From Tricharina praecox (lineage: Eukaryota): a stretch of 64,000 nt of DNA. Where the stretch lies: contig NW_026250407.1 in assembly GCF_024521635.1 (NCBI RefSeq), positions 1,488,001 through 1,552,000 of the forward strand. The letters are read 5' to 3'. The notes beneath the pieces are model-generated. The model saw only the letters and a program-made list of their open reading frames with translations. It was not told the origin of the DNA and did no database searches. Both the position numbers and the translations under genes were made by a program. How positions within the stretch are numbered: position 1 is the first letter of the stretch; each line of letters begins with the position of its first letter. Positions 1-64,000 of this stretch are shown in pieces.

Positions 1-368
1 AGGATCTTCTATGGCATGCCGATCGTTTGATGGGAATCCTGGCAGACCTCAGCTGGAGAAGTGTGACGTTTCTACGTCACATCAACCATCCGAGTATTAG
101 TGGTTGGCTGAGACAGAAAGCGGGAGAAACGACCGCCACACCGGCAATGCGGGTATGTACTCTACTGTCTCTTTGTTTCAACTTTTTGGATTATGAAAGA
201 ATGTACCTAACTTCGAACATTCAGAACGTACGAGACTATCTAGAGCCGCGGCACGACGCGATGACTTTTCCCGGTAACAGGACGGGCATCGCACCCCCTG
301 CGGGCGGAATTATTTCCCCCGCCCTGGCGTGCCCCATGTGTCCTGCTGGCAAGGCCCAGCATACGTAA
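1..368 (+). other. Possible 3' part of an unidentified spliced gene entering from the left edge
   Basis: Open frame from the window start to TAA at 366-368. It contains an intron-like segment GTATGT(153)..CTAAC..CAG(224) and a further GTAAGT at 365. No recognisable protein family. Confidence 0.2.
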
Positions 369-380
369 GTTGCCACTTCA

Positions 381-679
381 CCGAACACGACGCGGGACAT
401 GCATCTAATACATTGGGCTCTATACAGACAACGGCAAAAAAACGTCGGAGAGGCGGCAAGGAAGGCATAACGAGCTGGTGACTGCCTCCCCCTAGGGGAG
501 GGGGGAGAAAACATTCGCGGGCGGGGTTCGGGTTTGGAGTTTGCGGCGTTAAGTGAAGCAAATTCCTTTTACCAGGCAGGTCACCGGCTACCGCCGAACT
601 CGACGAGGGACATGCATCTAATACATCAGGCTCTATACAGACAGCGGAACGAGGAAGCGTCACGGAGGCAATGGCAAGG
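381..679. repeat. Imperfect direct repeat, two copies of about 80 bp (381-460 and 594-679)
   Basis: Both copies contain CCGAAC.CGACG.GGGACATGCATCTAATACAT..GGCTCTATACAGACA.CGG...GGCAAGG. Confidence 0.85.
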
Positions 680-829
680 GCTGTGCCATTAAGGGAGGTT
701 AAATGAGGATGTGAAGGAGGGCTTAATGATATTCTTCATGTGCGGGGTCCGAATTCGGCGTTCAGTGTAAAAAATTCCATGAGTTCTGCGTTTGTTCTTT
801 TAAATCAGTCTCCAAGCTGGCGAGGTGGT

Positions 830-1470
830 GGTGCCGCCCATTTGTCCGCCTTCTCCTTTCCAGGGACGCCTTTATGTGCCGGGCACCATCATATCTCAAT
901 GGTGATCTCGGCCCTCGGGCTCCCTTTGGCGGAGTTTAGCAATGTGTTTCCGTGTCTGGATGGTGTACTTCTGGCCGGGGCCAAGGGCATCGTGGGTCAT
1001 CCTCCTAATCGTGTACTTAGATGGTGACTCTACTGAGGTTGTGCCGCCTACCAACGGCTGCTTCCAGTACTCGGGCGATGGCTGTGCATTCCGCATCATA
1101 AGCCTCCTGTTGGGGTCCCATGTGGACCTTGTTTCCCTTCCATTGAGTGCAGTAGCACCGGACAACGGCGTAGCCAGCTGCTTTGGAGTTGGTCTGAGAT
1201 CGGTCTGTGTGCATTGAGAACCCTGATGGTTGTAACTTGTGGGCCCACTGTGTGCGCTCTGGCTGAGAGTTCCTCTTCCATGGTTACCGTGCAGTCAAGT
1301 GCTTCAGCTTCGTCCAAAAGCACTGTCTCCTTCCTTGTTGCAGGGAATCTCCAGCTCTCCCGCCTAGATGGCCATTTGGGCGGGTTCCCGCCATCTGGTA
1401 AAGATGACCGCCTCTGTTTTGCCGTAGTCAAATCTGATGCCATTGTTGGCCGCCGGGGACCAGGCGCCAC
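830..1470 (-). mobile_element. Degenerate, internally deleted non-LTR retrotransposon (Tad1-like LINE) relic with RT C-terminal and RNase H fragments
   Basis: Minus-strand fragments in shifting frames. NGIRFDYGKTEAVIFTR resembles the end of RT. TDRS..AAGYAVV..WKGNKVHMGPQQEAYDAECTAIARVLE, IRRMTHDALGPGQKY and EI*WCPAHKGVPGKEKADKWA resemble RNase H motifs. Frameshifts and an in-frame stop (889-891) are present. Confidence 0.8.
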
Positions 1471-3051
1471 CCGCTCTCCTCACTGTCACGAAAAATGATC
1501 CGAGTGACCGGCTGTGCCCGAATATTCGACGAGCACTATTCGAACGTAGCTCGACCACAATGCGTGTAACTCCCTCAACGGCACGTTTCAATCGCCGCAG
1601 CCGTCTCTTTGGATCAATTCTAGATCTTTGAACTCCAGTGAATGGTAACTAACTGGGCTCGGTTTGCATCGGCTCGATAGATAAGCTTACACTACCGCGC
1701 GCACCGGCCGTAATCACCCGTGCGATAGATACGCCTCACGCGTGTATCCACCTGGCACCCACCAGGAACAACGCCGACGCGATCGCACGTGAGCCCTGGG
1801 GAAAAAAGGGCCGGCCCGAGGCGTGCTCTGTAGTTAAGTTAACTTTTTTTGGCACTCGTTCGTATGTAGCTTCGGTTATAACCGGCTGATCACCGTTCGA
1901 ACACGCTTAGGTGAGATGGCGCCAGATGGTTTGGCTAACGCGGTGGGTGGTTGTGCCGCGCCAGTAGATACGAGAGGGCATCGAAGTATTTGGGTCTGCT
2001 GTTTGCGACGATGTGCCAGTGTGGCACCGTCCGGCGAGGCCGCGTCGGAGGGTTTCTTTCGGGGAGCTCGAAGTCGATGTCGATGTCTCTGACTCTCTGA
2101 ATCTCTGACCGGCACCCAAGTACTATATCACTCTTGTTTTGTATATGCGGTTTCTACTGGTAAATTCCGTTAATTCCGAACACCTCGATCTTGGGATACA
2201 TACCGCTGCTATTCCAGAAAAAAGAACCCAAGGATTCTATATTCTAATCTAGGTGAGGCAAACCGGTAGTTAGACTCTAATCCCGATAGTCCCGAGTCAA
2301 CGACTTCACTTTAAGCATGCGGGATTGGACGTTCGTGAGGCTTGAGGTCGATCGAAGACTCACATGGATGTATGTATTGTACATGCCATTTCCAATCCGC
2401 GGCGCAACTTAAAGCCTCTGCCGGATAGCCGGATTTTAGCGAGTTCGCAGGGGGGTTTTTGCACGGCCATGCAGATGGCAGGTGGGGTAGGTGTGTATCT
2501 ATGTTGAGGATTGCTAAATCGACAACGGCGAATCACCGTCGAATAGGTATCGCCAGTCCATGGTCGGTCCTGCAAATTTCGAGAAGGAGGGAAAGAGCTG
2601 CTCGTTCCAGCTTCCTTCCTGCAGAACAAGCAAATATCATCCGTCCGAGAGAGCAGAATTCCCTGTCTTGGGATCTTCATGTCCGTCGAACCCCAGGCCA
2701 AGGCACTGGCATCATGTACTCGTATCGCGGTGGTGGTGGTGGTCCTTGCAGCTGGCCCATGCCAGTGATCATAGCTTGCGAGAAACTAACTACCGGGGCG
2801 CGCGCGCGCGGCCCGGGCATTAGTGTTTTTCCTCAAGTCAGTCAGAACTTACCGGCTCCTGCCCAGTGGCCCCCGCCCGCGCCGCAAAGGTATAATAAGC
2901 AGGCTTCTCCTCCGAGGTTGTTGGGTTTTGGGTTGGTTGGCTGCAGCACGCAACTTGAAGTTTAAGCTCCTCGCCACTATACGTTTGTTTCTGTCGTTTC
3001 GCCCGGAGAATTTGCCATCGACGGACGTGAATCGTTACGACGGGGAATACC

Positions 3052-5089
3052 ATGGAGAAATCGGAGTCGGACTTGGGCTCGTCGTACGCCGTGAGCGAAA
3101 AGGATGCCGAGTCTGCTAGGGAGAGCGCCGCACATCGGGATATTGCGCCTGGTCATCACCGCCGCGACGATGCTTCAGGCTACGACGAGGCCATCGTTAG
3201 AGTCACCAGTACTGAGCTCGACGATCCGGAAAAACTGGAGGCTTCGGCACACCTGGGACTGGGCGCATCGAGGACTGTGTCGACGACTAGGACGACAAAG
3301 GATCTTGCGGCAGTGATTGGTACATCGTTCGAAGTCAAGTGGAGCGAAGGGGATCCAGAAAATCCAATGAACTGGACACTGGCGAAGAGAGGATACATTC
3401 TGGTGGTGGTTTCGCTGCAGACATTGATTGTGTAAGTGGGCACCGAAGACATGGTACTTTTCACCGCTGATGTCCCGTGGCGATGCAGCATCTTCTACTC
3501 GACATCCTACGTATCCGGCGCGCCAGGAATGAGGGCGGAATTTGGGATCACGTCCGACACAACTATGATTCTTGGCATGACGACATATCTTCTCGGCCTT
3601 GCGAGCGGGCCGATGCTTCTGGCACCGCTTTCCGAGCTGTACGGCCGCCGGATCATATATCTCGTCTCACTGTTCCTCTACTTCCTCTTTGTGATTCCCA
3701 GCTGTGTGGCTACAAATTTCCACACCATTTTAATCGTCCGGTTTTTCGGCGCGGTTGCTGGTTCGGTCACAATTGCAAATGCTCCGGGGAGTCTGGGTGA
3801 TATCTTTCCGGAGGAATACCGGCCCCTCGCCTTCAGCGTGTTTTGGTATGTACTCATCCTACTCCATCCTCCATTGTGCCTACTCGTGGTGGAGTGTGCC
3901 GGGGAATGAATATGTCGCTAATCAACCTCTGGTCAAAAAGTTTAGGTACGACAGACAAGATCCTTCTCCAGATTACTCATTACTAAACGATTGTGAACAG
4001 CACCCATGAACGGCCCGGTTCTCGGCCCGATTATCGGCGGCTTCGTCTACCAAAACCTTGGCTGGCGCTGGAACAACTGGCTTGTCCTAATCGCTGCCGG
4101 TTTGTTTGGCCTGATGGGGTTCACCCACCCGGAGACGTATGCACCGGAGCTGCTCCGACGCCGCGCAGCAAAACTCCGCAAGGAGACCGGAGATGAGCGA
4201 TACATGTCGAGATTCTGCTTTAAGGACGGCGAGGGCGATCCCGCACATCTAATCAAGCTGAACCTGAAGCGGCCGGTGACCATGCTCGTCACCGAGCCGA
4301 TGTGCATCTTCTGGGCGCTCTACGTCGGCGCCATCTACGCCGTTCTGTACATGTGTTTCACCGCTGTTCGTACCCCCCACCCATATGTACCTTCCCGATC
4401 GCGGACGACTAACGCCTTGTGTAGTACCCCATAGTCTTCTCGGAGATCCGCGGGTGGGGTCCCGGCATCTCGGGCCTAGCCTTCACGGGAATGGGTCTGG
4501 GCACGATCCTCGCGGTGGTTTCCGAGCCGCTCAGCCGCAAGATCTACAACATGCACAGCATCGACCCGGACACGGGGAAGCGCCCACCGGAGGCGCGGAT
4601 CCTCGTCGTGGCCATCGCCGCAGTCATCATCCCCCTCGCCATGTTCTGGTTCGCGTGGACTTGCGTTCCCGTCAGCATTCACCCTGTCTGGCCTATCCTC
4701 AGCGGCGTACCTTACGGCCTCGGGAATACTTACGTCTTCCTGCACTCAAATAACTATCTCGTCACGAGCTACGATGTATACGCCGCCAGCGCAGTCGCCG
4801 GAAATGCAGTCGTTAGAAGCATCCTGGGCGGTATCATGCCGCTGTTTGCGCCCATCATGTATCGAAAAATGGGCCCGAATTGGTATTGCACTCCCCCTCC
4901 CCCCGGGCTACACTCCACCCATAGGAAGTAATGCTGATGGCGAAAAACAGGGCTGCCACCACCGTGGCCTTCATCGCTGTGGGATTGATCCCCATTCCGT
5001 GGGCCTTCTACAAGTGGGGCAAAACCATCCGGCTAAGAAGTCCGATACTGCAGAAGCTGCAGAGGGAGAGGGAGGAGAGGGGGGAGTAA
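3052..5089 (+). CDS. MFS transporter, drug:H+ antiporter DHA1 family (Tpo/Flu1-like), 5 exons
   Basis: Motifs W..GDPENPMNW, GPMLLAPLSELYGRR, GPVLGPIIGGF, PETYAP, PEARI, YAASAVAGN. Introns at about 3432-3488, 3846-4000, 4366-4424 and 4883-4950. Stop TAA 5087-5089. Confidence 0.92.
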
Positions 5090-5675
5090 GAAGACGCTGC
5101 ACCATATTACTGGAGTTTTTTTTTGGAGGCTATTTTTTCTGGATATGTATCATGTATGGCGGAAAGAAAGAAAAAAGTATCGGGCTTGGATGGGGGATTA
5201 ATATTAATGGGAGGAGAGTCTGGAGTCTGGAAATCTGGGAAACATGCACATATGTACTAGATATATGTACAGTTCGGGCCGTCCGTGCGAGCTTGACCCC
5301 GGCGTGCAAACCATATCGTATTTATATACTGGTGAGAGCTCAATACCCAGTTATATGTGGCCGACATGTGTCCGCGCCCGTGACAGACATTCGTCGGAAT
5401 CTCCTAGTTAGGCCAAACCACGCCCGCCCGTCCGTCCGTCCGTCCGTCCGGCCCCCAAGGCGTGGGGTACATACGCACCAGCGCCCAAACCCCGACGTTC
5501 TCGCAAGCAATCGCCGCCGCCAGCACTGCCTGACTATATACCTTATGGTACCGATACGGGTAACCTACATAGGTACCGAATTTTACCTAGGTACCGACGT
5601 TTACCCAGGTACCGACCGGAGCCGGCGCGATCACCCGGGTGTATCATACGACTCCCGAGTGACACCGGGACGCAG

Positions 5676-5842
5676 CGGAGGGTATCCGCCTGCCTTGACT
5701 ACCGGTACCCCGGCACCCTCCCGCCGCCCCGCCGCCCCCGTGGAAATGCCTAGATATCAGCCGCTGTTGATGTAGCTAGCGTAGTGCGGGGCACATCGCT
5801 CTAGTTAGCGGACGCCGGGCGGGAGATGGCGGAACTCTTCCG
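5676..5842. promoter_or_regulatory. Two CGG-N7-CCG putative Zn2Cys6 sites upstream of the GFA gene
   Basis: CGGAGGGTATCCG (5676-5688) and CGGAACTCTTCCG (5830-5842). The same motif recurs in the other cluster promoters. Confidence 0.65.
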
Positions 5843-6055
5843 CAGGCCACGCACGATCAACGGTGCAGTGAGATAGGGCCGGAGATGGGGATGGGGAGAT
5901 GGGGATGGGGATATGTGGATGGAGGTGGGGGATGGGGTGAGGTGGTGTGAGGATCGTATGGTGCAGCAGCAGTGTGGGGTATATCTACAAGACCTCGCCG
6001 CGCTGCACAGATCCCGCCCCACAGCTCTCCACCCAACCTGCGACTGTGAGGAAAG

Positions 6056-6575
6056 ATGTCCGACGCTACCACCACCGCCGCCACCGCCGCGCCGACAACG
6101 GGCACCTGCCTCTGCGGCGCGATCACGCTCACGATCCCTGCGGCCGCAGTGCCGCTCAAGAGCATGTCATGCTACTGCACCCACTGCGCGAAGAACGCGG
6201 GCGGGCCGTACCAGACGAACGCGATGTTCGCTACGACCGACATCTCCGTTTCCGATCCGCAGGGGCAGTTGCGGACGTACAGCATTTTGGACACGTTCTC
6301 TGGAAAGCCCAAGGAGAAGGCGTTCTGTGGGACCTGTGGCTGCACTTTCTATACCCGCCCTGGACACCATGAGGGGAAGATGACGGTAGTTAAGACGGGG
6401 ATTTTGGATGCTGGGTGAGTAAACCGCGAAGGGTTGTGAGGGATGTGCTGATGCGTCACATAGAGCGATCGCGAGTTTTCAGCCCAAGGTGGAGCTGTAC
6501 GCGCGAGATCGGCCGCAGTTTTGTCAGGCGCTGGAAGGGACGAAGCAGTTTGATACGATGCCGATGACCCATTAG
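6056..6575 (+). CDS. GFA/CENP-V (Mss4-like, DUF636) zinc-binding protein, 2 exons
   Basis: Signature GxCxCG (GTCLCG), CxCxxC (CYCTHC) and FCxxCG (FCGTCG). Intron GTGAGT 6415..TAG 6463. Exon 2 gives AIASFQPKVELYARDRPQF; stop TAG 6573-6575. Confidence 0.9.
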
Positions 6576-6774
6576 GAGGAGCAATCGAGATGGACTAGGA
6601 GGGACTACAAGGAGGGGAGTCTATGTACACAAAGAGGTATCTTCTGATAACCCAAAGAAAAAACGATCAAGCAAAAAGAGAACCCAAGGGTGTTCGCCAA
6701 AAATAAAACCCAATATTTCCCCTGCACCATTGCTGTCGCGGAAGGGAAAATCAAATGCGAGAATTAAAACAAGG

Positions 6775-9707
6775 TTAGGGAATTTGATCTGGAGTATTCC
6801 AGAGTGGATGCTCCATGAACCAATCAAAGTTGACATCGGCGCCCCACACCGCCCCCCGGTTGCTATTGAACAGCAACAGCGGATCATCGGGCGTGTCACC
6901 ACCTCCTTCGCAAGGGATTTCGGCTTCTCCATCGGCTTGTTCTCCGGCGTCTTGCTGACCTGAGACAGAACACGAGTTAGCTGGATGGATGGGATGCAGC
7001 ACGGTTGCATGTAGCTTACCTTCGTCGGAAGCGGAGATAATCTGGTCGTGAAACACTTCCAGTGTAGCCAAGCACCGCTTCGCTGATTCATACCCGTCTT
7101 CCAGGCTTCGAAGGATCGCAATGCACTTCTTCCATGACACCTCGAGGGAATCGTAATCAAGTTCGGTCTCCAGAGCAGGGCAGAGTTTTGCGGCGAGAAG
7201 TACGGTTGCTGCTGTATACAGATCTGCGGTGGACGTGTCAGTGCCATGGTCAGGTAGCAAAGATCTGGTTAGAATACGAACAGAAGATATAGTACCACCA
7301 GGCCGGCACTGCTCCGCTTAGTAGATTGTCGTCAATTAGGCTGATTGCTTCCTGTGCTGCTTCTACACAAGAAACGGAGCACTTCATTGCTAGTGAAGCC
7401 TCGAGCAACGATGTCGGGTGCAGCCGCTTGGATTTCTGGTCGTGATAGGCTTGTGAGTCCTGGACCAGATTGATGAGGATAGGTCGGAACAGCAAAATTC
7501 GGATGTTCAGGTATCTGCATCAAAGTGAGTTTTACAGCACAATGGGTCTGTGGCCGGGAGGTATAATCACCTGGCGTGTAAAACATTTGCTTGCCTAGTT
7601 TGGCAGGAATCCCGAATAATCGGTTCGGCCTCTGGATCCACAAAATGCAGGCGGAGAGCTGCTGGTAGCTCCAGCTGGAAATCAAGGAGCATCCGGTCCA
7701 ACCGGAGGAGTGACTGGTAGTAATCGTCGGGCCGCGGTTTCTCGTTCCGACTACCAGATGTATCATAAAATATTGACAGTATTTCACCGAGTATTTCGTA
7801 CAATTTGAGGGTATGGATGAAGAAGGTTGTCCGAGCATACACGCCCTCCGGTTGTTCACAGTACGCATTATCGTTGGTCAAGTATTCATCGTCAATCGCC
7901 ATAGGCAATGTGACTTGAGAACGGAGCGAAACCATGCTTGGCCGACCAAAAGTCATGCTAACTATACTATCGGAGAATTAGAAGGTTGGAATGAGGTTGT
8001 CTGGATACATGACTCGCCCTACTCACCGGTCGAGAAGAATACATCCATGCCATGCTCTTCTCCAGATCTCCCTCTCCACGTTGTTCTTCCTCTTCGCGCT
8101 GGTTGAGTCCAGATGCAATCCTAGCCCTTGTGCCACGCGGATCGCTAGCCCGGCAACATTCCAACATCGGTTCGGATACTTTGTCGACTGCAAAAACTGA
8201 CCCATGAGGAGCAACGCCTGCACGAGCTGAATAGACCCGCACCCTAGGATGTCGACATGCAGCAAAAGCCTAGATCTTTTGAAGAACACGTCCGCGGATG
8301 AATCACGCCGCGCCGGTGCGATATTTGACGAGAACTGACAGCCGAATGCGAAGACACAATTTAGGATACATCGGAACAACCTTCCCGGAGGCTTGCTTTC
8401 GTACGAACCAAATAGCGCGTCATCGTTCGAACCCGGGAAGGCTGAGTTTGTCCACAGCTGGTTGTAGGTCTGCATAAATGTAGGACGATGAAGATATGGG
8501 TATAGCGAATCGACCCATGTCCAGTAGCACTCAAGCAGGTGGTCGGCGATGCGTCGTGGCGGGAGGATAAAGTCTTCCAAGTCCTCCAGGAATCCATCGT
8601 CGTTCCTAGGTTTTCTTTCCCAGGCCGATTCAAAACCTGGCGCCGGAGTGCAAAAGCTAAGCTCCTCTGGTGACTTGGAACATGTTTTCTTCTTGTCAAC
8701 CGTCTGTTTGATTTGCTTCATGAAAGAGACCGCTGATGAGCTCCCGAAAAAACTCTCGTTCTCGTCTCCATCTACTCCATCTCCCCCGCTTGACGATGTC
8801 GCCCCCATCGCATCAGCTCGAGCTTTAGGTGGGAGACCAGCCGTAACGGAAAACCGTCGTTCCCGAGGTTCTTCAACTGTAACGTCCAGTTCCTTCGAGT
8901 GAGCAGGTGCGAATTCTGCACCTTCTGGTGTGCCACTATACAAGAGATGACTTCCAGGCTGGGGAATCGAAGCGCTAGGGAGGGGGCCAGTGTCCATTCT
9001 GTTCAGACCCATGTCTGCCCCAAGGGTGTAGTTCCGGGGCGGTTGTTGTTGGTTTAGTTGCGGTGGTATTGGATGCGGCATTGTGTCGTAGCGGTGGTAG
9101 CTGAGTGAGTGATTCTCAGTGTCGGTCGTCGCCTGGGGGAAAACGTTACGATTGCTCAAAACCTGCACTTCGTCCCGGACAATGAACGTACCATGTCCCC
9201 ATTATACGCCTCCATGACCGACACGTTCGGCTGCGCATGGCCAGCATTGCCTTCCAAAGACCGTATCCGCGCTTCCAGTTCCTCGATGTAACTACGTAAA
9301 TTCGCACCAGTCAACATTCGAGTTCCGCGTCCCGCCGTCGGATCGCAGACGAAATCAACCTCATTGCCCACATACCTTTGCGACACAGCCGGTCTATTCG
9401 GATCGTTCTGATACACACACTTCTCGGGGCTCCTTCCTTTGCGTGTACACGGGCCGCACGGTTTCGCGCCGTCGCACCTTGATTTCCGCTGGCGGCATTC
9501 GTCGCACGCCGTGGCCACCTTCCTCCGTTTCGGCCGCGGCTCGCTGCTCTGGCTATCGATTCCATCCGTAGTGTGCGACTGGCCGTGGGTTTCGGACGTT
9601 GCGCGTGGGCGTCGCGGATTCGAGCCGCCAGATGAGCCCGTCGTGGACGTGGGCGACGGTACTGTCGCTGGCTGCTGCGGGCCGTGTGCTGGCTCGGTGG
9701 AATTCAT
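6775..9707 (-). CDS. Zn(II)2Cys6 transcription factor with fungal-specific middle homology region, about 7 exons
   Basis: ACDECRQRKSRCDGAKPCGPC(X8)CVY binuclear cluster followed by the YIEELEARIRSLE coiled coil. MHR motifs YPYLHRPTF, GLAIRVAQGLGLH, RRAWHGCILLDR, FGRP. Acidic C-terminus. ATG at 9707. Confidence 0.93.
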
Positions 9708-11070
9708 AGCGAGGGCGTATTTCGACGGTGGTCGTGGTGTTGGTGGTGGTGGTAAGTAACAGGTGGTCGTACGCCGCCACGATGCCTGCACTTTGGTTCG
9801 GTGCAGGGAACATGGTCACGACAAGGCCATTGCAAAGGAAGGGAGGGAGGGACGGAGGAGATCTGGGTTATCTAAGTACTAAGCACGATGAGGTTTGGGG
9901 TGGGACGCTGGGTGGGTGCAGTGATTCGCAGGACTGTCCACTAGCCGGATGTTCGGCTAACCGCAATGACAAACCCCGCAACGCAACGGGCACCTCCAGC
10001 GCGGGAAGGAGGGTTGCAACAAACGGGGCATGTAAGCGAACGCTTGGATCGGAGAGGTCCGACGGCCCCATACGGACCTGCGGCACCAGGGACCGCGCGG
10101 ACTGGCATTCGGTTCGTGATCACTTTCCTTCATCTAGTCACCCCGATCAACTCCAGCATAACCCCGGCTGGGAGAGTCTCGCTTTGCCATGTATGCATCG
10201 GCCTTTAAGGGCCAACTCGGCCCCGCGGATTATTCAGCATATGCCGGCGCAAGTCGCCGACACTAGCAATAGAGTGGTCTCCACAACGTTATGGATCGCC
10301 CCGCGGCTGCTGGGGATCATCCTGGCCTCGGGAGGGAAAAGGAACCCTTGCGTTCGGGAGGCCAGTTGCCATACCATCTGCATACAAAACTGCAATCGAT
10401 CATAAGCTATTGCCGTATGTATGAAGTCACTTAAGAGGTAAATGTCTCAGTTCTGTTTTCCGTGCGCTTACAGATTATTACCCGAGCGGGAAGTAAGACA
10501 AACAGAAATATAGAGTTGTCTTTCGTATCAGAGGCCACGAGCCAGATATAGAAAGCCTACTTCCAAATATGGCAGTGGAGCTACACATCACCTCTTAATT
10601 GAGATACTACGGTAGGACAAATTTATTTTCCCGTTAAGTTTCTCCCGTACCGCATTGCTCAACCCCAACGATTATGAATACGAGCCAATTTCCTGTGGGA
10701 TCACTACATGGTACGCAGCTGCTGAGGTCACTCGGCCATAGTCCATAATTATCAAAGTGTGTTTGGGATTGAAACTATGGTACATAGAAGATGGCCATTT
10801 TGGTATAAAACGGGCCGACATATTTTGCCACCCATTCGTCATAAATTTATAATCGCACATAGTAAAGACCGTTAAGAATGTATATACATCAAGAAAAAAA
10901 GAAAACGTGGCGTCCAATCCCTCATCCCCTCTGCAAAACAGTGCCCTCATCCGTGGACATTACATACTTCCATGAAAAAGAGCCATCGCGAACATCATCA
11001 TCAGCATCATCATCGATCACCCCTCCCCAGCAAACCACCCAAACGAGGGAGAAACCCATGGGTTGTACGC

Positions 11071-12914
11071 CTACGGTGTGAACCTGAAAGCCGGGTGACC
11101 ATGGCCGAGACCAGCCACCTCCTCCTCGGTCTTTCCCTCGACGCGATGATCCCTGCGTCCCATATCACGTTGCTTATTCTCCCAGCGCAGGTAGAGTGTA
11201 GTAGTACAGCAAACAGCGAGAAGGATGACAGCAGCGGAAAGATTGATGATGTGGCCGGTCCTGTACGCAGGCGCCTCAGAGGGCAGGTAAGTCCAGGTGG
11301 CGACGAGACCTCCAGTGCTGCCCAAGCAGACGGCGAAGGCGCTGGCGATGGCGCGCACGGTGGGGCCGGCGGAGTTGTCGACTGTCCAGGCGATTATCAC
11401 GGGACTGGATGTGAACGCCCCCATTGTGACGAGGAACAGCGCGAAGTATTTGACCGCAATCATGTCGATGGTCAGGAGCAGGGCGAAGCCGATGACAATC
11501 GTGGGGCCCGACACAAGGCACAGGATCAGGCCGCGGGTCTTCAGGCGGTCCGAGAGGATGGCGCAGCAGACACAGACGATCGAACCGAGGAGGTAGGGGG
11601 GTACAGTCATGAGCTGGGACCGGATCGAGGTGAAGCCCATAGCCTTCAACAGGGACGGCTGTGGCGGAATGTTAGCTGGTGACCGCCGGGGGGCTATTCA
11701 GGGTGACAAACCATGAAGAGAGCAACCGAGTTCATGCAAAGCAGACCGCAGAAAAGTCCAACGGACATCAACCAGGTGTTGATGTTGAGGATCGATTTTT
11801 TGAAGTGGAACTTCTGCATCTTCTCCTTGGAACCGGTCAGAGTCTCGAGGTAGATCCTCCGCACGGCGAGCTGACGCTCTTCATCGGTCAAGAATTTGGC
11901 GGATCCTGGTGAGTCGGGGAGGACGAGGTAGCAGATGGCCGCGGCGACGATCGTGAGCAACCCCTCGAAGAAGAAAATATTACGCCACGAATGGACCATT
12001 CCCCACTGGGGAATTTGCGAGAAACCAGTAGCAAGAAGACCTGTTGCGGAGTAGAATTTAGCCAGGTAAATGGAGAAGTTCGAATCGGTTGAAGTTATGT
12101 ACCTCCGAATCCTCCAGCTACACTTGCAACGGATGCATAGATACCGACTCTAGTGACCAGCTCATGACGACGGTAGCTGCGTGAGTGTCAGAAAATGATA
12201 CCTAGAGCCCTTACGGGAGGAGGGAGCTCACAAGGTTGAAAGAGTGTAGGTGATTCCAGGCATGATTCCAGCTTCCGCGATTCCGAGGACCACTCTGGCA
12301 ACAACGAGGCCAGTGTGCGAGGTGGTGAAGCTGATGCAAAGGGTGATGAGGCCAAATCCGAAGGTGATCAAGGACAGCCAGATCTTTGGACCGAATTTCT
12401 TGCAAAGGACATTGGCCGGTCTGCAAACTGTCAGCATTGCCGTCCGTCACCAATTAGATGGATGGATTGGATGCTTACACTTCAAACAGGACGTAAGTAA
12501 TGAAGAAACCGGTGAGAGCAACATTGAAGTCGAATCCTTCAAGCTTCAGGTCCTACGGGGGCACGCATGTCAGCCTACTAACTCTTGATGACTGACACCC
12601 AGTGGATGAATGGTTATTACCTCTTCCATGCCCATGATTTTGGCGTTTCCCATGTTGCTCCTGGTAATTCATCAGCTACCGCCAGCCTGGATTGAGCTCA
12701 CCGGGAAGACGACTCACCGGTCGATGAAGGCCATCAAGTAGATTAGGGTCACGCATGGCAAGATCCACTTATCGAACTTCCTCCGGAGCTTCGCCTCCAA
12801 TTCGTGGTCCAGGGAGGCAAGCTCAGCCTGGAGGTCTTGAGCGTCCAGCGATCGGAGCTTTGTGTTCATGCCATTTTCGATGTGCATGGTTTCGTTTTGT
12901 TCTTTTCCCTCCAT
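11071..12914 (-). CDS. MFS permease, anion:cation symporter (Dal5/Tna1-like) family, about 7 exons
   Basis: KLRRKFDKWILP..YLMAFIDRSNMGNAKI, LGIAEAGIMPG, YRRHEL, WRNIFFFEGLLT, LPDSPGSAKFLTDEER, QLMTVPPY, and C-terminal WENKQRD..LGHGHPAFRFTP. Confidence 0.93.
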
Positions 12915-13272
12915 GATTGCTGAGGCGTTGGACACTGGAAATATTTGGTCTCGGGAAGCTCTTATATGCCATCCCAATCCCAATGCCGAGGCGGCTACTG
13001 CAAGCTGGACCAAAGGTACCCATCACACTCTCTCTCCCCAGGTGAGTTATCCAGGGCAATTACCCCCGGCTATCTCCCGCAAGCTGGGGCCGCAGCGAGG
13101 CGTCCTGGTAAGCCAGTTGACATTTGAATCCCAAGGCTCAAACCCGATAATCCCAAAGCATCTGTTGAACTCGCCCGCTTAATTGAGACCTGGGGAAACA
13201 GGGGGGTGGGGGCTGGGTTAACCTGTTTACGGCTTGGCAACGCCTTTTTTCTTCCCAACTCATAGGCGGGTG

Positions 13273-13318
13273 CGGAGCACTTCCGGGGCACTTAGCAATC
13301 TACCACGGAGCGGACCCG
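13273..13318. promoter_or_regulatory. Two CGG-N7-CCG putative Zn2Cys6 sites upstream of the permease
   Basis: CGGAGCACTTCCG (13273-13285) and CGGAGCGGACCCG (13306-13318), about 360-400 bp before the ATG at 12914. Confidence 0.65.
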
Positions 13319-15207
13319 TGGAAAGGATTTTTTCTTGTCCTCCATTGACCCGCATGTGTGCTGAAGCGCGTCTATCCAATCGAATCGCTTGAGTAATCTT
13401 CAAAGTTCAGCCTTTGGGGCTGCGGTACCGAGTGAAGCATGATGTCGAACTGCGGGCAAAGCCTATGATAGAAGGTGAGACGGTGTCTATCCCATAGCTC
13501 TGGGTCAGGCAAATCTGATTGTGCAGCCTCCCCCGCGTTGGTTTCAGAACCCTCGGCTCTTTCTACCACTTGCTGCTTGCCGCATAAGCGGAAGCGACCT
13601 CGAACTTCCGCGTTGTATCATTGCCGCGGTCATAACTGCCTTCCGCCTCGAGCTCAATCATCAATGCAGATTCCCGGCGGGCCCAAATTGCCAAGCTGTT
13701 GGAAAAGCGCAACAAAGCCCCCGAATTCCAATAGAATGTTCTCAGCCACCTCGCCATCAGCAAAAGCAAATGTATGTTGCTTGCCCAGTCGAGCACGCGA
13801 GCTCGGCCATCTGGGCGAGGAGGCAGCCGGAGCAGTTCCGGACTCGTGGTCTGGATGCACCCAGCAAATGGACTAGTTTCCGCCTCCTCCTCCTCCAAGT
13901 CTGCATCTGCGTCACCGTATCACCGTATCACCAGTATGATGTATCCTCGTACGCACACTCCCAACTCATAATTCGTGGAACAAATCGGTTCCAGGTGAGA
14001 GGATCTGCCTTGCCTTGCATACGTGTAACTGTAGATATGTATGTTCTCCACAGAATATCCATCTACACTTCCAAGCATCGCCGGAAAGTAGGTATCACAC
14101 GAAGATTACCACCTCCAAAGGTCGAATACCAAATTATTCCCAGCGCAGCTTCAGACAACACTCTAATTTACCCCATCCCAGGCTACGCGTGTTCTACATA
14201 CAGGTATGTACATACCCGAGTCTTTACTCGTTACTCGTATTATCATACCTGCAAACCGTGCACACCGTGCACTGGGATCCGACACCGGTAGTTAGTTGGA
14301 CTATGCTACCCCGGCCAACCCCGCGCCCCCCACAAAAATGCGGGGAAGACTAGCGCCGAACCCCGGATGAGCCTCCCCCCGTCTCATCTACCATTCCAGT
14401 CATGAGTGGCCCGCCACGGAAGAAATATTGAAAATCCGGACAACTAAATCGGTTCTGCATTGTGGAGTATGGTCAGCTCCTGTGTACGGTAGGTAGTACG
14501 GTAGTGTATGTACGCTCGGTGTCTGCACTGCTCTCGATTCGATTCCGTATATGCACCCTCCACAGGAGTTCGGAGCAATGAGGAGGCGAGGAGGATGAAT
14601 GGGCTTTGCGGTGCATTGTCCGGTCGAAATGTGATTTAATTGGCGTGTGACCAGAGAAATTATGAAATTCGATTAGTTAGCAAGGCAATCCTAAGCTCAC
14701 TCCGTAAGAACTCCACATGAGTAACCAGTCGGTTTTCCGTAGCCAGGCAAATTGCATTCAAGACGTCGAGCTGTAAGGTTTTGATATCTATTACAACTAA
14801 CTACGGTCACAGAACCGTGAACACACGGCTTCCCGTCCGCTCAGCCCTAGTTAAGCATGGTATCGCCAGGTTAATACTGCAGTGGGTGACCATGCGGGAA
14901 TCCCTGGTACCGTAATTTTTGTTTTGCCTTTGCATCGAAGAGCAAAAGTTTGATTTTTGATACTCCATCTGTCTATAAAGAAGGCGGAACGATTTCTTTC
15001 CTTTGAGTTTCAGAGAGAAAAGTATTTTCATGCATCTGTCCATCGATATAAACATAGAAACCGTTTTACGGAATATAGACACACTCCCGTAAATGATCAG
15101 GAGTTCATGAAATTGCTGAAATATCCACAAAGAAGCAAAGCAGCCCGAAATTCAAAGCCATATCTACATCCACACACGCCAGTGGTCCAACCCGGCTAAC
15201 CCCACCA

Positions 15208-16803
15208 TCAAAACTTCAGAATCAAGTCGAGTTGTGTGTTGGCCTGTGCAAAGTTACTCCGTCAGCGATCCTCGATCCGAGGAAGGGGAAGAGAGGGGGA
15301 GGAAGAGAGGGTGGGGGCATACATGAGCGATAGCATCGTGACCAAACAGCCACGGCTGAAACTCAGGATCCGACCATCGGTTGGGGTTTGACTTGACCAG
15401 CTTCTGCTGCTTAAGTTGCGCGGCAACCCTATCCTCATCTGTGGCACCCATCTCCATCTTCATATCGGCATCGCGGGCCAGCTGCTCCGGGCCATCGGGC
15501 ATGTGCCAGATGTCACCGTTCTCCATCGAGCCCTTTTGGATCTTTTCGCAGCGCGGCTTCCGGATCGTCTGGAAGGCGGCAAGAACCGCGGGGAGGTCAC
15601 TGCTATCCCGTGCGCGCGAAATGCATTCCGCCAATGACGCACCGTCTTCGATTGCTTGTCCCGCGCCCTGTGGGGTGTTAGAAGCTGACTGGGCATCGTG
15701 GGGCTGGGGATGGGGGTGGGGGTGCAAACCTGAGCGAGGTAGGGCACCATAGCGTGTGCGGCATCTCCGATCAATACCACTCTTCCGGATTTGCTCACCC
15801 ACCGCGGCAGGACGGGGAGGTCCGCCAGCGTCCACTTAAGACAATACTCGACCTTCTCGAGAACCTTGCAGATAACCGGATCCCATCCTTTGTACTGTGC
15901 CTTCATCTCGTCGAGGTTCCCCGGCTCGTTCCACTTTCCTACTGCCGCCTTGCCCGGATGCGACATGACGAGATTGTACAGCTTACCCTCCTGGATGGGG
16001 TAGGCCATGATGTGCCGGCGGTAACCAATCCAGCAGTTGGAGGAGGCTTCATCCATCAGGTGCCGGACTTCGGGGTCGGCGCGCATGATCTCTCCGGGGA
16101 CGGTGGCACGGTAGGCGCAGTTGGTGGTGGTCCGGGGTTCGACGGTTTCCTCGGTGACGACGGCGCACTCGCGGACGCGGGAGCGGATACCTATCTACGG
16201 AGTTATTACAGCCCCAGAATATAAAGGAAGAATTGGATGTTCGCTGACCATCGGCTCCGATAATTACGTCTGCTTTTAGGACGGTTCCATCGTGGAGCGT
16301 CACAGTGACATTTTCCTGATCGACGTCCTGGACGTAGGCTCCGAGTGTTATTGTGGCTCCCTCGGCGAGAGCAGCATCGTGGAGCATCCGCTGGTAGTCA
16401 GCTCGGTGAATGAGCCAGTAGCTGTACCTCCCGTCAGCCAAACAACTTTCGAAGACCCAGCTGCACGATCTACTCACGGATATCCATAAGTCTTCGTCAT
16501 CTTAGGATCCAGTGGCGTAACGCCGATCACATCACCATCCTGGTACCGCCTCATGTTGATGTTCTTCGGCCACACAACTTTCTTGAGCAGCTGCTCCTTC
16601 AACCCCCAGCTCTGCAGCAGCCGGCTGCTATTCGGCGGGATCTGAATACCAGCTCCAACCTCCTTGAGCTCCGAGGCGCCCTCAAGCACGTGGACGGCAT
16701 GGCCTTTCTTCCGCAGGGCGACGGCAGTCGCAAGACCTCCGAGGCCAGCACCGACGATGATGATGCTGAAAGGAGCTTTTTTGGCGGCGTCACTGCTAGG
16801 CAT
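15208..16803 (-). CDS. Group A FAD-dependent aromatic hydroxylase (salicylate hydroxylase / 3-hydroxybenzoate 6-hydroxylase-like), 5 exons
   Basis: IIIVGAGLGGL Rossmann motif, EVGAGIQIPPNS, IHRADY, IIGADG, VVLIGDAAHAMVPYLAQGAGQAIEDG. Last exon ANTQLDLILKF*, stop at 15208-15210. Confidence 0.93.
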
Positions 16804-17433
16804 TTTGGCTGTGATTGATCGTACGGGGAAAGGAAAGGATGTCTTGTTTCTGAGAGCTGTTAGTGACGACGAAGGAAAGGATGCGTGTATTTAAGCCATC
16901 ACATAATAGCTTCGACATCTCGCAGGAGACCGAAGTTCCTGTCGCCTGCAGTGGCAGAACTCCGCTGCCTGTCCCAGAGCGCCGGAGCACTCCCGTATCA
17001 AGTCTGTGAGCCTGGTTGGCGAGATGTCAAGACAGTCCAGCGTTTCTTAGTCGCGTGTTCTGCATAGCGGGATTCCGGAATTGGGATGTTCAGATGGGCT
17101 GTCAACTTCAATGATCACGCTTTGATGGATAGTGCGAAACTGTGGGGCGCATAGCGGTGCTGGGGATAGTGGGGTAGGGATATACATAGCTCGGATCGTT
17201 CCGCTTCGTAGCTGGAGGCCGGCCTAACCGTGTAGCTCCCCACAAGCTGGCGGAAACAACGCCATGGAGAAACCTCCAGACAAGAAGGATGTGATAATAA
17301 ATATACTCACGCCGACTCAAGCTTTACTTTCTTTTTTCACTTTGCTTACTCTTTTCCCCCCAAGTAACTCCGAACCTGGTCGATCAGCTCTCCTCACTCG
17401 CATAGCAAACCTCACTGACTCGAATATTTCACC
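16804..17433. promoter_or_regulatory. Divergent promoter of the hydroxylase and dioxygenase genes
   Basis: 630 bp between head-to-head ATGs. Contains CGGAGCACTCCCG (16983-16995), near-match TGGCAGAACTCCG (16952-16964), CGGATCGTTCCG (17192-17203), several SYGGRG (CreA-like) hexamers, and TATA-like AT runs near 16889 and 17296. Confidence 0.65.
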
Positions 17434-18581
17434 ATGACCAACGTCGACGCCGAAAAGATCGCAAAGGTATGTCTCGGGCCGTCTCGAGACATTCGAGTGG
17501 TTACTAACTAGCACTTAATAGTGCGAGAAATTCATCACCGAGACACTCCCACCGCACAATGTCTCCCCGCTTTGGACTGTGATGGACGCGGTAGTCCCAC
17601 CGTTTCCAAACCCGAAGGCGGTCCCGCATCTTTGGAGTTACAAAGAGCTGCGACCAATCCTCCTCGAAGCTGGCGAGTTGGTAGCAGCAGAGGAAGCCGA
17701 ACGGCGAGTGTTGATGCTCATCAACCCCGTGTTGAGTGTGTTCCCACGCCCTCATACTCATATAGTATTGCTAACCACTCCCCCCCCCCCAGAGGCGCCG
17801 AATACAACCGACACCCTCTATGCGGGGTTGCAGCTAATCCTGCCCGGCGAGACGGCACCCGCACACCGGCACGTAGCATTCGCACTGCGGTTTATCATCG
17901 AGGGAGAGCGAGGGTTTACAGCGATCGACGGAAAGAAGATCAATATGGAGCGCGGCGATGTGATTTTGACGCCGAAGTGGACGTATCACGATCACGGACA
18001 CGACGGGACCGGTCCGATGATCTGGCTGGATGGGCTTGATCTCCCCGTGTATCAGTTCTTGCCCGTCAATTTTGCCCAGGGATACTCGGAGTCGCGGTAT
18101 CCGAGCGAGTATGCTCCCCTTATTCTCTCCCCCCTCGAAAGAGAGAACTAGCTGATGAATGAATGAAAGGCCGGTCGAAACCTCGCCCTCGAAATACCCC
18201 TGGGCCCCTGTCCAGGCCGCTCTCGACTCGCAGTCCGGCCCATACGCGAAATTTACCTACCAAGGTGGCTTCGCCGGCGGACACGTGTCGCAGATCATCG
18301 GAGCCCACGCAGAGCGCGTCGATGCGGGAACACAGTCGCCGCCCCGCCAGGAATCCAGCTCGTTCGTGTTCCATGTTTACCAAGGCAATGGATACACTCT
18401 GGTCGGCGAAGGAGAGCAGCAGAAGAAGCTGGTGTGGACGCAGTCGGATGTCTTCGCGGTGCCTCATTGGAGGAAGATCGTGCATGTCGTCGGTGAGGGA
18501 GAGACGGCGTATTTGTTTAGTTTTTCGGATACCCCGATGTTGAGTAATTTGGGGAGCTGGAGGGAAAATAAGTTTGAGTAG
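17434..18581 (+). CDS. Gentisate 1,2-dioxygenase-like bicupin ring-cleaving dioxygenase, 4 exons
   Basis: PLW..PFPNPKAVPHLWSY, EEAERRVLMLINP, TTDTLYAGLQLILPGETAPAHRH, GDVILTPKWTYHDHGH, WLDGLDLP, DVFAVPHW, YLFSFSDTP. The HxH...H iron ligands are present. Introns at about 17467-17521, 17736-17792 and 18109-18169. Confidence 0.93.
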
Positions 18582-19193
18582 GGTGCTTTTGGATAGTCTT
18601 TTAGGGTTTTTTTTGTATTTGGATTTGGGGTCTTGTTTTGATAACTATTCAACGAGAAATATGATTGAAGTTTAATTCAAGCTGTGCTGTGTGCTGCGGA
18701 TACTGATCTCACGATGTATTTTCCTCTGTTTTTGGCCAAGAATAGTACTGAGTGGCCAACATCCGTGTACCATGCCTCTGGATGAGACACAATGACGCGA
18801 ATTACCTTAATGCCGAAGAGTTCCACTCCACTCCACTTACTCTCGAACCTCTCAAACTACAAGTCCCATAGTGATCACCTCATCGCCAGCCAGTTTCCAG
18901 AGAAACCCATTCCATCCGTCACGTCATCATAGCTACCGTAGTATCCGCAAGCTAAACCCTCACTGCCGGCCTGCGTCCCGCGCCCACAGAAACGCGCTAT
19001 CTCTTCCTCCGTCGATGGATGAATCGCAATCCAGGATGATCCTCCGCGAACGATTCTCCGCGAAACTCCGCGAAAAAAAAACGTGGGGCAAGCTCATCGC
19101 TCCCCGCATGATCATAATTCCCCGCACTGCGCACCGCGCGCCGGATAGTTAGCCTTATCCTGGTCCCTGCATTCCGCACCACCCCCCCTGTCA

Positions 19194-19231
19194 CGGAACC
19201 ATTCCGCTGTCGCTTGGCCGGAGATGAGCCG
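19194..19231. promoter_or_regulatory. Two CGG-N7-CCG putative Zn2Cys6 sites upstream of the FAH-family gene
   Basis: CGGAACCATTCCG (19194-19206) and CGGAGATGAGCCG (19219-19231). Confidence 0.65.
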
Positions 19232-19474
19232 AGCGAGCGCGGGTCCGGTGCAGGGGGGGAGGGAGGGGCCACTCGGGCCGATGAGGTCGGTCATGGAGGG
19301 GGAGGGAGTTGATGTTGAAGGATTGGAGACGGGCGAAGGAAGACATAAAAGCTTCCCGCTTCCAGTTTCAAACATGGATCCATAGAACAATCGCCCACCA
19401 TTCTCTCCCTCACCTCCAAGCTCTTACACATCTCTTCCCGCCGTCCCCTCCGTCTCACCACCGCAACACGCACA

Positions 19475-20411
19475 ATGGTAACCTGGACGCGCCTCATCCG
19501 CTTCGTCAGCGCCACCGACGGAAAGACCTACAACGGAGAGCCCATCGTCAACGGCGCTGAGGTCGACGTAGCGAAGCTTTTCAAAGCTGGCTCGCTCCAG
19601 GCACGCATCATCACGGGCGACGATATATTTTCCGATGATGCGAAGATCGCCGACGAGGCTGTTGATGTGAAGGAACTCCTCGGCCCCCTCACCGAGGAGC
19701 AGGTTCCGATCATCAGATGTGTCGGATTGAACTACATGAAGCACAGTGAGTCCTCCGCCTGCCGCCAGAAGAGAGAACCTAGCCTAACAATGAACAGTCC
19801 AGGAAGCCGGCCGCACACCACCGCCGTACCCCAGCATCTTCATCAAGCCGTCGACGTCCGTCGGCGGCTGGGGCGAAGAAATTCCAATCCCGAAGCTCGC
19901 ACAGGACGACCAATGCGACTACGAAGGCGAGTTGACCATCGTGATCGGCAAAGACGGCAAAAACATCCCCGAGGACCGCGTGCATGAGTACATCGCCGGC
20001 TATGTCACCAGCAACGACGTGTCGGCGCGCAAGTGGCAGCGCGAGAAGGCGTATGCCGGCGGCGTCCCGCAGTTCTGCTTCTCCAAGGGATTCGATAAAT
20101 ACGCGCCCCTCGGGCCCGCTATCGTCGCCGGCCCTACCGTCGGCGACGCCGGTGAACTCCGCTTGACTACCAAGGTCAATGGTGAACTCAGGCAGGATAC
20201 CAATACCAACGATCTCATCTTCAACATCCCGCGGATTATTGCGTTCATCTCGCAGGGAACCACACTGAAGAAGGGCAGTCTGATCATGACTGGTACCCCG
20301 AGTGGTGTGGGAATGGGCATGAGCCCGCCGCAGTATCTGAAGGATGGGGACGTTGTCGAGATCGAGATTGAGAAGCTGGGCACTTTGTATAATACCATCA
20401 AGTTCGAGTAG
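19475..20411 (+). CDS. Fumarylacetoacetate hydrolase family protein (fumarylpyruvate/acylpyruvate hydrolase-like), 2 exons
   Basis: WTRLIRF, IRCVGLNYMKH, PSIFIKP, DYEGELTIVIGK, NDVSARKWQ, FSKGFDKYAPLGP, IMTGTPSGVG. Intron at about 19746-19797. Confidence 0.93.
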
Positions 20412-21059
20412 AGGGTCGAAGTTTGGGTAGATTGGGTTTTGGAATATACGGCGTTTTGTTTGGCATTCATATCACTCGTGCCTCCCTCCGTGAAGTTGTG
20501 ATACATTCTCTTGAGTCAACGACAATTACTCTTCTAGCCCATCACACACAACACGGATTGATACCTGTTCTCAGCTCCCAGTAATGCGCTTGATCAAGAA
20601 ACCATCGCGGCGGGATTCGAGTGAAAAGTCGTATTCGGTGTACTCGAGCCTGTAGAGGCCTAGGTGAGAGAGTTGATCCGTCTTCCCGGAAGCCCGAGTC
20701 ATGTTGCCAGGCTTAATGGCAGTGGTAGGAACAATGGCTCCTTACACTCTGCTGCTGTACCCCGTGCTCCTGGCAGTTTCTTAACCCCCCTCATCGCGTT
20801 CTCATCATGTAGCACCCATCCATTCCGGACCGATGATCGGGTACCCACGCCGGGTCACCGGTGATCGTAGCTATCTCCGATGTCTGGCTCACTGGTTTCC
20901 GTCGGTCCGTTCTCCGCTCCCAGATGGGGGGACCCGACGTCTCACGTACAGGGTAGATAGGAGAAATGATGACTGACATCGTGGAGAAGTACTCATGCTG
21001 AAAGTTACGGAGAGTGTTCTGTGATGACGCAAATACCACTGATCACTCGGAAAACCTTC

Positions 21060-21905
21060 GAGCAGTGAGGCACCAAGAAGTGAATGAGGCTTGCAGGAGT
21101 GAATGAGTATCGGAAGATTGATTGAGCCTCGAAGGAGTGAATGACGCTCGAAGGAGTGATTGAGGCTCGCAAGACTGAGTGACGCTCGGAGGAGTGAATG
21201 AGTCTCGAAGGAGTGAGAATGAGTGAATGAGCCTCGGAAGATTGAATGGGACTCGTAGGAGTGAGTGACACTCGGAGGAGTGAATGAGACTCGCAAGAGT
21301 GAATGAAGCTCGACAGAGCGAATGGAGTGGATGAGTCTCGGAAGAGTGAATGAGCCTCGCAGGTATGAATGAGTCTCAAAGAAGTGAATGAGCCTCGAAG
21401 AAGTGAATGAGACTCGCAAGAGTGAGAAAGAGTGATTGAGTCTCAAAGGAGTGAATGAGAATGAATGGGTCTCGGAAGAGTGAATGAGCCTCGATGAAGT
21501 GAATGAAGCTTGCAGGTGTGAGAAGGAGTGATTGAGGCTCGAAAGGGTGAATGAAGCTCGGAGGAGTGAATGAGACCCGACAGACTGAATGGAGTAAATG
21601 AGTCTTGAAGAAGTGAATGAGTCTTGGAAGAGTGAGTGAGCCTCGGAGGAGTGAATGAGTCTTGCGAGACTGAATGAAGCTCGGGGTGAGTGGGAAGAGG
21701 TGAACGAAGCTCGAAAGAGTGAATGAGTCTCGAAGGTGTGAAAGAGGCTCGAAGGGTTAATGAGTCTCGATGAAGTGAATGAGCCTCGCAGGACTGAATG
21801 AGTCTCGAAGAAGCGAGTGAGGATGAATGAAGCTCGAAGGAGTGATTGAGGGTCGGAGGAGTGAATGAAGCTCGGAGGAGTGAATGAAGCTCGGAGAAGT
21901 GAATA
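21060..21905. repeat. Degenerate 19-bp minisatellite (about 40-45 units), consensus GAGTGAATGAGYCTCGAAG
   Basis: Consecutive units such as gagtgaatgacgctcgaag / gagtgattgaggctcgcaa / gactgagtgacgctcggag / gagtgaatgagtctcgaag, with occasional 8-10 bp partial units. Confidence 0.9.
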
Positions 21906-22353
21906 GGGCCTAGGTAGTAGGTCGCCATAGTCTACATAGCAAGGCCATCTGTGATAATAAAATTGATTCTCTCTCTCTGAACGGGGACTATGAGAGCATC
22001 GGGCCAGCCGCCTGCGCTCACGGGCAGTGGGATGAAGCCGGTTTTGTAAATTGCCATCAAGTCGGATAGAAAGCGACACTTGGGGAGTGACGGGAGTAAT
22101 GAGGCTGGGAACAGTGATTGAAGCCGAACAATGAACGAAGCATCCAAGGCCCCTATGGACCTCACCAGCACTACAGCTCTCGCCACTCATATGCGCTTGC
22201 AAATTGCCATCCATTAACACCGTGGAATCATTATATACACATTTCAACACACCCCACTCCATCAAATCAATTCCAATCAATTCCCAAACCCCAACTTTTC
22301 GCCATCGCAATCACCCTCCCCCCCCCCCCCCCCCCTTCGCATACCAGTAACTA

Positions 22354-24050
22354 TCACTGCCGTTTTGCGCCAAACCGATCCAGCGCAGCCCCCAAGCTCT
22401 TGGTGACGACGCCCCTACTCCTCTCCTGCCTGGCAACCTTGAGCTTCTCGAGCTTCTCCCTCCTCTCATCCCTCACATTCTTCCCGCTCTTCTTCCTGAG
22501 CATGCGTCTCAGCGCCGAGTTCCTTCCACGGGTACGGAACCTATCATCCTTCTCGAGGCCTTCCTGGAGTCTCCGTTCCTGGTCCGCCTCAAGGCGTTCC
22601 TTGGAGCGGTCCGCGTGGCGGGTATCGACGCGGCCGACGGCGTCAGGCTCCAGCTGGATCATTTCGGGCCTTAGCTTCTCGAGCAGCGCGCGGACCTCGG
22701 CCTCCTGCTTCGACTTCTTGGTGGCGTAGGGGTTGACCTCGAGGGCGTCGAAGTTTGGCTCGCCGGCGCCGGGGATGATGAGGGAGGAGAAGCCCTTGCT
22801 GTGCGAGGCGCCGAGGACATCGTCGAATGGGCAGAAGCGCAGCGAGTTGATCGTGGCGGACTCTTGGTGGTGCGAGAGGTACGGCGAGGTCTGTTTCGTC
22901 TTCAGCGCGTCTTTCCAGAGTGTGACATGTCCGCCCCAGCCCACCGCGAGCACCCCCGTGTCCGAGATCGCAAGCGTCGACGCCGGTGTCGGCGTGAAGT
23001 AGCTGTGCACCTCGCGCATCGTGCGGATGTCGAAGATGTTCATTCGGCTGTCGGCGCCGGCGGTCGCCATGTAGTACCCTCCTCGGTCCACGGCGACGGC
23101 GCGCACTGGGCCCTTGTTCGTCAACATTGTCACCAGTGGCGTCGACATGTTCGGCGACCACATCGTCACCGTGCCGTTCGCATGCCCCACGTTGATGATC
23201 GCGTTCCGGCGGTTCTGTGTCATCGCGGTCGGCGCGCCGAGTTTGGTCCGCAGTTCGGCGACGAGCGCTCCCGTAGATGTGTCTTGGTACTTGAGGTACC
23301 CCGCATTGCCGATCGTCGCGAGGAGGAAGTGGTACGGCAGGAACTCCATCGCTGTGACTTCGATGTGCTTCTTGAGACAGTGCACTTCCACTCCTTGCCG
23401 GTCGTAGATATAGACATACTTCTTCTGCGCGACCGCAAAGAACGACTCATTATGGAGCCACCTGTGTACCTAGTATCAGCCCCGCCCACCCCACCACCCC
23501 CTCTCTCACCCAGAACCCAGAAAACATACCTAACATCCCTCACCGTCTCCCCAAGCTGGAGTTCACACCCCAACCTCCCCTCCCTCCAATCCGTCGTCGC
23601 CACATGCCCCCTCCTGCCCGCAATAACCAGCTCCTTCCCATCCCTCGTATAATCCGCGTAATACGGCCCAAATTCCATCTCCAATCCAAACCCCTTTTCT
23701 GCCGTAGCAACATCAACCGCCTGCCGAATCTGCTCCTGTCCAACCTTCCACGTGCGCTCGAGCTCGCCCTCCGCCTCGATGAAGCCAGGCCCGGATTCGG
23801 GCCGCAGTAGCTCAGCGTCGGCGGCTGACGCCGCCGCGGACCGGTACCGCTCCTCGATCTTCCGCAGGGAGCCCCGAAGCTTCTTGTCCTTCGCGTTCGT
23901 CTTTGCGGATACGGCGCCGCGGCCGTAGGTCGCTTGTGCGGCGGAGAGTTCGGCGGGCGTTTTCGTGCTCAGTGAGGTCGGGTGCGACTTCGGGCGCGCG
24001 GGCTTGGAAGCGACGAGCGCTGTCGATTTGGAGGGCGGTGGTGATGCCAT
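22354..24050 (-). CDS. UTP7: U3 snoRNP/SSU processome WD40 protein Utp7 (WDR46/BING4), 2 exons
   Basis: FGPYYADYTRDG, WLHNESFFAVAQKK, FLPYHFLLA, LKYQDTSTG, GHANGTVTMWSP, and the BING4CT motif LRFCPFDDVLG..SSLIIPGAGEPNFDALEVNPY. Intron at about 23461-23529. Confidence 0.95.
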
Positions 24051-24788
24051 GTTGGAGTTCTGTGTGTGTGGCGTGGTGGGGTGGTGGCCGCTGTATAGTA
24101 CTGGACTGAACACTGGACTGGACAGACGACGCCGGAGGTCTAGGCGGTAGGATTGCGAATAAATTTTGTAGCACGTGACGGGACTAGCTACCGGACCTAA
24201 TCAAGTTAGGCAGAAACCTAAAACCGCGAGTGATCTCTCATGCAGAATGATGTAAATGCTCAGCTCAAAACACGGCTGAACTCCCGTCTCCCACCAGATG
24301 CACCCAGCTTATCAACCACCCTTCAGCTTACTACTCTATACCTTCCATACCGCCCCAAATTATCCGCAGTGACAAATAAACATCGTCTCACCTCACCACG
24401 CCTCATCCTCATGCAGTAAAAGTACGGTAAGTATGATAGGAAGTATGCCAATATATTTTCTGACCCCCTCCCCTCTCTCCTGGCCATCTCTCCCCTCCCC
24501 CCATCGCCCCATCATTCATTCCTCATAAATAATAGCAGCATGGATAAGCTATAGTTGCTATAGTTCTCTCCCGTAAAAACGATGGCAAGTATGCATGCTA
24601 CGCACACACAAAAAACTCAAAAAGAAATCGAAAAAAGCAGAACATGGTAGTCTCACGAGACGCATGCATGATATGATAACGTAAAAGGAGAAAAGGAAAA
24701 GAAAGACACAAAAAAAAGTTTACATAGAAAGGGCGAACAAAAGAAAAAAAACACTTGTATCTAGAGTACCGTACTGCGACTAAACACA

Positions 24789-27700
24789 TCAGTCGCCGAG
24801 AGCCTTTCTGAGATCGTGCCATCGGTTCTTGAGTAGATCGTAATCCTCGTTTACCTACAGGACATGTTAGTAATTGATCGAATCAATGATCACGTAGAAG
24901 TGGTGGGAACATACAGTCGCAAGCTGCATCTTGGTGCTGACCAGCTCCTTCTCCATCTCCATCATGTTCTCCTCCAACGTCTGGTTCTGGTGATGCACAG
25001 AAAGGTTCTTCTGCATGAGGGCCTCCATCTCGCCCTTGAGACGATCCTCGACCTCCTGCGGCTGCTTATCCACCATATCCCGAAGGCCGTCTACCTTCGC
25101 TCTGAGCACCTCATTCTCATCCGCCAGCTGATCGTTCTGCACCTTGAGGCCAACCTCAGAGCTGGCGATGTTGACATACTCACGGTTGAGCTCCTCGTTC
25201 AACTCCTCGAGCTTCTTGACCTTCGCTTGGAGACTGGCGTTGCCTCGGCGAAGAGTCTCAAGCTCTTGTTCGGTCTCGCGCTTGGTGCGTTGCTCGTCCT
25301 CCCACTCGTTCTCGTAGCGCTCGAGCATCTCGGACGAGATCTTAATCTCGATCGCATCGCAGATCATGTCGTTGGCACGGTAAACTTCCTTTTCGCCGCC
25401 ATTGCCGAAGAATCCGGCTTCTAGTAGGCTGTGGGGCGACGGCATAGTGTCAATGTACACGTCAAACAGCTTCTCCTTGAGGAATGGTCCCAGGGTATCG
25501 AATTCCAACGTGAGAAGCTTTTCGGCGTTCTGCTTCATCAGGCAAATACCGAACTTGAGGATAGGACCTTCGAGGCCCTCGCTGAACAGGAGATCAAACA
25601 CGCGGAGAACCAGCTGTAGCGGGAACTTGTACGTAAAGAGCGTGAGAAACCATTGTGCGGCGTAGAGGGAGGACTCGATATTTTGACGCTTGAGGTGAAT
25701 CGCCAGCCGCGGCTCGTAGTCTTCGAGGATGCGGTCGTATTGGTACAGTCTTAACTCGAGACCCCTCATCTTCTCCTGGAACATGGTGCGCAGCTTGTAC
25801 TTGTTCATGAGCTTGACAAATACACAAAAGGCTTCCTCTTCGGACATCTGCAGGCGGTTAGCCCCTTTTTCGCGACAGCTTAATTTATTATTGGGAGAAA
25901 CAAACATTCAGCAGCAAGACGGTGGCGATGAATGTCATCCCCTGTGTGTAACCGACTGCAGGGTCAAACAGTGCATACGCCTTGCATACGTTCAAAAGTG
26001 CCTTTTGGTCGACCTTGTACTTTCCGAAGCTAGTGCGATCACCGAGGTCACGCTTAATCACCTTCTCCAGCTGAGCAATTGTGTTTCCCCACTTCATGGT
26101 GCTGGCTGCAGTTCCTTTGGGCTCTATCCGGGGGCTTGTGCGGGAGCCCATCTTAGGAGAAGAAGCTTGGCTGGAAGTAGGAGAGGGATCCCAGAGCCAG
26201 TGGCTGCCAAAAATTGGACGCGCGTCTTCAGCTGTGGCGATTGCCGGAAGCACGATCACCTCACGGTAGATAGCCTCCAACTCCAGTGACTTGCTGGCTG
26301 CCAGGCTCTGCCAAATGGTGCCGCGGAGGGTAGGCGGGATTCCGGCCTGAATTGCCCGGTTAAGCTCCGTGGGTTTCTCCGCAGCAACCTTGTACGCATC
26401 GTCCACCACAGCCTGCCACAAGTCCCAGTCAATGTCATCTTCGGATTTTGTTGATGCGGCGGCAGACGGGGCGCGTTCGGGGGAGCCGGGAGTCTGCGTC
26501 GCTGGTACCGGTTCCTCTGCTACTGCTGCGCCAACGATGAGTTTCGTTCTGAAAGCTGACGCGATAGATGATATCGAACCTCTTGTAACCGCCGATGGTG
26601 CACTGGCAGAGCCCACACTTTGGGACCGTGCCTCCCTGAGTTTCTTGAAGTTCTCCCGCAGGTTCTCCATTCCGCGCAGGTGCTCCTCCTTCTCTTTCTC
26701 GGGGTCCCGGTTGTTACCCAAGCGATTAATCAGTAGTTCGTTATCCGCGCCAAGTGCTGCCAATCCGACCGAGGTCATAGACGAAGACGTTCCTCGTCTT
26801 GAGCCTGCTACAGGCGCTGGGGGAGGTGTGGCAGTAGTGGAATTAGAGCGTAGCCAGCTGAACGGAGATCGTTTGACCGGCGGTGGTGTGGGTTGTGCGG
26901 ACGTGGATTGTGTAGGCAAGTTAGAAGACGACAGAAAGGCAGACGAGAGACCTCTAGCTCTTGACTGGGGCGGTGCCGTTGCTGGCGGTGCAGGCGGATT
27001 GACTTTCGCAGCTGCAGGAACCGCGGAGCCCGAGGAACTTCCCGACGACCGCGAAAATCTGTTTGTGATTGACTCCACCAACGATGGGGTATGCGGGGGA
27101 GGAGGGGGAGGAGAAGGAGGTGTAGCTTCAGCCGGTGGGGTTGAGACTTTGGACGGTGGTAGGTCGTCTATCAGAGAGACCTCGTCGAGCGAGGTAATTG
27201 AAAGTCGTCTCTGAAGGTTAACCGGAGACTTTAGACTCCCCGCCGAAGGGATATCTTGCGTTGAGCCATTCGTAGTAGTCGGTGCTGTCATAGAGGACGC
27301 CTGGCTGCTGCGGTGGTCTGCCGGTGAAGCCACGCTTGGCGGTGAATTTGGTGTCTCTAGAACCGAAGATACTGTCGAGCGTGACAACCGGTTCAAGCTG
27401 CGTGTTTGAGGTTGACGAGGAGACGTTGATTCAGGAGCATCTGCGAACCCCTCTTCTTCATCGCTGCTTTCTTGTTCCTTCTATAGTGACCCTGTTAGCT
27501 TCTCCTGGAGCTACCTGGGCGGTTGTTGTTATGCAACAGGAAGGCATCGGAATGGGCATGTGTTGGAGAGAAGGGCAGAAGCAGGGGGGTGCCAGAGGCA
27601 GTTTGACGGGACATCTAACAGTCGTTCCGGAGAGTTAAGGGGAAAGCATTGAATAGAGATAAATACCTTATCGTCATCTTCGTCGTCCTCTTCTTCGTCC

Positions 27701-27927
27701 TCATCCTCGTCCTCATCCTCATCATCGTCCTCGTCGTCATCGCTTTCTTCTTTCGCAACGGAATTGCCGGAGAGTCTGCGTGTAGCTGCATTCGACTTGA
27801 CAGACCTCAGGGACCTCAGGGATTCGCCGACGCTGAGGGGTCTCTTCTCCGGCTCCTTTTCCTTGATGGATTCTGTAGCTGTAGGAGGACGAGCCTCTTC
27901 GACGGCCTTGTCTGAAGCGTCGGCCAT
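24789..27927 (-). CDS. GYP5: TBC-domain Rab GTPase-activating protein, Gyp5/EVI5-like, with C-terminal coiled coil
   Basis: GIPPTLRGTIWQ, EKVIKRDLGDRT, KAYALFDPAVGYTQGMTFI, EEEAFCVFVKLM, YAAQWFLTLFTYKFPLQLVLRVFD. Long S/P-rich N-terminus and coiled-coil C-terminus ending DLLKNRWHDLRKALGD*. Confidence 0.88.
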
Positions 27928-29925
27928 GACGCAGGAGGTGTCGAGGAGGAGGGGAACAGCAGCAGTTGCTGGGTGAAGCTCCTAGGGCCAGGCGAGCTGG
28001 TGTTTGGAGAGAGAGGAAGTCGTGTAGAAGCTCCGATCGAGTCCAATGTCTGTGACAAGATGTTGTGAGAGGGGTGGAAGTGTAGTGGCAGGTTGGTATG
28101 TAGGTTGGGAGGAGTCGCGTATTTTTGGAGATTGGGGAAATGGAAGGATGAGGAGGGAGGGAGAAGAAGGGGAGGGATAACTAACAGGTGTTATTGATTT
28201 CTCTGTCTCCTCTCGCACGCTGTGGCCGTTGTTGGGGGTAGCTGGTCAAAATAGGGAAAAAAGGGAGGGTGAACCGTCCCACGTCTGCTGGCTGCAGGGA
28301 GGGCTTCGCTCGACACCACACACGTCCATCCGTCACAATAGTAACTAGCACTCCATGTAGCAGCAAGCAAGCAACGGCGTCGTGGTCTGCTACTTTAGCT
28401 CAAATAAATCCCCGTCGTCTTTAGCACGGAGGGTGCTCGAGTTAACTTGTGTTCCTGCCAAGTGGACCGGACTGGCGCTGGTTCTTCTCCTCCTCGGGTG
28501 CGGGTTTGCGATCGAATCCACGTCTCTTGAGTCTCGTTTTTTCCTCGGTCCTTCTGTCTCTTGCTTCTTTTCTTTCTTTCTCTGACTTCTTTTTCTTCTG
28601 CCCCGCATGAACTCATCAGCAGAGCGAGCGGCTGAGAAGATGCTCCGATCAGTCACGAACGAATCAGGAGAAGTCCGTCGTGCGTCGAGCTGCTGGCTGC
28701 TGGCGCCGACTGCTGAGGAATACATGAGCATACATATAGCCCGGTATGTACTCTGCTGTATGTACTGGCATCTAACTATCAGGTACATGCATACATAACC
28801 GGCGCATCGAACAACCGCACACATCCCACACGCACCCTTCTTGGATTGTATTTTCGATCCGAGATGATTGCGGCTGGCTGGCTGGGCTGGCAGTGCCATT
28901 TTCTTTACTCATCCTACCTATCAGAACAGCACGGCCTTGAAGATGCTGATGTTATCGTGCTATCGTGCTATTGTTCCAAAAAGCGACACACACACCCACA
29001 TCTATTTTTGTTTCAGTTCTGCGGCTGTGGTGGTGGTGGGTGGTGGTGGGGGAGAGGGACAGTGATAGATGGATGCTCACTTCACCTCACTTCACCACTC
29101 AGCTGAGTGTTCCGCGTAGCAAGCGTCCAGTCCAGTGCAGTCTATGTACCCAAAAAATTCGAAGCAAGCACCTGCAACTGCAACAGCCACGTCGCACCCG
29201 GCCAATTAAATTTTTTCCAGTGGCTGTCTTCGCTCTTCGCTCTTCGCTCTTCCCTTTCCCTTCCCTTTTCCCTTCCCTTTTTTTTCCCATGTGCGTTGAT
29301 GTACCTACTCTACTCTACGGTAGGTTCGTTCGGCGTGTTGTGTGTGGTGCGTGTTCGGGCCCTCCCGCTTCTGCAGCTAACGAGCTAGCCCACGCCGCAT
29401 GCGGCAAGGCCAAGAGCCGACGGCGCAAGAGATTCTCTTTTTGTGAGGCTCTGTGCGCGGACCGTTGGCGTACCGGATATGGCGCGGTCATGGGTGAGCA
29501 CTCGGATTTACTCTACTGATCGAGGCGAGGGGTTTGATGGAGTGGCGATATTTGATGTGATATCTCAAATGGATGATGGATTGTAGCATAAGGTTATTCT
29601 ATGTAACGAAGCTTGGACTGGGCCCTGAATTACATAGCACTCGAGGCCTCGCTAAGTAGATGCCTTTGGGCCTGGTGCTCTCTCTGAAGGGACAGCCCGG
29701 AAGGCTTCCGAGAGCAGAAGAAACATATAAAACCGTCAGCTCAAAAGCCCAGTGTGTTGATGCTATGAGGGCAAGTCCGGCATCTCCCGCAGGCATTATT
29801 CTCCGTTCGTGTCCATCTCTCCAATTTTGAGTACATCTAGTATTGCAACGCCGTCTCATCACTCACAATCATCCAATGTCGTCCCTTCCGCGTGAGGATC
29901 ACTTCTTCCGGTTTTCAAAACAGTT

Positions 29926-29964
29926 CTGCGCATCTGAGCCTGCGCATCTGAGCCTGCGCATCTG
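29926..29964. repeat. Short tandem repeat (CTGCGCATCTGAGC) x about 3
   Basis: ctgcgcatctgagc ctgcgcatctgagc ctgcgcatctg. Confidence 0.8.
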
Positions 29965-31784
29965 GGTCGTCGCATAGGTAACAGTAGAGCTTGTCGAATA
30001 GCGGTTATTCTTGTAGGTGGATTGTGGCGACGCTTACTGCGAGCAATGAGAGCATTCGGTGACGGAGGCAGTTGCGATGTATGTACCTATGTCGGCCGTC
30101 CCAGGCGAGACGTGCTGGTAGGTGCTCCACCACGGCCGAAACTGACGGTAGCGAGAACGCCGATGTTGCGAGCCGAAGCCGGCTCGAGGGGCGGCCTTGC
30201 AAGACCACGGATACAGAAGGAAGGAGAGGAGAGGATACAGGAGATGTGAAGGATTGCCCAAGACCGCACGTCACATTCGCCAGCCGACTCATCCAGTCGA
30301 TTCTCCGGCAACGACGTATCCTCAACCGGCGTTGCTGTCCTGTCCTGTCCGGCGTGCTCGTGCTCGTGATGCTGCGCTCCCGTTCGGGCCTTCCCGCATA
30401 CCTGCAGCTAACTAAAAAGTGGGACCAGACCTAGAGGGGCAAGGCCAAGAGTCCAAGAGGCGAAGAGGCGCCGAGATGAGGCTCTGTGTGCCGCTGGCTG
30501 GCCGCTGGTGGGTCGAGACATATCTGGTTACCCGGCGAGCCGATCCGGCTAGAATAAGCTGGCTGATGCTCTGGCTTTGGCTATGACGCACGCTTCGAGG
30601 TCGATTCGTTTCCATTCCTCGACTCGGGAGAGGGATGAAAATGATGTTGATGCACAGCGACGGCTCCGCAGAGAGTCCTGATGATAAAGAGCTGTAATTG
30701 AAAGTGGTTGTGCGCATTCACATCGGTCGACTTCGAGGGACCCGGTGAGCGGCAATAGTACTTGCATTTGTAGTCGGACTGTCGCGAGGAGAAGAAGGAG
30801 AAGAGTGGAAGCTCTACCTCGACCTCTTACGCGTCCTTTCGGTATCCGATTCCGTTCGCTTCCATCTCTTTCCTCGGCTCTGTACGAACGAGGTTGCAGG
30901 ATGGTAGATGTTGCACCCGTTGGATTCTTAGATTCTCTCTCCTCCTCCACCGTATGATACCTCTCCACTTTCTCCATTCCCTCTTCGCATTTTCTCGAGT
31001 ATGTAGATTTCGTCTATGCCGTAGATTTCTCTCTTTGTTATTAGTTCCCATTCGTGAAGAATCTCAAGGAAAGATAGAGAGCGGGCAGTGGCAAGCTGGA
31101 CCCAGCAGAACGCAAGCAAACATGGACAGACCTGACGCTGTGCTCGGCCGCTAAACCTGCCTAATGCCAAACGGATCATCTCGCCCAAACCAACCAAACC
31201 ATCCATCACACACCTCCAAGCAAACTCCTCCCCTCCACATTCCTACACCGTCGACCCCCCTCCTCCCCCACCACCACCCCATCTCCTTCTAACCTCAACT
31301 CCAACTTCCTTCCATCTCTAGGGCATCTACTGCAAACACAGACGTCAATCGGCTAAAAGCAAATCAACGGAGACTGCACTCTCCTCACAACGCTTGTGCT
31401 GATCAGCCTCAAACCCATCCAGCCCGTCATCGTCACCCCGCCATCATCAAACATCCCAACCTCTCCATAACCCCACCCTACTCCTCTCCTCGTAACTTTT
31501 CTCATCCACAGATTTTCTCCCCCAATCTCGCTGCTAAATAACGTGATTCGCGAAGCTAGGCACACGACTCACATACATAGGACCCATCCGCCCTCTCTTG
31601 CAGCGACCACTCGACCCCCGCGTCGCGTCAATTTGATACCTACGCTTCCGTTCGGTGACCGGTTCCTTCATACCCCCCCTTACATACTTACATCTACTTC
31701 AAAATACACTGCAAGTCGGTGTGTGCGTGTGTGTGTTCCCTTGGTGTAAAGTTCTAGCTCGTTCATCGTGCGAGAGCTTGCATC

Positions 31785-34700
31785 ATGAAGATCAAAAAAT
31801 TGGCTACGGCCAAACATGAGGCGACTCTGGTGAGTGACACCCCGCACTGATCACTGATCCCGGCCGGTTGCTGCTGCTGGGCGTTCGGGTCGATGCTGAT
31901 GCATTGCGATGCGAAACACAGTCACCGTTCATCCGCGACTTTACCACAAAAGCTATATCTACACCCTTGCCGGAGCTTGTGCCGTTCCTACAGACCTTTC
32001 CGAGAGATTGGCCGTTTCCGCGCGGCGATCTCTACCACTGGATCACACTTCTAAACCGCTTCGATACCATACTCGAGGAGCAGGTGATCAAATACAAGTT
32101 TAAGGACGGTCCGCAAACAATCTCTTGGGAGCAGGAGGACAAGGCCCTGTTGATCGGAATACTGGACTTCACCCGTCTACTAGTTGAGAATTGCGGAAAT
32201 CGGAGTTTGTACGCTAGCAGTGGTGTAAGTTTTCTTCTCCGCGGCGGCGGCGGCGCGAATCATGGGGAATGCATGCATGCTGACTCGAGTTGCGATGTAA
32301 AACAGAATGTCGGGGAACTTTTGAACACTACCGATGTCGATGTCCTGCTTTCCTCGTTGCGGCTTACTTGCCGACTTGCTCAGAGATACTACACTTCTCG
32401 GACGAGGGGTGGCAGTTCGGCGGCACAAGCGACGTTGTTGGCCTCGCACTACAACATTAACCTAAATAAGGTGGTGACGCTCGCGACACCCTTCTTGAAG
32501 AGCATCAATGGCGCAAGCAAGTCCGCTTCCTCGCGCGCGTTTCTGCCGATCTACGCTACCGATCTTGGACGGATTGCTCGAGGAGAGAACCCCGTGGACC
32601 CGATCGCGAACCTCTCTCCTAGCAAAGGAAAAGGCAAGGCGGAGGATGGAGAAGGGAGCTGGGAGGAGTGGGGAGGAGCCTGGATTAGCTACTACGTCAG
32701 CCCTAAGGTTCCAGCACCTCCGGCACCGGCTCCCTTTATCCCTAGAGATCCAACTACACCAACTCCTACGCGGAGGTCTTCTTTGCACCATTCTCACACC
32801 CATTCGCATCACCAACAGCAAGTGCAGCACACCCCAGGATCTGCGTCTCGCTCGCGTCCGGTTGAAGAGCCGGTGCCGGAGGTTCCAGATTCTACCGCGG
32901 CGGGTGGCATGCAGACGTTGGAGATCCCCTCCAGCCGGATCAAGGAGGCGCCTACCCTCGAAGAAATCATCGAATCGACGCTTCCCGATTTGCCGACGGA
33001 TTCCCATTATGAGTTCCTCCATCGGCTGCGCGTGGCATCGGCTTTGGCGGGTGATCTCGAGAAACGGAGAAAGATTCTCGCTGTCCGGATATTGGCCCTG
33101 ACGAACTTGGCCTACGTTTACAACGAACAGCAGTTTGCCCAGAAAATTCTCGTGCTCGACCAGGACGAACCGCGGAGGTTGCAGTTACCGTATCAGTTGG
33201 CCGAGTTGGTGCAAGGAGGCGAGAGGCAAGGAAAGGGCGGAGAGATACCTAAATGGCTGCAGTCTTTGGCGCTCGGTGGACTGGAGGCTTTGGCGCGCCA
33301 CAAGACCAGGAATGCCGACGTCTGTGGTGCTCTGAGTGTCAACGTCAATCATGGTGTTCTGTTGTACCTCATGCGGAAAGCTGTGGCGGAGCTGAGTAGT
33401 GATGATAGTAACGACCCCAGTGGTGAGGCGGAGGAATGGAGGGAGGCACTGTTTTCTCTGATGTGCTTCTTGCCTACTAATAGCCATACCGCGGCAATGC
33501 TTATTTCCGCCGGATTGGTTCCTATCCTCGTTGATCTGATCAACATGCGCACGACGAAGGCTCATCGACTCATCCCGAAGGCCCTCAGTATTCTGGACCA
33601 TATCTTGTACAGTGTGCCAAACGCAATCCAAACATTTGCAAATGCGAAGGGCTTGGACGCCGTCGTCGATCTCGTGTCGTACGAGACACAGGCTGGTCTT
33701 GAAGAAGTGAGGTCTGGTAAGGGCATTCCGGACATCTATCGTACAGAACAGACGGACTACAAGATTAGTCACCAACGGCAGCAGACCCTTAAAATGGTCA
33801 CCAAGTTCATGCAACATATGATGGGACAGTCCGGTGCTGGCGTGGACCGTCTGCTCCGGAATCTGGTCGACAATCCGAAGCTGCTGGAAGCCATTCGGTT
33901 GGTCATCGGTCAGGGAGGTGTCTGGGGCAGTCACATCTGGAGCACGGTCGTCGGCATGATCAGCGCTTTCATCCATAATGAGCCCACTAGTTACGCCGTG
34001 ATCCACGAAGCCCATATTACGCATGCTTTCTTGGAAGCCATCACTGGAAAAACGGGATTGGCGGAAGATGAAACGCGCCGGAAGAAGGAGGAAGAGGCGA
34101 AAAAGAAGAAGACTGAAGAGGACGAGGCAAAGCGGCAGAAGGAAGAGACGGAGAGGGAAGAAGGCCAACCCGGTCCGTCGGAACAGTCTACGACGGTCGT
34201 TGTTCCGCGGGGCAGTGAAGATGATGCGGCCATGGCGGACGTCGCTAAGTCACCCGAGGAGCCGAAGCCTGAAATTCCGAAGCCTGAAGCGCGGCCGTTT
34301 CCCGTCAACATTTCGTGGATCATGCCGTCTCAAGATGCTATCGGTTCCATTCCTACCGCACTGGGCGCGATCTGTCTCAACCCCTTGGGTCTCGATCTCA
34401 TCCAGGCCTCCGGCTCTTTGGATGCATTCTTCGAGATATTCGAGAGCCCCGCTCACGTGAAGGTCCTGATCGAGGGAGAGCTTGACAACCTTCTGGGAAC
34501 GCAATTCGACGAACTCGTTCGACATCATCCTAACCTGCGCGAGAGCGTTCTGAAATCCACACTGCACATGTTGGATAGGGTGGTTGAAGTTGGAAAGAGA
34601 TACGCGGTTGAGCACGGGATCGGCGCGAAAGTCTGGCTGGACGATGGGAAGGGTGGACTCGTGGTTTCTGGTGGCAGGAAGGCTTTGGCTGGATCTGCCG

Positions 34701-37700
34701 CGGCGGAGCCCGCAGCGAACGAATCTGGACCGAGTACTGGCAAGACCGCCGAGGGTAAAGACGACAACAACGACGTGGAAATGAGCGATGTTGATGCCTT
34801 GACGACAGTATCTGTTGGCGAAACAAATCCCGATGGAGCCCCCGCCGGCCAGGTCGTATCGTTGGAAGACATTTGCACATTACAGGATCTGAAGTATGAG
34901 GAGTCTGAAAAGGATTCGGATTTGCTCCCGATCACGGACTATATCGACGTCGCGGCAAGGTACCTCGAGGGATTCATCACGAACACAACGCAGACGCGGG
35001 AGCTTCTTCGTCGCGGTGGTCTCGACAAACTGCTTGAATTCTATAGCCTGCCTAGTCTTCCATACGACTTTGCTACTAGTCAGGCCAATCAGACTATCTG
35101 TCGCGCTATGCACCTGTTCTGCGAGAGCAATCTTCTCGATACGCTCCAGGCGGTGTTCACTTGTGCTCAGAAGTCGGTCGATAAGCTGCAGCCATTTTTG
35201 GAGCACATCGATAAGGAGCCTTACTTCGCACCTTTGACCAACCCTACGTCCAAGGACAGCGCGCCGTTGCCTCCTAGACTGCAAGGCGGTCTACCTGCTA
35301 GCGATATTCAGTCGGTCCCGGCCGGCGACGACCCGGAAGCCGAAACTGAGAAACAGGCGGTTAGAAGTGTCAAGGCCGATGGAACGACACTTGTCAAGAA
35401 CCTCGTCACTGTACACGCCTTGGCCTTCCTTCTCCAGGATTTGTACCACCAGTCGATGTTCAACGCCCGACAGAGCGTGCAAGTTATCCTGCACAACATT
35501 AAGAAGGGAGGCGGAGAAGGCTTGATCGCTAAACTCGGTGCGCTGCAACGACAATGTGTGTGGGAGGAGATCCAGCTGCAAAAGGGCATTCCGGCGGATT
35601 GGGATGAAGTCACTCGAACGAAGGATTCGGCTACGAATGCGGCTTCTGCGATCGAAGAGGCTCCCGTTCCTCCGCCTGCTGCTGGCCCTTCCGGGGCTGC
35701 CAGCGAGAACAAGCCCGACGCTCCGCAGTCGAGCGAGCAGAAGAAGGAGGCCCAAAAGGCCGTCGTCGAGAAGGATGGACATACGTCTTGGTTCAGGAAT
35801 GTCAAGACTATCCGCTTCCTGATTGGACAGATTCCTACGTCTATCAATCCTTTCTTGCAAGGTATGTTCCGATTCGTGTTTCTATCTTTTGTGGCGACAC
35901 ATGGCTGATGTTATCTAGGACTGGCGAAATGTGTGATCAATCGACGGAACAATGATACGCTGCACAAGTACCTCGCGTTCAAGCTGGTCGATGGGATCGG
36001 TCATTCCATGTACAAGCATTTGACCTGGGAGAGGATTGGTATGTTTTCTTCGGTTTGGCATGAGTGTGTGCATGGCCAATTACTGACGTGTGGATCAGAG
36101 TCATCGGAGTCTATCACGGACAAGTATGGGTATTGGATCGTTATGCTATCCGCCACCATGTCGCTTTTGCTTGAAGGCGTTGCTCCGGATTATTTCAACA
36201 CGCCGAAGAACACGCCCCCGGAGAGACAGCCATTCATCATCACCACCGCTCTGGTTGCTTTCAAACAGCTGGGTGGGCTCGAGGTGATCAAGAAGATTCT
36301 CCGGACCTTCTGGAACGAGTTGCAGGATCTCCCGGCTTCCGACGATGTCGAGCAGATGACTAGCAACGATCAGCAACGTATGGCCCACGCGTACGGTGGC
36401 ATCCGGATCATTTTACTGCTGTTCTCGTACTTGGTTTCCGACCGGGCCGTCCAGCATGCTGGGCAATCCGAGGCTCTTCACATGAGGTCGATCAACGATT
36501 CCAGCAGAGCGGATTACTTCAATACCAGTCAGCTCTTGATCGAACTCCGGGCTTCTATCCTTCCCGTGGTCCAGGAGATGTGGGAGAGCAGCACAATGGA
36601 GAAGAAGGCAACCTCGGCAATCGTCAAATCTGTCGTTGAGATCCTCGGCATCATCCTTAGAGGTGATCATGAGAGCTCCGCATTTACACGGAAGGAACTT
36701 GAGAAGAGGCCCGGCCTCAACAACATCATTTCTTGGCAGTCGATGGTGCCACAGGACGAGCGCATAAAGCAGCTCACCGACATGGGATTCTCGCACGATG
36801 GAGCTCAGGAGGCGCTTATGCGGTGTAGTGACAATGTTGACACTGCTGCCAGTTGGTTGTCATCGCGAGGAGAGCCCGCTCGTCCACTTCGCCCTCATCG
36901 CCCTCACCATGATTCCATGGACGAGGACGATGACGAGGATGACGAGGATGATGGTACCGATGTCGATATTGATCTGGTTAGCGGTCAACGAGCGCCTCCC
37001 CAGCCACCATCTGAGCCTGCTGCATCGGTCCCTCCCGCGCCTACGCCTCCCAATGTGGAAACTCCCGAGCCTGCGATGGCACCTCCGCCACCTCCGCTTG
37101 TTCCTGCAGATATTCTCCGTTCAGACGATGCGGCTATGAGCATTGAGACGCCTATTGCACTTGCGCCTGCTAGCGATAAGGGCAAGGGTAAGGAGACTGA
37201 AAAGGAAGAGACCAAAGCACCGAAGGAGAAAGTCATGACCATCGAAGACCTTGGCGATCTCCGTGCGGCAGTACGCGATAACCTCGTTAGCCGCTCGCTC
37301 GATGTACTTCAGGTCCAGGCGGAAATCACTTTCGAGCTTGCGGAGCTGATACGTTCGGCTTTCGAGGCCACGTCTCCCGAGACACGCAAAGATGTTGCTT
37401 CAACTATCTTCCAGTCGCTGCTTTCACTGCAGATGGAGGATGACTTCAGGTCTCAGGCAAAGACCATTGCTTCTACGGCTCATCTGCTTGGACTTGTCCT
37501 GCAGAACCAGGGGTTCTATGAAGCTGCGGTTGAGGATCTTAACGACCAACTCTCCGTTCTTATAGGCTTTATTAAGGTCTACCCCGGGAGTCGTGCGCCG
37601 TGGATTGCCAACATCCTTCTTGTCGTCGAGAAGCTGCTCTCGGAGAACGCACAACCCGACAAGATCAAGTTTACTCCAGGACAGAGTGACACTGAGTCAC

Positions 37701-40700
37701 CGGTTGTCGAGAGTTCCGGAATCAAGGTCTCTGATGAGGATCAAGACGCGCTCTTCGATGCGATTGTTGCGATTATGCCCCATGTCGACAAAGAGGATAG
37801 CATTCTTGCGTTGGCCGTCACTCGAGTTCTGGTTCTTCTTACAAGGCGGAGGGAGCTTTCGGCCCGGATGGTGCAAGGAGGCAATCTACAGAAGGTCTTC
37901 CACATGTACCGTCGCCAGGCCGGCAACAACGTCGACAGGCTCCAACCCGCGATTTTGATGATGGTTCGCCATGTCATCGAGGATGAGGAGACTCTGAGGG
38001 CTGTTATGACGGCGGAAATTCGCGCGCAGTTCTCGGCTAGACCTTCGAGACAGTTGGATACCAATACCTTCGCCAAGAATTGTGCCCATCTGATCTTGAG
38101 GAATCCGGAAATCTTCGTCGATGTCGTTGCGCAGCTGTGCAAGCTCTCGCGATACGAACCGCAGCTGAGGAATCAGGGACTTATTCTCAAAGAGACGGAG
38201 AAGCCGGCGCGGACGGAGGAGAATACGCCGGCTGCTGTGGAGACTCAGGGTGAGGGCAGTGGTGAGGCGGCTAAGAAGGCTGAAGACGAGAAGCCCGAGG
38301 AGACAAAGGCTGAGGATGAGAAGCCAAAGACTGCCCTCGAAGTTAGGCCCCCGGGTGTCGAGAAGCCGGACGGTGTCATTCACTTCTTGCTCATGGAACT
38401 TTTCGCCATCAAAGACGTCAACGATTTCACTCCGCCTCCGCCCAAGGAAGCTCCGAAGCCGGCGGATACTGATGTCGCTTTGGGAGATGCATCTAAAGGC
38501 GAGGAGAAACCTGCGGAAGCCCCCAAGCCGGAAAAGCCGGAGTTCAAGGCGGAACACTACCCGTACTTCTTCTACCGGTGCTTCATCTTGATGACGCTCA
38601 TGGAACTTCTCTGCTGCTACAACCGATGCAAAGTCGAGTTCATCAACTTCAACCGGAAGGCCGATCCTAGAGATCCAATCACGCCGTCGAAGCCTCGCTC
38701 GGCAATCTTCAATTACTTGCTTCACGACCTGATCTCGCAACAGTCGCTCACCGGACCGGCTCCCGACGATATCGAGCAGAAGACGAAGGATAAGCTTAGT
38801 CAGTGGGCTATCCATCTGTTCGTCTCGCTTTGCACGCAGTCTGGTGAGGTTTCGACCACCGAGGACGAGCCCGATCTGCTTTTCGTCCGGAAGTTCTTCT
38901 TCGAGACCGCCCTGAAGTCGTTTAAAGACGCCTGTGCGTCCACTGAGCCTTTGGACATCAAGTATGCGCGCATGGCCAGTCTGGGAGATCTTTTCTACAA
39001 GGTCCTCTCCGTTCGGCCGCCATGTGTTTCCTCGTCCGTCGGACTCAGCGACAGGCCTCAGCACGACCTGGCCAAGATTATGTTGGAGAAGAACTACATA
39101 TCGGCGCTCACCAACGCACTCGCCGACGTTGACCTCAACTATCCGAACTCGCGCAAGGTCATCAAGTCGATGCTCAAGCCGCTTAAGTTGCTCTCCAAGA
39201 CCGCCGTCGAACTCAGCGAGACCTCCGGTCTGTCGACTCCTGGAGCTACCGACGACGATGATATCTCTGTTGCGTCGTCGCTTTCGAGTATTGAGGAGCT
39301 TCGAGAGGAGACCCCGGATCTGTATCGCAATTCGACGTTGGGACTGTTTGAGGGCGGCGAAATGGGCGATGATGATGCGAGTGACTATGACGAAGATGAG
39401 GACGACGAGGAGATGTACGATCATGAGATGGAGTTTGAAGAGGAGATTGGCGAAGAGGGGGATAGCGAGGTTAGCGACGAAGATGAGGAGGAAGGGGCGG
39501 AGAATATGGATGTGAGTTCGCCTTGGTTTATGGTTGGGGACGGTACGACTAATGTGATTAGGTGGAGGTTGTCATCCAGGATGATCAAGATGACGATGAC
39601 TCTGATTCGGAAGATGACGATGATATGTCGGAAGATGACATGGATGATGATGGCGGTGAGGTGGAGATAATTGACGAGTTGGGAGAACATCTTCATCATC
39701 ACTCTCACCACCACCATGATGAATACGAGAGTGGCGGCGAGGAGGACTGGCAGTCTGACGGCAGTGACGACAATGATATGAACGAGGAGGAGCTCCTCGC
39801 CGCAGATGACATTAACAACGGTGTCGAGAGCATCATGCGCGCACTTGAAGATGAAGGTCCGGACATCAACGACGACCCCGATGATGATGGATTCCTCGAG
39901 GAAGGTGACGAGGAAGACGAAATGGAAGGGGAGGAGGAAGATGATGATCTGGACGAGGAGGCGATGATGGCTGGAGAGGACTACGATGATGACGATGAGG
40001 GTGCGTCTGCTTTTCCATGGGGGTGGGCGGAAGGGGATGATGCCCCTATTATGACACGTACTCAACCTCGGAGTACAGGTGGCTGGTTTACGTTTAGCGG
40101 TGGACCGAGAGAACCGCCGGTTTTCAGTACGTCACTTCCTCCAGACGCCTTGACTCACGCTCGCTCACTGACTGTCCGTCTAGTGACGAGGCCTGGAAGA
40201 TCGCGTCACTACTTGGGTGCCTCTGGAGAACGCGTCCCCGCTAGTAACCGTGAGCAGAACCCGCTCCTCCAACAGGCCGACAACGATCCCGCGCCTCTCC
40301 GTCACAGCACGCACCGTCATGAATACATGGGTGAATGGGCGCAGGCCTTCAGCGGCATGCATCCAGGCGACGGCGGCCCAGTGTCGATGATTAGCACTTT
40401 GATGAACCTCATGAACCGCGGAGGTGTCATGCATAACGGGGCCTTCCAGATTCAAGCTACCATCCCGCACCACCGCTTCCCGCACGGCATGCAGCGCGAG
40501 ATTCGATCCATGTTTGGTAATTTCCGTCCTTCACACGAGCCCATGCGTCTCCACCGCGAGGACCCCAACCAGGTCGGCCGCTTCGAGCCCAGCTCTACTC
40601 CAGCTCGTTGGATGGAGGAGGCACGCATTCTGTTCGGTAATCGCATCGAAGACAGTGCTCAGCGCATTGTCGATACGATCCTCTACCGCCTTGTTCCTGT

Positions 40701-43700
40701 GGCCATTGAGGAGGAAAAGAAACGGAAGGCGCTTGAGGAACAGGCTAAGATCGAACGGGCGAAGTTGGAGGAAGAAAAGGCTAAGAAGACAGAGGAGGAG
40801 CGCATCGAGAAGGAGAAGGCGGAGGCCGAGGAGAAGGCCCGTAAGGAGGCGGAAGAGAAGGAGGCGGCCGAGCGGGCTAAAGTGGCGGAGGAGGAGGCCG
40901 CGGCTGCCGAGGCTGCTACCCGTGTGCCTGAGGGTGATGCAACGGAGGCTGTGGAGGCACCAGCGGGAGAGGCCATGGCGGGAGTGGAAGCCACTCAGAC
41001 TGAAATTGCTGAACTAGCTGCTGCCGCCGGTCCTTCCGCACCCGTGGAACGTGCTACCGTCATGATCCGAGGCCGTGAGATGGACATAACCGGCATGGGC
41101 ATCGATCCGGAGTTCTTGGAGGCTATCCCTGAAGAAATGAGGGAGGAGGCTCTGACTCAGCATATCCGCGAACGTCGTGCGGCGGCCGCGAGCAGCGATC
41201 AAGCCAGCGAAATCAGCCGCGAGTTCCTAGATGCTCTCCCCGATGACATTCGTCAGGAGCTTTTGGATCAGGAAGCACAGGACAGACGGCGTCGGGAACA
41301 GGAAGCCGCTAGAGCCCAGGGTGGAGGCGGAGGTCCGGGTGATATGGATCTTGACTTGGCGACTTTCCTGGCCACTCTCGAGCCTGGCTTGCGACAGACT
41401 GTTTTGATGGAGCAGGATGATGAGGCTTTGGCACATCTTCCCCATGCCATCCTCGAAGAGGCGAATGCCCTGCGGGGTGACCGCGTCTTCCACGGCCACT
41501 TTGTTGAAGTCCCGCGCAACCGTGGAGCAGCGCATCTCCGGAACCCCGACGAGCAGAAAGTCAAAAAGCCTGCGCGCAAGGGTACTGTGCAGTTGTTGGA
41601 CAAGGCTGGTGTTGCTACGCTACTCCGGTTGATGTTTATGCCGCAGTCTGGCAGTACGCGTGTGACGCTTCACGAGATTCTCCTGAGCATCTGCGAGAAC
41701 CGCCAGAACCGTGCCGAGGTTGTCAACTTGCTCTTGTCGATTCTTCAGGATGGCAGCGCCGATATGGCTGCTGTCGAGAGGTGCTTTGCTCAGCTTTCCG
41801 TGAGGGCCAAGCAACCGACCATCATGCACCCTCCCAAGACGCCCGTTAAGACGCCCACCACTTTGTCGCGCTCGAATACTGGACCGACAATCTTTGCGCA
41901 AACCAGTGGAGAGGTCTCGCCGCTTATGGTCGCTCAACAATGTCTTCTCGCCTTGACTTTCCTGGTCAACTACAACGAGCACATCTCATCTTACTTCCTG
42001 AACGAGCACGATATCAATATGGGATTGAAGAAGCCTGTCAACCGCAAGGGTAAGGGCAAAGCCATCGAGAGTAAGGCAAGTAAGTACGCACTGAATACGC
42101 TACTGGCACTCCTGGATCGTCCCCTTGTTACGGAGAGCTCGAGCGTCATGGATCAGCTTTCGGTGCTTCTTTCGGAAATTACGCGCCCGTTGACTATCCT
42201 GTTGAAGAAGGATAAGAAGAAGTCGGAAGAGGAGAAGGCTAAAGAGGAGGAGGTTGCCGGTGAACAGACCGCTGCCGCTACCGCTACGGGTGAAGCGCCT
42301 GCGGCTACTGCGACAACTGAGTCTGCGACCGAACCAGCTACTGCGCCCGCCCCGGCCGCCGAAGGTGCTGAGCCTAAGGACGAGTCGAAGGACGAGTCGA
42401 AGGATGAAGCGAAGGACGAGGCGAAGGATGGCAAGGAAGAAGAGAAGAAGAAGCCGCGGAACCTGGTTCCCCCGGTGGTTCCTGAGCATAACCTGAGACT
42501 GGTCGTCAACATCCTTACGGCACGCGAGTGTTCCAGCAAGACCTTCCGGGAGACTCTGGCCACCATGCAAAATCTTTCTGGCATCCCCGGTTCCAAGGAT
42601 GTTTTCGGCGCCGAGTTGATTCGACAGGCCCAAGGACTTGGTTCTACCATCTTGGGGCATCTCGACGAGCTCCTGCAGCAGGTTAGGAACGCAGAGAACG
42701 GTACTGAGGTCCAGGGCATGGCGTTGGCCAACTTCTCGCCCGCTAGTTCCGAACAGGCGAAGTTGTTGAGAGTCCTCACAGCGTTGGACTACCTCTTTGA
42801 TCCCAAGCGTACTGCGAAGGAGAAATCGGAAGAAAAGGACAAGAAGGAGGACAAGAAGGAGGGCGAGGCGGCGGCGGCTAATGAAGAATTTGGAGACGTA
42901 CTGGCCAAGCTTTACGAGAGCCTGACGTTCTCGCCACTGTGGTCGAAGCTTAGCGATTGTCTTACTGCCATCCATGAGCGTTCCGACATGCTCCACGTGG
43001 CCACTATCTTGCTGCCGCTGATTGAGGCCCTTATGGTTGTCTGCAAAAACGGCAGCTTGGAGGAGTCTACGCAGCACTCGCAGTTGACCCCCGAGGCGAG
43101 ATCGATGCGCCAGTTGTTCTTCAAGTTCACGGAGGACCACCGCAAGATCCTCAATCAGATGGTCCGCAACAATCCCAAGCTCATGAGTGGATCGTTTTCG
43201 CAACTGGTTAAGAACCCCAAGGTTCTCGACTTTGACAATAAGCGAAACTTCTTCAATCGCCGTCTTCACACTCGCCAGGGCGTCCGAGACCCTCACCCGA
43301 CGCTTCCACTCGCTGTTCGCCGTGATCAGGTGTTCTTGGATTCGTACAAGAGCATGTACTACAAGACGGGCGACGAGATCAAGTATGCGAAGCTGAGCAT
43401 CCGCTTTCATGGCGAGGAGGGTGTCGACGCTGGTGGTGTTACGAGAGAGTGGTTCCAGGTCATGTCCAGGCAGATGTTCAACCCCGACTACGCCCTGTTC
43501 ATTCCAGTGGCATCGGACAGGACTACCTTCCATCCGAACAGCATGAGCGGGGTCAACCCTGAGCATCTAAGCTTCTTCAAGTTCATCGGTCGCATCATCG
43601 GAAAGGCGCTGTACGAAGGCAGGGTTCTCGATTGCCACTTCAGCAGAGCAGTCTACAAGAAGATTCTCGGCAAGCCCGTGTCCCTCAAGGATATGGAGAC

Positions 43701-44489
43701 GTTGGATCTGGAGTACTACAAGTCCATGGTGTGGATGCTGGAGAATAATATCGAGGATGTCATTACAGAGACGTTTTCGGTCGAGCTGGACGAGTTTGGC
43801 GCCAGGCAGACAGTCGACCTGATTCCCGACGGCCGCAACATCCCTGTGACCAACGAGAACAAGCAGGATTACGTCCGTCTCGTGGTCGAGCACCGTCTCT
43901 TGCACAGCGTCAACGAGCAGATCGACCACTTCCTGATCGGATTCCACGACATCGTTCCGGCGGACTTGGTCAACATCTTCAACGAGCAAGAGCTGGAGCT
44001 GCTGATTTCGGGCATGCCAGAGATCGACCTGGACGACTGGAGGAACAATACTGAATACCACAACTACTCGGCGTCCTCGTCGCAGATTCAGTGGTTCTGG
44101 CGGGCTGTGAGATCGTTTGACAAGGAGGAGCGCGCAAAGTTGCTGCAGTTCGTTACCGGCACGTCTAAAGTACCCCTCAACGGCTTTAAGGAGCTCGAGG
44201 GTATGAATGGCTTCTCCAAGTTCAATATTCACCGCGACTATGGAAACAAGGACCGCCTGCCGAGCTCGCATACGTGCTTCAACCGTGAGTTACCCCCTCT
44301 AATCTGTTTATCTTCATGGAGTATGGCTAACAGATGCGTAGAACTCGACTTGCCAGAATACGAGAGCTATGAGACGTTGAGACAGCAGTTGTTGACGGCT
44401 ATCACCCAAGGCGCGGAGTATGTATCCCCTTTGCACCATTCCGGGGAGTACAGGCTAACAGTCGTGATAGATACTTTGGTTTCGCGTGA
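31785..44489 (+). CDS. TOM1: HECT E3 ubiquitin ligase Tom1/Ptr1 (HUWE1 orthologue), about 4000 aa, 9 exons
   Basis: N-terminal WPFPRGDLYHWI (DUF908), DUF913 region, UBA (QLTDMGFS), acidic tract, UBM-like repeats (GIDPEFLEAIPEEMREE), and HECT domain (GEEGVDAGGVTREWF..LPSSHTCFN..YFGFA*). Introns 31830-31921, 32225-32305, 35862-35918, 36039-36098, 39512-39561, 40127-40183, 44285-44341, 44418-44470. Confidence 0.96.
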
Positions 44490-45800
44490 TTGCTTTTATT
44501 TTTTCTTTGGGGATAGAGAATTTGTTTGGGCACTTGAGTTTTGTTTGATTGTGGGCATCCGGGTGTTTTTTACTTTGCTTTTTCCTACTTTTTCTCTTCG
44601 GCATTTCATTTCTTTTTCAGTGGGGATAACTGGTTTTTTCTTTTTTTTTCTGTTTCTTGCTTGGGGATTGTGTTGTTTTTTTTCCTTCGGGTTTTCTTCA
44701 ATATGGTTCGGGTGTACTTCTTGCTTCTTCTGTGTTTTTACCGAGGACGGGGCGGGATGTTGGTGGTGGTGGTGGTGGTGGAGTGGAGTGGGGTGGGTGT
44801 AGGGTGGAGAGGGGGGATGGGGAGGGCATCTTTTTTGTGTTGCAGCGCGATGGGATGGGCCGCAAGCAAGGCAACGTGCAGGTTGCACTGCGAGGGGTTT
44901 GTACTTACGTTCGTAGTCTGGAATCGAGAGGTGTTACTCCAGATGTTGGGATCTCGTGCTTGGTGTGATGAGGGGATGTGATGCGATGCGATATAGATGT
45001 TTACCGGTGGACTTGGCTACTGATGACTTGGCCACACAATATGGGACCACCCCGTCGGGAGTCGGGACTATCTATCGAAACCGCTCCCGTAGGTGGTCTT
45101 CCAGCTTGGGCCCTCGCACCAGACACACGAGGAAAACATCATCATCTTCGTGAATCGTCAGGGCAGTCTGTGGTCGAGTCGAGTACCGGTAAATGTCCTA
45201 GGCAAGTAGTATCGACGCGATAACTCGTTCTAAGCCCTCGTCGAGAGTCACCAGTGTCGAAAGCCATCCAGTCCGTCCCGTCCGTCCCGTGCAGTCCCGT
45301 CCATCCTGTGCGGTCCCGTGTAGTCCCGTGCAGTCCGGCTGCTATGATAGCAATTGACGAGTAAACAAAATAGACAAACAAACCAACAGAAAGAGAAAAA
45401 AAAACACTCGTATGTGTAAGAGGTTGTCGAGAAGAGATGGACCATCCGAGAAAGTATCACGCATTATGGTCAATGTAAATCTATTTCGCATGTAGTCTGT
45501 AAACACATACGGTACATACTTCTTCATACTTCTTCATACTTCATACATACTTCTTAGCAAGTAGAAGACAACTTCTACCCTCTCCCAGTTTCAGTTCCAT
45601 CCCATCATTCACCTTCACCTTCATTCTCTCCACCTTCCCTCCCTATATCCCCGTCGCCCTACAACATACATACATCTCCTAGCACCCATACATCCAATAA
45701 CGCAAAGACAAAAACAAACAAAAAGCATCAGAACTCCCATCTCTCTCTATTCCCATACATATCCCGTACCCGTACCCGTACATACCATACGCAAGCCAAT

Positions 45801-45880
45801 TCAGTCCCAGTTCCAGTTCCAGTTCCAGTCCCAGTCCCAGTCCCAGTCCCAGTCCCAGTCCCAATCCCGATCCCAGTGTC
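45801..45880. repeat. Hexanucleotide microsatellite (CCAGTY)n
   Basis: About 10 copies of CCAGTT/CCAGTC. Other simple repeats nearby: (GA)n 46314-46338 and (GGTA)n about 46255-46275. Confidence 0.9.
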
Positions 45881-46499
45881 CCACCCTATCCGATCCGATC
45901 CAATCCCAAGATTTTTTGTATAATAGTTGTGCTGTGACTTTCCCTTTTCTCCCTCCCTTCCTCCGTCCCTTCGAACCAAACCAAGCCAACCAACGTACAT
46001 AATTTACACAAACGATCAAACGTAACCAAAAAAAGAGATCAAAAAAAGATTAGCACCCACTATACTCGGAACAAACGCAAACCCCGAATGTCAACCCCAA
46101 TGTCAAGACGAAAGACGACAGCAAAAGACGAAAGCAAAGACGACAGCAAAAGCAAAAAGCAACAGCAAAAACGAAAACGAAACGAAGCAAAATGCAACGT
46201 GAAAACCCATATGTAGATACAAACAGAAACTGTCGGAGGAGGAGGAGGTGAGCACGGTAGGTAGGTAGGTAGGTACAGACTTCATCGCCTAGGTTTCCCC
46301 AGCCAAAATAGTCGAGAGAGAGAGAGAGAGAGAGAGAGGGCAGCCCCCACCCAGAGCCCCCTCCGAGATCGATCGAACGTGAGCCGCGCCAAGCGGCGAA
46401 GGAACAAACCCATTAACACCCGCCACCGCCCACCCCACTCCCGCCGCATCGGCCATGGCACGCACACACACAATCCCAGCCAGCACTTCATCCATCCGC

Positions 46500-47730
46500 T
46501 CAGCTCGGCGGCGCGTGCGAAAACAAAAACGACACGCTCTCGCCGTTATGGGTGCGTCTGCAGGCCTCTGCGAGGGTGGGGGAGATATCGATAGTCCTGA
46601 GTTTCTTGCAGCGCTTCTTCTTGTCCTCGTGGGGCACGGTATTGGTGACGACGAGCATGGTGAGCTCGCTCTTCTCGACGATCTCGCACGCCGCGCCGGA
46701 CAGGATCGCGTGCGTGACGATCGCGATGACCTTGGTGGCGCCGTGCTTCTTGAGGGTTTGTGCTGCCTTCGCCAGCGTGCCGCAGGTGTCCGCCATGTCG
46801 TCGACTAGGATGCCGACCCTGCCCGAGACGTCGCCGACGAGAACCATGCGCCCGATCTCGTTGGGGCGCGGGCGCTCCTTGTGGATCAGTGCGAAGTTGA
46901 GGTCCAGGCGGTCGGCGATGGCAGTCGCACTAGTGGGCCAGACGTTAGCGGCGGAGGCGAGAAAAGAGGTGGCGGGGATGCGGAGAGAAGGGGGGTTACC
47001 GCTTCGCACCGCCGGCGTCGGGAGAGACGATCACCGCGTTCCGGTAGTCTACGTTCCGACGAATCCAGTCCAGAGTCGAGGGCTCCGCATACAAGCTATT
47101 GTACCCGACCGATTAGCCACGGGCCACAGGCCACCGCCACAACCAACCATCCCATCCCATCCCATCCCCCGTACCCGCCACCGGAGCCACGTACTTATCG
47201 ACAGGCACATTAAAGAACCCCTGGATCTGGCTGGCGTGAAGATCCATCGTGATGACGTGACTGCACCCGGCAGCCTGCAGCATGTTGGCGACGAGTTTCG
47301 CGGAGATTGGAGCCCGGCTCTTGTCCTTCTTGTCCTGGCGCGCATAGGGAAAGTTCGGAATGACCGCGGTAATGCGTCGGGCCGACGCGGTCTTGCACGC
47401 GTTGATCATGATGAGGAGCTCCATGAGGCCGTCGTTGACCTCGCCGGGCGCGGTGGACTGCACCACAAAGACATCCTCGTCGCGAACGGATTCTTGGATC
47501 GCGACGTACGTCTCCTGGTTGGAGCTGTGCGACACCTTGACCCGAGTCAATTCCAATCCGAGACTGTGTTTCGTTGTGTCTTGTAGTCAGTAACTAGGAA
47601 AAAGCAATTCCCCCACACTCTCCCCAGAAAAAAAAAAAGTCGCGCAACACAGGGACGGAACATACCGGTCAGCAATGCCCTCGGCCAGACCCCGGTGCGA
47701 CGATCCTGCGATGAGTTTGATCGAGTTCAT
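46500..47730 (-). CDS. PRS: Ribose-phosphate pyrophosphokinase (PRPP synthetase, class I, Prs2/Prs4-like), 4 exons
   Basis: [95 protein letters not shown]. Confidence 0.96.
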
Positions 47731-50584
47731 TGCCGGTATTGCTGATTGACCACAACGACTCGCGGGTTTGGAGGGGGAGATGGAATAGAGGGATAGAGAG
47801 AAAGAGAGAGAGGGCGAGCGACGTCGAGGTTAATGGACTGACGAGAGGATCGAAGACTAAACTGTGTAAGTCACATCACGTCAACGTCAAAGAAAAGTTT
47901 CCCCACGCACAACAAGAAATGGCGTATGTAGCATAGGGTACTCTAGGGTCCATCCGCTAGGTGGCGGGGGGATGGGATGGGGCTCTGTAAGTTTACTGAC
48001 CTTTTTCACTTCTCTTGAACCGCAACGAGGGGAAGAATATCTGTCTGGGAGACCTTTGGCTGGATCGGTGTATGTATTGAGAGGGAGTTGAAGGAAGAAG
48101 AGGGCGGGTGCGGGGCGGGGCGAGGCGGGTGGAGCTAACGGATATCTGCCATTTGCGGGAGAGATGGAGTCGAAGGGAGGAATGCTCGGAGGATGTAGAG
48201 TTGGAATGGATGGATGGATGGATGATCAGGAGTGTCAAAGATACACGCCGCGGTCCTTGACCTTGCCAGCAGCCAGCAGCCAGCAGCCAGCAGCCAGCCC
48301 AAGCCGATCCCTCTCTCCGCGCCGCCGGCATGTTCAGATCCAGTCAAGCCGGGCCTTGGAGTGCTAGAGTGTGGAGAGTAGGCAGAGTTGTAGGTAAGAG
48401 GCAAGGCTAAGAAGAAACCGAAATGTTGATCGCCGTCTGCTTGCTGGTGGTGGTGGTGGTGGTGGTGGTGCTGCTGCTGCGGGTGCTCGTGCAGTGCTGC
48501 AGAGGCAGGCAGGCAGACACCACATACACGAGATGACCGTATGTACCGTACCCATCCATCCCCCCGCGGAAAAATGCAGCTTCGTCTCAGCATTCAATGC
48601 GAATACCGTAATCCTGGAGAAAAAGCGCAACGGGAAAAAAAAACGAGATGGACGGACGGGAGCTATTCTCCCGTGCTTACCGCGTGCACGCAATATCCAT
48701 CTAGAGTAAAGTACCGGTATACGGTAACTACATCATACGAAAACGAAGCCCTATACCGTGCTCTACTCCAACTACCGTCGGCGCGGCTACTGTTCCTGCC
48801 CCACCATACACCATATGCTGGACAATCCACTGCGCAGAATTCTCGCATGATGCGTCATCTGCATGGCATGTGGTTGGATGGAGTAATAGCCGAGTGTCAG
48901 TCAATGCACATAAACACACTGTCGGCGGTTATGTGCTAGTACCGAGTATGTACTCCATGGTTGATACCCCGAGCATAGAGTATGCGCATTGCGTACGGGT
49001 ACCGCACCAAAGCATGTAGAGTACTCTAGGGAGGCAAGTCCAATCCGGGGTACTCCCGGCAGAGGACTGCATACCGCACGCGTCGAATCCATACATACAA
49101 ATTTATATTCCGCAGCCCCGCCGCCTCGCGCGCAGGTGAAGACTTTTGTACGTACGAGTAACTACGGTGAACATCGCCACCGGTAGGTACCTACTTTTCC
49201 ATTCCATTCCCGCACACAAACACAGTTCTTCTTTTGCCGCGCCGGGTGCTGCGGTTACGGAGCGATTCGAGCCGCTCTATGTCCGGATTGCCTTCCAGGT
49301 TCCCAGCTGAAATCGTGCCGGCTCGCGGAGTCGCGGATGTCGCAGACTCGCAGCTGGCCGGTGAAGCTTTAACGTTTGCATATTGATACAGTTTTAACTT
49401 TTCCCAACACCGAAATGTGGCTTTCACGTTTGTTTTTTGCATCTCGATCGAGTTTTCCCAACACCAGAGTTCCGCTTCGTGTGGAAACCTAGAGTAGAGT
49501 AGAGTACTGTAGGAACTTCTCCGGAAGTAACCATCGACGCCAGATCTGATCCCGCCGGCTGTAAGGAGGTACTTAAAGTACTTTAAACATCCACAACGTG
49601 ACTATTCCATGCGTAAGTCGTTAAGCAAGTATTCGGATATAAAGTAAGTGGTGCCCCACCTTGCACTTATAGTTCGTAAAGGTGGTGAGGCACGACTTAT
49701 TGGCTGTTCCTAGTACTTGTTCGACCCACCAAACCCGTATCCTTTCCGGCACGTTCCCGCCGTCCGGTACGAATCAAAGATCGTGATTCGTGAATACTCG
49801 ACCCACTTCGCCATGACGTCTACGTACAGTACATAGTGGTGCCCCATCTGCCCATCTGTCAAGTCGAAGTGGGGCAATCTGGGCGGGGTAGCTAAATATG
49901 CAGCCAAGATCACGCGGTGGCGGCGACGAGAGCTTGGGATTGGGATTGGGATTGCTGAACTCTATGGCGCCATCATTTCGGATGGTGTAACTCTAGAGTC
50001 TACATATACGCACCGGATGCAGCATCTCGACTGGTAGGTAGGGAGAAAACCAGTGGCCACTGGCGGCAGAGCTCATCAGGAGCTTACATATAGTAAAACC
50101 GCGTTTGTACCGTCCACTGTGATACTGTAGTAGCAATGTTCGATGGGATCGTCGGGCTTGATCAATCATCAATACTTGGCGACTGTCACGTCGCGAAACA
50201 GCGCGGCTTTACGGCTTCACGGCCGAGTTGTCCCTAGGGCACCTAGGTAGAGGAAACGTTTTCGTCAAACATACCTAGGTAGCACTCGGCGCGACCAACA
50301 GGTACCGTATCCAAGCCCGGGGTTTCTGACCGCAATACTGCCTACCCGGTAGGTATTGGGTGATGCTGTACCGGTAGATCTACCTACTGTGCAGTGTGCG
50401 ATGTCAGCATCTGTGATTGCAGTACTGCCTACTCACCAGTCACCACCAGGCTGGTAGGTACTACGGGATTACCCACAGCACAGCATTGCATAGTGTAGAA
50501 TTGCGCGATGATGCGTCGTGGTGCAATGGTGCAACCGCACCGTCCAGTGGGTCGCACTGGTGCTGTCCGGTGGGGATCCTCAGC

Positions 50585-50632
50585 CTCCAAATGCCCATCC
50601 TCCAAATGCCCATCCTCCAAATGCCCATCCTC
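50585..50632. repeat. 15-bp tandem repeat (CTCCAAATGCCCATC) x3
   Basis: Three exact consecutive copies. Confidence 0.85.
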
Positions 50633-53113
50633 ACCGTAGTGAATGTGACGTGCCCAGTGGCCATTCAGCCTTGGACAGTGCTGAGTGGCCCAAAGCCATA
50701 CATGCTCCTTCAACTCTTCGAACGGTGGTGGTGGTGTTATCCCGGATGGCAGCGTCCGCATACATATCCTTTGGGTCCGATCAGGAGTCAAATCTAAAGA
50801 CTCAATACTGCATAACTTAACCTACACACCTGGTCATCGACCCCCGCCGAAGAATCGCGATTGACGGCTTGTGGTTGACATCACAAGTCTTCGGCTCCTC
50901 TGGTGACTGCTCATGAACCATCACTCGCCACATCTTTCTTTTCGTCCAGCCCACTGCCCACAGGCTTTCGCTTCCGATTCCGAGGACGAACAGGGAGGCA
51001 GGCCGGCGAACATAGGTGAACACACGGGTGGTACCGTGGTAGGGATGAGGAACTGAACTGGTTGAGCTCGCTGCTCATAGGGGGTTGGACGGGAAGGGAT
51101 GAGAACTGGACTAACGGACACCTTCATTCATTCATTTTCTCTTTTCATCCTTCGTTCTTTCTTTGTTTCTCTCTTTGTGTCGGCGGAGGAGGGTTGAGCG
51201 GGGATGGTTGGGCGTTGAGCGTGGATGGAAAGTTGGAGAGCTGAGCCCCGGGGGTTGACTCGCGGGGAGGGCTGGGCAGAGAGCAATAGGGAACTGGGAT
51301 GAATCTGAAATGCTGGAGATTCAGGCCGGACTTCTGGGATACAGTACATGGGTTTGTTTTGTTTGTTCGTTATTTTTGCTCTTGAGTGTACCTAATCATC
51401 CTGGATCTTCACGTGGTTCTTGAATCTTCCCTTGACTCTCCGCCAGGCCTTGACATGCATGAAGCCACTACCATCACTCGAACCAAGTTTCCATCAAGTC
51501 GAGGTGAGGTGACTTTTTAACTGTAACTATTGGCATGCTTCCGTCGTAAGCTTTACGGTCACCGTGTAGGAGGGCTTCGGAGGGGATGCTGACTCGCTGA
51601 GCCCATCAATTTTCTCCCAACGTCTGTCTATTTTTGATCAGCACCGGCCTTCGTAACTTCACTTCCTGGTTGCCCTGTACTCACCATCTAGGGTCCACCC
51701 AGATCTCGCCAACAACTCAGATCCAGATCCCGGTTGCGGGCGACGGTGACGGTCAAAAAGTTGCCGCTACCTACAAGCTTCATTCGAGCCATCAAGCCGG
51801 CACAGCAGCGGCGAGTGATTTCAGATACCCAGCTCCCAGTACCAAGTTACTAAACCGTTTCGGCGTCGTCCACCAGCACGACTTACCAAGCCGACCGTGA
51901 ACGACCCACCCGCAACCTCTAGCCTCCAGGTTCGATCATACCGGTAGCATTCGGATACCCGCAGATCGGGCGGTACGTTCGCTGGAAAGCCACCCCGTAG
52001 GAACGAACAAGTGGTCATCTTGACTGTCCCGGCCGACTGGCGCGCGCGTGTTCGCCGTCGTCGTCGAGGATGCAGCTGCACCAACACCACCCTCGTCCAC
52101 TGCGATGCGTGCATGCGTGCCGGTCGATAGAACGGAACACCCCACAGCGCACCTGTAGATATGCTATCGCCATCACCGCGATCGGTTAGTGGTAGCTGCA
52201 TCTGCTCTGGTTACAGGTTACTCGGTAGGTAAGTCGTGCGCCTGCTGAGCTAGCTGCGCGGCTGGGGAGATGGCTGCTTTTAAGTAAGTAATCCTAATCA
52301 AGTCAGCAAGCAAGCAAGACATCAGTTTGATCCCATCCGGAAAGCTGAATTCATTGTGGTTACACCCCGGAACGGAGCTGAGAACTTGTGATGGAGACGG
52401 GAATGACGAGGTGACCACGAGCCCAGCGGGTATGCATAGGAAGCCGATTGGTAGACGCCAGAAAGCCCTCATGTGAGAGTACTAGTGCCCGCCTTTCCCT
52501 CCGTTAAAGAACCGAGGGGTATTCCTGCTCTTGACGGCGCTGAAATTTTGGCTCCCTATCGGATACCTATCGATGGTGATAGCTGGCCTGAGAAACGGTG
52601 GCGATGTTAGCTCTTTGGGCCTCGAAGTTGACCGTGGAGTGGCCGCAGTAGGTGTCCGCTTTTTATGCCTTAGCGAATACTAATTGTAGGATGTAGCGAC
52701 CTCGTGCAGTGGCCGGCAAGTTCATGCGTAAGAGGCCGCCATCGAGCGTGGCTGGCATTGACACGTGCACGTGATGGACCTGTGATTCGAGTTGCCGAGC
52801 TCTGGGGCGAGCAGCAGCATGAGACATCACCCGCGTAGATCAAACTCAGGTAGGTAGAGCACGTGAAATCACCGCCGGCGCCATCATGTGAAGAATTACG
52901 AAGTCTTCATTCCCAGAACCGAAGCAGCCATCGCAACAAGCTTGCCTTTCTCCGCATGCCTACCACACAAGTATAGATCACATCTAAGCAACTACCGTAA
53001 TGTGCACAGGAAGGACGAAGTTTTTTACGAAATTGCGCCCCCAGGAAAAACACAGAACGAGAAATGTGACTGATGCCTTTTGAACTACCTATTCCGGCCC
53101 CAAAAGCAACCCT

Positions 53114-54272
53114 TTACTCCTTCCTCATCGAAGAAGCGCGACGCTTCTTCATTTCGGTGCGCTTGCTCTTCTCCTCGGCGACACGCTTGGCAAGAAGCTG
53201 GGTGTACTCGTTCTGCGATGGTGGGTTAGCTTAATGGTCATTGCCAGCATAGACGAAAGCGGAAACTTACGGCAGCATCCTTGGCGGCCTCAGCCCTTCT
53301 CCTCTTCAGGGCAACCCTGTGGCGCTTGTGCTGCAGACGCTGGGGGGTGACCAGTCTCTGGATCTTGGCAGCCTTGGTGTATGCCTTCTTGCCCTCACCC
53401 TTGGGCTGAACCTCACGGCGGATGACGTACTTGCGAACCTGCAGCAGCAAAATCGTCAGCTCTCGAACCACAGTAGGCGTTGATTGCGGGTCAAGCGTAC
53501 ATCATCGTCCTTGGTGAGTCCGAAGAACTTGCGGATCTTGGTGGCCCTCTTGGGACCGAGCCTCTTGGGGTGGGTGGTGTCGGTAAGACCGGCGATGTCG
53601 TTCTCACCCTGCTTGACAACGACGAGGGAGAGGACAGCCAAGTCGGAACCGACGATGCATCCACGGACGGACTTCCTCTTGCGCTCACCGGTGCGGCGAG
53701 GGCGGTAGCAGGAGGTACCCTTGGAGAGCAGGAGCTTGACACGGGTGGGCAGCAGGACACCCTGCTTCATGGGGAAACCCTGCTTGTCGTTTCCACCGGT
53801 GATCTTGAAAACGTAGCCCTTGAACTCATCACCGACGGAGTCGCCGGGAACCTCCTGACCCATACGCTTCTCGTAGAACACACGGACGCGGCGTTCATCG
53901 TCGATCTCGATGAGCTTCTGGGAGCCGTTGGCGGGGTAGCTGTGGACCGAGGAGAAAGACCGTTAGCCGGGAACTCTTTCTCGATTTTTCTTTCTGCCAA
54001 TCGCTTTCGAGCGTCGGTTGTCCCTCATCATCCAATCATCCCTCGTCATCCCGTCATCGCAAAATCCTCCTCTTCACGGTCGTAGCTCCCAATTTCCTCC
54101 AGTTCCTCCGCGTAGACCAGACGAGTACCGAGCGGATGAAGACAACGGGGCGCGAGATTTCAGAGTAGAGTGGTGGCTGAGAACTTACGCCTGCGTGACA
54201 TAATCGTTAGCCCAGCAGCTCTCGCCCACCACTTCACGCGAGCAGAAAAACACGTACGATATTCAACTTCAT
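53114..54272 (-). CDS. RPS6: 40S ribosomal protein S6 (eS6), 5 exons including a 2-nt micro-exon (54189-54190)
   Basis: [67 protein letters not shown]. Exons 54258-54272, 54189-54190, about 53501-53939, 53271-53438 and 53114-53212. Confidence 0.97.
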
Positions 54273-54447
54273 GATGGCGGCGACTTTTCGGAGGTCGTAA
54301 AACTGTCAAGTCGGTGCGCACGGGGAGGGACGGGGGGCAGGGCGGGGCCGGATTGTCGTTGGGGTCGTGCGGAATTGTCGATATTGGTGTGTGGTTGTTG
54401 GAATTGGTGTGTGGAGTTTCCCGGCGAGTGCGCTGTGCGGGTTTGCT

Positions 54448-54491
54448 GGGGACTGCGTTTTTGGCGGCTCAAGCTAGGGCAACTTGTGTGG
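54448..54491 (-). promoter_or_regulatory. Candidate ribosomal-protein promoter elements upstream of RPS6
   Basis: GGGACTG, GCGGCTCAAG (54464-54473), TAGGGC (54475-54480) and CTTGTGTGG (54483-54491) are all also present upstream of RPS16. Confidence 0.5.
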
Positions 54492-55222
54492 GCTTGGCAC
54501 ACCACCAACGACAGACAAAACTTTCACAGCATCGACAAGCACTCAGAACGCAATTCTTTTTTTTAAATTTTGGTAGAGGGGGTTGAACACTTCTACCAGC
54601 TACATGGTTGCAAAAATCAGTGGATCTCGTGCGACCGTTCTGTACTCTTTTTGTCTTTCGAGATGGTGCAGTAGGAGTGTGACGGCTGGTCCCACTTCGG
54701 GGAGGGGAACACCATGCGCATGCTCAGTTTTACTCGTAGGCAGTCTACTGGCGATGATCGATGTTTTGCCCTGAACGGGACGAACGTAACGCCGTGTCCT
54801 TTTCACCATGCGAGCAGGCTTTAAAGCTCGGCTGGCGTTGGACTCTGCTTGCCGTAGAGCGTGATCACTGGCTGACATACAGTGATGGAAATCGAAGCAT
54901 CTCTTCTCGGGTTCTACATGTGTGGATGGCGCATGTCGTCGAAGCGGAGATATAAACACAAAAGGCGTCAGGGTTGGACAGCAGTATAAAGTCACAGAGT
55001 ACAAGGCTCAGAATGTTTCACTACCGTAATATTTGAGTTATTGCAGTGTGATTTCGCATCTAACGCCCAAATCCAGACCCAGAAATGTAGAAAAAGACAC
55101 CATCTTATTTTTGCACACGGAGTTGTTTGGATTATCATTGCGGAAATACTCGTAATCCCCACATGAAAGTGTCCATCCAGTACCAAAGCCACCCCGACGC
55201 CAACCCCAGCAAAAAAACAAGA

Positions 55223-55924
55223 TTAACGGTAAGACTCTGTGTACGGATTCTGTCAGCAGCCGTCCATTGGCGAGACCGGGTATGACGAGGATAGACGTAC
55301 TCTGGTACCTGGCACGGGCACCGGGACCACCGAACTTCTTGGGTTCGCAACGGCGGTTGTCGGCAACAAGCAGGGTGCGGTCGTACTGGACGAGCAGCTG
55401 CTTGATGTGGTTCTTGGAGTGCTCATCGACGAACTTCTGGTAGTACGCGACGATGCTCTTGGCGATAGCCTGACGGATAGCGTAGACCTGCGAAGTGTGT
55501 CCTCCTCCAGTCACGCGAACGCGGATGTCGACATTCGCAAAGTTCTCGAGACCAACAATCAGGAGGGGCTCGTACACCTTGAAGCGGAGAACCTCCGGCT
55601 TCACGAGGTGCAGAGGCTGTCCGTTGACCTTGACAAGGCCCTTGCCGGCCTTGCAGTGGGCGACCGCAGTAGCTGATCAACAACTATCGTCAGCCGTCTG
55701 TTGTCCATTCCGTTCCCATCGCTTCATCCATTCCCATGTTCCCCATCCTCTCATTCCGAGCTATCCACCGTCTCCCCCATACACTATAGCATCCTCCTCT
55801 TTCGAAAATTGTAGTCCCCCCATTCTTCGAAATCGCGAAATCGGGGGAGAAAGCTTGTTGAAAACATACCAGTCTTCTTCTTGCCGAAGCACTGGACGGA
55901 TTGAACGGGGGCGTCGCCTGCCAT
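55223..55924 (-). CDS. RPS16: 40S ribosomal protein S16 (uS9), 3 exons
   Basis: [78 protein letters not shown]. Confidence 0.97.
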
Positions 55925-56228
55925 GTTGTGTACTCTCGATCGATTCGGGGTGAAGTCGTTCGGTCGGTCGGTCGAGGGGTGGCGGTAGGTGTCGGGGGGG
56001 CGTGCTGTCGTTGGAGATTTTCGGATCGGTTCGCGTCAATTGCCAGACTCTGCCGCAATTGTGGGGGGTGCGGCGTGCGAGCGCTTGTGTGTGTGGGCAT
56101 TTTTCACTTGAGCCGCATGGGACTGTGAAATAGGGCTTGTGTGGAGCTTAGCGATGAGCGACGTCATTTACCCGGCGGACTTCTGGGCTTAGTACGACCC
56201 AACACAACGACAACGACAACGACCAAAA
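55925..56228. promoter_or_regulatory. Compact divergent promoter of RPS16 and the RCC1-like gene
   Basis: 304 bp between ATGs. Contains CTTGAGCCGC (56107-56116), GGGACTG, TAGGGCTTGTGTGG (56131-56144), PAC-like GCGATGAG (56151-56158) and RRPE-like TGAAAAAT on the minus strand (about 56099-56106). Confidence 0.55.
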
Positions 56229-57272
56229 ATGCTGTTTTCGTTTGGATCGAATGGAAATGGACAGCTCGGGATCGGACACGAGGAAGATACCCATGTACCG
56301 ACGAGATGTATTTCCACGTCTGTATTCCCCGAAACGGGTCCGCCCAAGTCGCTGGTTGCGGGTGGGAATCATACACTTGTGCTCTTCCCCGGCGGACGTC
56401 TGTATTCTAGCGGACTAAATACGTACGGACAGTGTGGATTGCCTATATCGATGGGGACTTCGTTCTCTAAATTTCAGCGAGTGCCCCCTCCACCTGACGG
56501 TGGCTGTTGGGATCACGTCTCAGCTGGCTGGGAGTTCTCGATACTTGTGTCGACTACGGGTGCGATATTCGCTTGCGGTTCCGGGACCAAAGGCGAGCTT
56601 GGCCTGGGCGACAATGTCACCAGCTGCGAGCTCACACGCATGGAGCCCTTCTTGACCGGAGCTGCAATGATAGCTTTGAGCTCGGGCATGGCACACTCGA
56701 TCGCCGTCATGGACAACGGCGAGGTGTGGGGATGGGGTGCAGGCAGGAAGGGGCAGCTTGGACATCCAATGGAGAAGACTGTCGGTATACCGCGCTGCGT
56801 GCAGATGGGGTATGCAGTTGCAGCGGCAGGGTGTGGACGTGAGTTCACCTTCGTCATGAGCGCAACAGGAGCAAGGCATGCGATGCTGGGGGGCAAAGGA
56901 AGATTCAGGCTTGAGGAGGACACGCCGGAGCAGGGAGAGATGCGAGGCTGGAGGCAAGTCGGAGCTGCATGGGGGAGCGTGTTGGTGCTGAAGGCGGATG
57001 GTACGGTGAAAGGATGGGGGAGGAACGACAAGGGACAACTTCCACCCAAGGGGCTGCAGGGTGTGCAGGAGATGGCAGTGGGCAGTGAGCATGGGCTTGC
57101 CGTCGTGGGAGGGAAGGTGGTGACATGGGGCTGGGGTGAGCATGGGAACTGTGGTCTCGATCGCAGCCAGAACGGCGGCGATGTGATCGGTGGGGTTCAT
57201 GTAGTCGAGGTTCATGGAACGGCCAAGAGGGTATGGGCTGGCTGTGCTACGAGCTGGGCGTGGACTGAGTAG
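56229..57272 (+). CDS. ATS1: RCC1-repeat beta-propeller protein, Ats1/Kti13-like, intronless
   Basis: MLFSFGSNGNGQLGIGHEED start and RCC1 repeats AGGNHTL, GLNTYGQCG, VSAGWEFS, GSGTKGELGLG, WGWGAGRKGQLG, AVGSEHGL, WGWGEHGNCG, AGCATSW. Confidence 0.85.
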   Translation: MLFSFGSNGNGQLGIGHEEDTHVPTRCISTSVFPETGPPKSLVAGGNHTLVLFPGGRLYSSGLNTYGQCGLPISMGTSFSKFQRVPPPPDGGCWDHVSAGWEFSILVSTTGAIFACGSGTKGELGLGDNVTSCELTRMEPFLTGAAMIALSSGMAHSIAVMDNGEVWGWGAGRKGQLGHPMEKTVGIPRCVQMGYAVAAAGCGREFTFVMSATGARHAMLGGKGRFRLEEDTPEQGEMRGWRQVGAAWGSVLVLKADGTVKGWGRNDKGQLPPKGLQGVQEMAVGSEHGLAVVGGKVVTWGWGEHGNCGLDRSQNGGDVIGGVHVVEVHGTAKRVWAGCATSWAWTE

Positions 57273-58161
57273 AGTAGACCATCCAATGTACTGGCACCTA
57301 GGCTTTTCTAGCTGCTCTGGCATGAACTGATTGCTCTCCCTTGTGCTTTGATGTCGTTTGGCCACCGGTCGATGTCGGACATGTTTGATGGTGCACGTCG
57401 ATGAGCCTTGCATCGAGTAGGATGGGATGGAACGGGTGGAGTGAGTGTCTCAATGCATTTCGGTCGACGTGGTCAGCTTTTTCCACTCATGCACACTGTC
57501 TAAACCGCTCGCTGCTGCGGGCCTTGATGGATCAAGGCTGTTCTATCATTTCGCCGATGATGCGAAGCATGTGTAAACAGTGAGATCAGCTAGCAGGCAG
57601 ACACAAAAAAAACCTGTTTCTAATGCCGGAAGTGACGATGGTTCAGCTACACCGCATCACGGGGTTGTAAAGTAAACAAACACGATCGGTTCATCGTGTT
57701 AAAGCAGCACAGATCGGTCATGTATGAATGCATAGATCCAAGGGTACATTCGAGATTGTCCGTACCGAACAACGCTGTCGCAATCAGACCCTTCATACAT
57801 GAAGGCATGAACGCATCAAATGTATCAAAACAAAGTCAATGTCGCCTCTGCCCAATGTAGAAAATGTCGGCCAAATATTGCCGCTCGATCCACATAAATT
57901 CAGTCCTTCCGTCCCCGACTCTGTCTCTTCCTTCAACCTCACTCTTTCTTCGAAATCACCCACCATCTTCATCATCCCTTCAATTCGTTGTCGGGATACC
58001 TCTTCACATTCGTTCATCTACTTCCTCCTCTTCCGTCCGCCTTCCTTTCCCTCTTTCTCTTCAATCTCATTCCATTTCTCCTCACTCTCACTCTTGACAA
58101 TCTTTCTTCAACAATCTCCCCTCCTCTAATACCAACTCAGCTTCGCCCATACAGCGTTCCG

Positions 58162-61100
58162 ATGCTACTCAAGAGTCCAGCTCTGCTGGCAATGGCCTTT
58201 TTGGCTGTTGCCGACGGCTTCCCTCGGTATGTCCCACTTCCATCTACTATTTTATTCTTCAGCCCTATTCAGAGTAGTGGTCTCTTGCCACCCCCTCGTA
58301 CAATATTTTTTAGCTTCGTCCTTACTGTTTTCGATTCCCATTCGCATCATTTTTCATGATGCATACTCTGCTTGGCCAGTGACCGCACTACTGTCTAATA
58401 CGCTGCTGTCTTCATTTTTTTGCACTCTTGTCATCGTATCCTTTACCGAGACTGTGCTGATATTTTTATTCAGGATTAGGCCCGGCGGTGCAGGCTTTCC
58501 TAAGGTCACCACTACCGTCACCGAGACTTTCACGTCGGTTTACGTCGTAACTTGTGCTCCGACTCTTGGTGGCTACTGGGACTTCAAGCTTCCAGGCGTC
58601 AAGCCCGCGAAGAGAGACGTCAAAGACGACGATGATCCCATCTCTTGGCCTCGGTGAGTTTTTACTTGACTACTTGAGTTGAAAGCAACAATCACTTACG
58701 AGTGATAATGTAGTACTCTTACGGTCACCAAGACGAAATCCACGACGATCACCGAGTCCCTCTCTCGGAGTTGCCCTATCACGGATGGACCTACCGAGAC
58801 GCCGACTCCCACGTTGACTCCGTCCGACACCGTTGAGCCCTCCGAGACTGCTACTCCCTCCGAGACCGCGACCCCCTCCGAGACTGCTACTCCCTCCGAG
58901 ACGGTTGAGCCTTCCGCGACTGCTACTCCCTCCGAGACTGCTACTCCCTCCGAGACTGCTACTCCCTCCGAGACCGCGACCCCCTCCGAGACGGTTGAGC
59001 CTTCCGAGACTGCTACTCCCTCCGAGACTGCTACTCCCTCCGAGACGGTTGAGCCTTCCGAGACTGCTACTCCCTCCGAGACTGCTACTCCCTCCGAGAC
59101 TGCTACTCCCTCCGAGACCGCGACCCCCTCCGAGACGGTTGAGCCTTCCGAGACTGCTACTCCCTCCGAGACTGCTACTCCCTCCGAGACTGTTGAGCCT
59201 TCCGCGACTGCTACTCCCTCCGAGACTGCGACCCCTTCCGAGACGGTTGAGCCTTCCGCGACTGTGACCCCCTCCGAGACGATTGAGCCTTCCGAGACTG
59301 CTACTCCCTCCGAGACCGCGACCCCCTCCGAGACTGTTGAGCCTTCCGAGACTGCTACTCCCTCTGAGACTGTTGAGCCTTCCGAGACTGCTACTCCCTC
59401 CGAGACTGTTGAGCCTTCCGCGACTGCTACTCCCTCCGAGACGGTTGAGCCTTCCGCGACTGCGACCCCCTCCGAGACTGCTACTCCCTCCGAGACGGTT
59501 GAGCCTTCCGCGACTGCGACCCCCTCCGAGACTGCTACTCCCTCCGAGACTGCTACTCCCTCCGAGACTGCGACCCCTTCCGAGACGGTTGAGCCTTCCG
59601 CGACTGTGACCCCCTCCGAGACGGTTGAGCCTTCCGCGACTGCTACTCCCTCCGAGACTGTTGAGCCTTCCGAGACTGCTACTCCCTCCGAGACTGTTGA
59701 GCCTTCCGCGACTGCTACTCCTTCCGAGACGGTTGAGCCTTCCGAGACTGCTACTCCCTCCGAGACGGTTGAGCCTTCCGAGACTGCTACTCCCTCCGCG
59801 ACTGTGACCCCCTCCGAGACGATTGAGCCTTCCGAGACGGCTACTCCCTCCGAGACCGCGACCCCCTCCGAGACTGTTGAGCCTTCCGAGACTGCTACTC
59901 CCTCTGAGACTGTTGAGCCTTCCGAGACTGCTACTCCCTCCGAGACTGTTGAGCCTTCCGAGACTGCTACTCCCTCCGAGACTGTTGAGCCTTCCGAGAC
60001 TGCTACTCCCTCCAAGACTGTTGAGCCTTCCGCGACTGTGACCCCCTCCGAGACGATTGAGCCTTCCGCGACTGCTACTCCCTCCGAGACTGCGACCCCC
60101 TCCGAGACTGCTACTCCCTCCGAGACTGCGACCCCCTCCGAGACTGTTGAGCCTTCCGAGACTGCGACCCCCTCCGAGACTGCTACTCCCTCCGAGACTG
60201 CGACCCCCTCCGAGACGGTTGAGCCTTCCGCGACTGCTACTCCCTCCGAGACTGTTGAGCCTTCCGAGACTGCTACTCCCTCCGAGACTGTTGAGCCTTC
60301 CGAGACTGCTACTCCCTCCGAGACGGTTGAGCCTTCCGAGACTGCTACTCCCTCCGAGACGGTTGAGCCTTCCGAGACTGCGACCCCCTCCGAGACGGTT
60401 GAGCCTTCCGCGACTGTGACCCCCTCCGAGACGATTGAGCCTTCCGCGACTGCTACTCCCTCCGAGACTGCGACCCCCTCCGAGACTGTTGAGCCTTCCG
60501 CGACTGCAACTCCCTCCGAGACTGCTACTCCCTCCGAGACCGCGACCCCCTCCGAGACTGCGACCCCTTCCGAGACGGTTGAGCCTTCCGCGACTGTGGC
60601 CCCCTCCGAGACGGTTGAGCCTTCCGCGACTGCTACTCCCTCCGAGACTGTTGAGCCTTCCGAGACTGCTACTCCCTCCGAGACTGCTACTCCCTCCGAG
60701 ACGGTTGAGCCTTCCGAGACTGCGACCCCCTCCGAGACGGTTGAGCCTTCCGCGACTGTGACCCCCTCCGAGACGATTGAGCCTTCCGCGACTGCTACTC
60801 CCTCCGAGACTGCGACCCCCTCCGAGACTGTTGAGCCTTCCGCGACTGCAACTCCCTCCGAGACTGCTACTCCCTCTGAGACTGCTACTCCCTCTGAGAC
60901 TGCGACCCCTTCCGAGACGGTTGAGCCTTCCGCGACTGTGAGTCCCTCCGAGACTGTTGAGCCTTCCGCGACTGCTACTCCCTCCGAGACTGCGACCCCC
61001 TCCGAGACGGTTGAGCCTTCCGCGACTGCTACTCCCTCCGAGACTGCGACCCCCTCCGAGACGGTTGAGCCTTCCGCGACTGCTACTCCCTCCGAGACTG

Positions 61101-62482
61101 TTGAGCCTTCCGAGACTGCTACTCCCTCCGAGACGGTTGAGCCTTCCGAGACTGCTACTCCCTCCGAGACTGCGACCCCCTCCGAGACGGTTGAGCCTTC
61201 CGCGACCGCGACCCCCTCCGAGACTGTTGAGCCTTCCGAGACTGCTACTCCCTCCGAGACTGCTACTCCCTCCGAGACTGCGACCCCCTCCGAGACTGTT
61301 GAGCCTTCCGCGACTGCTACTCCCTCCGAGACTGCTACTCCCTCCGAGACTGCTACTCCCTCCGAGACTGTTGAGCCTTCCGCGACTGCTACTCTCTCAG
61401 AGACTGTTGAGCCTTCCGTGACTGCTACTCCCTCCGACACGGTTGAGCTTTCCGCGACTGCGACCCCCTCCGAGACTGTTATGCCTTCCGCGACTGCGTC
61501 CCCCTCCGCGACTGCTACTCCCTCCGAGACGGTTCAGCCTTCTGAGACCGCAACCCCATCCGAGACTGCGACCCCCTCCGAGACCTCTACTCCTTCTGAA
61601 ACTTCGTCTGAAACTGAAGGACCTTCTGTGACCCCTTCTCCCACAGCTACACAATCCGTCATTTCCACCCTCACGGACATTCCCACTTCCACAGAAAATG
61701 TTTCTTCGACTGACACGCCGTCTTCCACGGAGACTGGTATCCCCACAGAGACTCCTTCTCCAGAGTGCCCGTTTGGATACAAGCCTGATGTTCTGATTGT
61801 AAGTTCTCGCCCACCTTGCAGCGATGATGTGTTATTGACTTGTTTAGTTCGATGACTTCGCCACCACCGAGGAGCCAGTGATTTCTCCCCCCACCCCGTT
61901 CGAGTACAAGAACTTCACCTTCGACGACGGATGGTTGGTTTCCAGCTGCTATCGCTCTAACACATGGCTAATGACTTTACTCGCAGGCAACTCCTAAACT
62001 GCAACCAGTTGGACTACTATCTGGACCAGACTTGCAGCCAGGATACTATCGAGGGTGCTCAGTATCTCTCTCTTCATTCTCGCATCAGCAGCAACAAGCC
62101 AACTTTCCGTCGCATCACGTTTGACATCGAGGGAGACACCACTTCATTTGTTCTCAAGTCGTTCAAGGTTTCCACCAAGCCTATCGGCAGTATCTCCAAC
62201 AACGACTATGCTGGCATTGTCTACTGCGCCTGGACCGTCGAGGACCAGTACTACGTTGGATATCCGAGCGTCTGCGGTGACATCAATCTCAGCGGCCCTC
62301 AACCGTTCCAGCAACTGGTGGAACTCAATTGGAGCAATGTCGCATACGTCGCTTTTGCCGGTGTTCAGAACTACAAGAAGCCTCCGACCTACAAGGAAGT
62401 TGCGAGCGCCTCCAAGGGTGCTAAGCCCGTCGAGTTCCAGATTGACGACATTCGTGTTTGCGTCCCGGATGATGATGTTTAG
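58162..62482 (+). CDS. Large secreted mucin-like Ser/Thr/Pro/Glu-rich repeat protein with a C-terminal globular domain, 5 exons
   Basis: Signal peptide MLLKSPALLAMAFLAVADG. Introns at about 58227-58478, 58654-58713, 61799-61847 and 61934-61987 join the frames consistently. About 920 aa of hexapeptide repeats, then a Cys-containing domain of about 200 aa (FDD..PFEYKNFTF..W..IDDIRVC). No GPI signal or TM helix is visible. Confidence 0.85.
58820..61590 (+). repeat. Coding minisatellite with an 18-bp unit (about 150 copies) encoding PSETAT/PSETVE/PSATAT/PSATVT/PSETIE
   Basis: Units such as CCCTCCGAGACTGCTACT, CCCTCCGAGACGGTTGAG and CCTTCCGCGACTGCTACT. The frame is never broken. Confidence 0.97.
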
Positions 62483-63121
62483 ATTTTCATTTGATTTTCG
62501 CGTTCGATGTTTGTGATGTTTCTAATGATTCCGGATGTGGGGTTCTCGGAGTGGTAGTAGGTGGTGGATTTTGTTCATGCAATTAGTGTTTTTTTACGCC
62601 AAAAGCATTGCTTTTACTGTGTAATTCTGTGTTTGAAAAGTTTGTGTAATGATACGAATGATTGGTGCTCTTTGCACAAATGTTTTGTCAAGCGACTGGA
62701 TTTCGATCACGTAGTGTTGCCATCGGGGAGTCGCTTCAATCTGAAGGTTATCTTCCATAGAGATTCCGCGGACAGGGTGAACCGTGAGCCTAGAAGCATC
62801 TATGGATTCATCAGAATTTGCGGAAATATATCCATAGAGAAGTAAAGTTCATAAGGGCCAGAGTTCGTTGTGGGTGGGAAGGTCTTCTGTGTACTTTCGC
62901 ATTCTCCATACACTAGCCGAGAGCTACTTTTGACTCCTCAACTCTCCATTCACACCTCCTCTACTTTCACAACTGTTTATAACCCTCCACTCGCACCACC
63001 TCCTCTACTTTCGCAACTACCCTCCACTCGACCCACAACTCCTCCTCTACTTTCACAGCTACACGCAACACCAGCGCACTCCACACCTCTCATACTACCT
63101 AGACAGCCAACGAAATCCATC

Positions 63122-63670
63122 ATGGCAAAGACGAAGACAATCGCCCGCCCAGCAGCAGCAGCTACGCGCACCTCGACGCGCATCCAGAAGAACAAGAACA
63201 AGAAGGCGGCCAGCGCGATTATCGCCAGCGCAATCCCTACCACCGCCATCCCCGTTCCCCCCGCAAAGCGCTTCGTCGGGCCCCTCCCCCTCGACCCCAT
63301 GAGCCCCGACGCAAAGCTATTTCGTGCTGGCTGTGCTGGCGGTGCTGGCATCAGCATGGTGATCTGCTTCAAGATCAAGAGTAAGGCACTTGATGGTGCG
63401 GACTTCCTCCCCCCTCCCCCCCCCTCCGCCCGCCACCGTGGAGCCCGGCTGACAGTCAGCGCAGCCGCCCTCGCGAAGAAGATGAGCCTCCTGGAGCACC
63501 CGGATCGTCCCGGGATGTTGATCCGTGGTGGCGACGACTCCGTTGAGGCTCACGATGTGGAGCGGGAGCTCAAAGAGATGAGGAAGCGGGCGGTGGAGCA
63601 GCTCGGCGGTGGGGAGAGCTGCGAGAGGGTGGCGAAGAGGTTGGGGGATATGCTCCTTGCTGAGTCCTGA
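63122..63670 (+). CDS. Hypothetical small basic protein (182 aa), no recognised family
   Basis: ATG in good context (ATCATGG) after a C/T-rich leader and TATAA at about 62978. Codons are C/G-ending. K/R/A-rich N-terminus and helical charged C-terminus. Confidence 0.5.
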   Translation: MAKTKTIARPAAAATRTSTRIQKNKNKKAASAIIASAIPTTAIPVPPAKRFVGPLPLDPMSPDAKLFRAGCAGGAGISMVICFKIKSKALDGADFLPPPPPSARHRGARLTVSAAALAKKMSLLEHPDRPGMLIRGGDDSVEAHDVERELKEMRKRAVEQLGGGESCERVAKRLGDMLLAES

Positions 63671-64000
63671 TGGCCTACTTCATCGACCAGTTTCAGATGC
63701 CTGAAGCCTGAAGGCATACGAAGAAGAAGACAACTAACTACTAGACTCTTGAGGACTAAGCTCACGGAGCTGAAGAGATCAAGAGATCAAGAGGCGGAGG
63801 AGAAGCAGTGGAGAATGGAGGATGGCCTGGCGGGAGAGGGTGGTTAATTGGGACCCTCAGTAACCAGTTTGGCCTGGAAGTTGGGATCCACGGTGATGGA
63901 CTCTGGAGTATATGCTATTGAGAATTTTTTTAGAAAATGTTTCTTTACACTTCACTATTCTTCTAGCTTTTTCTTCATGTTGCGGTGTTGCAAATGTAGC

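Follow-up and report, generated by a model that had tools for sequence, protein, structure and literature searches.

A 14-kb cluster within the window, by which we mean the whole 64,000-nucleotide stretch analyzed here, holds all six gentisate gene types, namely hydroxylase, transporter, dioxygenase, hydrolase, GFA and Zn2Cys6 factor, as identified with Pfam and open spliced gene models. The GFA-family gene (6056..6575, + strand; 156 aa, PF04828, E 1e-20) has one intron, the joint of which is found in RNA-type contigs, and encodes a candidate glutathione-dependent maleylpyruvate isomerase, the counterpart of yeast GFA1. Next to it lies the gene for an 851-aa Zn2Cys6 transcription factor (TF; 6775..9707, − strand; PF00172 and PF04082), with all six of its intron joints seen. 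The 496-aa MFS permease (11071..12914, − strand) is a gene model whose MFS_1 match (E 5e-5) falls below the curated cut-off and within the last exon only; it probably takes up hydroxybenzoate, at the position of HBT1 in the pathway. A FAD monooxygenase (15243..16803, − strand; PF01494, with intron joints) is Mnx2p-like, with 56% identity to Mnx2p (CPAR2_704320) over 423 columns, and is a probable 3-hydroxybenzoate 6-hydroxylase; 15243 marks the end of its last intron, with a short last exon beyond. The 324-aa gentisate 1,2-dioxygenase-like cupin (17434..18581, + strand; Cupin_2, E 4e-15) is the sole such match in the genome, and its "gentisate" label rests on cluster context. Finally, a 294-aa FAA-hydrolase-family (FAH) gene (19475..20411, + strand; PF01557, E 1e-62, with an intron joint) encodes a probable fumarylpyruvate hydrolase. 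Among the joints listed, RNA-type intron joints are found for five of the six genes and none for the dioxygenase; these joints come from RNA-type contigs, and no listed run is on record as RNA. The permease, dioxygenase, hydrolase and GFA proteins are assigned at family level.

Upstream of the catabolic genes we find sites of the form CGGA-N6-CCG, i.e., CGG-N7-CCG, given here without strand and, for minus-strand genes, with the distance to the ATG measured to the near edge. GFA is preceded by CGGAGGGTATCCG (5676..5688) and CGGAACTCTTCCG (5830..5842), 380 and 226 bp from the ATG, and by a weaker CGG-N7-CCG without the A/T flank (5711..5723, 345 bp). The permease has a pair, CGGAGCACTTCCG (13273) and CGGAGCGGACCCG (13306), spanning 13273..13318 at 359 and 392 bp, together with a weaker CGG-N7-CCG at 13067..13079 (153 bp) and a distal site, CGGAGCAGTTCCG, at 13828..13840 (914 bp). 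In the divergent monooxygenase/dioxygenase region, a near-match, TGGCAGAACTCCG (16952), and a site, CGGAGCACTCCCG (16983), occupy 16952..16995, 149 and 180 bp from the monooxygenase ATG, with the 16983 site 451 bp from the dioxygenase ATG; an N6 variant, CGGATCGTTCCG, lies at 17192..17203, 242 bp from the dioxygenase ATG. A further pair, CGGAACCATTCCG (19194) and CGGAGATGAGCCG (19219), spans 19194..19231 at 281 and 256 bp from the FAH ATG. N7 sites thus occur in 4/4 catabolic promoter regions, while the TF promoter has none and carries one N6 variant, CGGAGAGGTCCG (10050..10061, 343 bp from the TF ATG). Over the five promoter regions the spacer counts are seven N7, two N6, and zero for N5 and for N8 through N11.

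The letters of the seven 13-mers, the near-match and both N6 variants are exactly those reported in the first-pass annotation, as is the TCCG ending in four of the seven, and the distances of about 180–450 bp that it gave measure 180–451 bp; it did not list the sites at 13828, 5711 and 13067. Its description of the sites as mostly paired holds insofar as three of the four catabolic promoter regions contain two, but the GFA "pair" is separated by 154 bp. The monooxygenase has a 5′ leader intron (16850..16902, − strand; CT..AC), and runs X3 and X4 both yield contigs with its joint, 16849/16903. The spliced leader spans 16955 and 17009, but not 17161; it therefore covers the 16952 and 16983 sites, which are not upstream for that transcript. 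Among the strain differences in X1/X2, none of the 40 listed out of 55 falls in the seven sites, at a divergence too low for this to count. CreA/Mig1-type SYGGRG motifs are present at seven to eight per promoter region, as a raw count.

The five promoter regions (2,630 bp) contain seven CGGA-N6-CCG sites, whereas the rate in 271 kb of non-coding-like sequence from this genome predicts 0.29 (p = 3e-8). At least one site is present in 4/4 catabolic promoter regions and two in 3/4, compared with one site in 30/480 and two in 2/480 non-coding 500-bp windows. In a de novo scan of the promoters, CGG-N7-CCG leads all 1,344 inverted 3-mer dyads (9 vs 0.7, Bonferroni 8e-5), as CGGA-N5-TCCG does the 5,376 4-mer dyads (4 vs 0.06, Bonferroni 0.003); the latter occurs eight times in the whole window versus 1.67 in shuffles, with 0/100 shuffles reaching eight. 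The window holds 19 CGGA-N6-CCG matches in total, and the 12 besides the seven include several within coding DNA. Genome-wide, CGGA-N5-TCCG is found 933 times in 38.4 Mb, mostly without evident link to the pathway; of 31 close-pair matches in the genome, two are inside this cluster.

Such sites are retained in a syntenic cluster of a close relative (L001). L001 has the six genes in common, in identical order and orientation (permease best segment, 71% identity), and its promoters have diverged to the point that pairwise alignments are near saturation and only the FAH and monooxygenase-side sites are in register; we therefore compared sites by distance from the ATG. L001 FAH has N8 and N7 sites at 284/255 bp (281/256 here), the monooxygenase an N7 pair at 155/179 bp (149/180 here) and the permease two paired N8 sites at 316/337 bp (359/392 here), with an N6 site, CGGAGTGTTCCG, 179 bp before the dioxygenase ATG; for GFA, 118 bp of upstream sequence are covered. 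That the TF lacks an upstream N7 site, as noted in the first-pass annotation, is true of this genome but not general: the L001 TF has one. L001 thus mixes N6, N7 and N8 spacers, and CGG-N7-CCG is the top 3-mer dyad of its promoters (5 vs 0.61), not significant after correction. Across 31 related loci pooled (30.7 kb), CGGA...TCCG is found 11 times with N8 (vs 0.5) and four times with N7 (vs 0.5), and 0/200 shuffles reach either count. A strict N7/N8 site is missing in 23 of the 31, including L012 and L039 despite their FAH, GFA and dioxygenase genes and a TF of 36–42% identity.

The embedded TF is the best match to the gentisate regulator Gtf1p of Candida parapsilosis in this genome (E 5.6e-45; next 3.6e-29), with 31% identity over 786 columns, and Gtf1p's own cluster is among the matches of the TF. 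One quick tree joins the Pyronemataceae clade to the yeast Gtf1 clade as its sister group (SH-aLRT 89), a grouping that a second quick tree does not recover. As read from the sequence, the Zn2Cys6 domain (PF00172) is followed by a linker and a heptad-like segment, YIEELEARIRSLE, a putative coiled coil. The linker from the sixth cysteine to this segment is 14 residues in both the TF and Gtf1p, with different residues, and 13 in the L001, Pyronema and Trichophaea TFs; the C5–C6 loop is nine residues versus six in Gtf1p. The DNA-binding domain finds only weak matches in the PDB, to Hap1, Leu3 and Cep3.

The C. parapsilosis gentisate cluster comprises MNX2, HBT1, GDX1, FPH1, GFA1 and GTF1 (PMC8929692), the same gene types as here in a different order, in a yeast rather than a Pezizomycete. 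Gtf1p is required for expression of that cluster, GFA1 included, and the motif GGAN7TCC precedes every cluster gene except GTF1 and is shifted by Gtf1p in an EMSA with cell extracts, not purified protein (PMC8929692). Here too an inverted GGA...TCC-type element precedes each non-TF gene, and CGGA half-sites are common to both species, judged from the one yeast site seen in full. However, the yeast probe reads CGG-N9-CCG where N7, with two N6, is found here; literal GGA-N7-TCC occurs zero times in our five promoter regions and GGA-N5-TCC four times. This spacer difference, and the variation among relatives, were overlooked in the first-pass annotation. That a cluster TF acts on CGG dyads in the promoters of its cluster, that of GFA among them, has already been described for C. 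parapsilosis, and the spacer is the new part.

We conclude that the sites are a real cis-element, and that they are most likely upstream activating elements of a gentisate regulon, bound by the cluster's own Gtf1p-type factor. The TF would bind as a dimer whose two zinc clusters each contact one of the inverted CGG(A) half-sites. In this species a 7-bp gap between triplets would be favored, with a gap of 6 bp probably accepted too. In response to a hydroxybenzoate, e.g., 3-hydroxybenzoate or gentisate, it would co-activate the permease, hydroxylase, dioxygenase, GFA and hydrolase genes. The dependence on the factor and its affinity for inverted GGA...TCC are known from the yeast, and the first-pass proposal that the embedded TF reads the sites gains comparative support from the Gtf1p match and the retention in L001, with binding itself still inferred. 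The GFA protein may convert maleylpyruvate to fumarylpyruvate, a role hypothesized in PMC8929692 and PMC5144973. The tie of GFA to the pathway, claimed from the sites in the first-pass annotation, is likewise supported, yet not new: yeast GFA1 lies within the gentisate cluster, is 267-fold induced, and has been proposed as maleylpyruvate isomerase.

Given a promoter GC content of 0.51–0.62, and one site in 6% of non-coding 500-bp windows, one might suppose a chance pattern chosen post hoc. One further dyad, CTG-N6-CAG, survives correction as well (0.009; six in the window promoters), yet it is absent from the L001 promoters, and we rejected it as a second motif. This reading is largely refuted and scarcely credible, as 0/5,000 dinucleotide shuffles of the promoters reach seven sites even if each shuffle is scored at the best of 20 spacers, and the related loci add independent enrichment and L001 matching positions. 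It is also quite improbable that the factor responds to the density of CGG half-sites with no role for the 7-bp spacing, a reading that would account for the mixed spacers in relatives such as L001. Yeast zinc cluster factors have been described as acting through half-sites free of any spacing rule (PMC10250231), and CGG/CCG triplets are over-represented in the promoters (134 vs 80), but the spacing here is sharp, and although CGGA half-sites are in excess (38 vs 20.2 expected), the 21 outside dyads are at background, so that the excess is accounted for by the dyads.

We consider it unlikely that the sites, though functional, are recognized by a Zn2Cys6 factor encoded outside the cluster, for example a wider aromatic-compound or carbon regulator or the closest paralog (contig C15), acting by itself or in a heterodimer with the embedded TF. 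Zn2Cys6/Fungal_trans genes are numerous in this genome (45 Gtf1p matches), the spacer is unlike that of Gtf1p, for which the EMSA used extracts, and N7/N8 sites are present in L030 and L032 as well, where the TFs belong to a different clade, that of the C15 paralog. On the other hand, genetics in the yeast shows that the homologous cluster depends on the counterpart of the TF, and neither the C15 paralog nor the genome's one RPE65-family gene has a cluster of such sites upstream. Most of the other close pairs inspected lie within coding frames or have unrelated genes as neighbors: we examined 15 stretches carrying site pairs or look-alikes for further, unlinked members of the regulon and accepted none.

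If bound by the cluster's own factor, the sites would belong with those of the Gal4/Ppr1/Put3-type Zn2Cys6 dimers, inverted CGG triplets with a fixed spacer. Gal4 uses an N11 spacer and Put3 an N10 spacer; like these and Ppr1, the TF has a Zn2Cys6 domain, a linker and a coiled-coil-like segment, with inverted CGG triplets and one dominant spacer in the species. A 1-bp spacer change costs Gal4 more than 500-fold in affinity and Ppr1 (N6) is likewise spacer-sensitive (PMC10250231); in contrast to that strict spacing, N6 stands beside N7 here, and N6 to N8 in L001. In C. albicans, Lys14, Lys142, Lys143 and Lys144 are related zinc cluster proteins that differ in half-site spacing preference (PMC4066398); those are paralogs that split targets, whereas here probable orthologs keep their targets and the spacer differs by lineage. 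The Pezizomycotina GC (stilbene) and "gentisate-like" clusters (PMC3914699, PMC7842363, PMC13094099) share with ours a hydroxylase, gentisate dioxygenase, fumarylpyruvate hydrolase, C6 factor and MFS transporter. The GC cluster of Greene et al. has a linked stilbene dioxygenase, and none is in the cluster here, the only PF03055 (RPE65-family) gene found being on contig C34 rather than the cluster contig, C50; a GFA gene is present here, which the "gentisate-like" clusters would lack if GFA is the isomerase. No passage with "CGG" was found in the papers on filamentous-fungal clusters that were searched for it, and PMC8579045 has no mention of "gentis".

These findings give the gentisate regulon of one filamentous ascomycete a specific, testable candidate element, and extend beyond yeasts the case, built on co-regulation, that GFA is the missing maleylpyruvate isomerase. 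The unexpected part is that probable orthologs of equal linker length have sites that apparently differ by 2 bp in spacer, and that a close relative mixes three spacers, which makes spacer evolution testable in a small regulon. We tentatively suggest, as a possibility we hold at somewhat less than even, that Gtf1-family activators retain the CGGA half-site and the target pathway, whereas the spacer they favor has drifted from one lineage to another (9 bp in C. parapsilosis, 8 bp at several filamentous ascomycete loci, 7 bp here and a mix of 6–8 bp in L001) and linker length has not changed in step. If true, the Gtf1 family would be a natural series in which a dimer and all the sites of its regulon shift spacing together, by way of a permissive intermediate, against the strict spacing of Gal4 and Ppr1.

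The six genes of the gentisate cluster in this post-fire fungus have open spliced models: GFA (+), an 851-aa Zn2Cys6 factor (TF, -), an MFS permease (-), an FAD monooxygenase (-), a cupin dioxygenase (+) with a single match in the genome, and an FAA hydrolase (FAH, +). Contigs of two probable RNA runs, X3 and X4, skip predicted introns in GFA, the TF (six of six), the monooxygenase and FAH and, among the joints listed, one in the permease. All 435 residues of the monooxygenase model are identical to a named Tricharina praecox protein, and it shares 56% identity with C. parapsilosis CPAR2_704320 (MNX2); its nearest named relatives beyond Pyronemataceae are from Mucorales (73-75% over one exon), consistent with a proposal that the gene was transferred to that order (PMC5144973). 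In X3 as well as X4, GFA and the convergent TF share one spliced contig (5936-9800), suggesting that their 3' ends overlap; a single transcript cannot be read from a contig. An 87-codon frame (9550-9813, -) begins with an out-of-frame ATG at 9813 and runs across the TF's start codon at 9707; it is a possible upstream ORF if the transcript extends that far.

We find the CGGA-N6-CCG (CGG-N7-CCG) 13-mers of the first-pass annotation at 5676, 5830, 13273, 13306, 16983, 19194 and 19219, four of the seven ending in TCCG; the 16952 near-match, like the N6 variants at positions 10050 and 17192, also reads as described, and the distance to an ATG, put at about 180-450 bp, measures 180-451 bp. These seven stand, while the list itself was incomplete, omitting an additional site at 13828 (CGGAGCAGTTCCG) and weaker CGG-N7-CCG sequences at 5711 and 13067. 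The reported lack of an N7 site before the TF agrees with our motif count, which gave N7 in the catabolic promoters and not in the TF's region. One contig of DNA run X1 carries A in place of C at 16955, turning the near-match into TGGAAGAACTCCG, nearer the consensus.

Enrichment was measured in five promoter regions (2,630 bp: the stretches 100-600 bp ahead of GFA, TF, permease and FAH, plus the entire divergent region) against 60 stretches (600 kb) from two contigs of the genome, 271 kb of which were called non-coding by a hexamer model that is correct on 89% of known exons and miscalls 21% of intergenic DNA. Set against this non-coding background, the promoter regions contain seven CGGA-N6-CCG sites versus 0.29 expected (p = 3e-8); two further dyads have the N6 spacing, and N5 and N8-N11 are empty. 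In de novo scans CGG-N7-CCG ranks top of 1,344 inverted 3-mer dyads (9 versus 0.7, Bonferroni 8e-5) and CGGA-N5-TCCG top of 5,376 4-mer dyads. CTG-N6-CAG, considered as a second motif, also survived correction but is missing from the syntenic cluster L001.

The motif is not exclusive to cluster promoters, occurring at 19 places in the window, and its stricter form CGGA-N5-TCCG occurs 933 times in the 38.4 Mb genome. None of 5,000 dinucleotide shuffles reaches seven sites, even with the best of 20 spacers permitted; of 480 non-coding 500-bp windows, each overlapping the next by half, 30 have a single site and 2 have a pair, and two of 31 close-pair matches genome-wide fall within the cluster. 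Chance is a most improbable account. Recognition by half-site density (PMC10250231) we regard as very unlikely; CGGA half-sites outside the dyads lie at background level (21 versus 20.2).

L001 has all six genes in the order and orientation of the window, and the proposed check on conservation finds sites before every gene despite poorly aligning promoters: GFA, N6; TF, N7; permease, two N8; divergent region, two N7 and one N6; FAH, N8 and N7. Site distances in L001 and the window match for FAH (284/255 versus 281/256) and the monooxygenase (155/179 versus 149/180), and more loosely for the permease (316/337 versus 359/392) and the dioxygenase N6 site (179 versus 242). One dioxygenase exon as query returned 80 loci, 48 presumed fungal from GC and intron-like spans; leaving out 7 near-duplicates and 10 with too little upstream DNA, 31 (30.7 kb) were counted. 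Here CGGA...TCCG is enriched at N8 (11 occurrences versus 0.5 expected) and N7 (4 versus 0.5) and never occurs at N9; N3 and N13 give three each, matched by 1/200 and 2/200 shuffles. N7/N8 sites are present in 8 of the 31 loci and absent from 23, many of them short; loci L012 and L039 have none although gene content is similar. The L039 cluster, which includes GFA, instead has promoter CGG dyads at N10 and N11, either a further spacer class or chance.

According to PMC8929692, the C. parapsilosis cluster MNX2, HBT1, GDX1, FPH1, GFA1 and GTF1 is induced 267- to 3,061-fold on 3-hydroxybenzoate, and a gtf1 mutant, with much lower cluster expression, fails to grow on 3-hydroxybenzoate or gentisate. 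GGAN7TCC precedes all these genes but GTF1 and is shifted by wild-type, not mutant, extract; the MNX2 probe, CGGAAGGCTATTCCG, reads CGG-N9-CCG, and the outer C and G of the yeast motif rest on this one probe (PMC8929692). GFA1 is proposed to be the maleylpyruvate isomerase (PMC8929692 and PMC5144973). Literal GGA-N7-TCC is absent from the five T. praecox promoter regions and the spacer is N7 rather than N9, so we take the T. praecox element to be a variant that would act in the manner of its Gtf1p counterpart.

We think it unlikely that the sites are read by an unlinked zinc cluster factor. In a Gtf1p (CPAR2_704370) search of the genome the cluster TF is the best match (E 5.6e-45; 31% identity, 786 columns), with the next at 3.6e-29. 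The TF's best protein matches are in Sphaerosporella, Pyronema and Trichophaea, and its position relative to the yeast Gtf1 clade is unsettled in sequence trees: a quick tree of 54 rows joins the Pyronemataceae and yeast clades (SH-aLRT 89), one of 23 rows does not. Sixth cysteine and coiled-coil tyrosine are 14 residues apart in both the TF and Gtf1p and 13 in Pyronema, Trichophaea and L001; the C5-C6 loop has 9 residues in the TF and 6 in Gtf1p; these sequences point to no simple relation of spacer to linker length.

On the most probable account, a dimer of the cluster factor would bind inverted CGG(A) half-sites separated by 7 bp, with 6 bp tolerated, and would co-activate the uptake step, hydroxylation to gentisate, cleavage of the ring, isomerisation, and a hydrolysis that yields fumarate and pyruvate. 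Our direct observations are the sites, their enrichment, the gene content and the persistence of sites in L001; we infer binding, inducer and enzyme reactions from the yeast system. A monooxygenase transcript contains an intron in its 5' leader (16850-16902) with a CTAAC branch site, and its spliced leader spans 16955 and 17009 in contigs, placing two motif sites inside the leader. The transcript could be a long basal isoform, or the two sites may serve the dioxygenase; contigs do not reveal starts. An AT-rich element at ~16886-16895, conserved with L001, sits within the leader intron and would fit a second, shorter monooxygenase transcript.

Several features lie in or around the cluster. A second MFS transporter (3051-5090, +), a neighbour of GFA, lacks an upstream CGGA dyad, having just one weak CGG-N7-CCG at 2526, and is probably outside the regulon. 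The ~2 kb that separate the permease promoter from the end of the monooxygenase (13400-15240; 1.2 kb in L001) hold no recognised gene; within them lie the 13828 site and, near 14870-14930, a repeated element whose depth in runs X1 and X2 is very high. Just past the cluster, a degenerate tandem GAGTGAATGA-type repeat array with strong GC skew (21100-21900) marks the right border, ahead of the Utp7/BING4 gene. Farther out, a 1,048-codon frame without Pfam match (58709-61855, +) contains a periodic repeat in which CGG-N9-CCG recurs ~25 times, at 18-bp multiples. Elsewhere in the genome, locus L159 (G000:C1:3187001-3197000) carries a site identical to 19194 near FAD monooxygenase, inositol monophosphatase-family and Fungal_trans genes, possibly another small cluster.

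The literature searched, mostly open-access, yielded no motif for gentisate clusters of filamentous fungi; 'CGGN7CCG' did not occur there, nor 'CGG' in the available parts of PMC7842363, PMC3914699 and PMC8283699. The regulon logic and the link of GFA to the pathway are already known; what is new is the N7 spacer and the series of 6-9 spacers across the family. We tentatively suggest, as a reading somewhat short of even, that spacers may have drifted among Gtf1-family lineages with the CGGA half-site and target pathway retained.

Follow-up and report, generated by a model that had tools for sequence, protein, structure and literature searches.

The six genes at positions 6056..20411 of a 64,000-nucleotide stretch of the Tricharina praecox genome (the window) raise the question of whether they form a working pathway for the degradation of aromatic acids through gentisate, and how such a pathway relates to the gentisate clusters of other fungi. 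The sequence-only reading of this DNA proposed a self-regulated gentisate-type catabolic cluster. This is still the best reading, supported by the six gene classes and by the adjacency of the genes in other genomes. We conclude, with a probability of roughly 75%, that the locus is a working fungal cluster for gentisate catabolism, was inherited vertically, and belongs to the complete type with a GFA gene: a linked GFA gene, FAH hydrolase, flavin hydroxylase, and Zn2Cys6 factor stand alongside the dioxygenase.

The six genes are intact and spliced, and their proposed order and orientation are borne out by Pfam domains and by spliced models without internal stops. The GFA/CENP-V zinc protein, a putative glutathione-dependent maleylpyruvate isomerase of 156 residues, is encoded on the plus strand (6056..6575; exons 6056-6414 and 6464-6575, one intron). 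The minus strand carries a Zn(II)2Cys6/Fungal_trans transcription factor (6775..9707; 851 residues, six introns), the putative cluster activator with a Gtf1-like role, and an ACS-type (2.A.1.14) MFS transporter (11071..12914; 496 residues, six introns), a putative aromatic-acid importer. The flavoprotein aromatic hydroxylase (15208..16803, minus strand; 446 residues, four coding introns), a putative 3-hydroxybenzoate 6-hydroxylase of the Mnx2 group, and the bicupin gentisate 1,2-dioxygenase (17434..18581, plus strand; 324 residues, three introns) are arranged head-to-head, with 630 bp between their divergent start codons. The FAH-family hydrolase, a putative fumarylpyruvate hydrolase of 294 residues, completes the cluster (19475..20411, plus strand; one intron). 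The genes had been called consecutive, which holds for protein genes but not strictly, since a 5S rRNA gene sits among them (14799..14918, plus strand; RF00001, 89 bits). It belongs to a dispersed family with 22 other matches in the genome and is unrelated to the pathway.

Splicing was observed in contigs of two public runs, which are presumed to be RNA and may be the annotation's own source. With 15 joints listed, at least 13 of 21 predicted coding introns are skipped in these contigs. Among these joints, all introns are covered in the genes of the GFA protein (1/1), transcription factor (6/6), hydroxylase (4/4), and FAH hydrolase (1/1), together with at least one of six in the transporter gene and none of three in the dioxygenase gene. 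The contig depths are unfit for ranking genes, and a coverage gap in the dioxygenase gene (17541-18107) counts neither way. The hydroxylase gene has an additional 53-nucleotide intron in its 5' UTR (16850-16902). The model lengths of the hydroxylase and the GFA protein are identical to those of the matching database proteins.

The family assignments agree with the pathway. The dioxygenase contains a Cupin_2 domain, and its top match is TIGR02272 (E 5e-63, under the bacterial cut-off of that model). The alignment shows HxH and DHGH metal motifs, in keeping with a bicupin gentisate 1,2-dioxygenase and its His metal triad, and the Wilcoxina orthologue has seven matches in the PDB, all of them gentisate/salicylate-type dioxygenases. 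The FAH hydrolase matches PF01557 (FAA_hydrolase, E 8e-63) and has two more distant paralogues elsewhere in the genome, with identities of 46% and 35%. The transcription factor contains Zn_clus and Fungal_trans domains. In the transporter, MFS_1 was detected in two of three exon frames tested, each below the cut-off singly; TIGR00893 is the top match for three of four exon pieces and HpaX the second for two, all below the cut-off as pieces.

The hydroxylase contains an FAD_binding_3 domain. The best of 88 NCBIfam models is 3-hydroxybenzoate 6-monooxygenase (NF006021) with 260.6 bits, short of a cut-off of 459 that rests on bacterial proteins. Its best PDB matches are the fungal decarboxylating hydroxylases 8x38 and 8gsm, plus the unnamed 8r2t, which favors a decarboxylating 1-hydroxylase of the Mnx1/VhyA/PhyA type that would feed a hydroquinone or methoxyhydroquinone route. 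We consider this very improbable. The gentisate dioxygenase and FAH steps require that the carboxyl group is retained, and the genome contains other hydroxylase paralogues with identities of about 38-40%. The monooxygenase of the Scedosporium cluster was assigned to the decarboxylating clade (PMC8283699), but the methoxyhydroquinone dioxygenase of A. niger is a homologue of homogentisate dioxygenase and not a gentisate-type cupin (PMC8336404), on which ground the vanillate/methoxyhydroquinone reading was rejected. A second hydroxylase and FAH pair on another contig, C94, was dismissed as a cluster because unrelated genes lie in between.

The substrate, individual reactions, and regulation of the T. 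praecox cluster are carried over from work on Candida parapsilosis. The ACS-type transporter would import the hydroxybenzoate anion, and the FAD/NAD(P)H hydroxylase would hydroxylate 3-hydroxybenzoate para to its hydroxyl group, yielding gentisate. The Fe(II) cupin dioxygenase would open the gentisate ring to form maleylpyruvate. The GFA zinc protein may, with glutathione, aid the cis-trans change from maleylpyruvate to fumarylpyruvate, which the FAH enzyme would split into fumarate and pyruvate. In the presence of the substrate, a dimer of the Zn2Cys6 factor bound to inverted CGGA half-sites 5 bp apart would turn on the other genes.

The cluster most likely serves the use of 3-hydroxybenzoate-type aromatic acids via gentisate. 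It is also conceivable, but unlikely, that the same chemistry has another entry substrate, such as salicylate or alkyl- or otherwise substituted 3-hydroxybenzoates (for example cresol-derived, from charred matter). The transporter family differs from that of the proven 3-hydroxybenzoate carrier Hbt1, fungal gentisate dioxygenases may be relaxed in specificity (PMC3914699), and related clusters of unclear role exist. Against these points, the GFA-containing composition is the same as that of the tested yeast cluster, and the hydroxylase groups by sequence with enzymes of 3-hydroxybenzoate-using yeasts. Among the 120 hydroxylase matches listed, the named yeasts include S. stipitis, S. passalidarum, D. 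fabryi, K. capsulata, and C. theae, all with a complete gentisate route reported (PMC5144973, PMC9046093); C. albicans, C. tropicalis, and C. orthopsilosis do not occur among them. The match P0141, labelled Penicillium nalgiovense, was left out of the filamentous matches, as it clusters at 90% with Debaryomyces proteins.

The isomerase role of the GFA protein is hypothetical, in C. parapsilosis too; FAMeDB enters GFA-domain proteins as putative maleylpyruvate isomerases. The T. praecox protein matches PF04828 (E 8e-21), its seven zinc-type cysteines are invariant across 40 aligned relatives, and its predicted structure (pLDDT 95) has a fold resembling those of 8ajq and Gfa (1x6m). Alternatively, the cluster could be a four-gene core of transcription factor, hydroxylase, dioxygenase, and FAH hydrolase, with the GFA protein, and perhaps the transporter, as a bystander and maleylpyruvate cleaved by the FAH enzyme directly or after spontaneous isomerization. 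The genome has seven GFA-family matches at six places, and the protein shares 34% identity with the single named Mucorales GFA found. In Ascodesmis, the gene is unlinked, the nearest GFA being 728 accessions away from the dioxygenase. An orthologue of the C. parapsilosis protein is present in one of 50 Ascomycota proteomes (FAMeDB), and no isomerase assay was found in the available published work on the cluster. We nevertheless regard a bystander role as improbable, because the position of the GFA gene is kept in Wilcoxina, yeast and Mucor clusters also hold GFA-family genes, and metagenome relatives of the GFA protein and of the dioxygenase each lie on an 11,685-bp contig, probably the same one. 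Furthermore, two of the five perfect promoter motif sites described below are upstream of the GFA gene and two upstream of the transporter gene.

The palindrome CGGA-N5-TCCG is a candidate binding site of the cluster regulator that resembles the yeast motif GGA-N7-TCC. We observed five copies in 6155 bp of cluster intergenic DNA, where 0.1-0.15 are expected; the genome rate of 933 per 38.4 Mb corresponds to 0.15. The motif was picked post hoc. Shuffled sequences contain 0.11 copies on average, and none of 2000 attains five; with each shuffle scored by its best result over 104 related patterns, none of 300 does so either. Two candidate activator sites lie upstream of the GFA gene, at 380 bp (5676..5688) and 226 bp (5830..5842), two lie about 360 bp (13273..13285) and 910 bp (13828..13840) upstream of the transporter gene, and one is 281 bp upstream of the FAH gene (19194..19206). 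A perfect N5 copy is lacking in the divergent hydroxylase/dioxygenase promoter, where a site is needed most. This promoter contains a weaker, imperfect copy that differs by one base from the 13273 site (16983..16995), which is outside the statistic, and a perfect palindrome with an N4 spacer at 17192. As with the yeast motif, the site precedes pathway genes and is absent upstream of the transcription factor gene. The yeast motif itself has no sites in the cluster intergenic DNA and 12 in the window, against 25 expected.

A less likely alternative is that another regulator binds the CGGA-N5-TCCG sites, or that they occur by chance, and that the cluster factor uses a different site. The lack of a perfect copy in the hydroxylase/dioxygenase promoter, the spacer unlike that of the yeast site, the 933 copies across the genome, and the absence of the motif from the short promoter stretches of the homologous metagenome contigs L002 and L019 speak for this. 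However, the enrichment holds after the correction for 104 patterns, and inverted CGG triplets are the usual site type of Zn2Cys6 factors (PMC8929692). Repeats beneath the motif sites were suspected from contigs ending loosely at 5835, 6072, and 13896, but genome searches found none there. A wider regulon was considered because the refined motif occurs twice close to a hydroxylase paralogue of contig C1. It was rejected, as one of these sites lies at the 3' end of a gene and the other within a coding frame, and two sites are attained in 10 of 200 shuffles. A count of CreA-type SYGGRG sites was set aside for mixing coding and non-coding DNA. A neighboring DHA1-type MFS gene (3052..5089, end approximate, plus strand; best matches TIGR00880/TIGR00710) is of the same broad family as HBT1. 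Its candidate membership in the cluster is not supported by the motif, with no site upstream and one within the coding region.

Adjacency confined to this one genome would have counted against the cluster in the sequence-only reading; instead, it is observed in Wilcoxina, Pyronema, Mucorales, and yeasts, as judged from neighboring accession numbers. The Wilcoxina GFA protein (KAF8252460) and dioxygenase (KAF8252464) have the same four-gene spacing as in T. praecox. Dioxygenase and hydroxylase accessions are consecutive in all three Pyronema records, Fennellomyces, and Scheffersomyces xylosifermentans, and five apart in Sugiyamaella. In three Mucor species, FAH, GFA, dioxygenase, and hydroxylase all fall inside six to seven accessions. 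A metagenome scan with the hydroxylase alignment returned 80 loci, 78 of them distant (about 26-42%) and two fungal-like, L002 and L019, neither long enough to compare synteny or promoters; L002 holds hydroxylase, transcription factor (42% identity), and FAH together. The grouping exceeds chance because the dioxygenase has a single match in the whole 38.4-Mb genome and its linkage to the other genes is seen again in other fungi.

Ancestry, transfer, and convergent assembly had been left side by side as explanations of the likeness to the yeast cluster. Of these, a recent transfer into the T. praecox genome is not indicated, because the nearest named homologues of the dioxygenase, hydroxylase, and GFA protein are all from Pezizales, and inheritance within this order appears vertical. 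The hydroxylase is 55-59% identical to yeast homologues and 61-64% to five of six Mucorales proteins aligned (Hesseltinella 53%). Mucorales hydroxylases are slightly nearer to those of Tricharina and Pyronema (60-64%) than to those of yeasts (56-61%), from pairwise identities in which the direction of transfer is not readable; the dioxygenases tie (60 versus 59-62%).

The C. parapsilosis cluster consists, by locus number, of MNX2, HBT1, GDX1, FPH1, GFA1, and GTF1 (PMC8929692, PMC5144973, PMC5566891). The claim that T. praecox has the same six classes holds by function, including the GFA-domain gene and the Zn2Cys6 factor, but the transporters are not equivalent, as Hbt1 is DHA1-like/AAHS (PMC5566891). 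The T. praecox cluster also differs in gene order, in the N5 spacer and flanking C/G of its motif, in being intron-rich, and in its non-subtelomeric location, the contig end being about 0.2 Mb away. Mucorales gentisate clusters similarly have adjacent hydroxylase and dioxygenase genes with GFA and FAH nearby (PMC5144973; FAMeDB Lichtheimia entries, PMC13094099 supplement). They are known by function from clustering alone and were proposed to be acquired horizontally from ascomycetes (PMC5144973), whereas the nearest homologues of the T. praecox proteins are within its own order.

A gentisate cluster in a filamentous ascomycete is unsurprising, because 23 GC clusters are described in three Pezizomycotina classes (PMC3914699), and the cluster is conserved across Saccharomycotina, Pezizomycotina, and Mucoromycota (PMC8929692). 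In the available parts of the sources, they are described from Dothideomycetes, Eurotiomycetes, and Sordariomycetes (and Oidiodendron), not from Pezizomycetes. GC clusters such as A. fumigatus Afu4g01480-01550 have, by class, the same four core genes: a hydroxylase, a gentisate dioxygenase, an FAH enzyme, and a C6 factor. GC and "gentisate-like" clusters lack an isomerase candidate and often contain a stilbene dioxygenase and an aldehyde dehydrogenase (PMC3914699, PMC7842363, PMC13094099). Neither of the latter is present between 6056 and 20411 in T. praecox, and none of 26 frames scanned with Pfam in positions 1-27,500 is a stilbene dioxygenase. A GFA-less cluster of A. terreus did not serve growth on gentisate (PMC7842363). 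The six-gene gentisic acid cluster of Scedosporium, induced on gentisate and lignin, likewise has MFS, dioxygenase, monooxygenase, FAH, and Zn2Cys6 genes, but holds a P450 where the GFA gene would be (PMC8283699).

The kind of cluster is already known; new here are the fungal class, the different transporter type, and the candidate promoter signal for the cluster's own regulator. The finding extends the cluster to Pezizomycetes, an early-branching class not covered in the available parts of published cluster accounts, and therefore bears on the origin of its joint occurrence in yeasts and Mucorales. We speculate, as a long shot, that Pezizomycetes keep the ancestral GFA-containing cluster with a regulator reading the re-spaced CGGA-N5-TCCG, that the donor to Mucorales was a lineage resembling Pezizomycetes and not an ancestor of yeasts, and that post-fire cup fungi have an overlooked route for pyrogenic hydroxybenzoates. 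The locus provides a second, distant system for testing the GFA protein as an isomerase and, for a gentisate regulator of a filamentous fungus, a specific candidate binding site. Gentisate is absent from the main text of two papers on the aromatic metabolism of post-fire fungi, though Pyronema and Tricharina carry the genes. The cluster leaves the textbook unchanged, and its value, a modest one, is for post-fire fungal ecology.

The six-gene cluster at 6056–20411 is real and intact, and belongs to an already known cluster type. Six-frame translation and Pfam searches bore out the six gene classes named in the sequence-only reading. Exon models built on splice signals, without internal stops, encode a GFA protein (156 residues, + strand), a Zn2Cys6 factor (851, −), an MFS transporter (496, −), a flavin hydroxylase (446, −), a cupin dioxygenase (324, +), and an FAH protein (294, +). 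Among the 15 joints listed for contigs from two public sequencing runs (six more are not shown), 13 correspond to predicted coding introns, out of 21 in total. No listed joint matches any of the dioxygenase's three introns. The run contigs also place a 53-nt intron in the hydroxylase 5′ UTR (16850–16902). One run contig (6413–9376) bridges GFA and the convergent factor gene, which suggests that their 3′ ends overlap; a single transcript is not demonstrated. A 5S rRNA gene lies inside the cluster, between the MFS and hydroxylase genes (14799–14918). It belongs to a dispersed family with 22 further matches in the genome, three of them on one contig, C77, at a spacing of 8451 bp.

On the left, GFA adjoins a DHA1-type MFS gene (3052–5089) from the same broad family as yeast Hbt1, which could be a seventh cluster member or an unrelated efflux pump. 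Degraded transposon-like fragments, judged by eye, occupy 100–1650, with an internal direct repeat at ~390–660. Directly to the right is a degenerate 19-bp satellite of ~45 copies (21066–21904). The region 22357–57269 contains housekeeping genes for a BING4/UTP7-like WD40 protein, a Rab-GAP TBC protein, a large HECT ligase, PRPP synthetase, ribosomal S9/S16, and an RCC1-repeat protein. An open frame of ~1050 residues at 58709–61852, built from ~150 copies of an 18-bp repeat encoding six Ser/Thr/Pro/Glu-rich residues, likely specifies a mucin-like cell-surface protein. Elsewhere, two loci at the end of genome contig C1 (L109, 2138–9400; L110, 179–9644) carry genes for a phenol hydroxylase, an FAD monooxygenase, an inositol monophosphatase-family protein, a Zn2Cys6 factor, and a sugar-porter MFS, likely another aromatic/quinate-type group.

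The gene adjacency recurs in Wilcoxina, Pyronema, Fennellomyces, Scheffersomyces xylosifermentans, and Mucor, as judged from the spacing of accession numbers. Dioxygenase and hydroxylase carry directly successive accession numbers in Fennellomyces, S. xylosifermentans, and three Pyronema records, and lie five apart in Sugiyamaella. In Wilcoxina, GFA and dioxygenase are four accessions apart, as in T. praecox, with three unseen records in between. FAH, GFA, dioxygenase, and hydroxylase of three Mucor species fall within 6–7 accessions (FAMeDB supplementary rows and accession comparison). One of 80 metagenome loci, L002, encodes a hydroxylase (60% identity), factor (42%), and FAH (47%) in an order differing from that of T. 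praecox. The 728 accessions separating GFA from dioxygenase in Ascodesmis count against linkage there.

Related clusters have been described as 23 GC clusters in three classes (Greene et al., PMC3914699), and complete clusters were told apart from 'gentisate-like' ones in aspergilli (PMC7842363). Conservation over Saccharomycotina, Pezizomycotina, and Mucoromycota is cited in PMC8929692. Our literature search, with most subscription papers outside its scope, found no paper on the cluster in Pezizomycetes or on the CGGA-N5-TCCG motif discussed below; Martins 2019, Holesova 2011, and the EvolClust study may already include Pezizomycetes. The word 'gentisate' does not occur in the main text of PMC8579045 or PMC12773724.

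One exon of the hydroxylase matches, at 100% identity, a 446-residue protein annotated from T. praecox, a Pezizomycete treated as pyrophilous (PMC12773724). The GFA exon groups with a 156-residue T. praecox protein, three accessions before the hydroxylase record. The nearest named homologues are from Pezizales for all three genes searched: Pyronema and Wilcoxina for the dioxygenase (70%), Pyronema for the hydroxylase (81% over the exon), and Trichophaea (64%) and Ascodesmis (55%) for GFA. Nothing in these comparisons points to a recent import of the cluster. Transfer to Mucorales has been proposed (PMC5144973). In pairwise comparisons, the Zychaea hydroxylase is 63–64% identical to three Pezizomycete proteins, 56–61% to ten yeast proteins, and 53–60% to twelve from other Pezizomycotina. 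The corresponding values are 60–62%, 57–61%, and 51–61% for the Mucor ambiguus hydroxylase, and 60%, 59–62%, and 48–57% for the Fennellomyces dioxygenase. These margins are small and rate-dependent, and a Pezizomycete-like donor of the Mucorales cluster is at most a hypothesis worth testing. A protein labelled Penicillium nalgiovense (P0141) groups with Debaryomyces proteins when clustered at 90%, and the assembly behind it is probably contaminated.

The cluster intergenic DNA lacks the yeast Gtf1 site GGA-N7-TCC (PMC8929692) and instead has CGGA-N5-TCCG. This motif, discovered post hoc in a spacer scan, matches perfectly at five positions within 6155 bp: two upstream of GFA, two upstream of MFS, and one upstream of FAH. 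Shuffled sequences contain 0.11 sites on average; not one of 2000 shuffles reached five, and the same held for 300 shuffles in which whichever of 104 related palindromes was most frequent could be counted. The 933 sites genome-wide predict 0.15 in the cluster intergenic DNA; across the whole window, 8 sites occur where 1.67 would be expected. The hydroxylase/dioxygenase promoter contains a one-mismatch copy and an N4 copy, and the factor promoter an N4 copy only. Genome searches found neither a repeat beneath the sites nor a wider regulon, and the motif is absent from the short flanks of metagenome loci L002 and L019. We consider CGGA-N5-TCCG a fairly probable candidate for the binding site of the cluster factor. 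One exact 13-mer form occurs ~25 times in the genome, often close to contig ends, and probably sits within a repeat. Run contigs at 5835, 6072, and 13896 run on into 255 letters matching nowhere in the window, two of the extensions sharing a short word with ~5790–5810; a strain difference, a chimeric contig, or a distant splice is possible.

The cupin dioxygenase, with one match in the genome, bears HxH and DHGH metal motifs; its best model, TIGR02272, scores under the cut-off. The best NCBIfam model of the hydroxylase is 3-hydroxybenzoate 6-monooxygenase, also under the cut-off. Its yeast matches, among those listed, come from species reported to possess the gentisate route (PMC5144973, PMC9046093), which is indirect evidence for placing it in the Mnx2 group. 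In the PDB, by contrast, the top matches of the hydroxylase are decarboxylating enzymes of the same kind from fungi. Entry substrates other than 3-hydroxybenzoate are a main rival to the scheme below. A vanillate reading was rejected on the basis of PMC12388069 and PMC8336404. The in-cluster MFS scores best as ACS family for three of four pieces, whereas yeast Hbt1 is described as DHA1-like/AAHS (PMC5566891); the transporter therefore appears to have been replaced or separately recruited. The GFA protein has seven cysteines invariant across 40 relatives and a fold resembling PA2722 and Gfa. Its role as isomerase is a published hypothesis based on co-induction and clustering (PMC8929692, PMC13094099), to which the other main rival is that GFA is a bystander. 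A Scedosporium cluster is induced by gentisate (PMC8283699). Caution is called for because the GFA-less cluster in A. terreus failed to sustain growth on gentisate (PMC7842363). With every reaction drawn by analogy, we give a gentisate pathway in T. praecox a probability of about 75%: a hydroxy-aromatic acid would be imported, 3-hydroxybenzoate would be 6-hydroxylated, the ring would then be cleaved, and glutathione-assisted isomerisation and hydrolysis would yield fumarate and pyruvate, with the linked factor turning the pathway genes on.

Follow-up and report, generated by a model that had tools for sequence, protein, structure and literature searches.

A two-nucleotide micro-exon in the ribosomal protein eS6 gene of the fungus Tricharina praecox

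The gene for ribosomal protein eS6 (RPS6) of Tricharina praecox contains an exon of only two nucleotides, GC, which provides the first two bases of codon 6 and is set apart from its neighbours by an intron on either side. This exon is real, and it joins a very rare known group of ultra-short exons. Overall, we hold it to be very probable that a genuine GC exon in eS6 is bordered by two U2-type introns, that these are recognised by intron definition and removed consecutively—mainly upstream-first—and that the exon is included constitutively.

RPS6 lies on the minus strand of the window, that is, the whole 64-kb stretch of DNA that was analysed. The translation of its exon 3 (P0001) matched the Pfam family PF01092 (Ribosomal_S6e) with 179.5 bits (cut-off 26; E 2.7e-53), and the same domain was present in all of the at least 120 protein matches listed for it. 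The best protein match, ribosomal protein S6e of T. praecox (P0002), was 100% identical over exon 3. From its sequence, we identify the gene as that of the cytosolic ribosomal protein eS6 of T. praecox, a Pezizales fungus (lineage Pezizomycetes, Pezizales, Pyronemataceae). The next gene upstream, on the same strand, encodes ribosomal protein uS9/S16 (RPS16), and beyond it, on the opposite strand, lies a gene for an RCC1-repeat protein.

The coding sequence is distributed over five exons of 15, 2, 439, 168 and 99 nt, all on the minus strand. The 5' UTR extends over 54273-54363 with an approximate 5' end: contigs of the sequencing run X2 cover 54272-54361, an adapter-like loose end at 54363 marks a cDNA end, and the contigs list no joint within 54273-54363. 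Coding exon 1 (54258-54272, supported by script splicing and RNA) starts with the ATG at 54272-54270 and reads ATG AAG TTG AAT ATC, encoding MKLNI. It is followed, in phase 0 after codon 5, by the 67-nt intron 1 (54191-54257; GTACGT..GCTAAC..CGCAG), whose branch motif occupies 54211-54206 and whose branch A, at 54207, lies 16 nt ahead of the 3' end. The micro-exon (54189-54190, supported by RNA and conservation) constitutes bases 1 and 2 of codon 6 (GCC, Ala). Intron 2 (53940-54188; 249 nt; GTAAGT..GCTAAC..CACAG) interrupts this codon in phase 2; its branch motif lies at 53967-53962 and its branch A, at 53963, 23 nt ahead of the 3' end.

Exon 3 (53501-53939), which begins C TAC CCC GCC AAC, carries the Ribosomal_S6e domain and is backed by its translation, PF01092 and contigs of all four runs examined (X1-X4). 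Downstream follow intron 3 (53439-53500; 62 nt; GTACGC..GCTGAC..TGCAG), exon 4 (53271-53438; 168 nt; script splicing and contigs), intron 4 (53213-53270; 58 nt; GTAAGT..GCTAAC..CGCAG) and the 99-nt coding part of exon 5 (53114-53212), which includes the stop codon TAA at 53116-53114. The 3' UTR reaches to at least 53044, where record 1 of X1 starts, and record 7 of X2 reaches 53000.

Script-based splicing illustrates what the two bases do for the reading frame. With GC, the coding sequence is 723 nt long and encodes 240 amino acids beginning MKLNIAYPANG; without it, the frame is lost at codon 6 and a stop follows after 19 codons. The introns on either side of GC are of the ordinary U2 type (GT-AG), and each possesses a donor, a branch site and an acceptor of its own; in the genome they separate GC from exon 1 by 67 nt and from exon 3 by 249 nt. 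A first-pass annotation, made from the sequence alone, had described these coordinates and signals and the minus-strand GC exon, and we reproduced every position by reading as well as by script. The composite signal—a branch motif, YAG, two nucleotides and GTRHGY—occurred once on both strands of the 64 kb, at the RPS6 GC, against 0.87 +/- 0.87 occurrences expected from shuffled sequence, and is thus within chance for the window. As the motif by itself is not beyond chance, RNA and comparison must decide; what lifts the micro-exon above chance is its place between exons 1 and 3 of RPS6, together with the RNA and its conservation.

The RNA evidence stems from a search of public runs, in which X1 and X2 contained 0.57 and 0.54, respectively, of the sampled words of 53100-54400, approximately the exonic share. 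We take both as RNA, their type being guessed and their spliced joints arguing for RNA; X3 and X4 are soil metatranscriptomes whose cover reaches no further than exon 3, short of the micro-exon. All four runs consist of contigs, which drop rare forms, and were aligned to 53000-54450. Introns 3 and 4 were joined across in four of four runs, as skip joints of 62 and 58 nt. At 53939, contigs depart from the genome with 16 letters that correspond, on the mRNA strand, to GC and the terminal 14 nt of exon 1. Three contigs of X1 and three of X2 share this loose end, and one 60-nt contig with GC and the end of exon 1 had a depth of 8050. From the exon-1 side, seven X2 contigs traverse exon 1 and proceed with G followed by the start of exon 3; the C of GC was placed by the aligner on 54257. 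The contig aligner thus left the junction as loose ends, the kind of aligner failure that the first-pass annotation had forecast.

Direct passage across the junction was seen in an 86-nt X1 contig (depth 13.6), which has GC between flanks of 55 and 28 nt. It bears one T-to-C difference at 53938, taken to be an error or a variant, and an X2 contig with the same junction variant (depth 26) has 18 letters on its shorter side. High-depth contigs have fewer than 31 letters on at least one side of the junction, and the exon-1 side measures 14-28 nt owing to contig breaks close to the ATG. The abundant mRNA reads ..AATATC-GC-CTACCCC.., with GCC (Ala) as codon 6. GC is therefore part of the mature mRNA while being contiguous in the genome with neither neighbouring exon, which is what is meant here by a micro-exon. 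An obligate 2-nt exon restoring MKLNI-A-YPANG, verifiable as RNA running from exon 1 through GC into exon 3, was what had been proposed from the sequence; contigs with this junction are present in both X1 and X2, and four related loci are built alike.

The same contigs bear on models with a single intron. The sole usable acceptor is 53940, and the other in-phase GT donors lie at +5 (GTTGAA) and +35 (GTGAAG); only the 15 + 2 nt model yields MKLNIAYPANG with canonical sites. The public T. praecox protein P0002 corresponds letter for letter to a model with a 17-nt exon 1 (..ATCGT), a single AC..AG intron of 317 nt and Val as residue 6. Its correctness seems very improbable to us, although this model is identical to the deposited protein and MKLNIV followed by YP recurs in four named Pezizales models (P0002, P0008, P0010, P0018): the contigs have GC, not GT, between exons 1 and 3, the implied intron would start with ACGTGT, transcript-like relatives read MKLNIA or MKLNIS but never MKLNIV, and a V is expected when the GT of a donor is forced into the exon. 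We give still less credence to one intron from another canonical donor, be it +35 (35-nt exon 1, 246 amino acids) or +5 (MNYPANG, 236 amino acids). Both are in frame with the acceptor at 53940, and a protein of the +5 type (MN-YPANG) has been deposited for Discina/Maublancomyces gigas (P0057), but the contigs have ..TGAAGTTGAATATC right before GC, which excludes both; moreover, the two donors are weak compared with GTACGT and GTAAGT, and the resulting insertion or loss is absent from transcript-like relatives. In the contigs of the four runs, we found neither 54257-54238 spliced to 53939 nor ATGAA joined to CTACCCC. Since the RNA contigs read GC, the valine model and both alternative donors drop out, leaving the micro-exon.

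Public annotation fares poorly at this site well beyond T. praecox. Among the 13 named eS6 models examined from genera that we take to belong to Pezizales (confirmed for three of them by lineage look-up), 11 have aberrant N-termini and two, those of Pyronema domesticum and Tuber borchii, start correctly. MKLNIV followed by YP is found in T. praecox P0002, in two models of P. omphalodes and in Trichophaea hybrida; a second T. praecox model (P0003, from a 66-kb contig) begins MKLNIVPT and that of Peziza echinospora MKLNIVANG, while others start with MKLNIFFSDFHS (Sphaerosporella), MWI (Geopyxis), MSRRS.. (Ascodesmis), MN (Discina) or MWLQRT (Morchella). A transcript-like Sphaerosporella protein (P0005) equals the model except at its start, which is MKLNIA. 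MKLNI(A/S) was intact in 179 of the 214 proteins fetched, and 19 of the 214 carry another prefix ending in S or R, as would result from read-through of an intron ending ..AG before the next base. That gene predictors would fail here, as had been forecast, is borne out by the AC..AG model behind P0002 and by the 11 aberrant Pezizales N-termini.

To survey related genes, metagenome contigs were scanned with exon 3, giving 579 pattern matches, 521 of which were confirmed and 80 loci kept; these were sorted by the sequence ahead of the Tyr codon. In 56 loci, MK(L/I)N(I/V/L)(A/S) is contiguous, as in transcripts or in genomes without an intron here, many of them on contigs of tens to hundreds of kb. 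Nine loci have an intron further 5', eight show other arrangements, and in two the region is cut by the contig end. The remaining five have an acceptor one base ahead of the Tyr codon, and four of these (L001, L004, L008, L024) keep the order AG/GC/GT, in the form YAG/GC/GTAAGT or YAG/GC/GTATGY, and have a branch site in each of the two introns. L001 and L004 read ATGAAGCTCAATATT / GTGAGA..GCTAAC..CTAG / GC / GTAAGT..GCTGAC or GCTAAC..ACAG / C TAT, and L008 and L024 read ..AATATC / GTAGGT..CTGAC..CTAG / GC / GTATGC or GTATGT..ACAG / A TAC. The fifth, L006 (on a 19-kb contig), reads ATGAAGTTGAACATCGC / GTAAGG..AAAAG / T TAC; it has the codon-6 intron alone, with GC ending a 17-nt first exon. 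The first-pass annotation had suggested comparing RPS6 intron positions in relatives, and this comparison returned four loci with both introns and GC and one with GC fused to exon 1.

Transcript-like sequences accompany two of these lineages. Tuber-like contigs (L003, L005, L009) with 90-92% nucleotide identity to L001/L004 read ATT-GCC-TAT, and proteins that look transcript-derived (240 amino acids, from contigs of 0.9-1.5 kb) with 95-97% identity to the L008 lineage begin MKLNIAYP. Close named proteins for L008 or L006 were sought, and none exceeded about 90% identity. In a tree of 35 eS6 rows—the locus rows being stitched from tblastn pieces, with some intron read-through—L001/L004 grouped with Tuber borchii (98/94), L008/L024 with Peziza echinospora (91/93, below the star threshold), the window's RPS6 fell within a Pyronemataceae group (97/98), and L006 was placed in a basal polytomy. 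Tuberaceae, Pezizaceae and Pyronemataceae are three families of Pezizales and represent its three main branches.

Compared across the three lineages, the introns are 35-62% identical, nearly what random sequence would give, as against 76-78% in exon 3. Judged from these genomic sequences, AG/GC/GT has been kept in three Pezizales lineages with nearly unalignable introns, and the micro-exon is hence old within the order. The presence of intron 1 may reflect a gain in Pezizales, or its absence from L006 a loss. Within a gene, the two introns are dissimilar: local alignment of intron 1 with intron 2 gave scores within those of shuffles in four of five loci, and the score of L004 lay below the shuffle maximum. 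With no alignment signal over shuffles in the five loci, the idea that intron 1 arose as a copy of intron 2 was rejected. As a separate observation, RPS6 intron 2 contains a purine-rich tract that has an 11-mer in common with a purine-rich tract in RPS16 intron 1, and the alignment of the two tracts is not significant (score 22; shuffles 17 +/- 2.4, maximum 27).

A partly spliced RNA was captured in X1. Its record 6, a 170-nt contig of depth 127 that aligns without mismatches, has a joint from 54189 to 54257 (cut +1) over the 67-nt intron 1; its 21 nt of exon 1 are followed by GC and then by 147 nt (about 148) from the start of intron 2. Intron 1 is thus out and intron 2 still present, at roughly 2% of the mature contigs' depth; the intermediate is represented by a single contig from a single run, anchored by 21 nt. 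Cover of intron 1 was seen in no contig of the four runs, in which rare forms are dropped. In these contigs intron 2, the longest intron of RPS6, is also the only one seen retained. The intermediate is in line with stepwise, upstream-first splicing in which intron 2 is the slow step. The first-pass annotation had named single-intron intermediates as worth detecting, and an intron-1-out, intron-2-in form is what X1 contains. The ordered splicing that it proposed agrees with this one contig; the likeness to stwintrons or recursive splicing that it drew extends to stepwise removal and no further.

We picture the splicing of this gene as follows. Splice sites would be paired across each intron, because an exon of 2 nt cannot be recognised as an exon; such intron definition is given as the usual mode in filamentous fungi in the available part of PMC6616335. 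Only 2 nt separate the intron 1 acceptor from the intron 2 donor, and as two spliceosomes presumably exclude each other sterically at GC, the introns would be removed one after the other. The main route would be upstream-first: after the first reaction, GC would form the 3' end of a lengthened exon 1, and intron 2 would then be an ordinary intron with a perfect GTAAGT donor. Its removal is probably the slow step, given that no other intron is as long or was found retained. GC inclusion is presumably constitutive, as any other product is out of frame.

The order of removal admits a second reading, namely that the micro-exon is real but either intron can leave first, so that the intermediate merely reflects slower removal of the longer intron 2. 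We rate this as a serious, if somewhat unlikely, possibility. In its favour, each intron possesses its full set of signals before any splicing, so that neither requires removal of the other, and for a 9-nt plant mini-exon the downstream intron has been reported to go first (a case cited in the accessible text of PMC4674806). Weighing against it, the sole form found has intron 1 out and intron 2 in, and intron 1 has no contig, a weak argument given that contigs drop rare forms and cannot prove the reverse intermediate absent.

A regulatory role also has to be weighed; some yeast ribosomal proteins autoregulate through splicing. The micro-exon might act as a switch, in which skipping of GC or retention of intron 2 creates an out-of-frame NMD target and eS6 controls itself. 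By the sequence, both products would be unproductive: skipping leads to the premature stop after 19 codons, and a retained intron 2 would place a TAA in frame directly after codon 6; moreover, intron 2 is the one RPS6 intron seen retained, at roughly 2% of mature depth. A 2% intermediate is, however, also expected from a slow, long intron in a highly expressed gene. A skipped joint, from 54258 straight to 53939, is listed in none of the four runs, whose contigs drop rare forms and cannot prove absence, and an Rfam scan of 52800-54700 at E up to 1 gave no match and thus no known snoRNA or regulatory RNA. The introns are also unconserved between lineages, against what a conserved protein-binding RNA would entail. 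We therefore think such a switch improbable, and the NMD-coupled autoregulation that the first-pass annotation had considered possible finds no backing in skipped joints among the contigs, in Rfam or in conserved intron sequence.

A bolder version would combine a GC exon already present in the Pezizales ancestor with strictly ordered, upstream-first splicing, and would let the slow intron 2 control eS6 output via nuclear retention or NMD. This strikes us as unlikely, if a shade less so than the self-control switch; if true, it would be a natural, conserved case of regulation by splice-site crowding in an essential gene. We retain a presumably constitutive GC exon, spliced in by consecutive and mainly upstream-first removal of its two introns, as the preferred reading.

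Exons of one or two bases mark the physical limit of what the spliceosome can leave behind. The RPS6 gene adds an exon of 2 nt, which sits in a housekeeping gene that is essential and very strongly expressed and which recurs in three families of an order that branched off early among the filamentous ascomycetes. What distinguishes the case is the size of 2 nt, the host gene, the conservation in three families, the existence of L006 with its fused GC, and a splicing intermediate caught in the contigs. The L006 form, in which exon 1 ends in GC, represents a natural control type of allele and, together with the observed intermediate, makes splicing order and kinetics around an undefinable exon testable in culturable fungi. 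In practical terms, the public eS6 records of most sequenced Pezizales have a wrong residue or a wrong N-terminus, and the RPS6 exon offers a clear benchmark for gene annotation pipelines and spliced alignment programs. Our literature search found no 2-nt exon, its scope being such that subscription journals and the supplementary catalogues of micro-exons may hold cases, and a phrase search found no link of micro-exons with Pezizomycetes or RPS6.

Several known systems resemble this arrangement in part, and we compare them as far as the available portions of the respective articles describe them. In the stwintrons (spliceosomal twin introns) of filamentous ascomycetes, an internal intron interrupts the donor, branch site or acceptor of an external one, which becomes functional only after the first excision (literature including PMC6616335). 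RPS6 shares with stwintrons the adjacent U2-type introns, the setting in a Pezizomycotina gene and consecutive removal under intron definition; unlike stwintrons, which by that account leave nothing in between, it has all six signals intact in the primary transcript, and 2 nt stay. A stwintron was accordingly rejected here, as no splice signal is split and both the intron 2 donor GTAAGT and the intron 1 acceptor CAG are intact. Recursive splicing, in the parts of PMC6224609 and PMC4674806 that we draw on, likewise has a 3' splice site adjoining a 5' splice site and stepwise removal. In those systems, it is the first ligation that recreates the 5' site, exon bases are not kept or the RS-exon is optional, and the introns are very long; in RPS6, the donor pre-exists, two coding nucleotides are kept, and the introns measure 67 and 249 nt. 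A zero-length recursive splice site was rejected as well, the sequence being AG/GC/GT with GC retained in the mRNA. Trichoderma Xlr2 offers another fungal micro-exon with a consequence for the protein, one that is alternatively included and regulatory according to the accessible text of PMC11121469; the GC of RPS6 is without sign of alternative use.

The closest parallels are exons of a single nucleotide. Arabidopsis APC11 has a constitutive 1-nt exon, described when the smallest constitutive exon known was 6 nt, and its authors proposed intron definition with successive intron removal (available part of PMC4674806); conserved 1-nt exons have been reported, in what is accessible of PMC8831610, for plant APC11 and VPS55. 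As far as these accounts go, the RPS6 exon is like them in being ultra-short and required for the frame, flanked by two canonical introns, conserved, and missed or wrongly modelled by aligners and annotation; the base or bases of certain relatives form part of a larger exon, as in L006 for RPS6. The plant cases were validated by cDNA sequencing and reporter constructs, and that of RPS6 is supported by public RNA contigs and one intermediate. It differs from the 1-nt exons of plants by its 2 nt, its fungal host and its place in a ribosomal protein gene. In Fusarium CYP621A, a 1-nt exon published in 2026 was presented as the first such case in a fungal gene and as the smallest exon of any fungus (PMC12940212, available part). 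With it, the RPS6 exon has in common a filamentous ascomycete host, necessity for a conserved protein, support from public archives and the failure of automatic annotation. CYP621A is, by the same partial account, a P450 of secondary or primary metabolism in one genus of Sordariomycetes, whereas the 2-nt exon described here sits in an essential, very highly expressed ribosomal protein gene and recurs in three families of Pezizales.

The immediate upstream neighbour of RPS6 is a gene for ribosomal protein uS9/S16 (RPS16; Pfam Ribosomal_S9 match, E 1.4e-32), which occupies window positions 55223-55924 on the same, minus strand. Reading its exon-intron structure from the sequence, we placed exon 1 at 55924-55870, a 197-nt intron 1 at 55869-55673, exon 2 at 55672-55301, a 64-nt intron 2 at 55300-55237 and a final exon of 14 nt, stop codon included, at 55236-55223, all on the minus strand. 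Lying directly upstream of RPS6 in the same orientation, uS9/S16 thus forms with it a tandem ribosomal protein gene pair, with a spacing of ~850 nt. Divergent relative to this pair is a plus-strand gene whose long open frame (56196-57272) encodes an RCC1-repeat protein with an RCC1-like domain (Pfam WD40_RLD, E 2.4e-50).

On the minus strand, the long 5'-proximal intron of each ribosomal protein gene—RPS6 intron 2 (53940-54188) and RPS16 intron 1 (55673-55869)—harbors a purine-rich tract of ~80 nt, with a purine share of 74% in the former and 78% in the latter. GGATG/GGGA is repeated in both tracts, which also have the 11-mer AAGAGGAGGAT in common. Alignment of the two tracts with each other reached no significance against shuffles. 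The tracts may represent a common intronic enhancer, or their resemblance may be due to chance.

Two further protein records concern eS6. P0029, a 252-aa gene call on a Tuber-like contig, is translated from a single open frame that runs from the ATG through intron 1, the GC dinucleotide and intron 2; its ..SQNLGVSYF.. segment is the translation of CTAG-GC-GTAAGT. P0029 is a chimeric 'protein', yet it still documents one more genomic occurrence of the same RPS6 micro-exon. P0003 (219 aa, from a 66-kb contig), the second of the eS6 models deposited for T. praecox, has the N-terminus MKLNIVPTPANG, includes part of intron 3 and continues into exon 4 in a shifted frame. The window sequence yields the P0003 start only if one base is added. 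In X2, a public run whose contigs were aligned to the RPS6 region, two contigs across exon 1 and the 5' UTR (window 54257-54361) show 4 and 6 differences from the window. Both the P0003 start and these contig differences hint at a nearly identical second eS6 copy or allele.

Across fungal RPS6 genes, the site of the 5'-proximal intron varies widely among lineages. Among the RPS6 loci recovered from metagenome contigs, five (L017, L021, L036, L068, L070) carry it early in the gene, within or following codon 2 and ahead of ..LNI.; L069 has it between codons 4 and 5, L035 within codon 5, and L043 and L048 have it after codon 8. The majority of loci are devoid of any such 5'-proximal intron. The first 25 nt of the RPS6 coding sequence are a hotspot of intron turnover.
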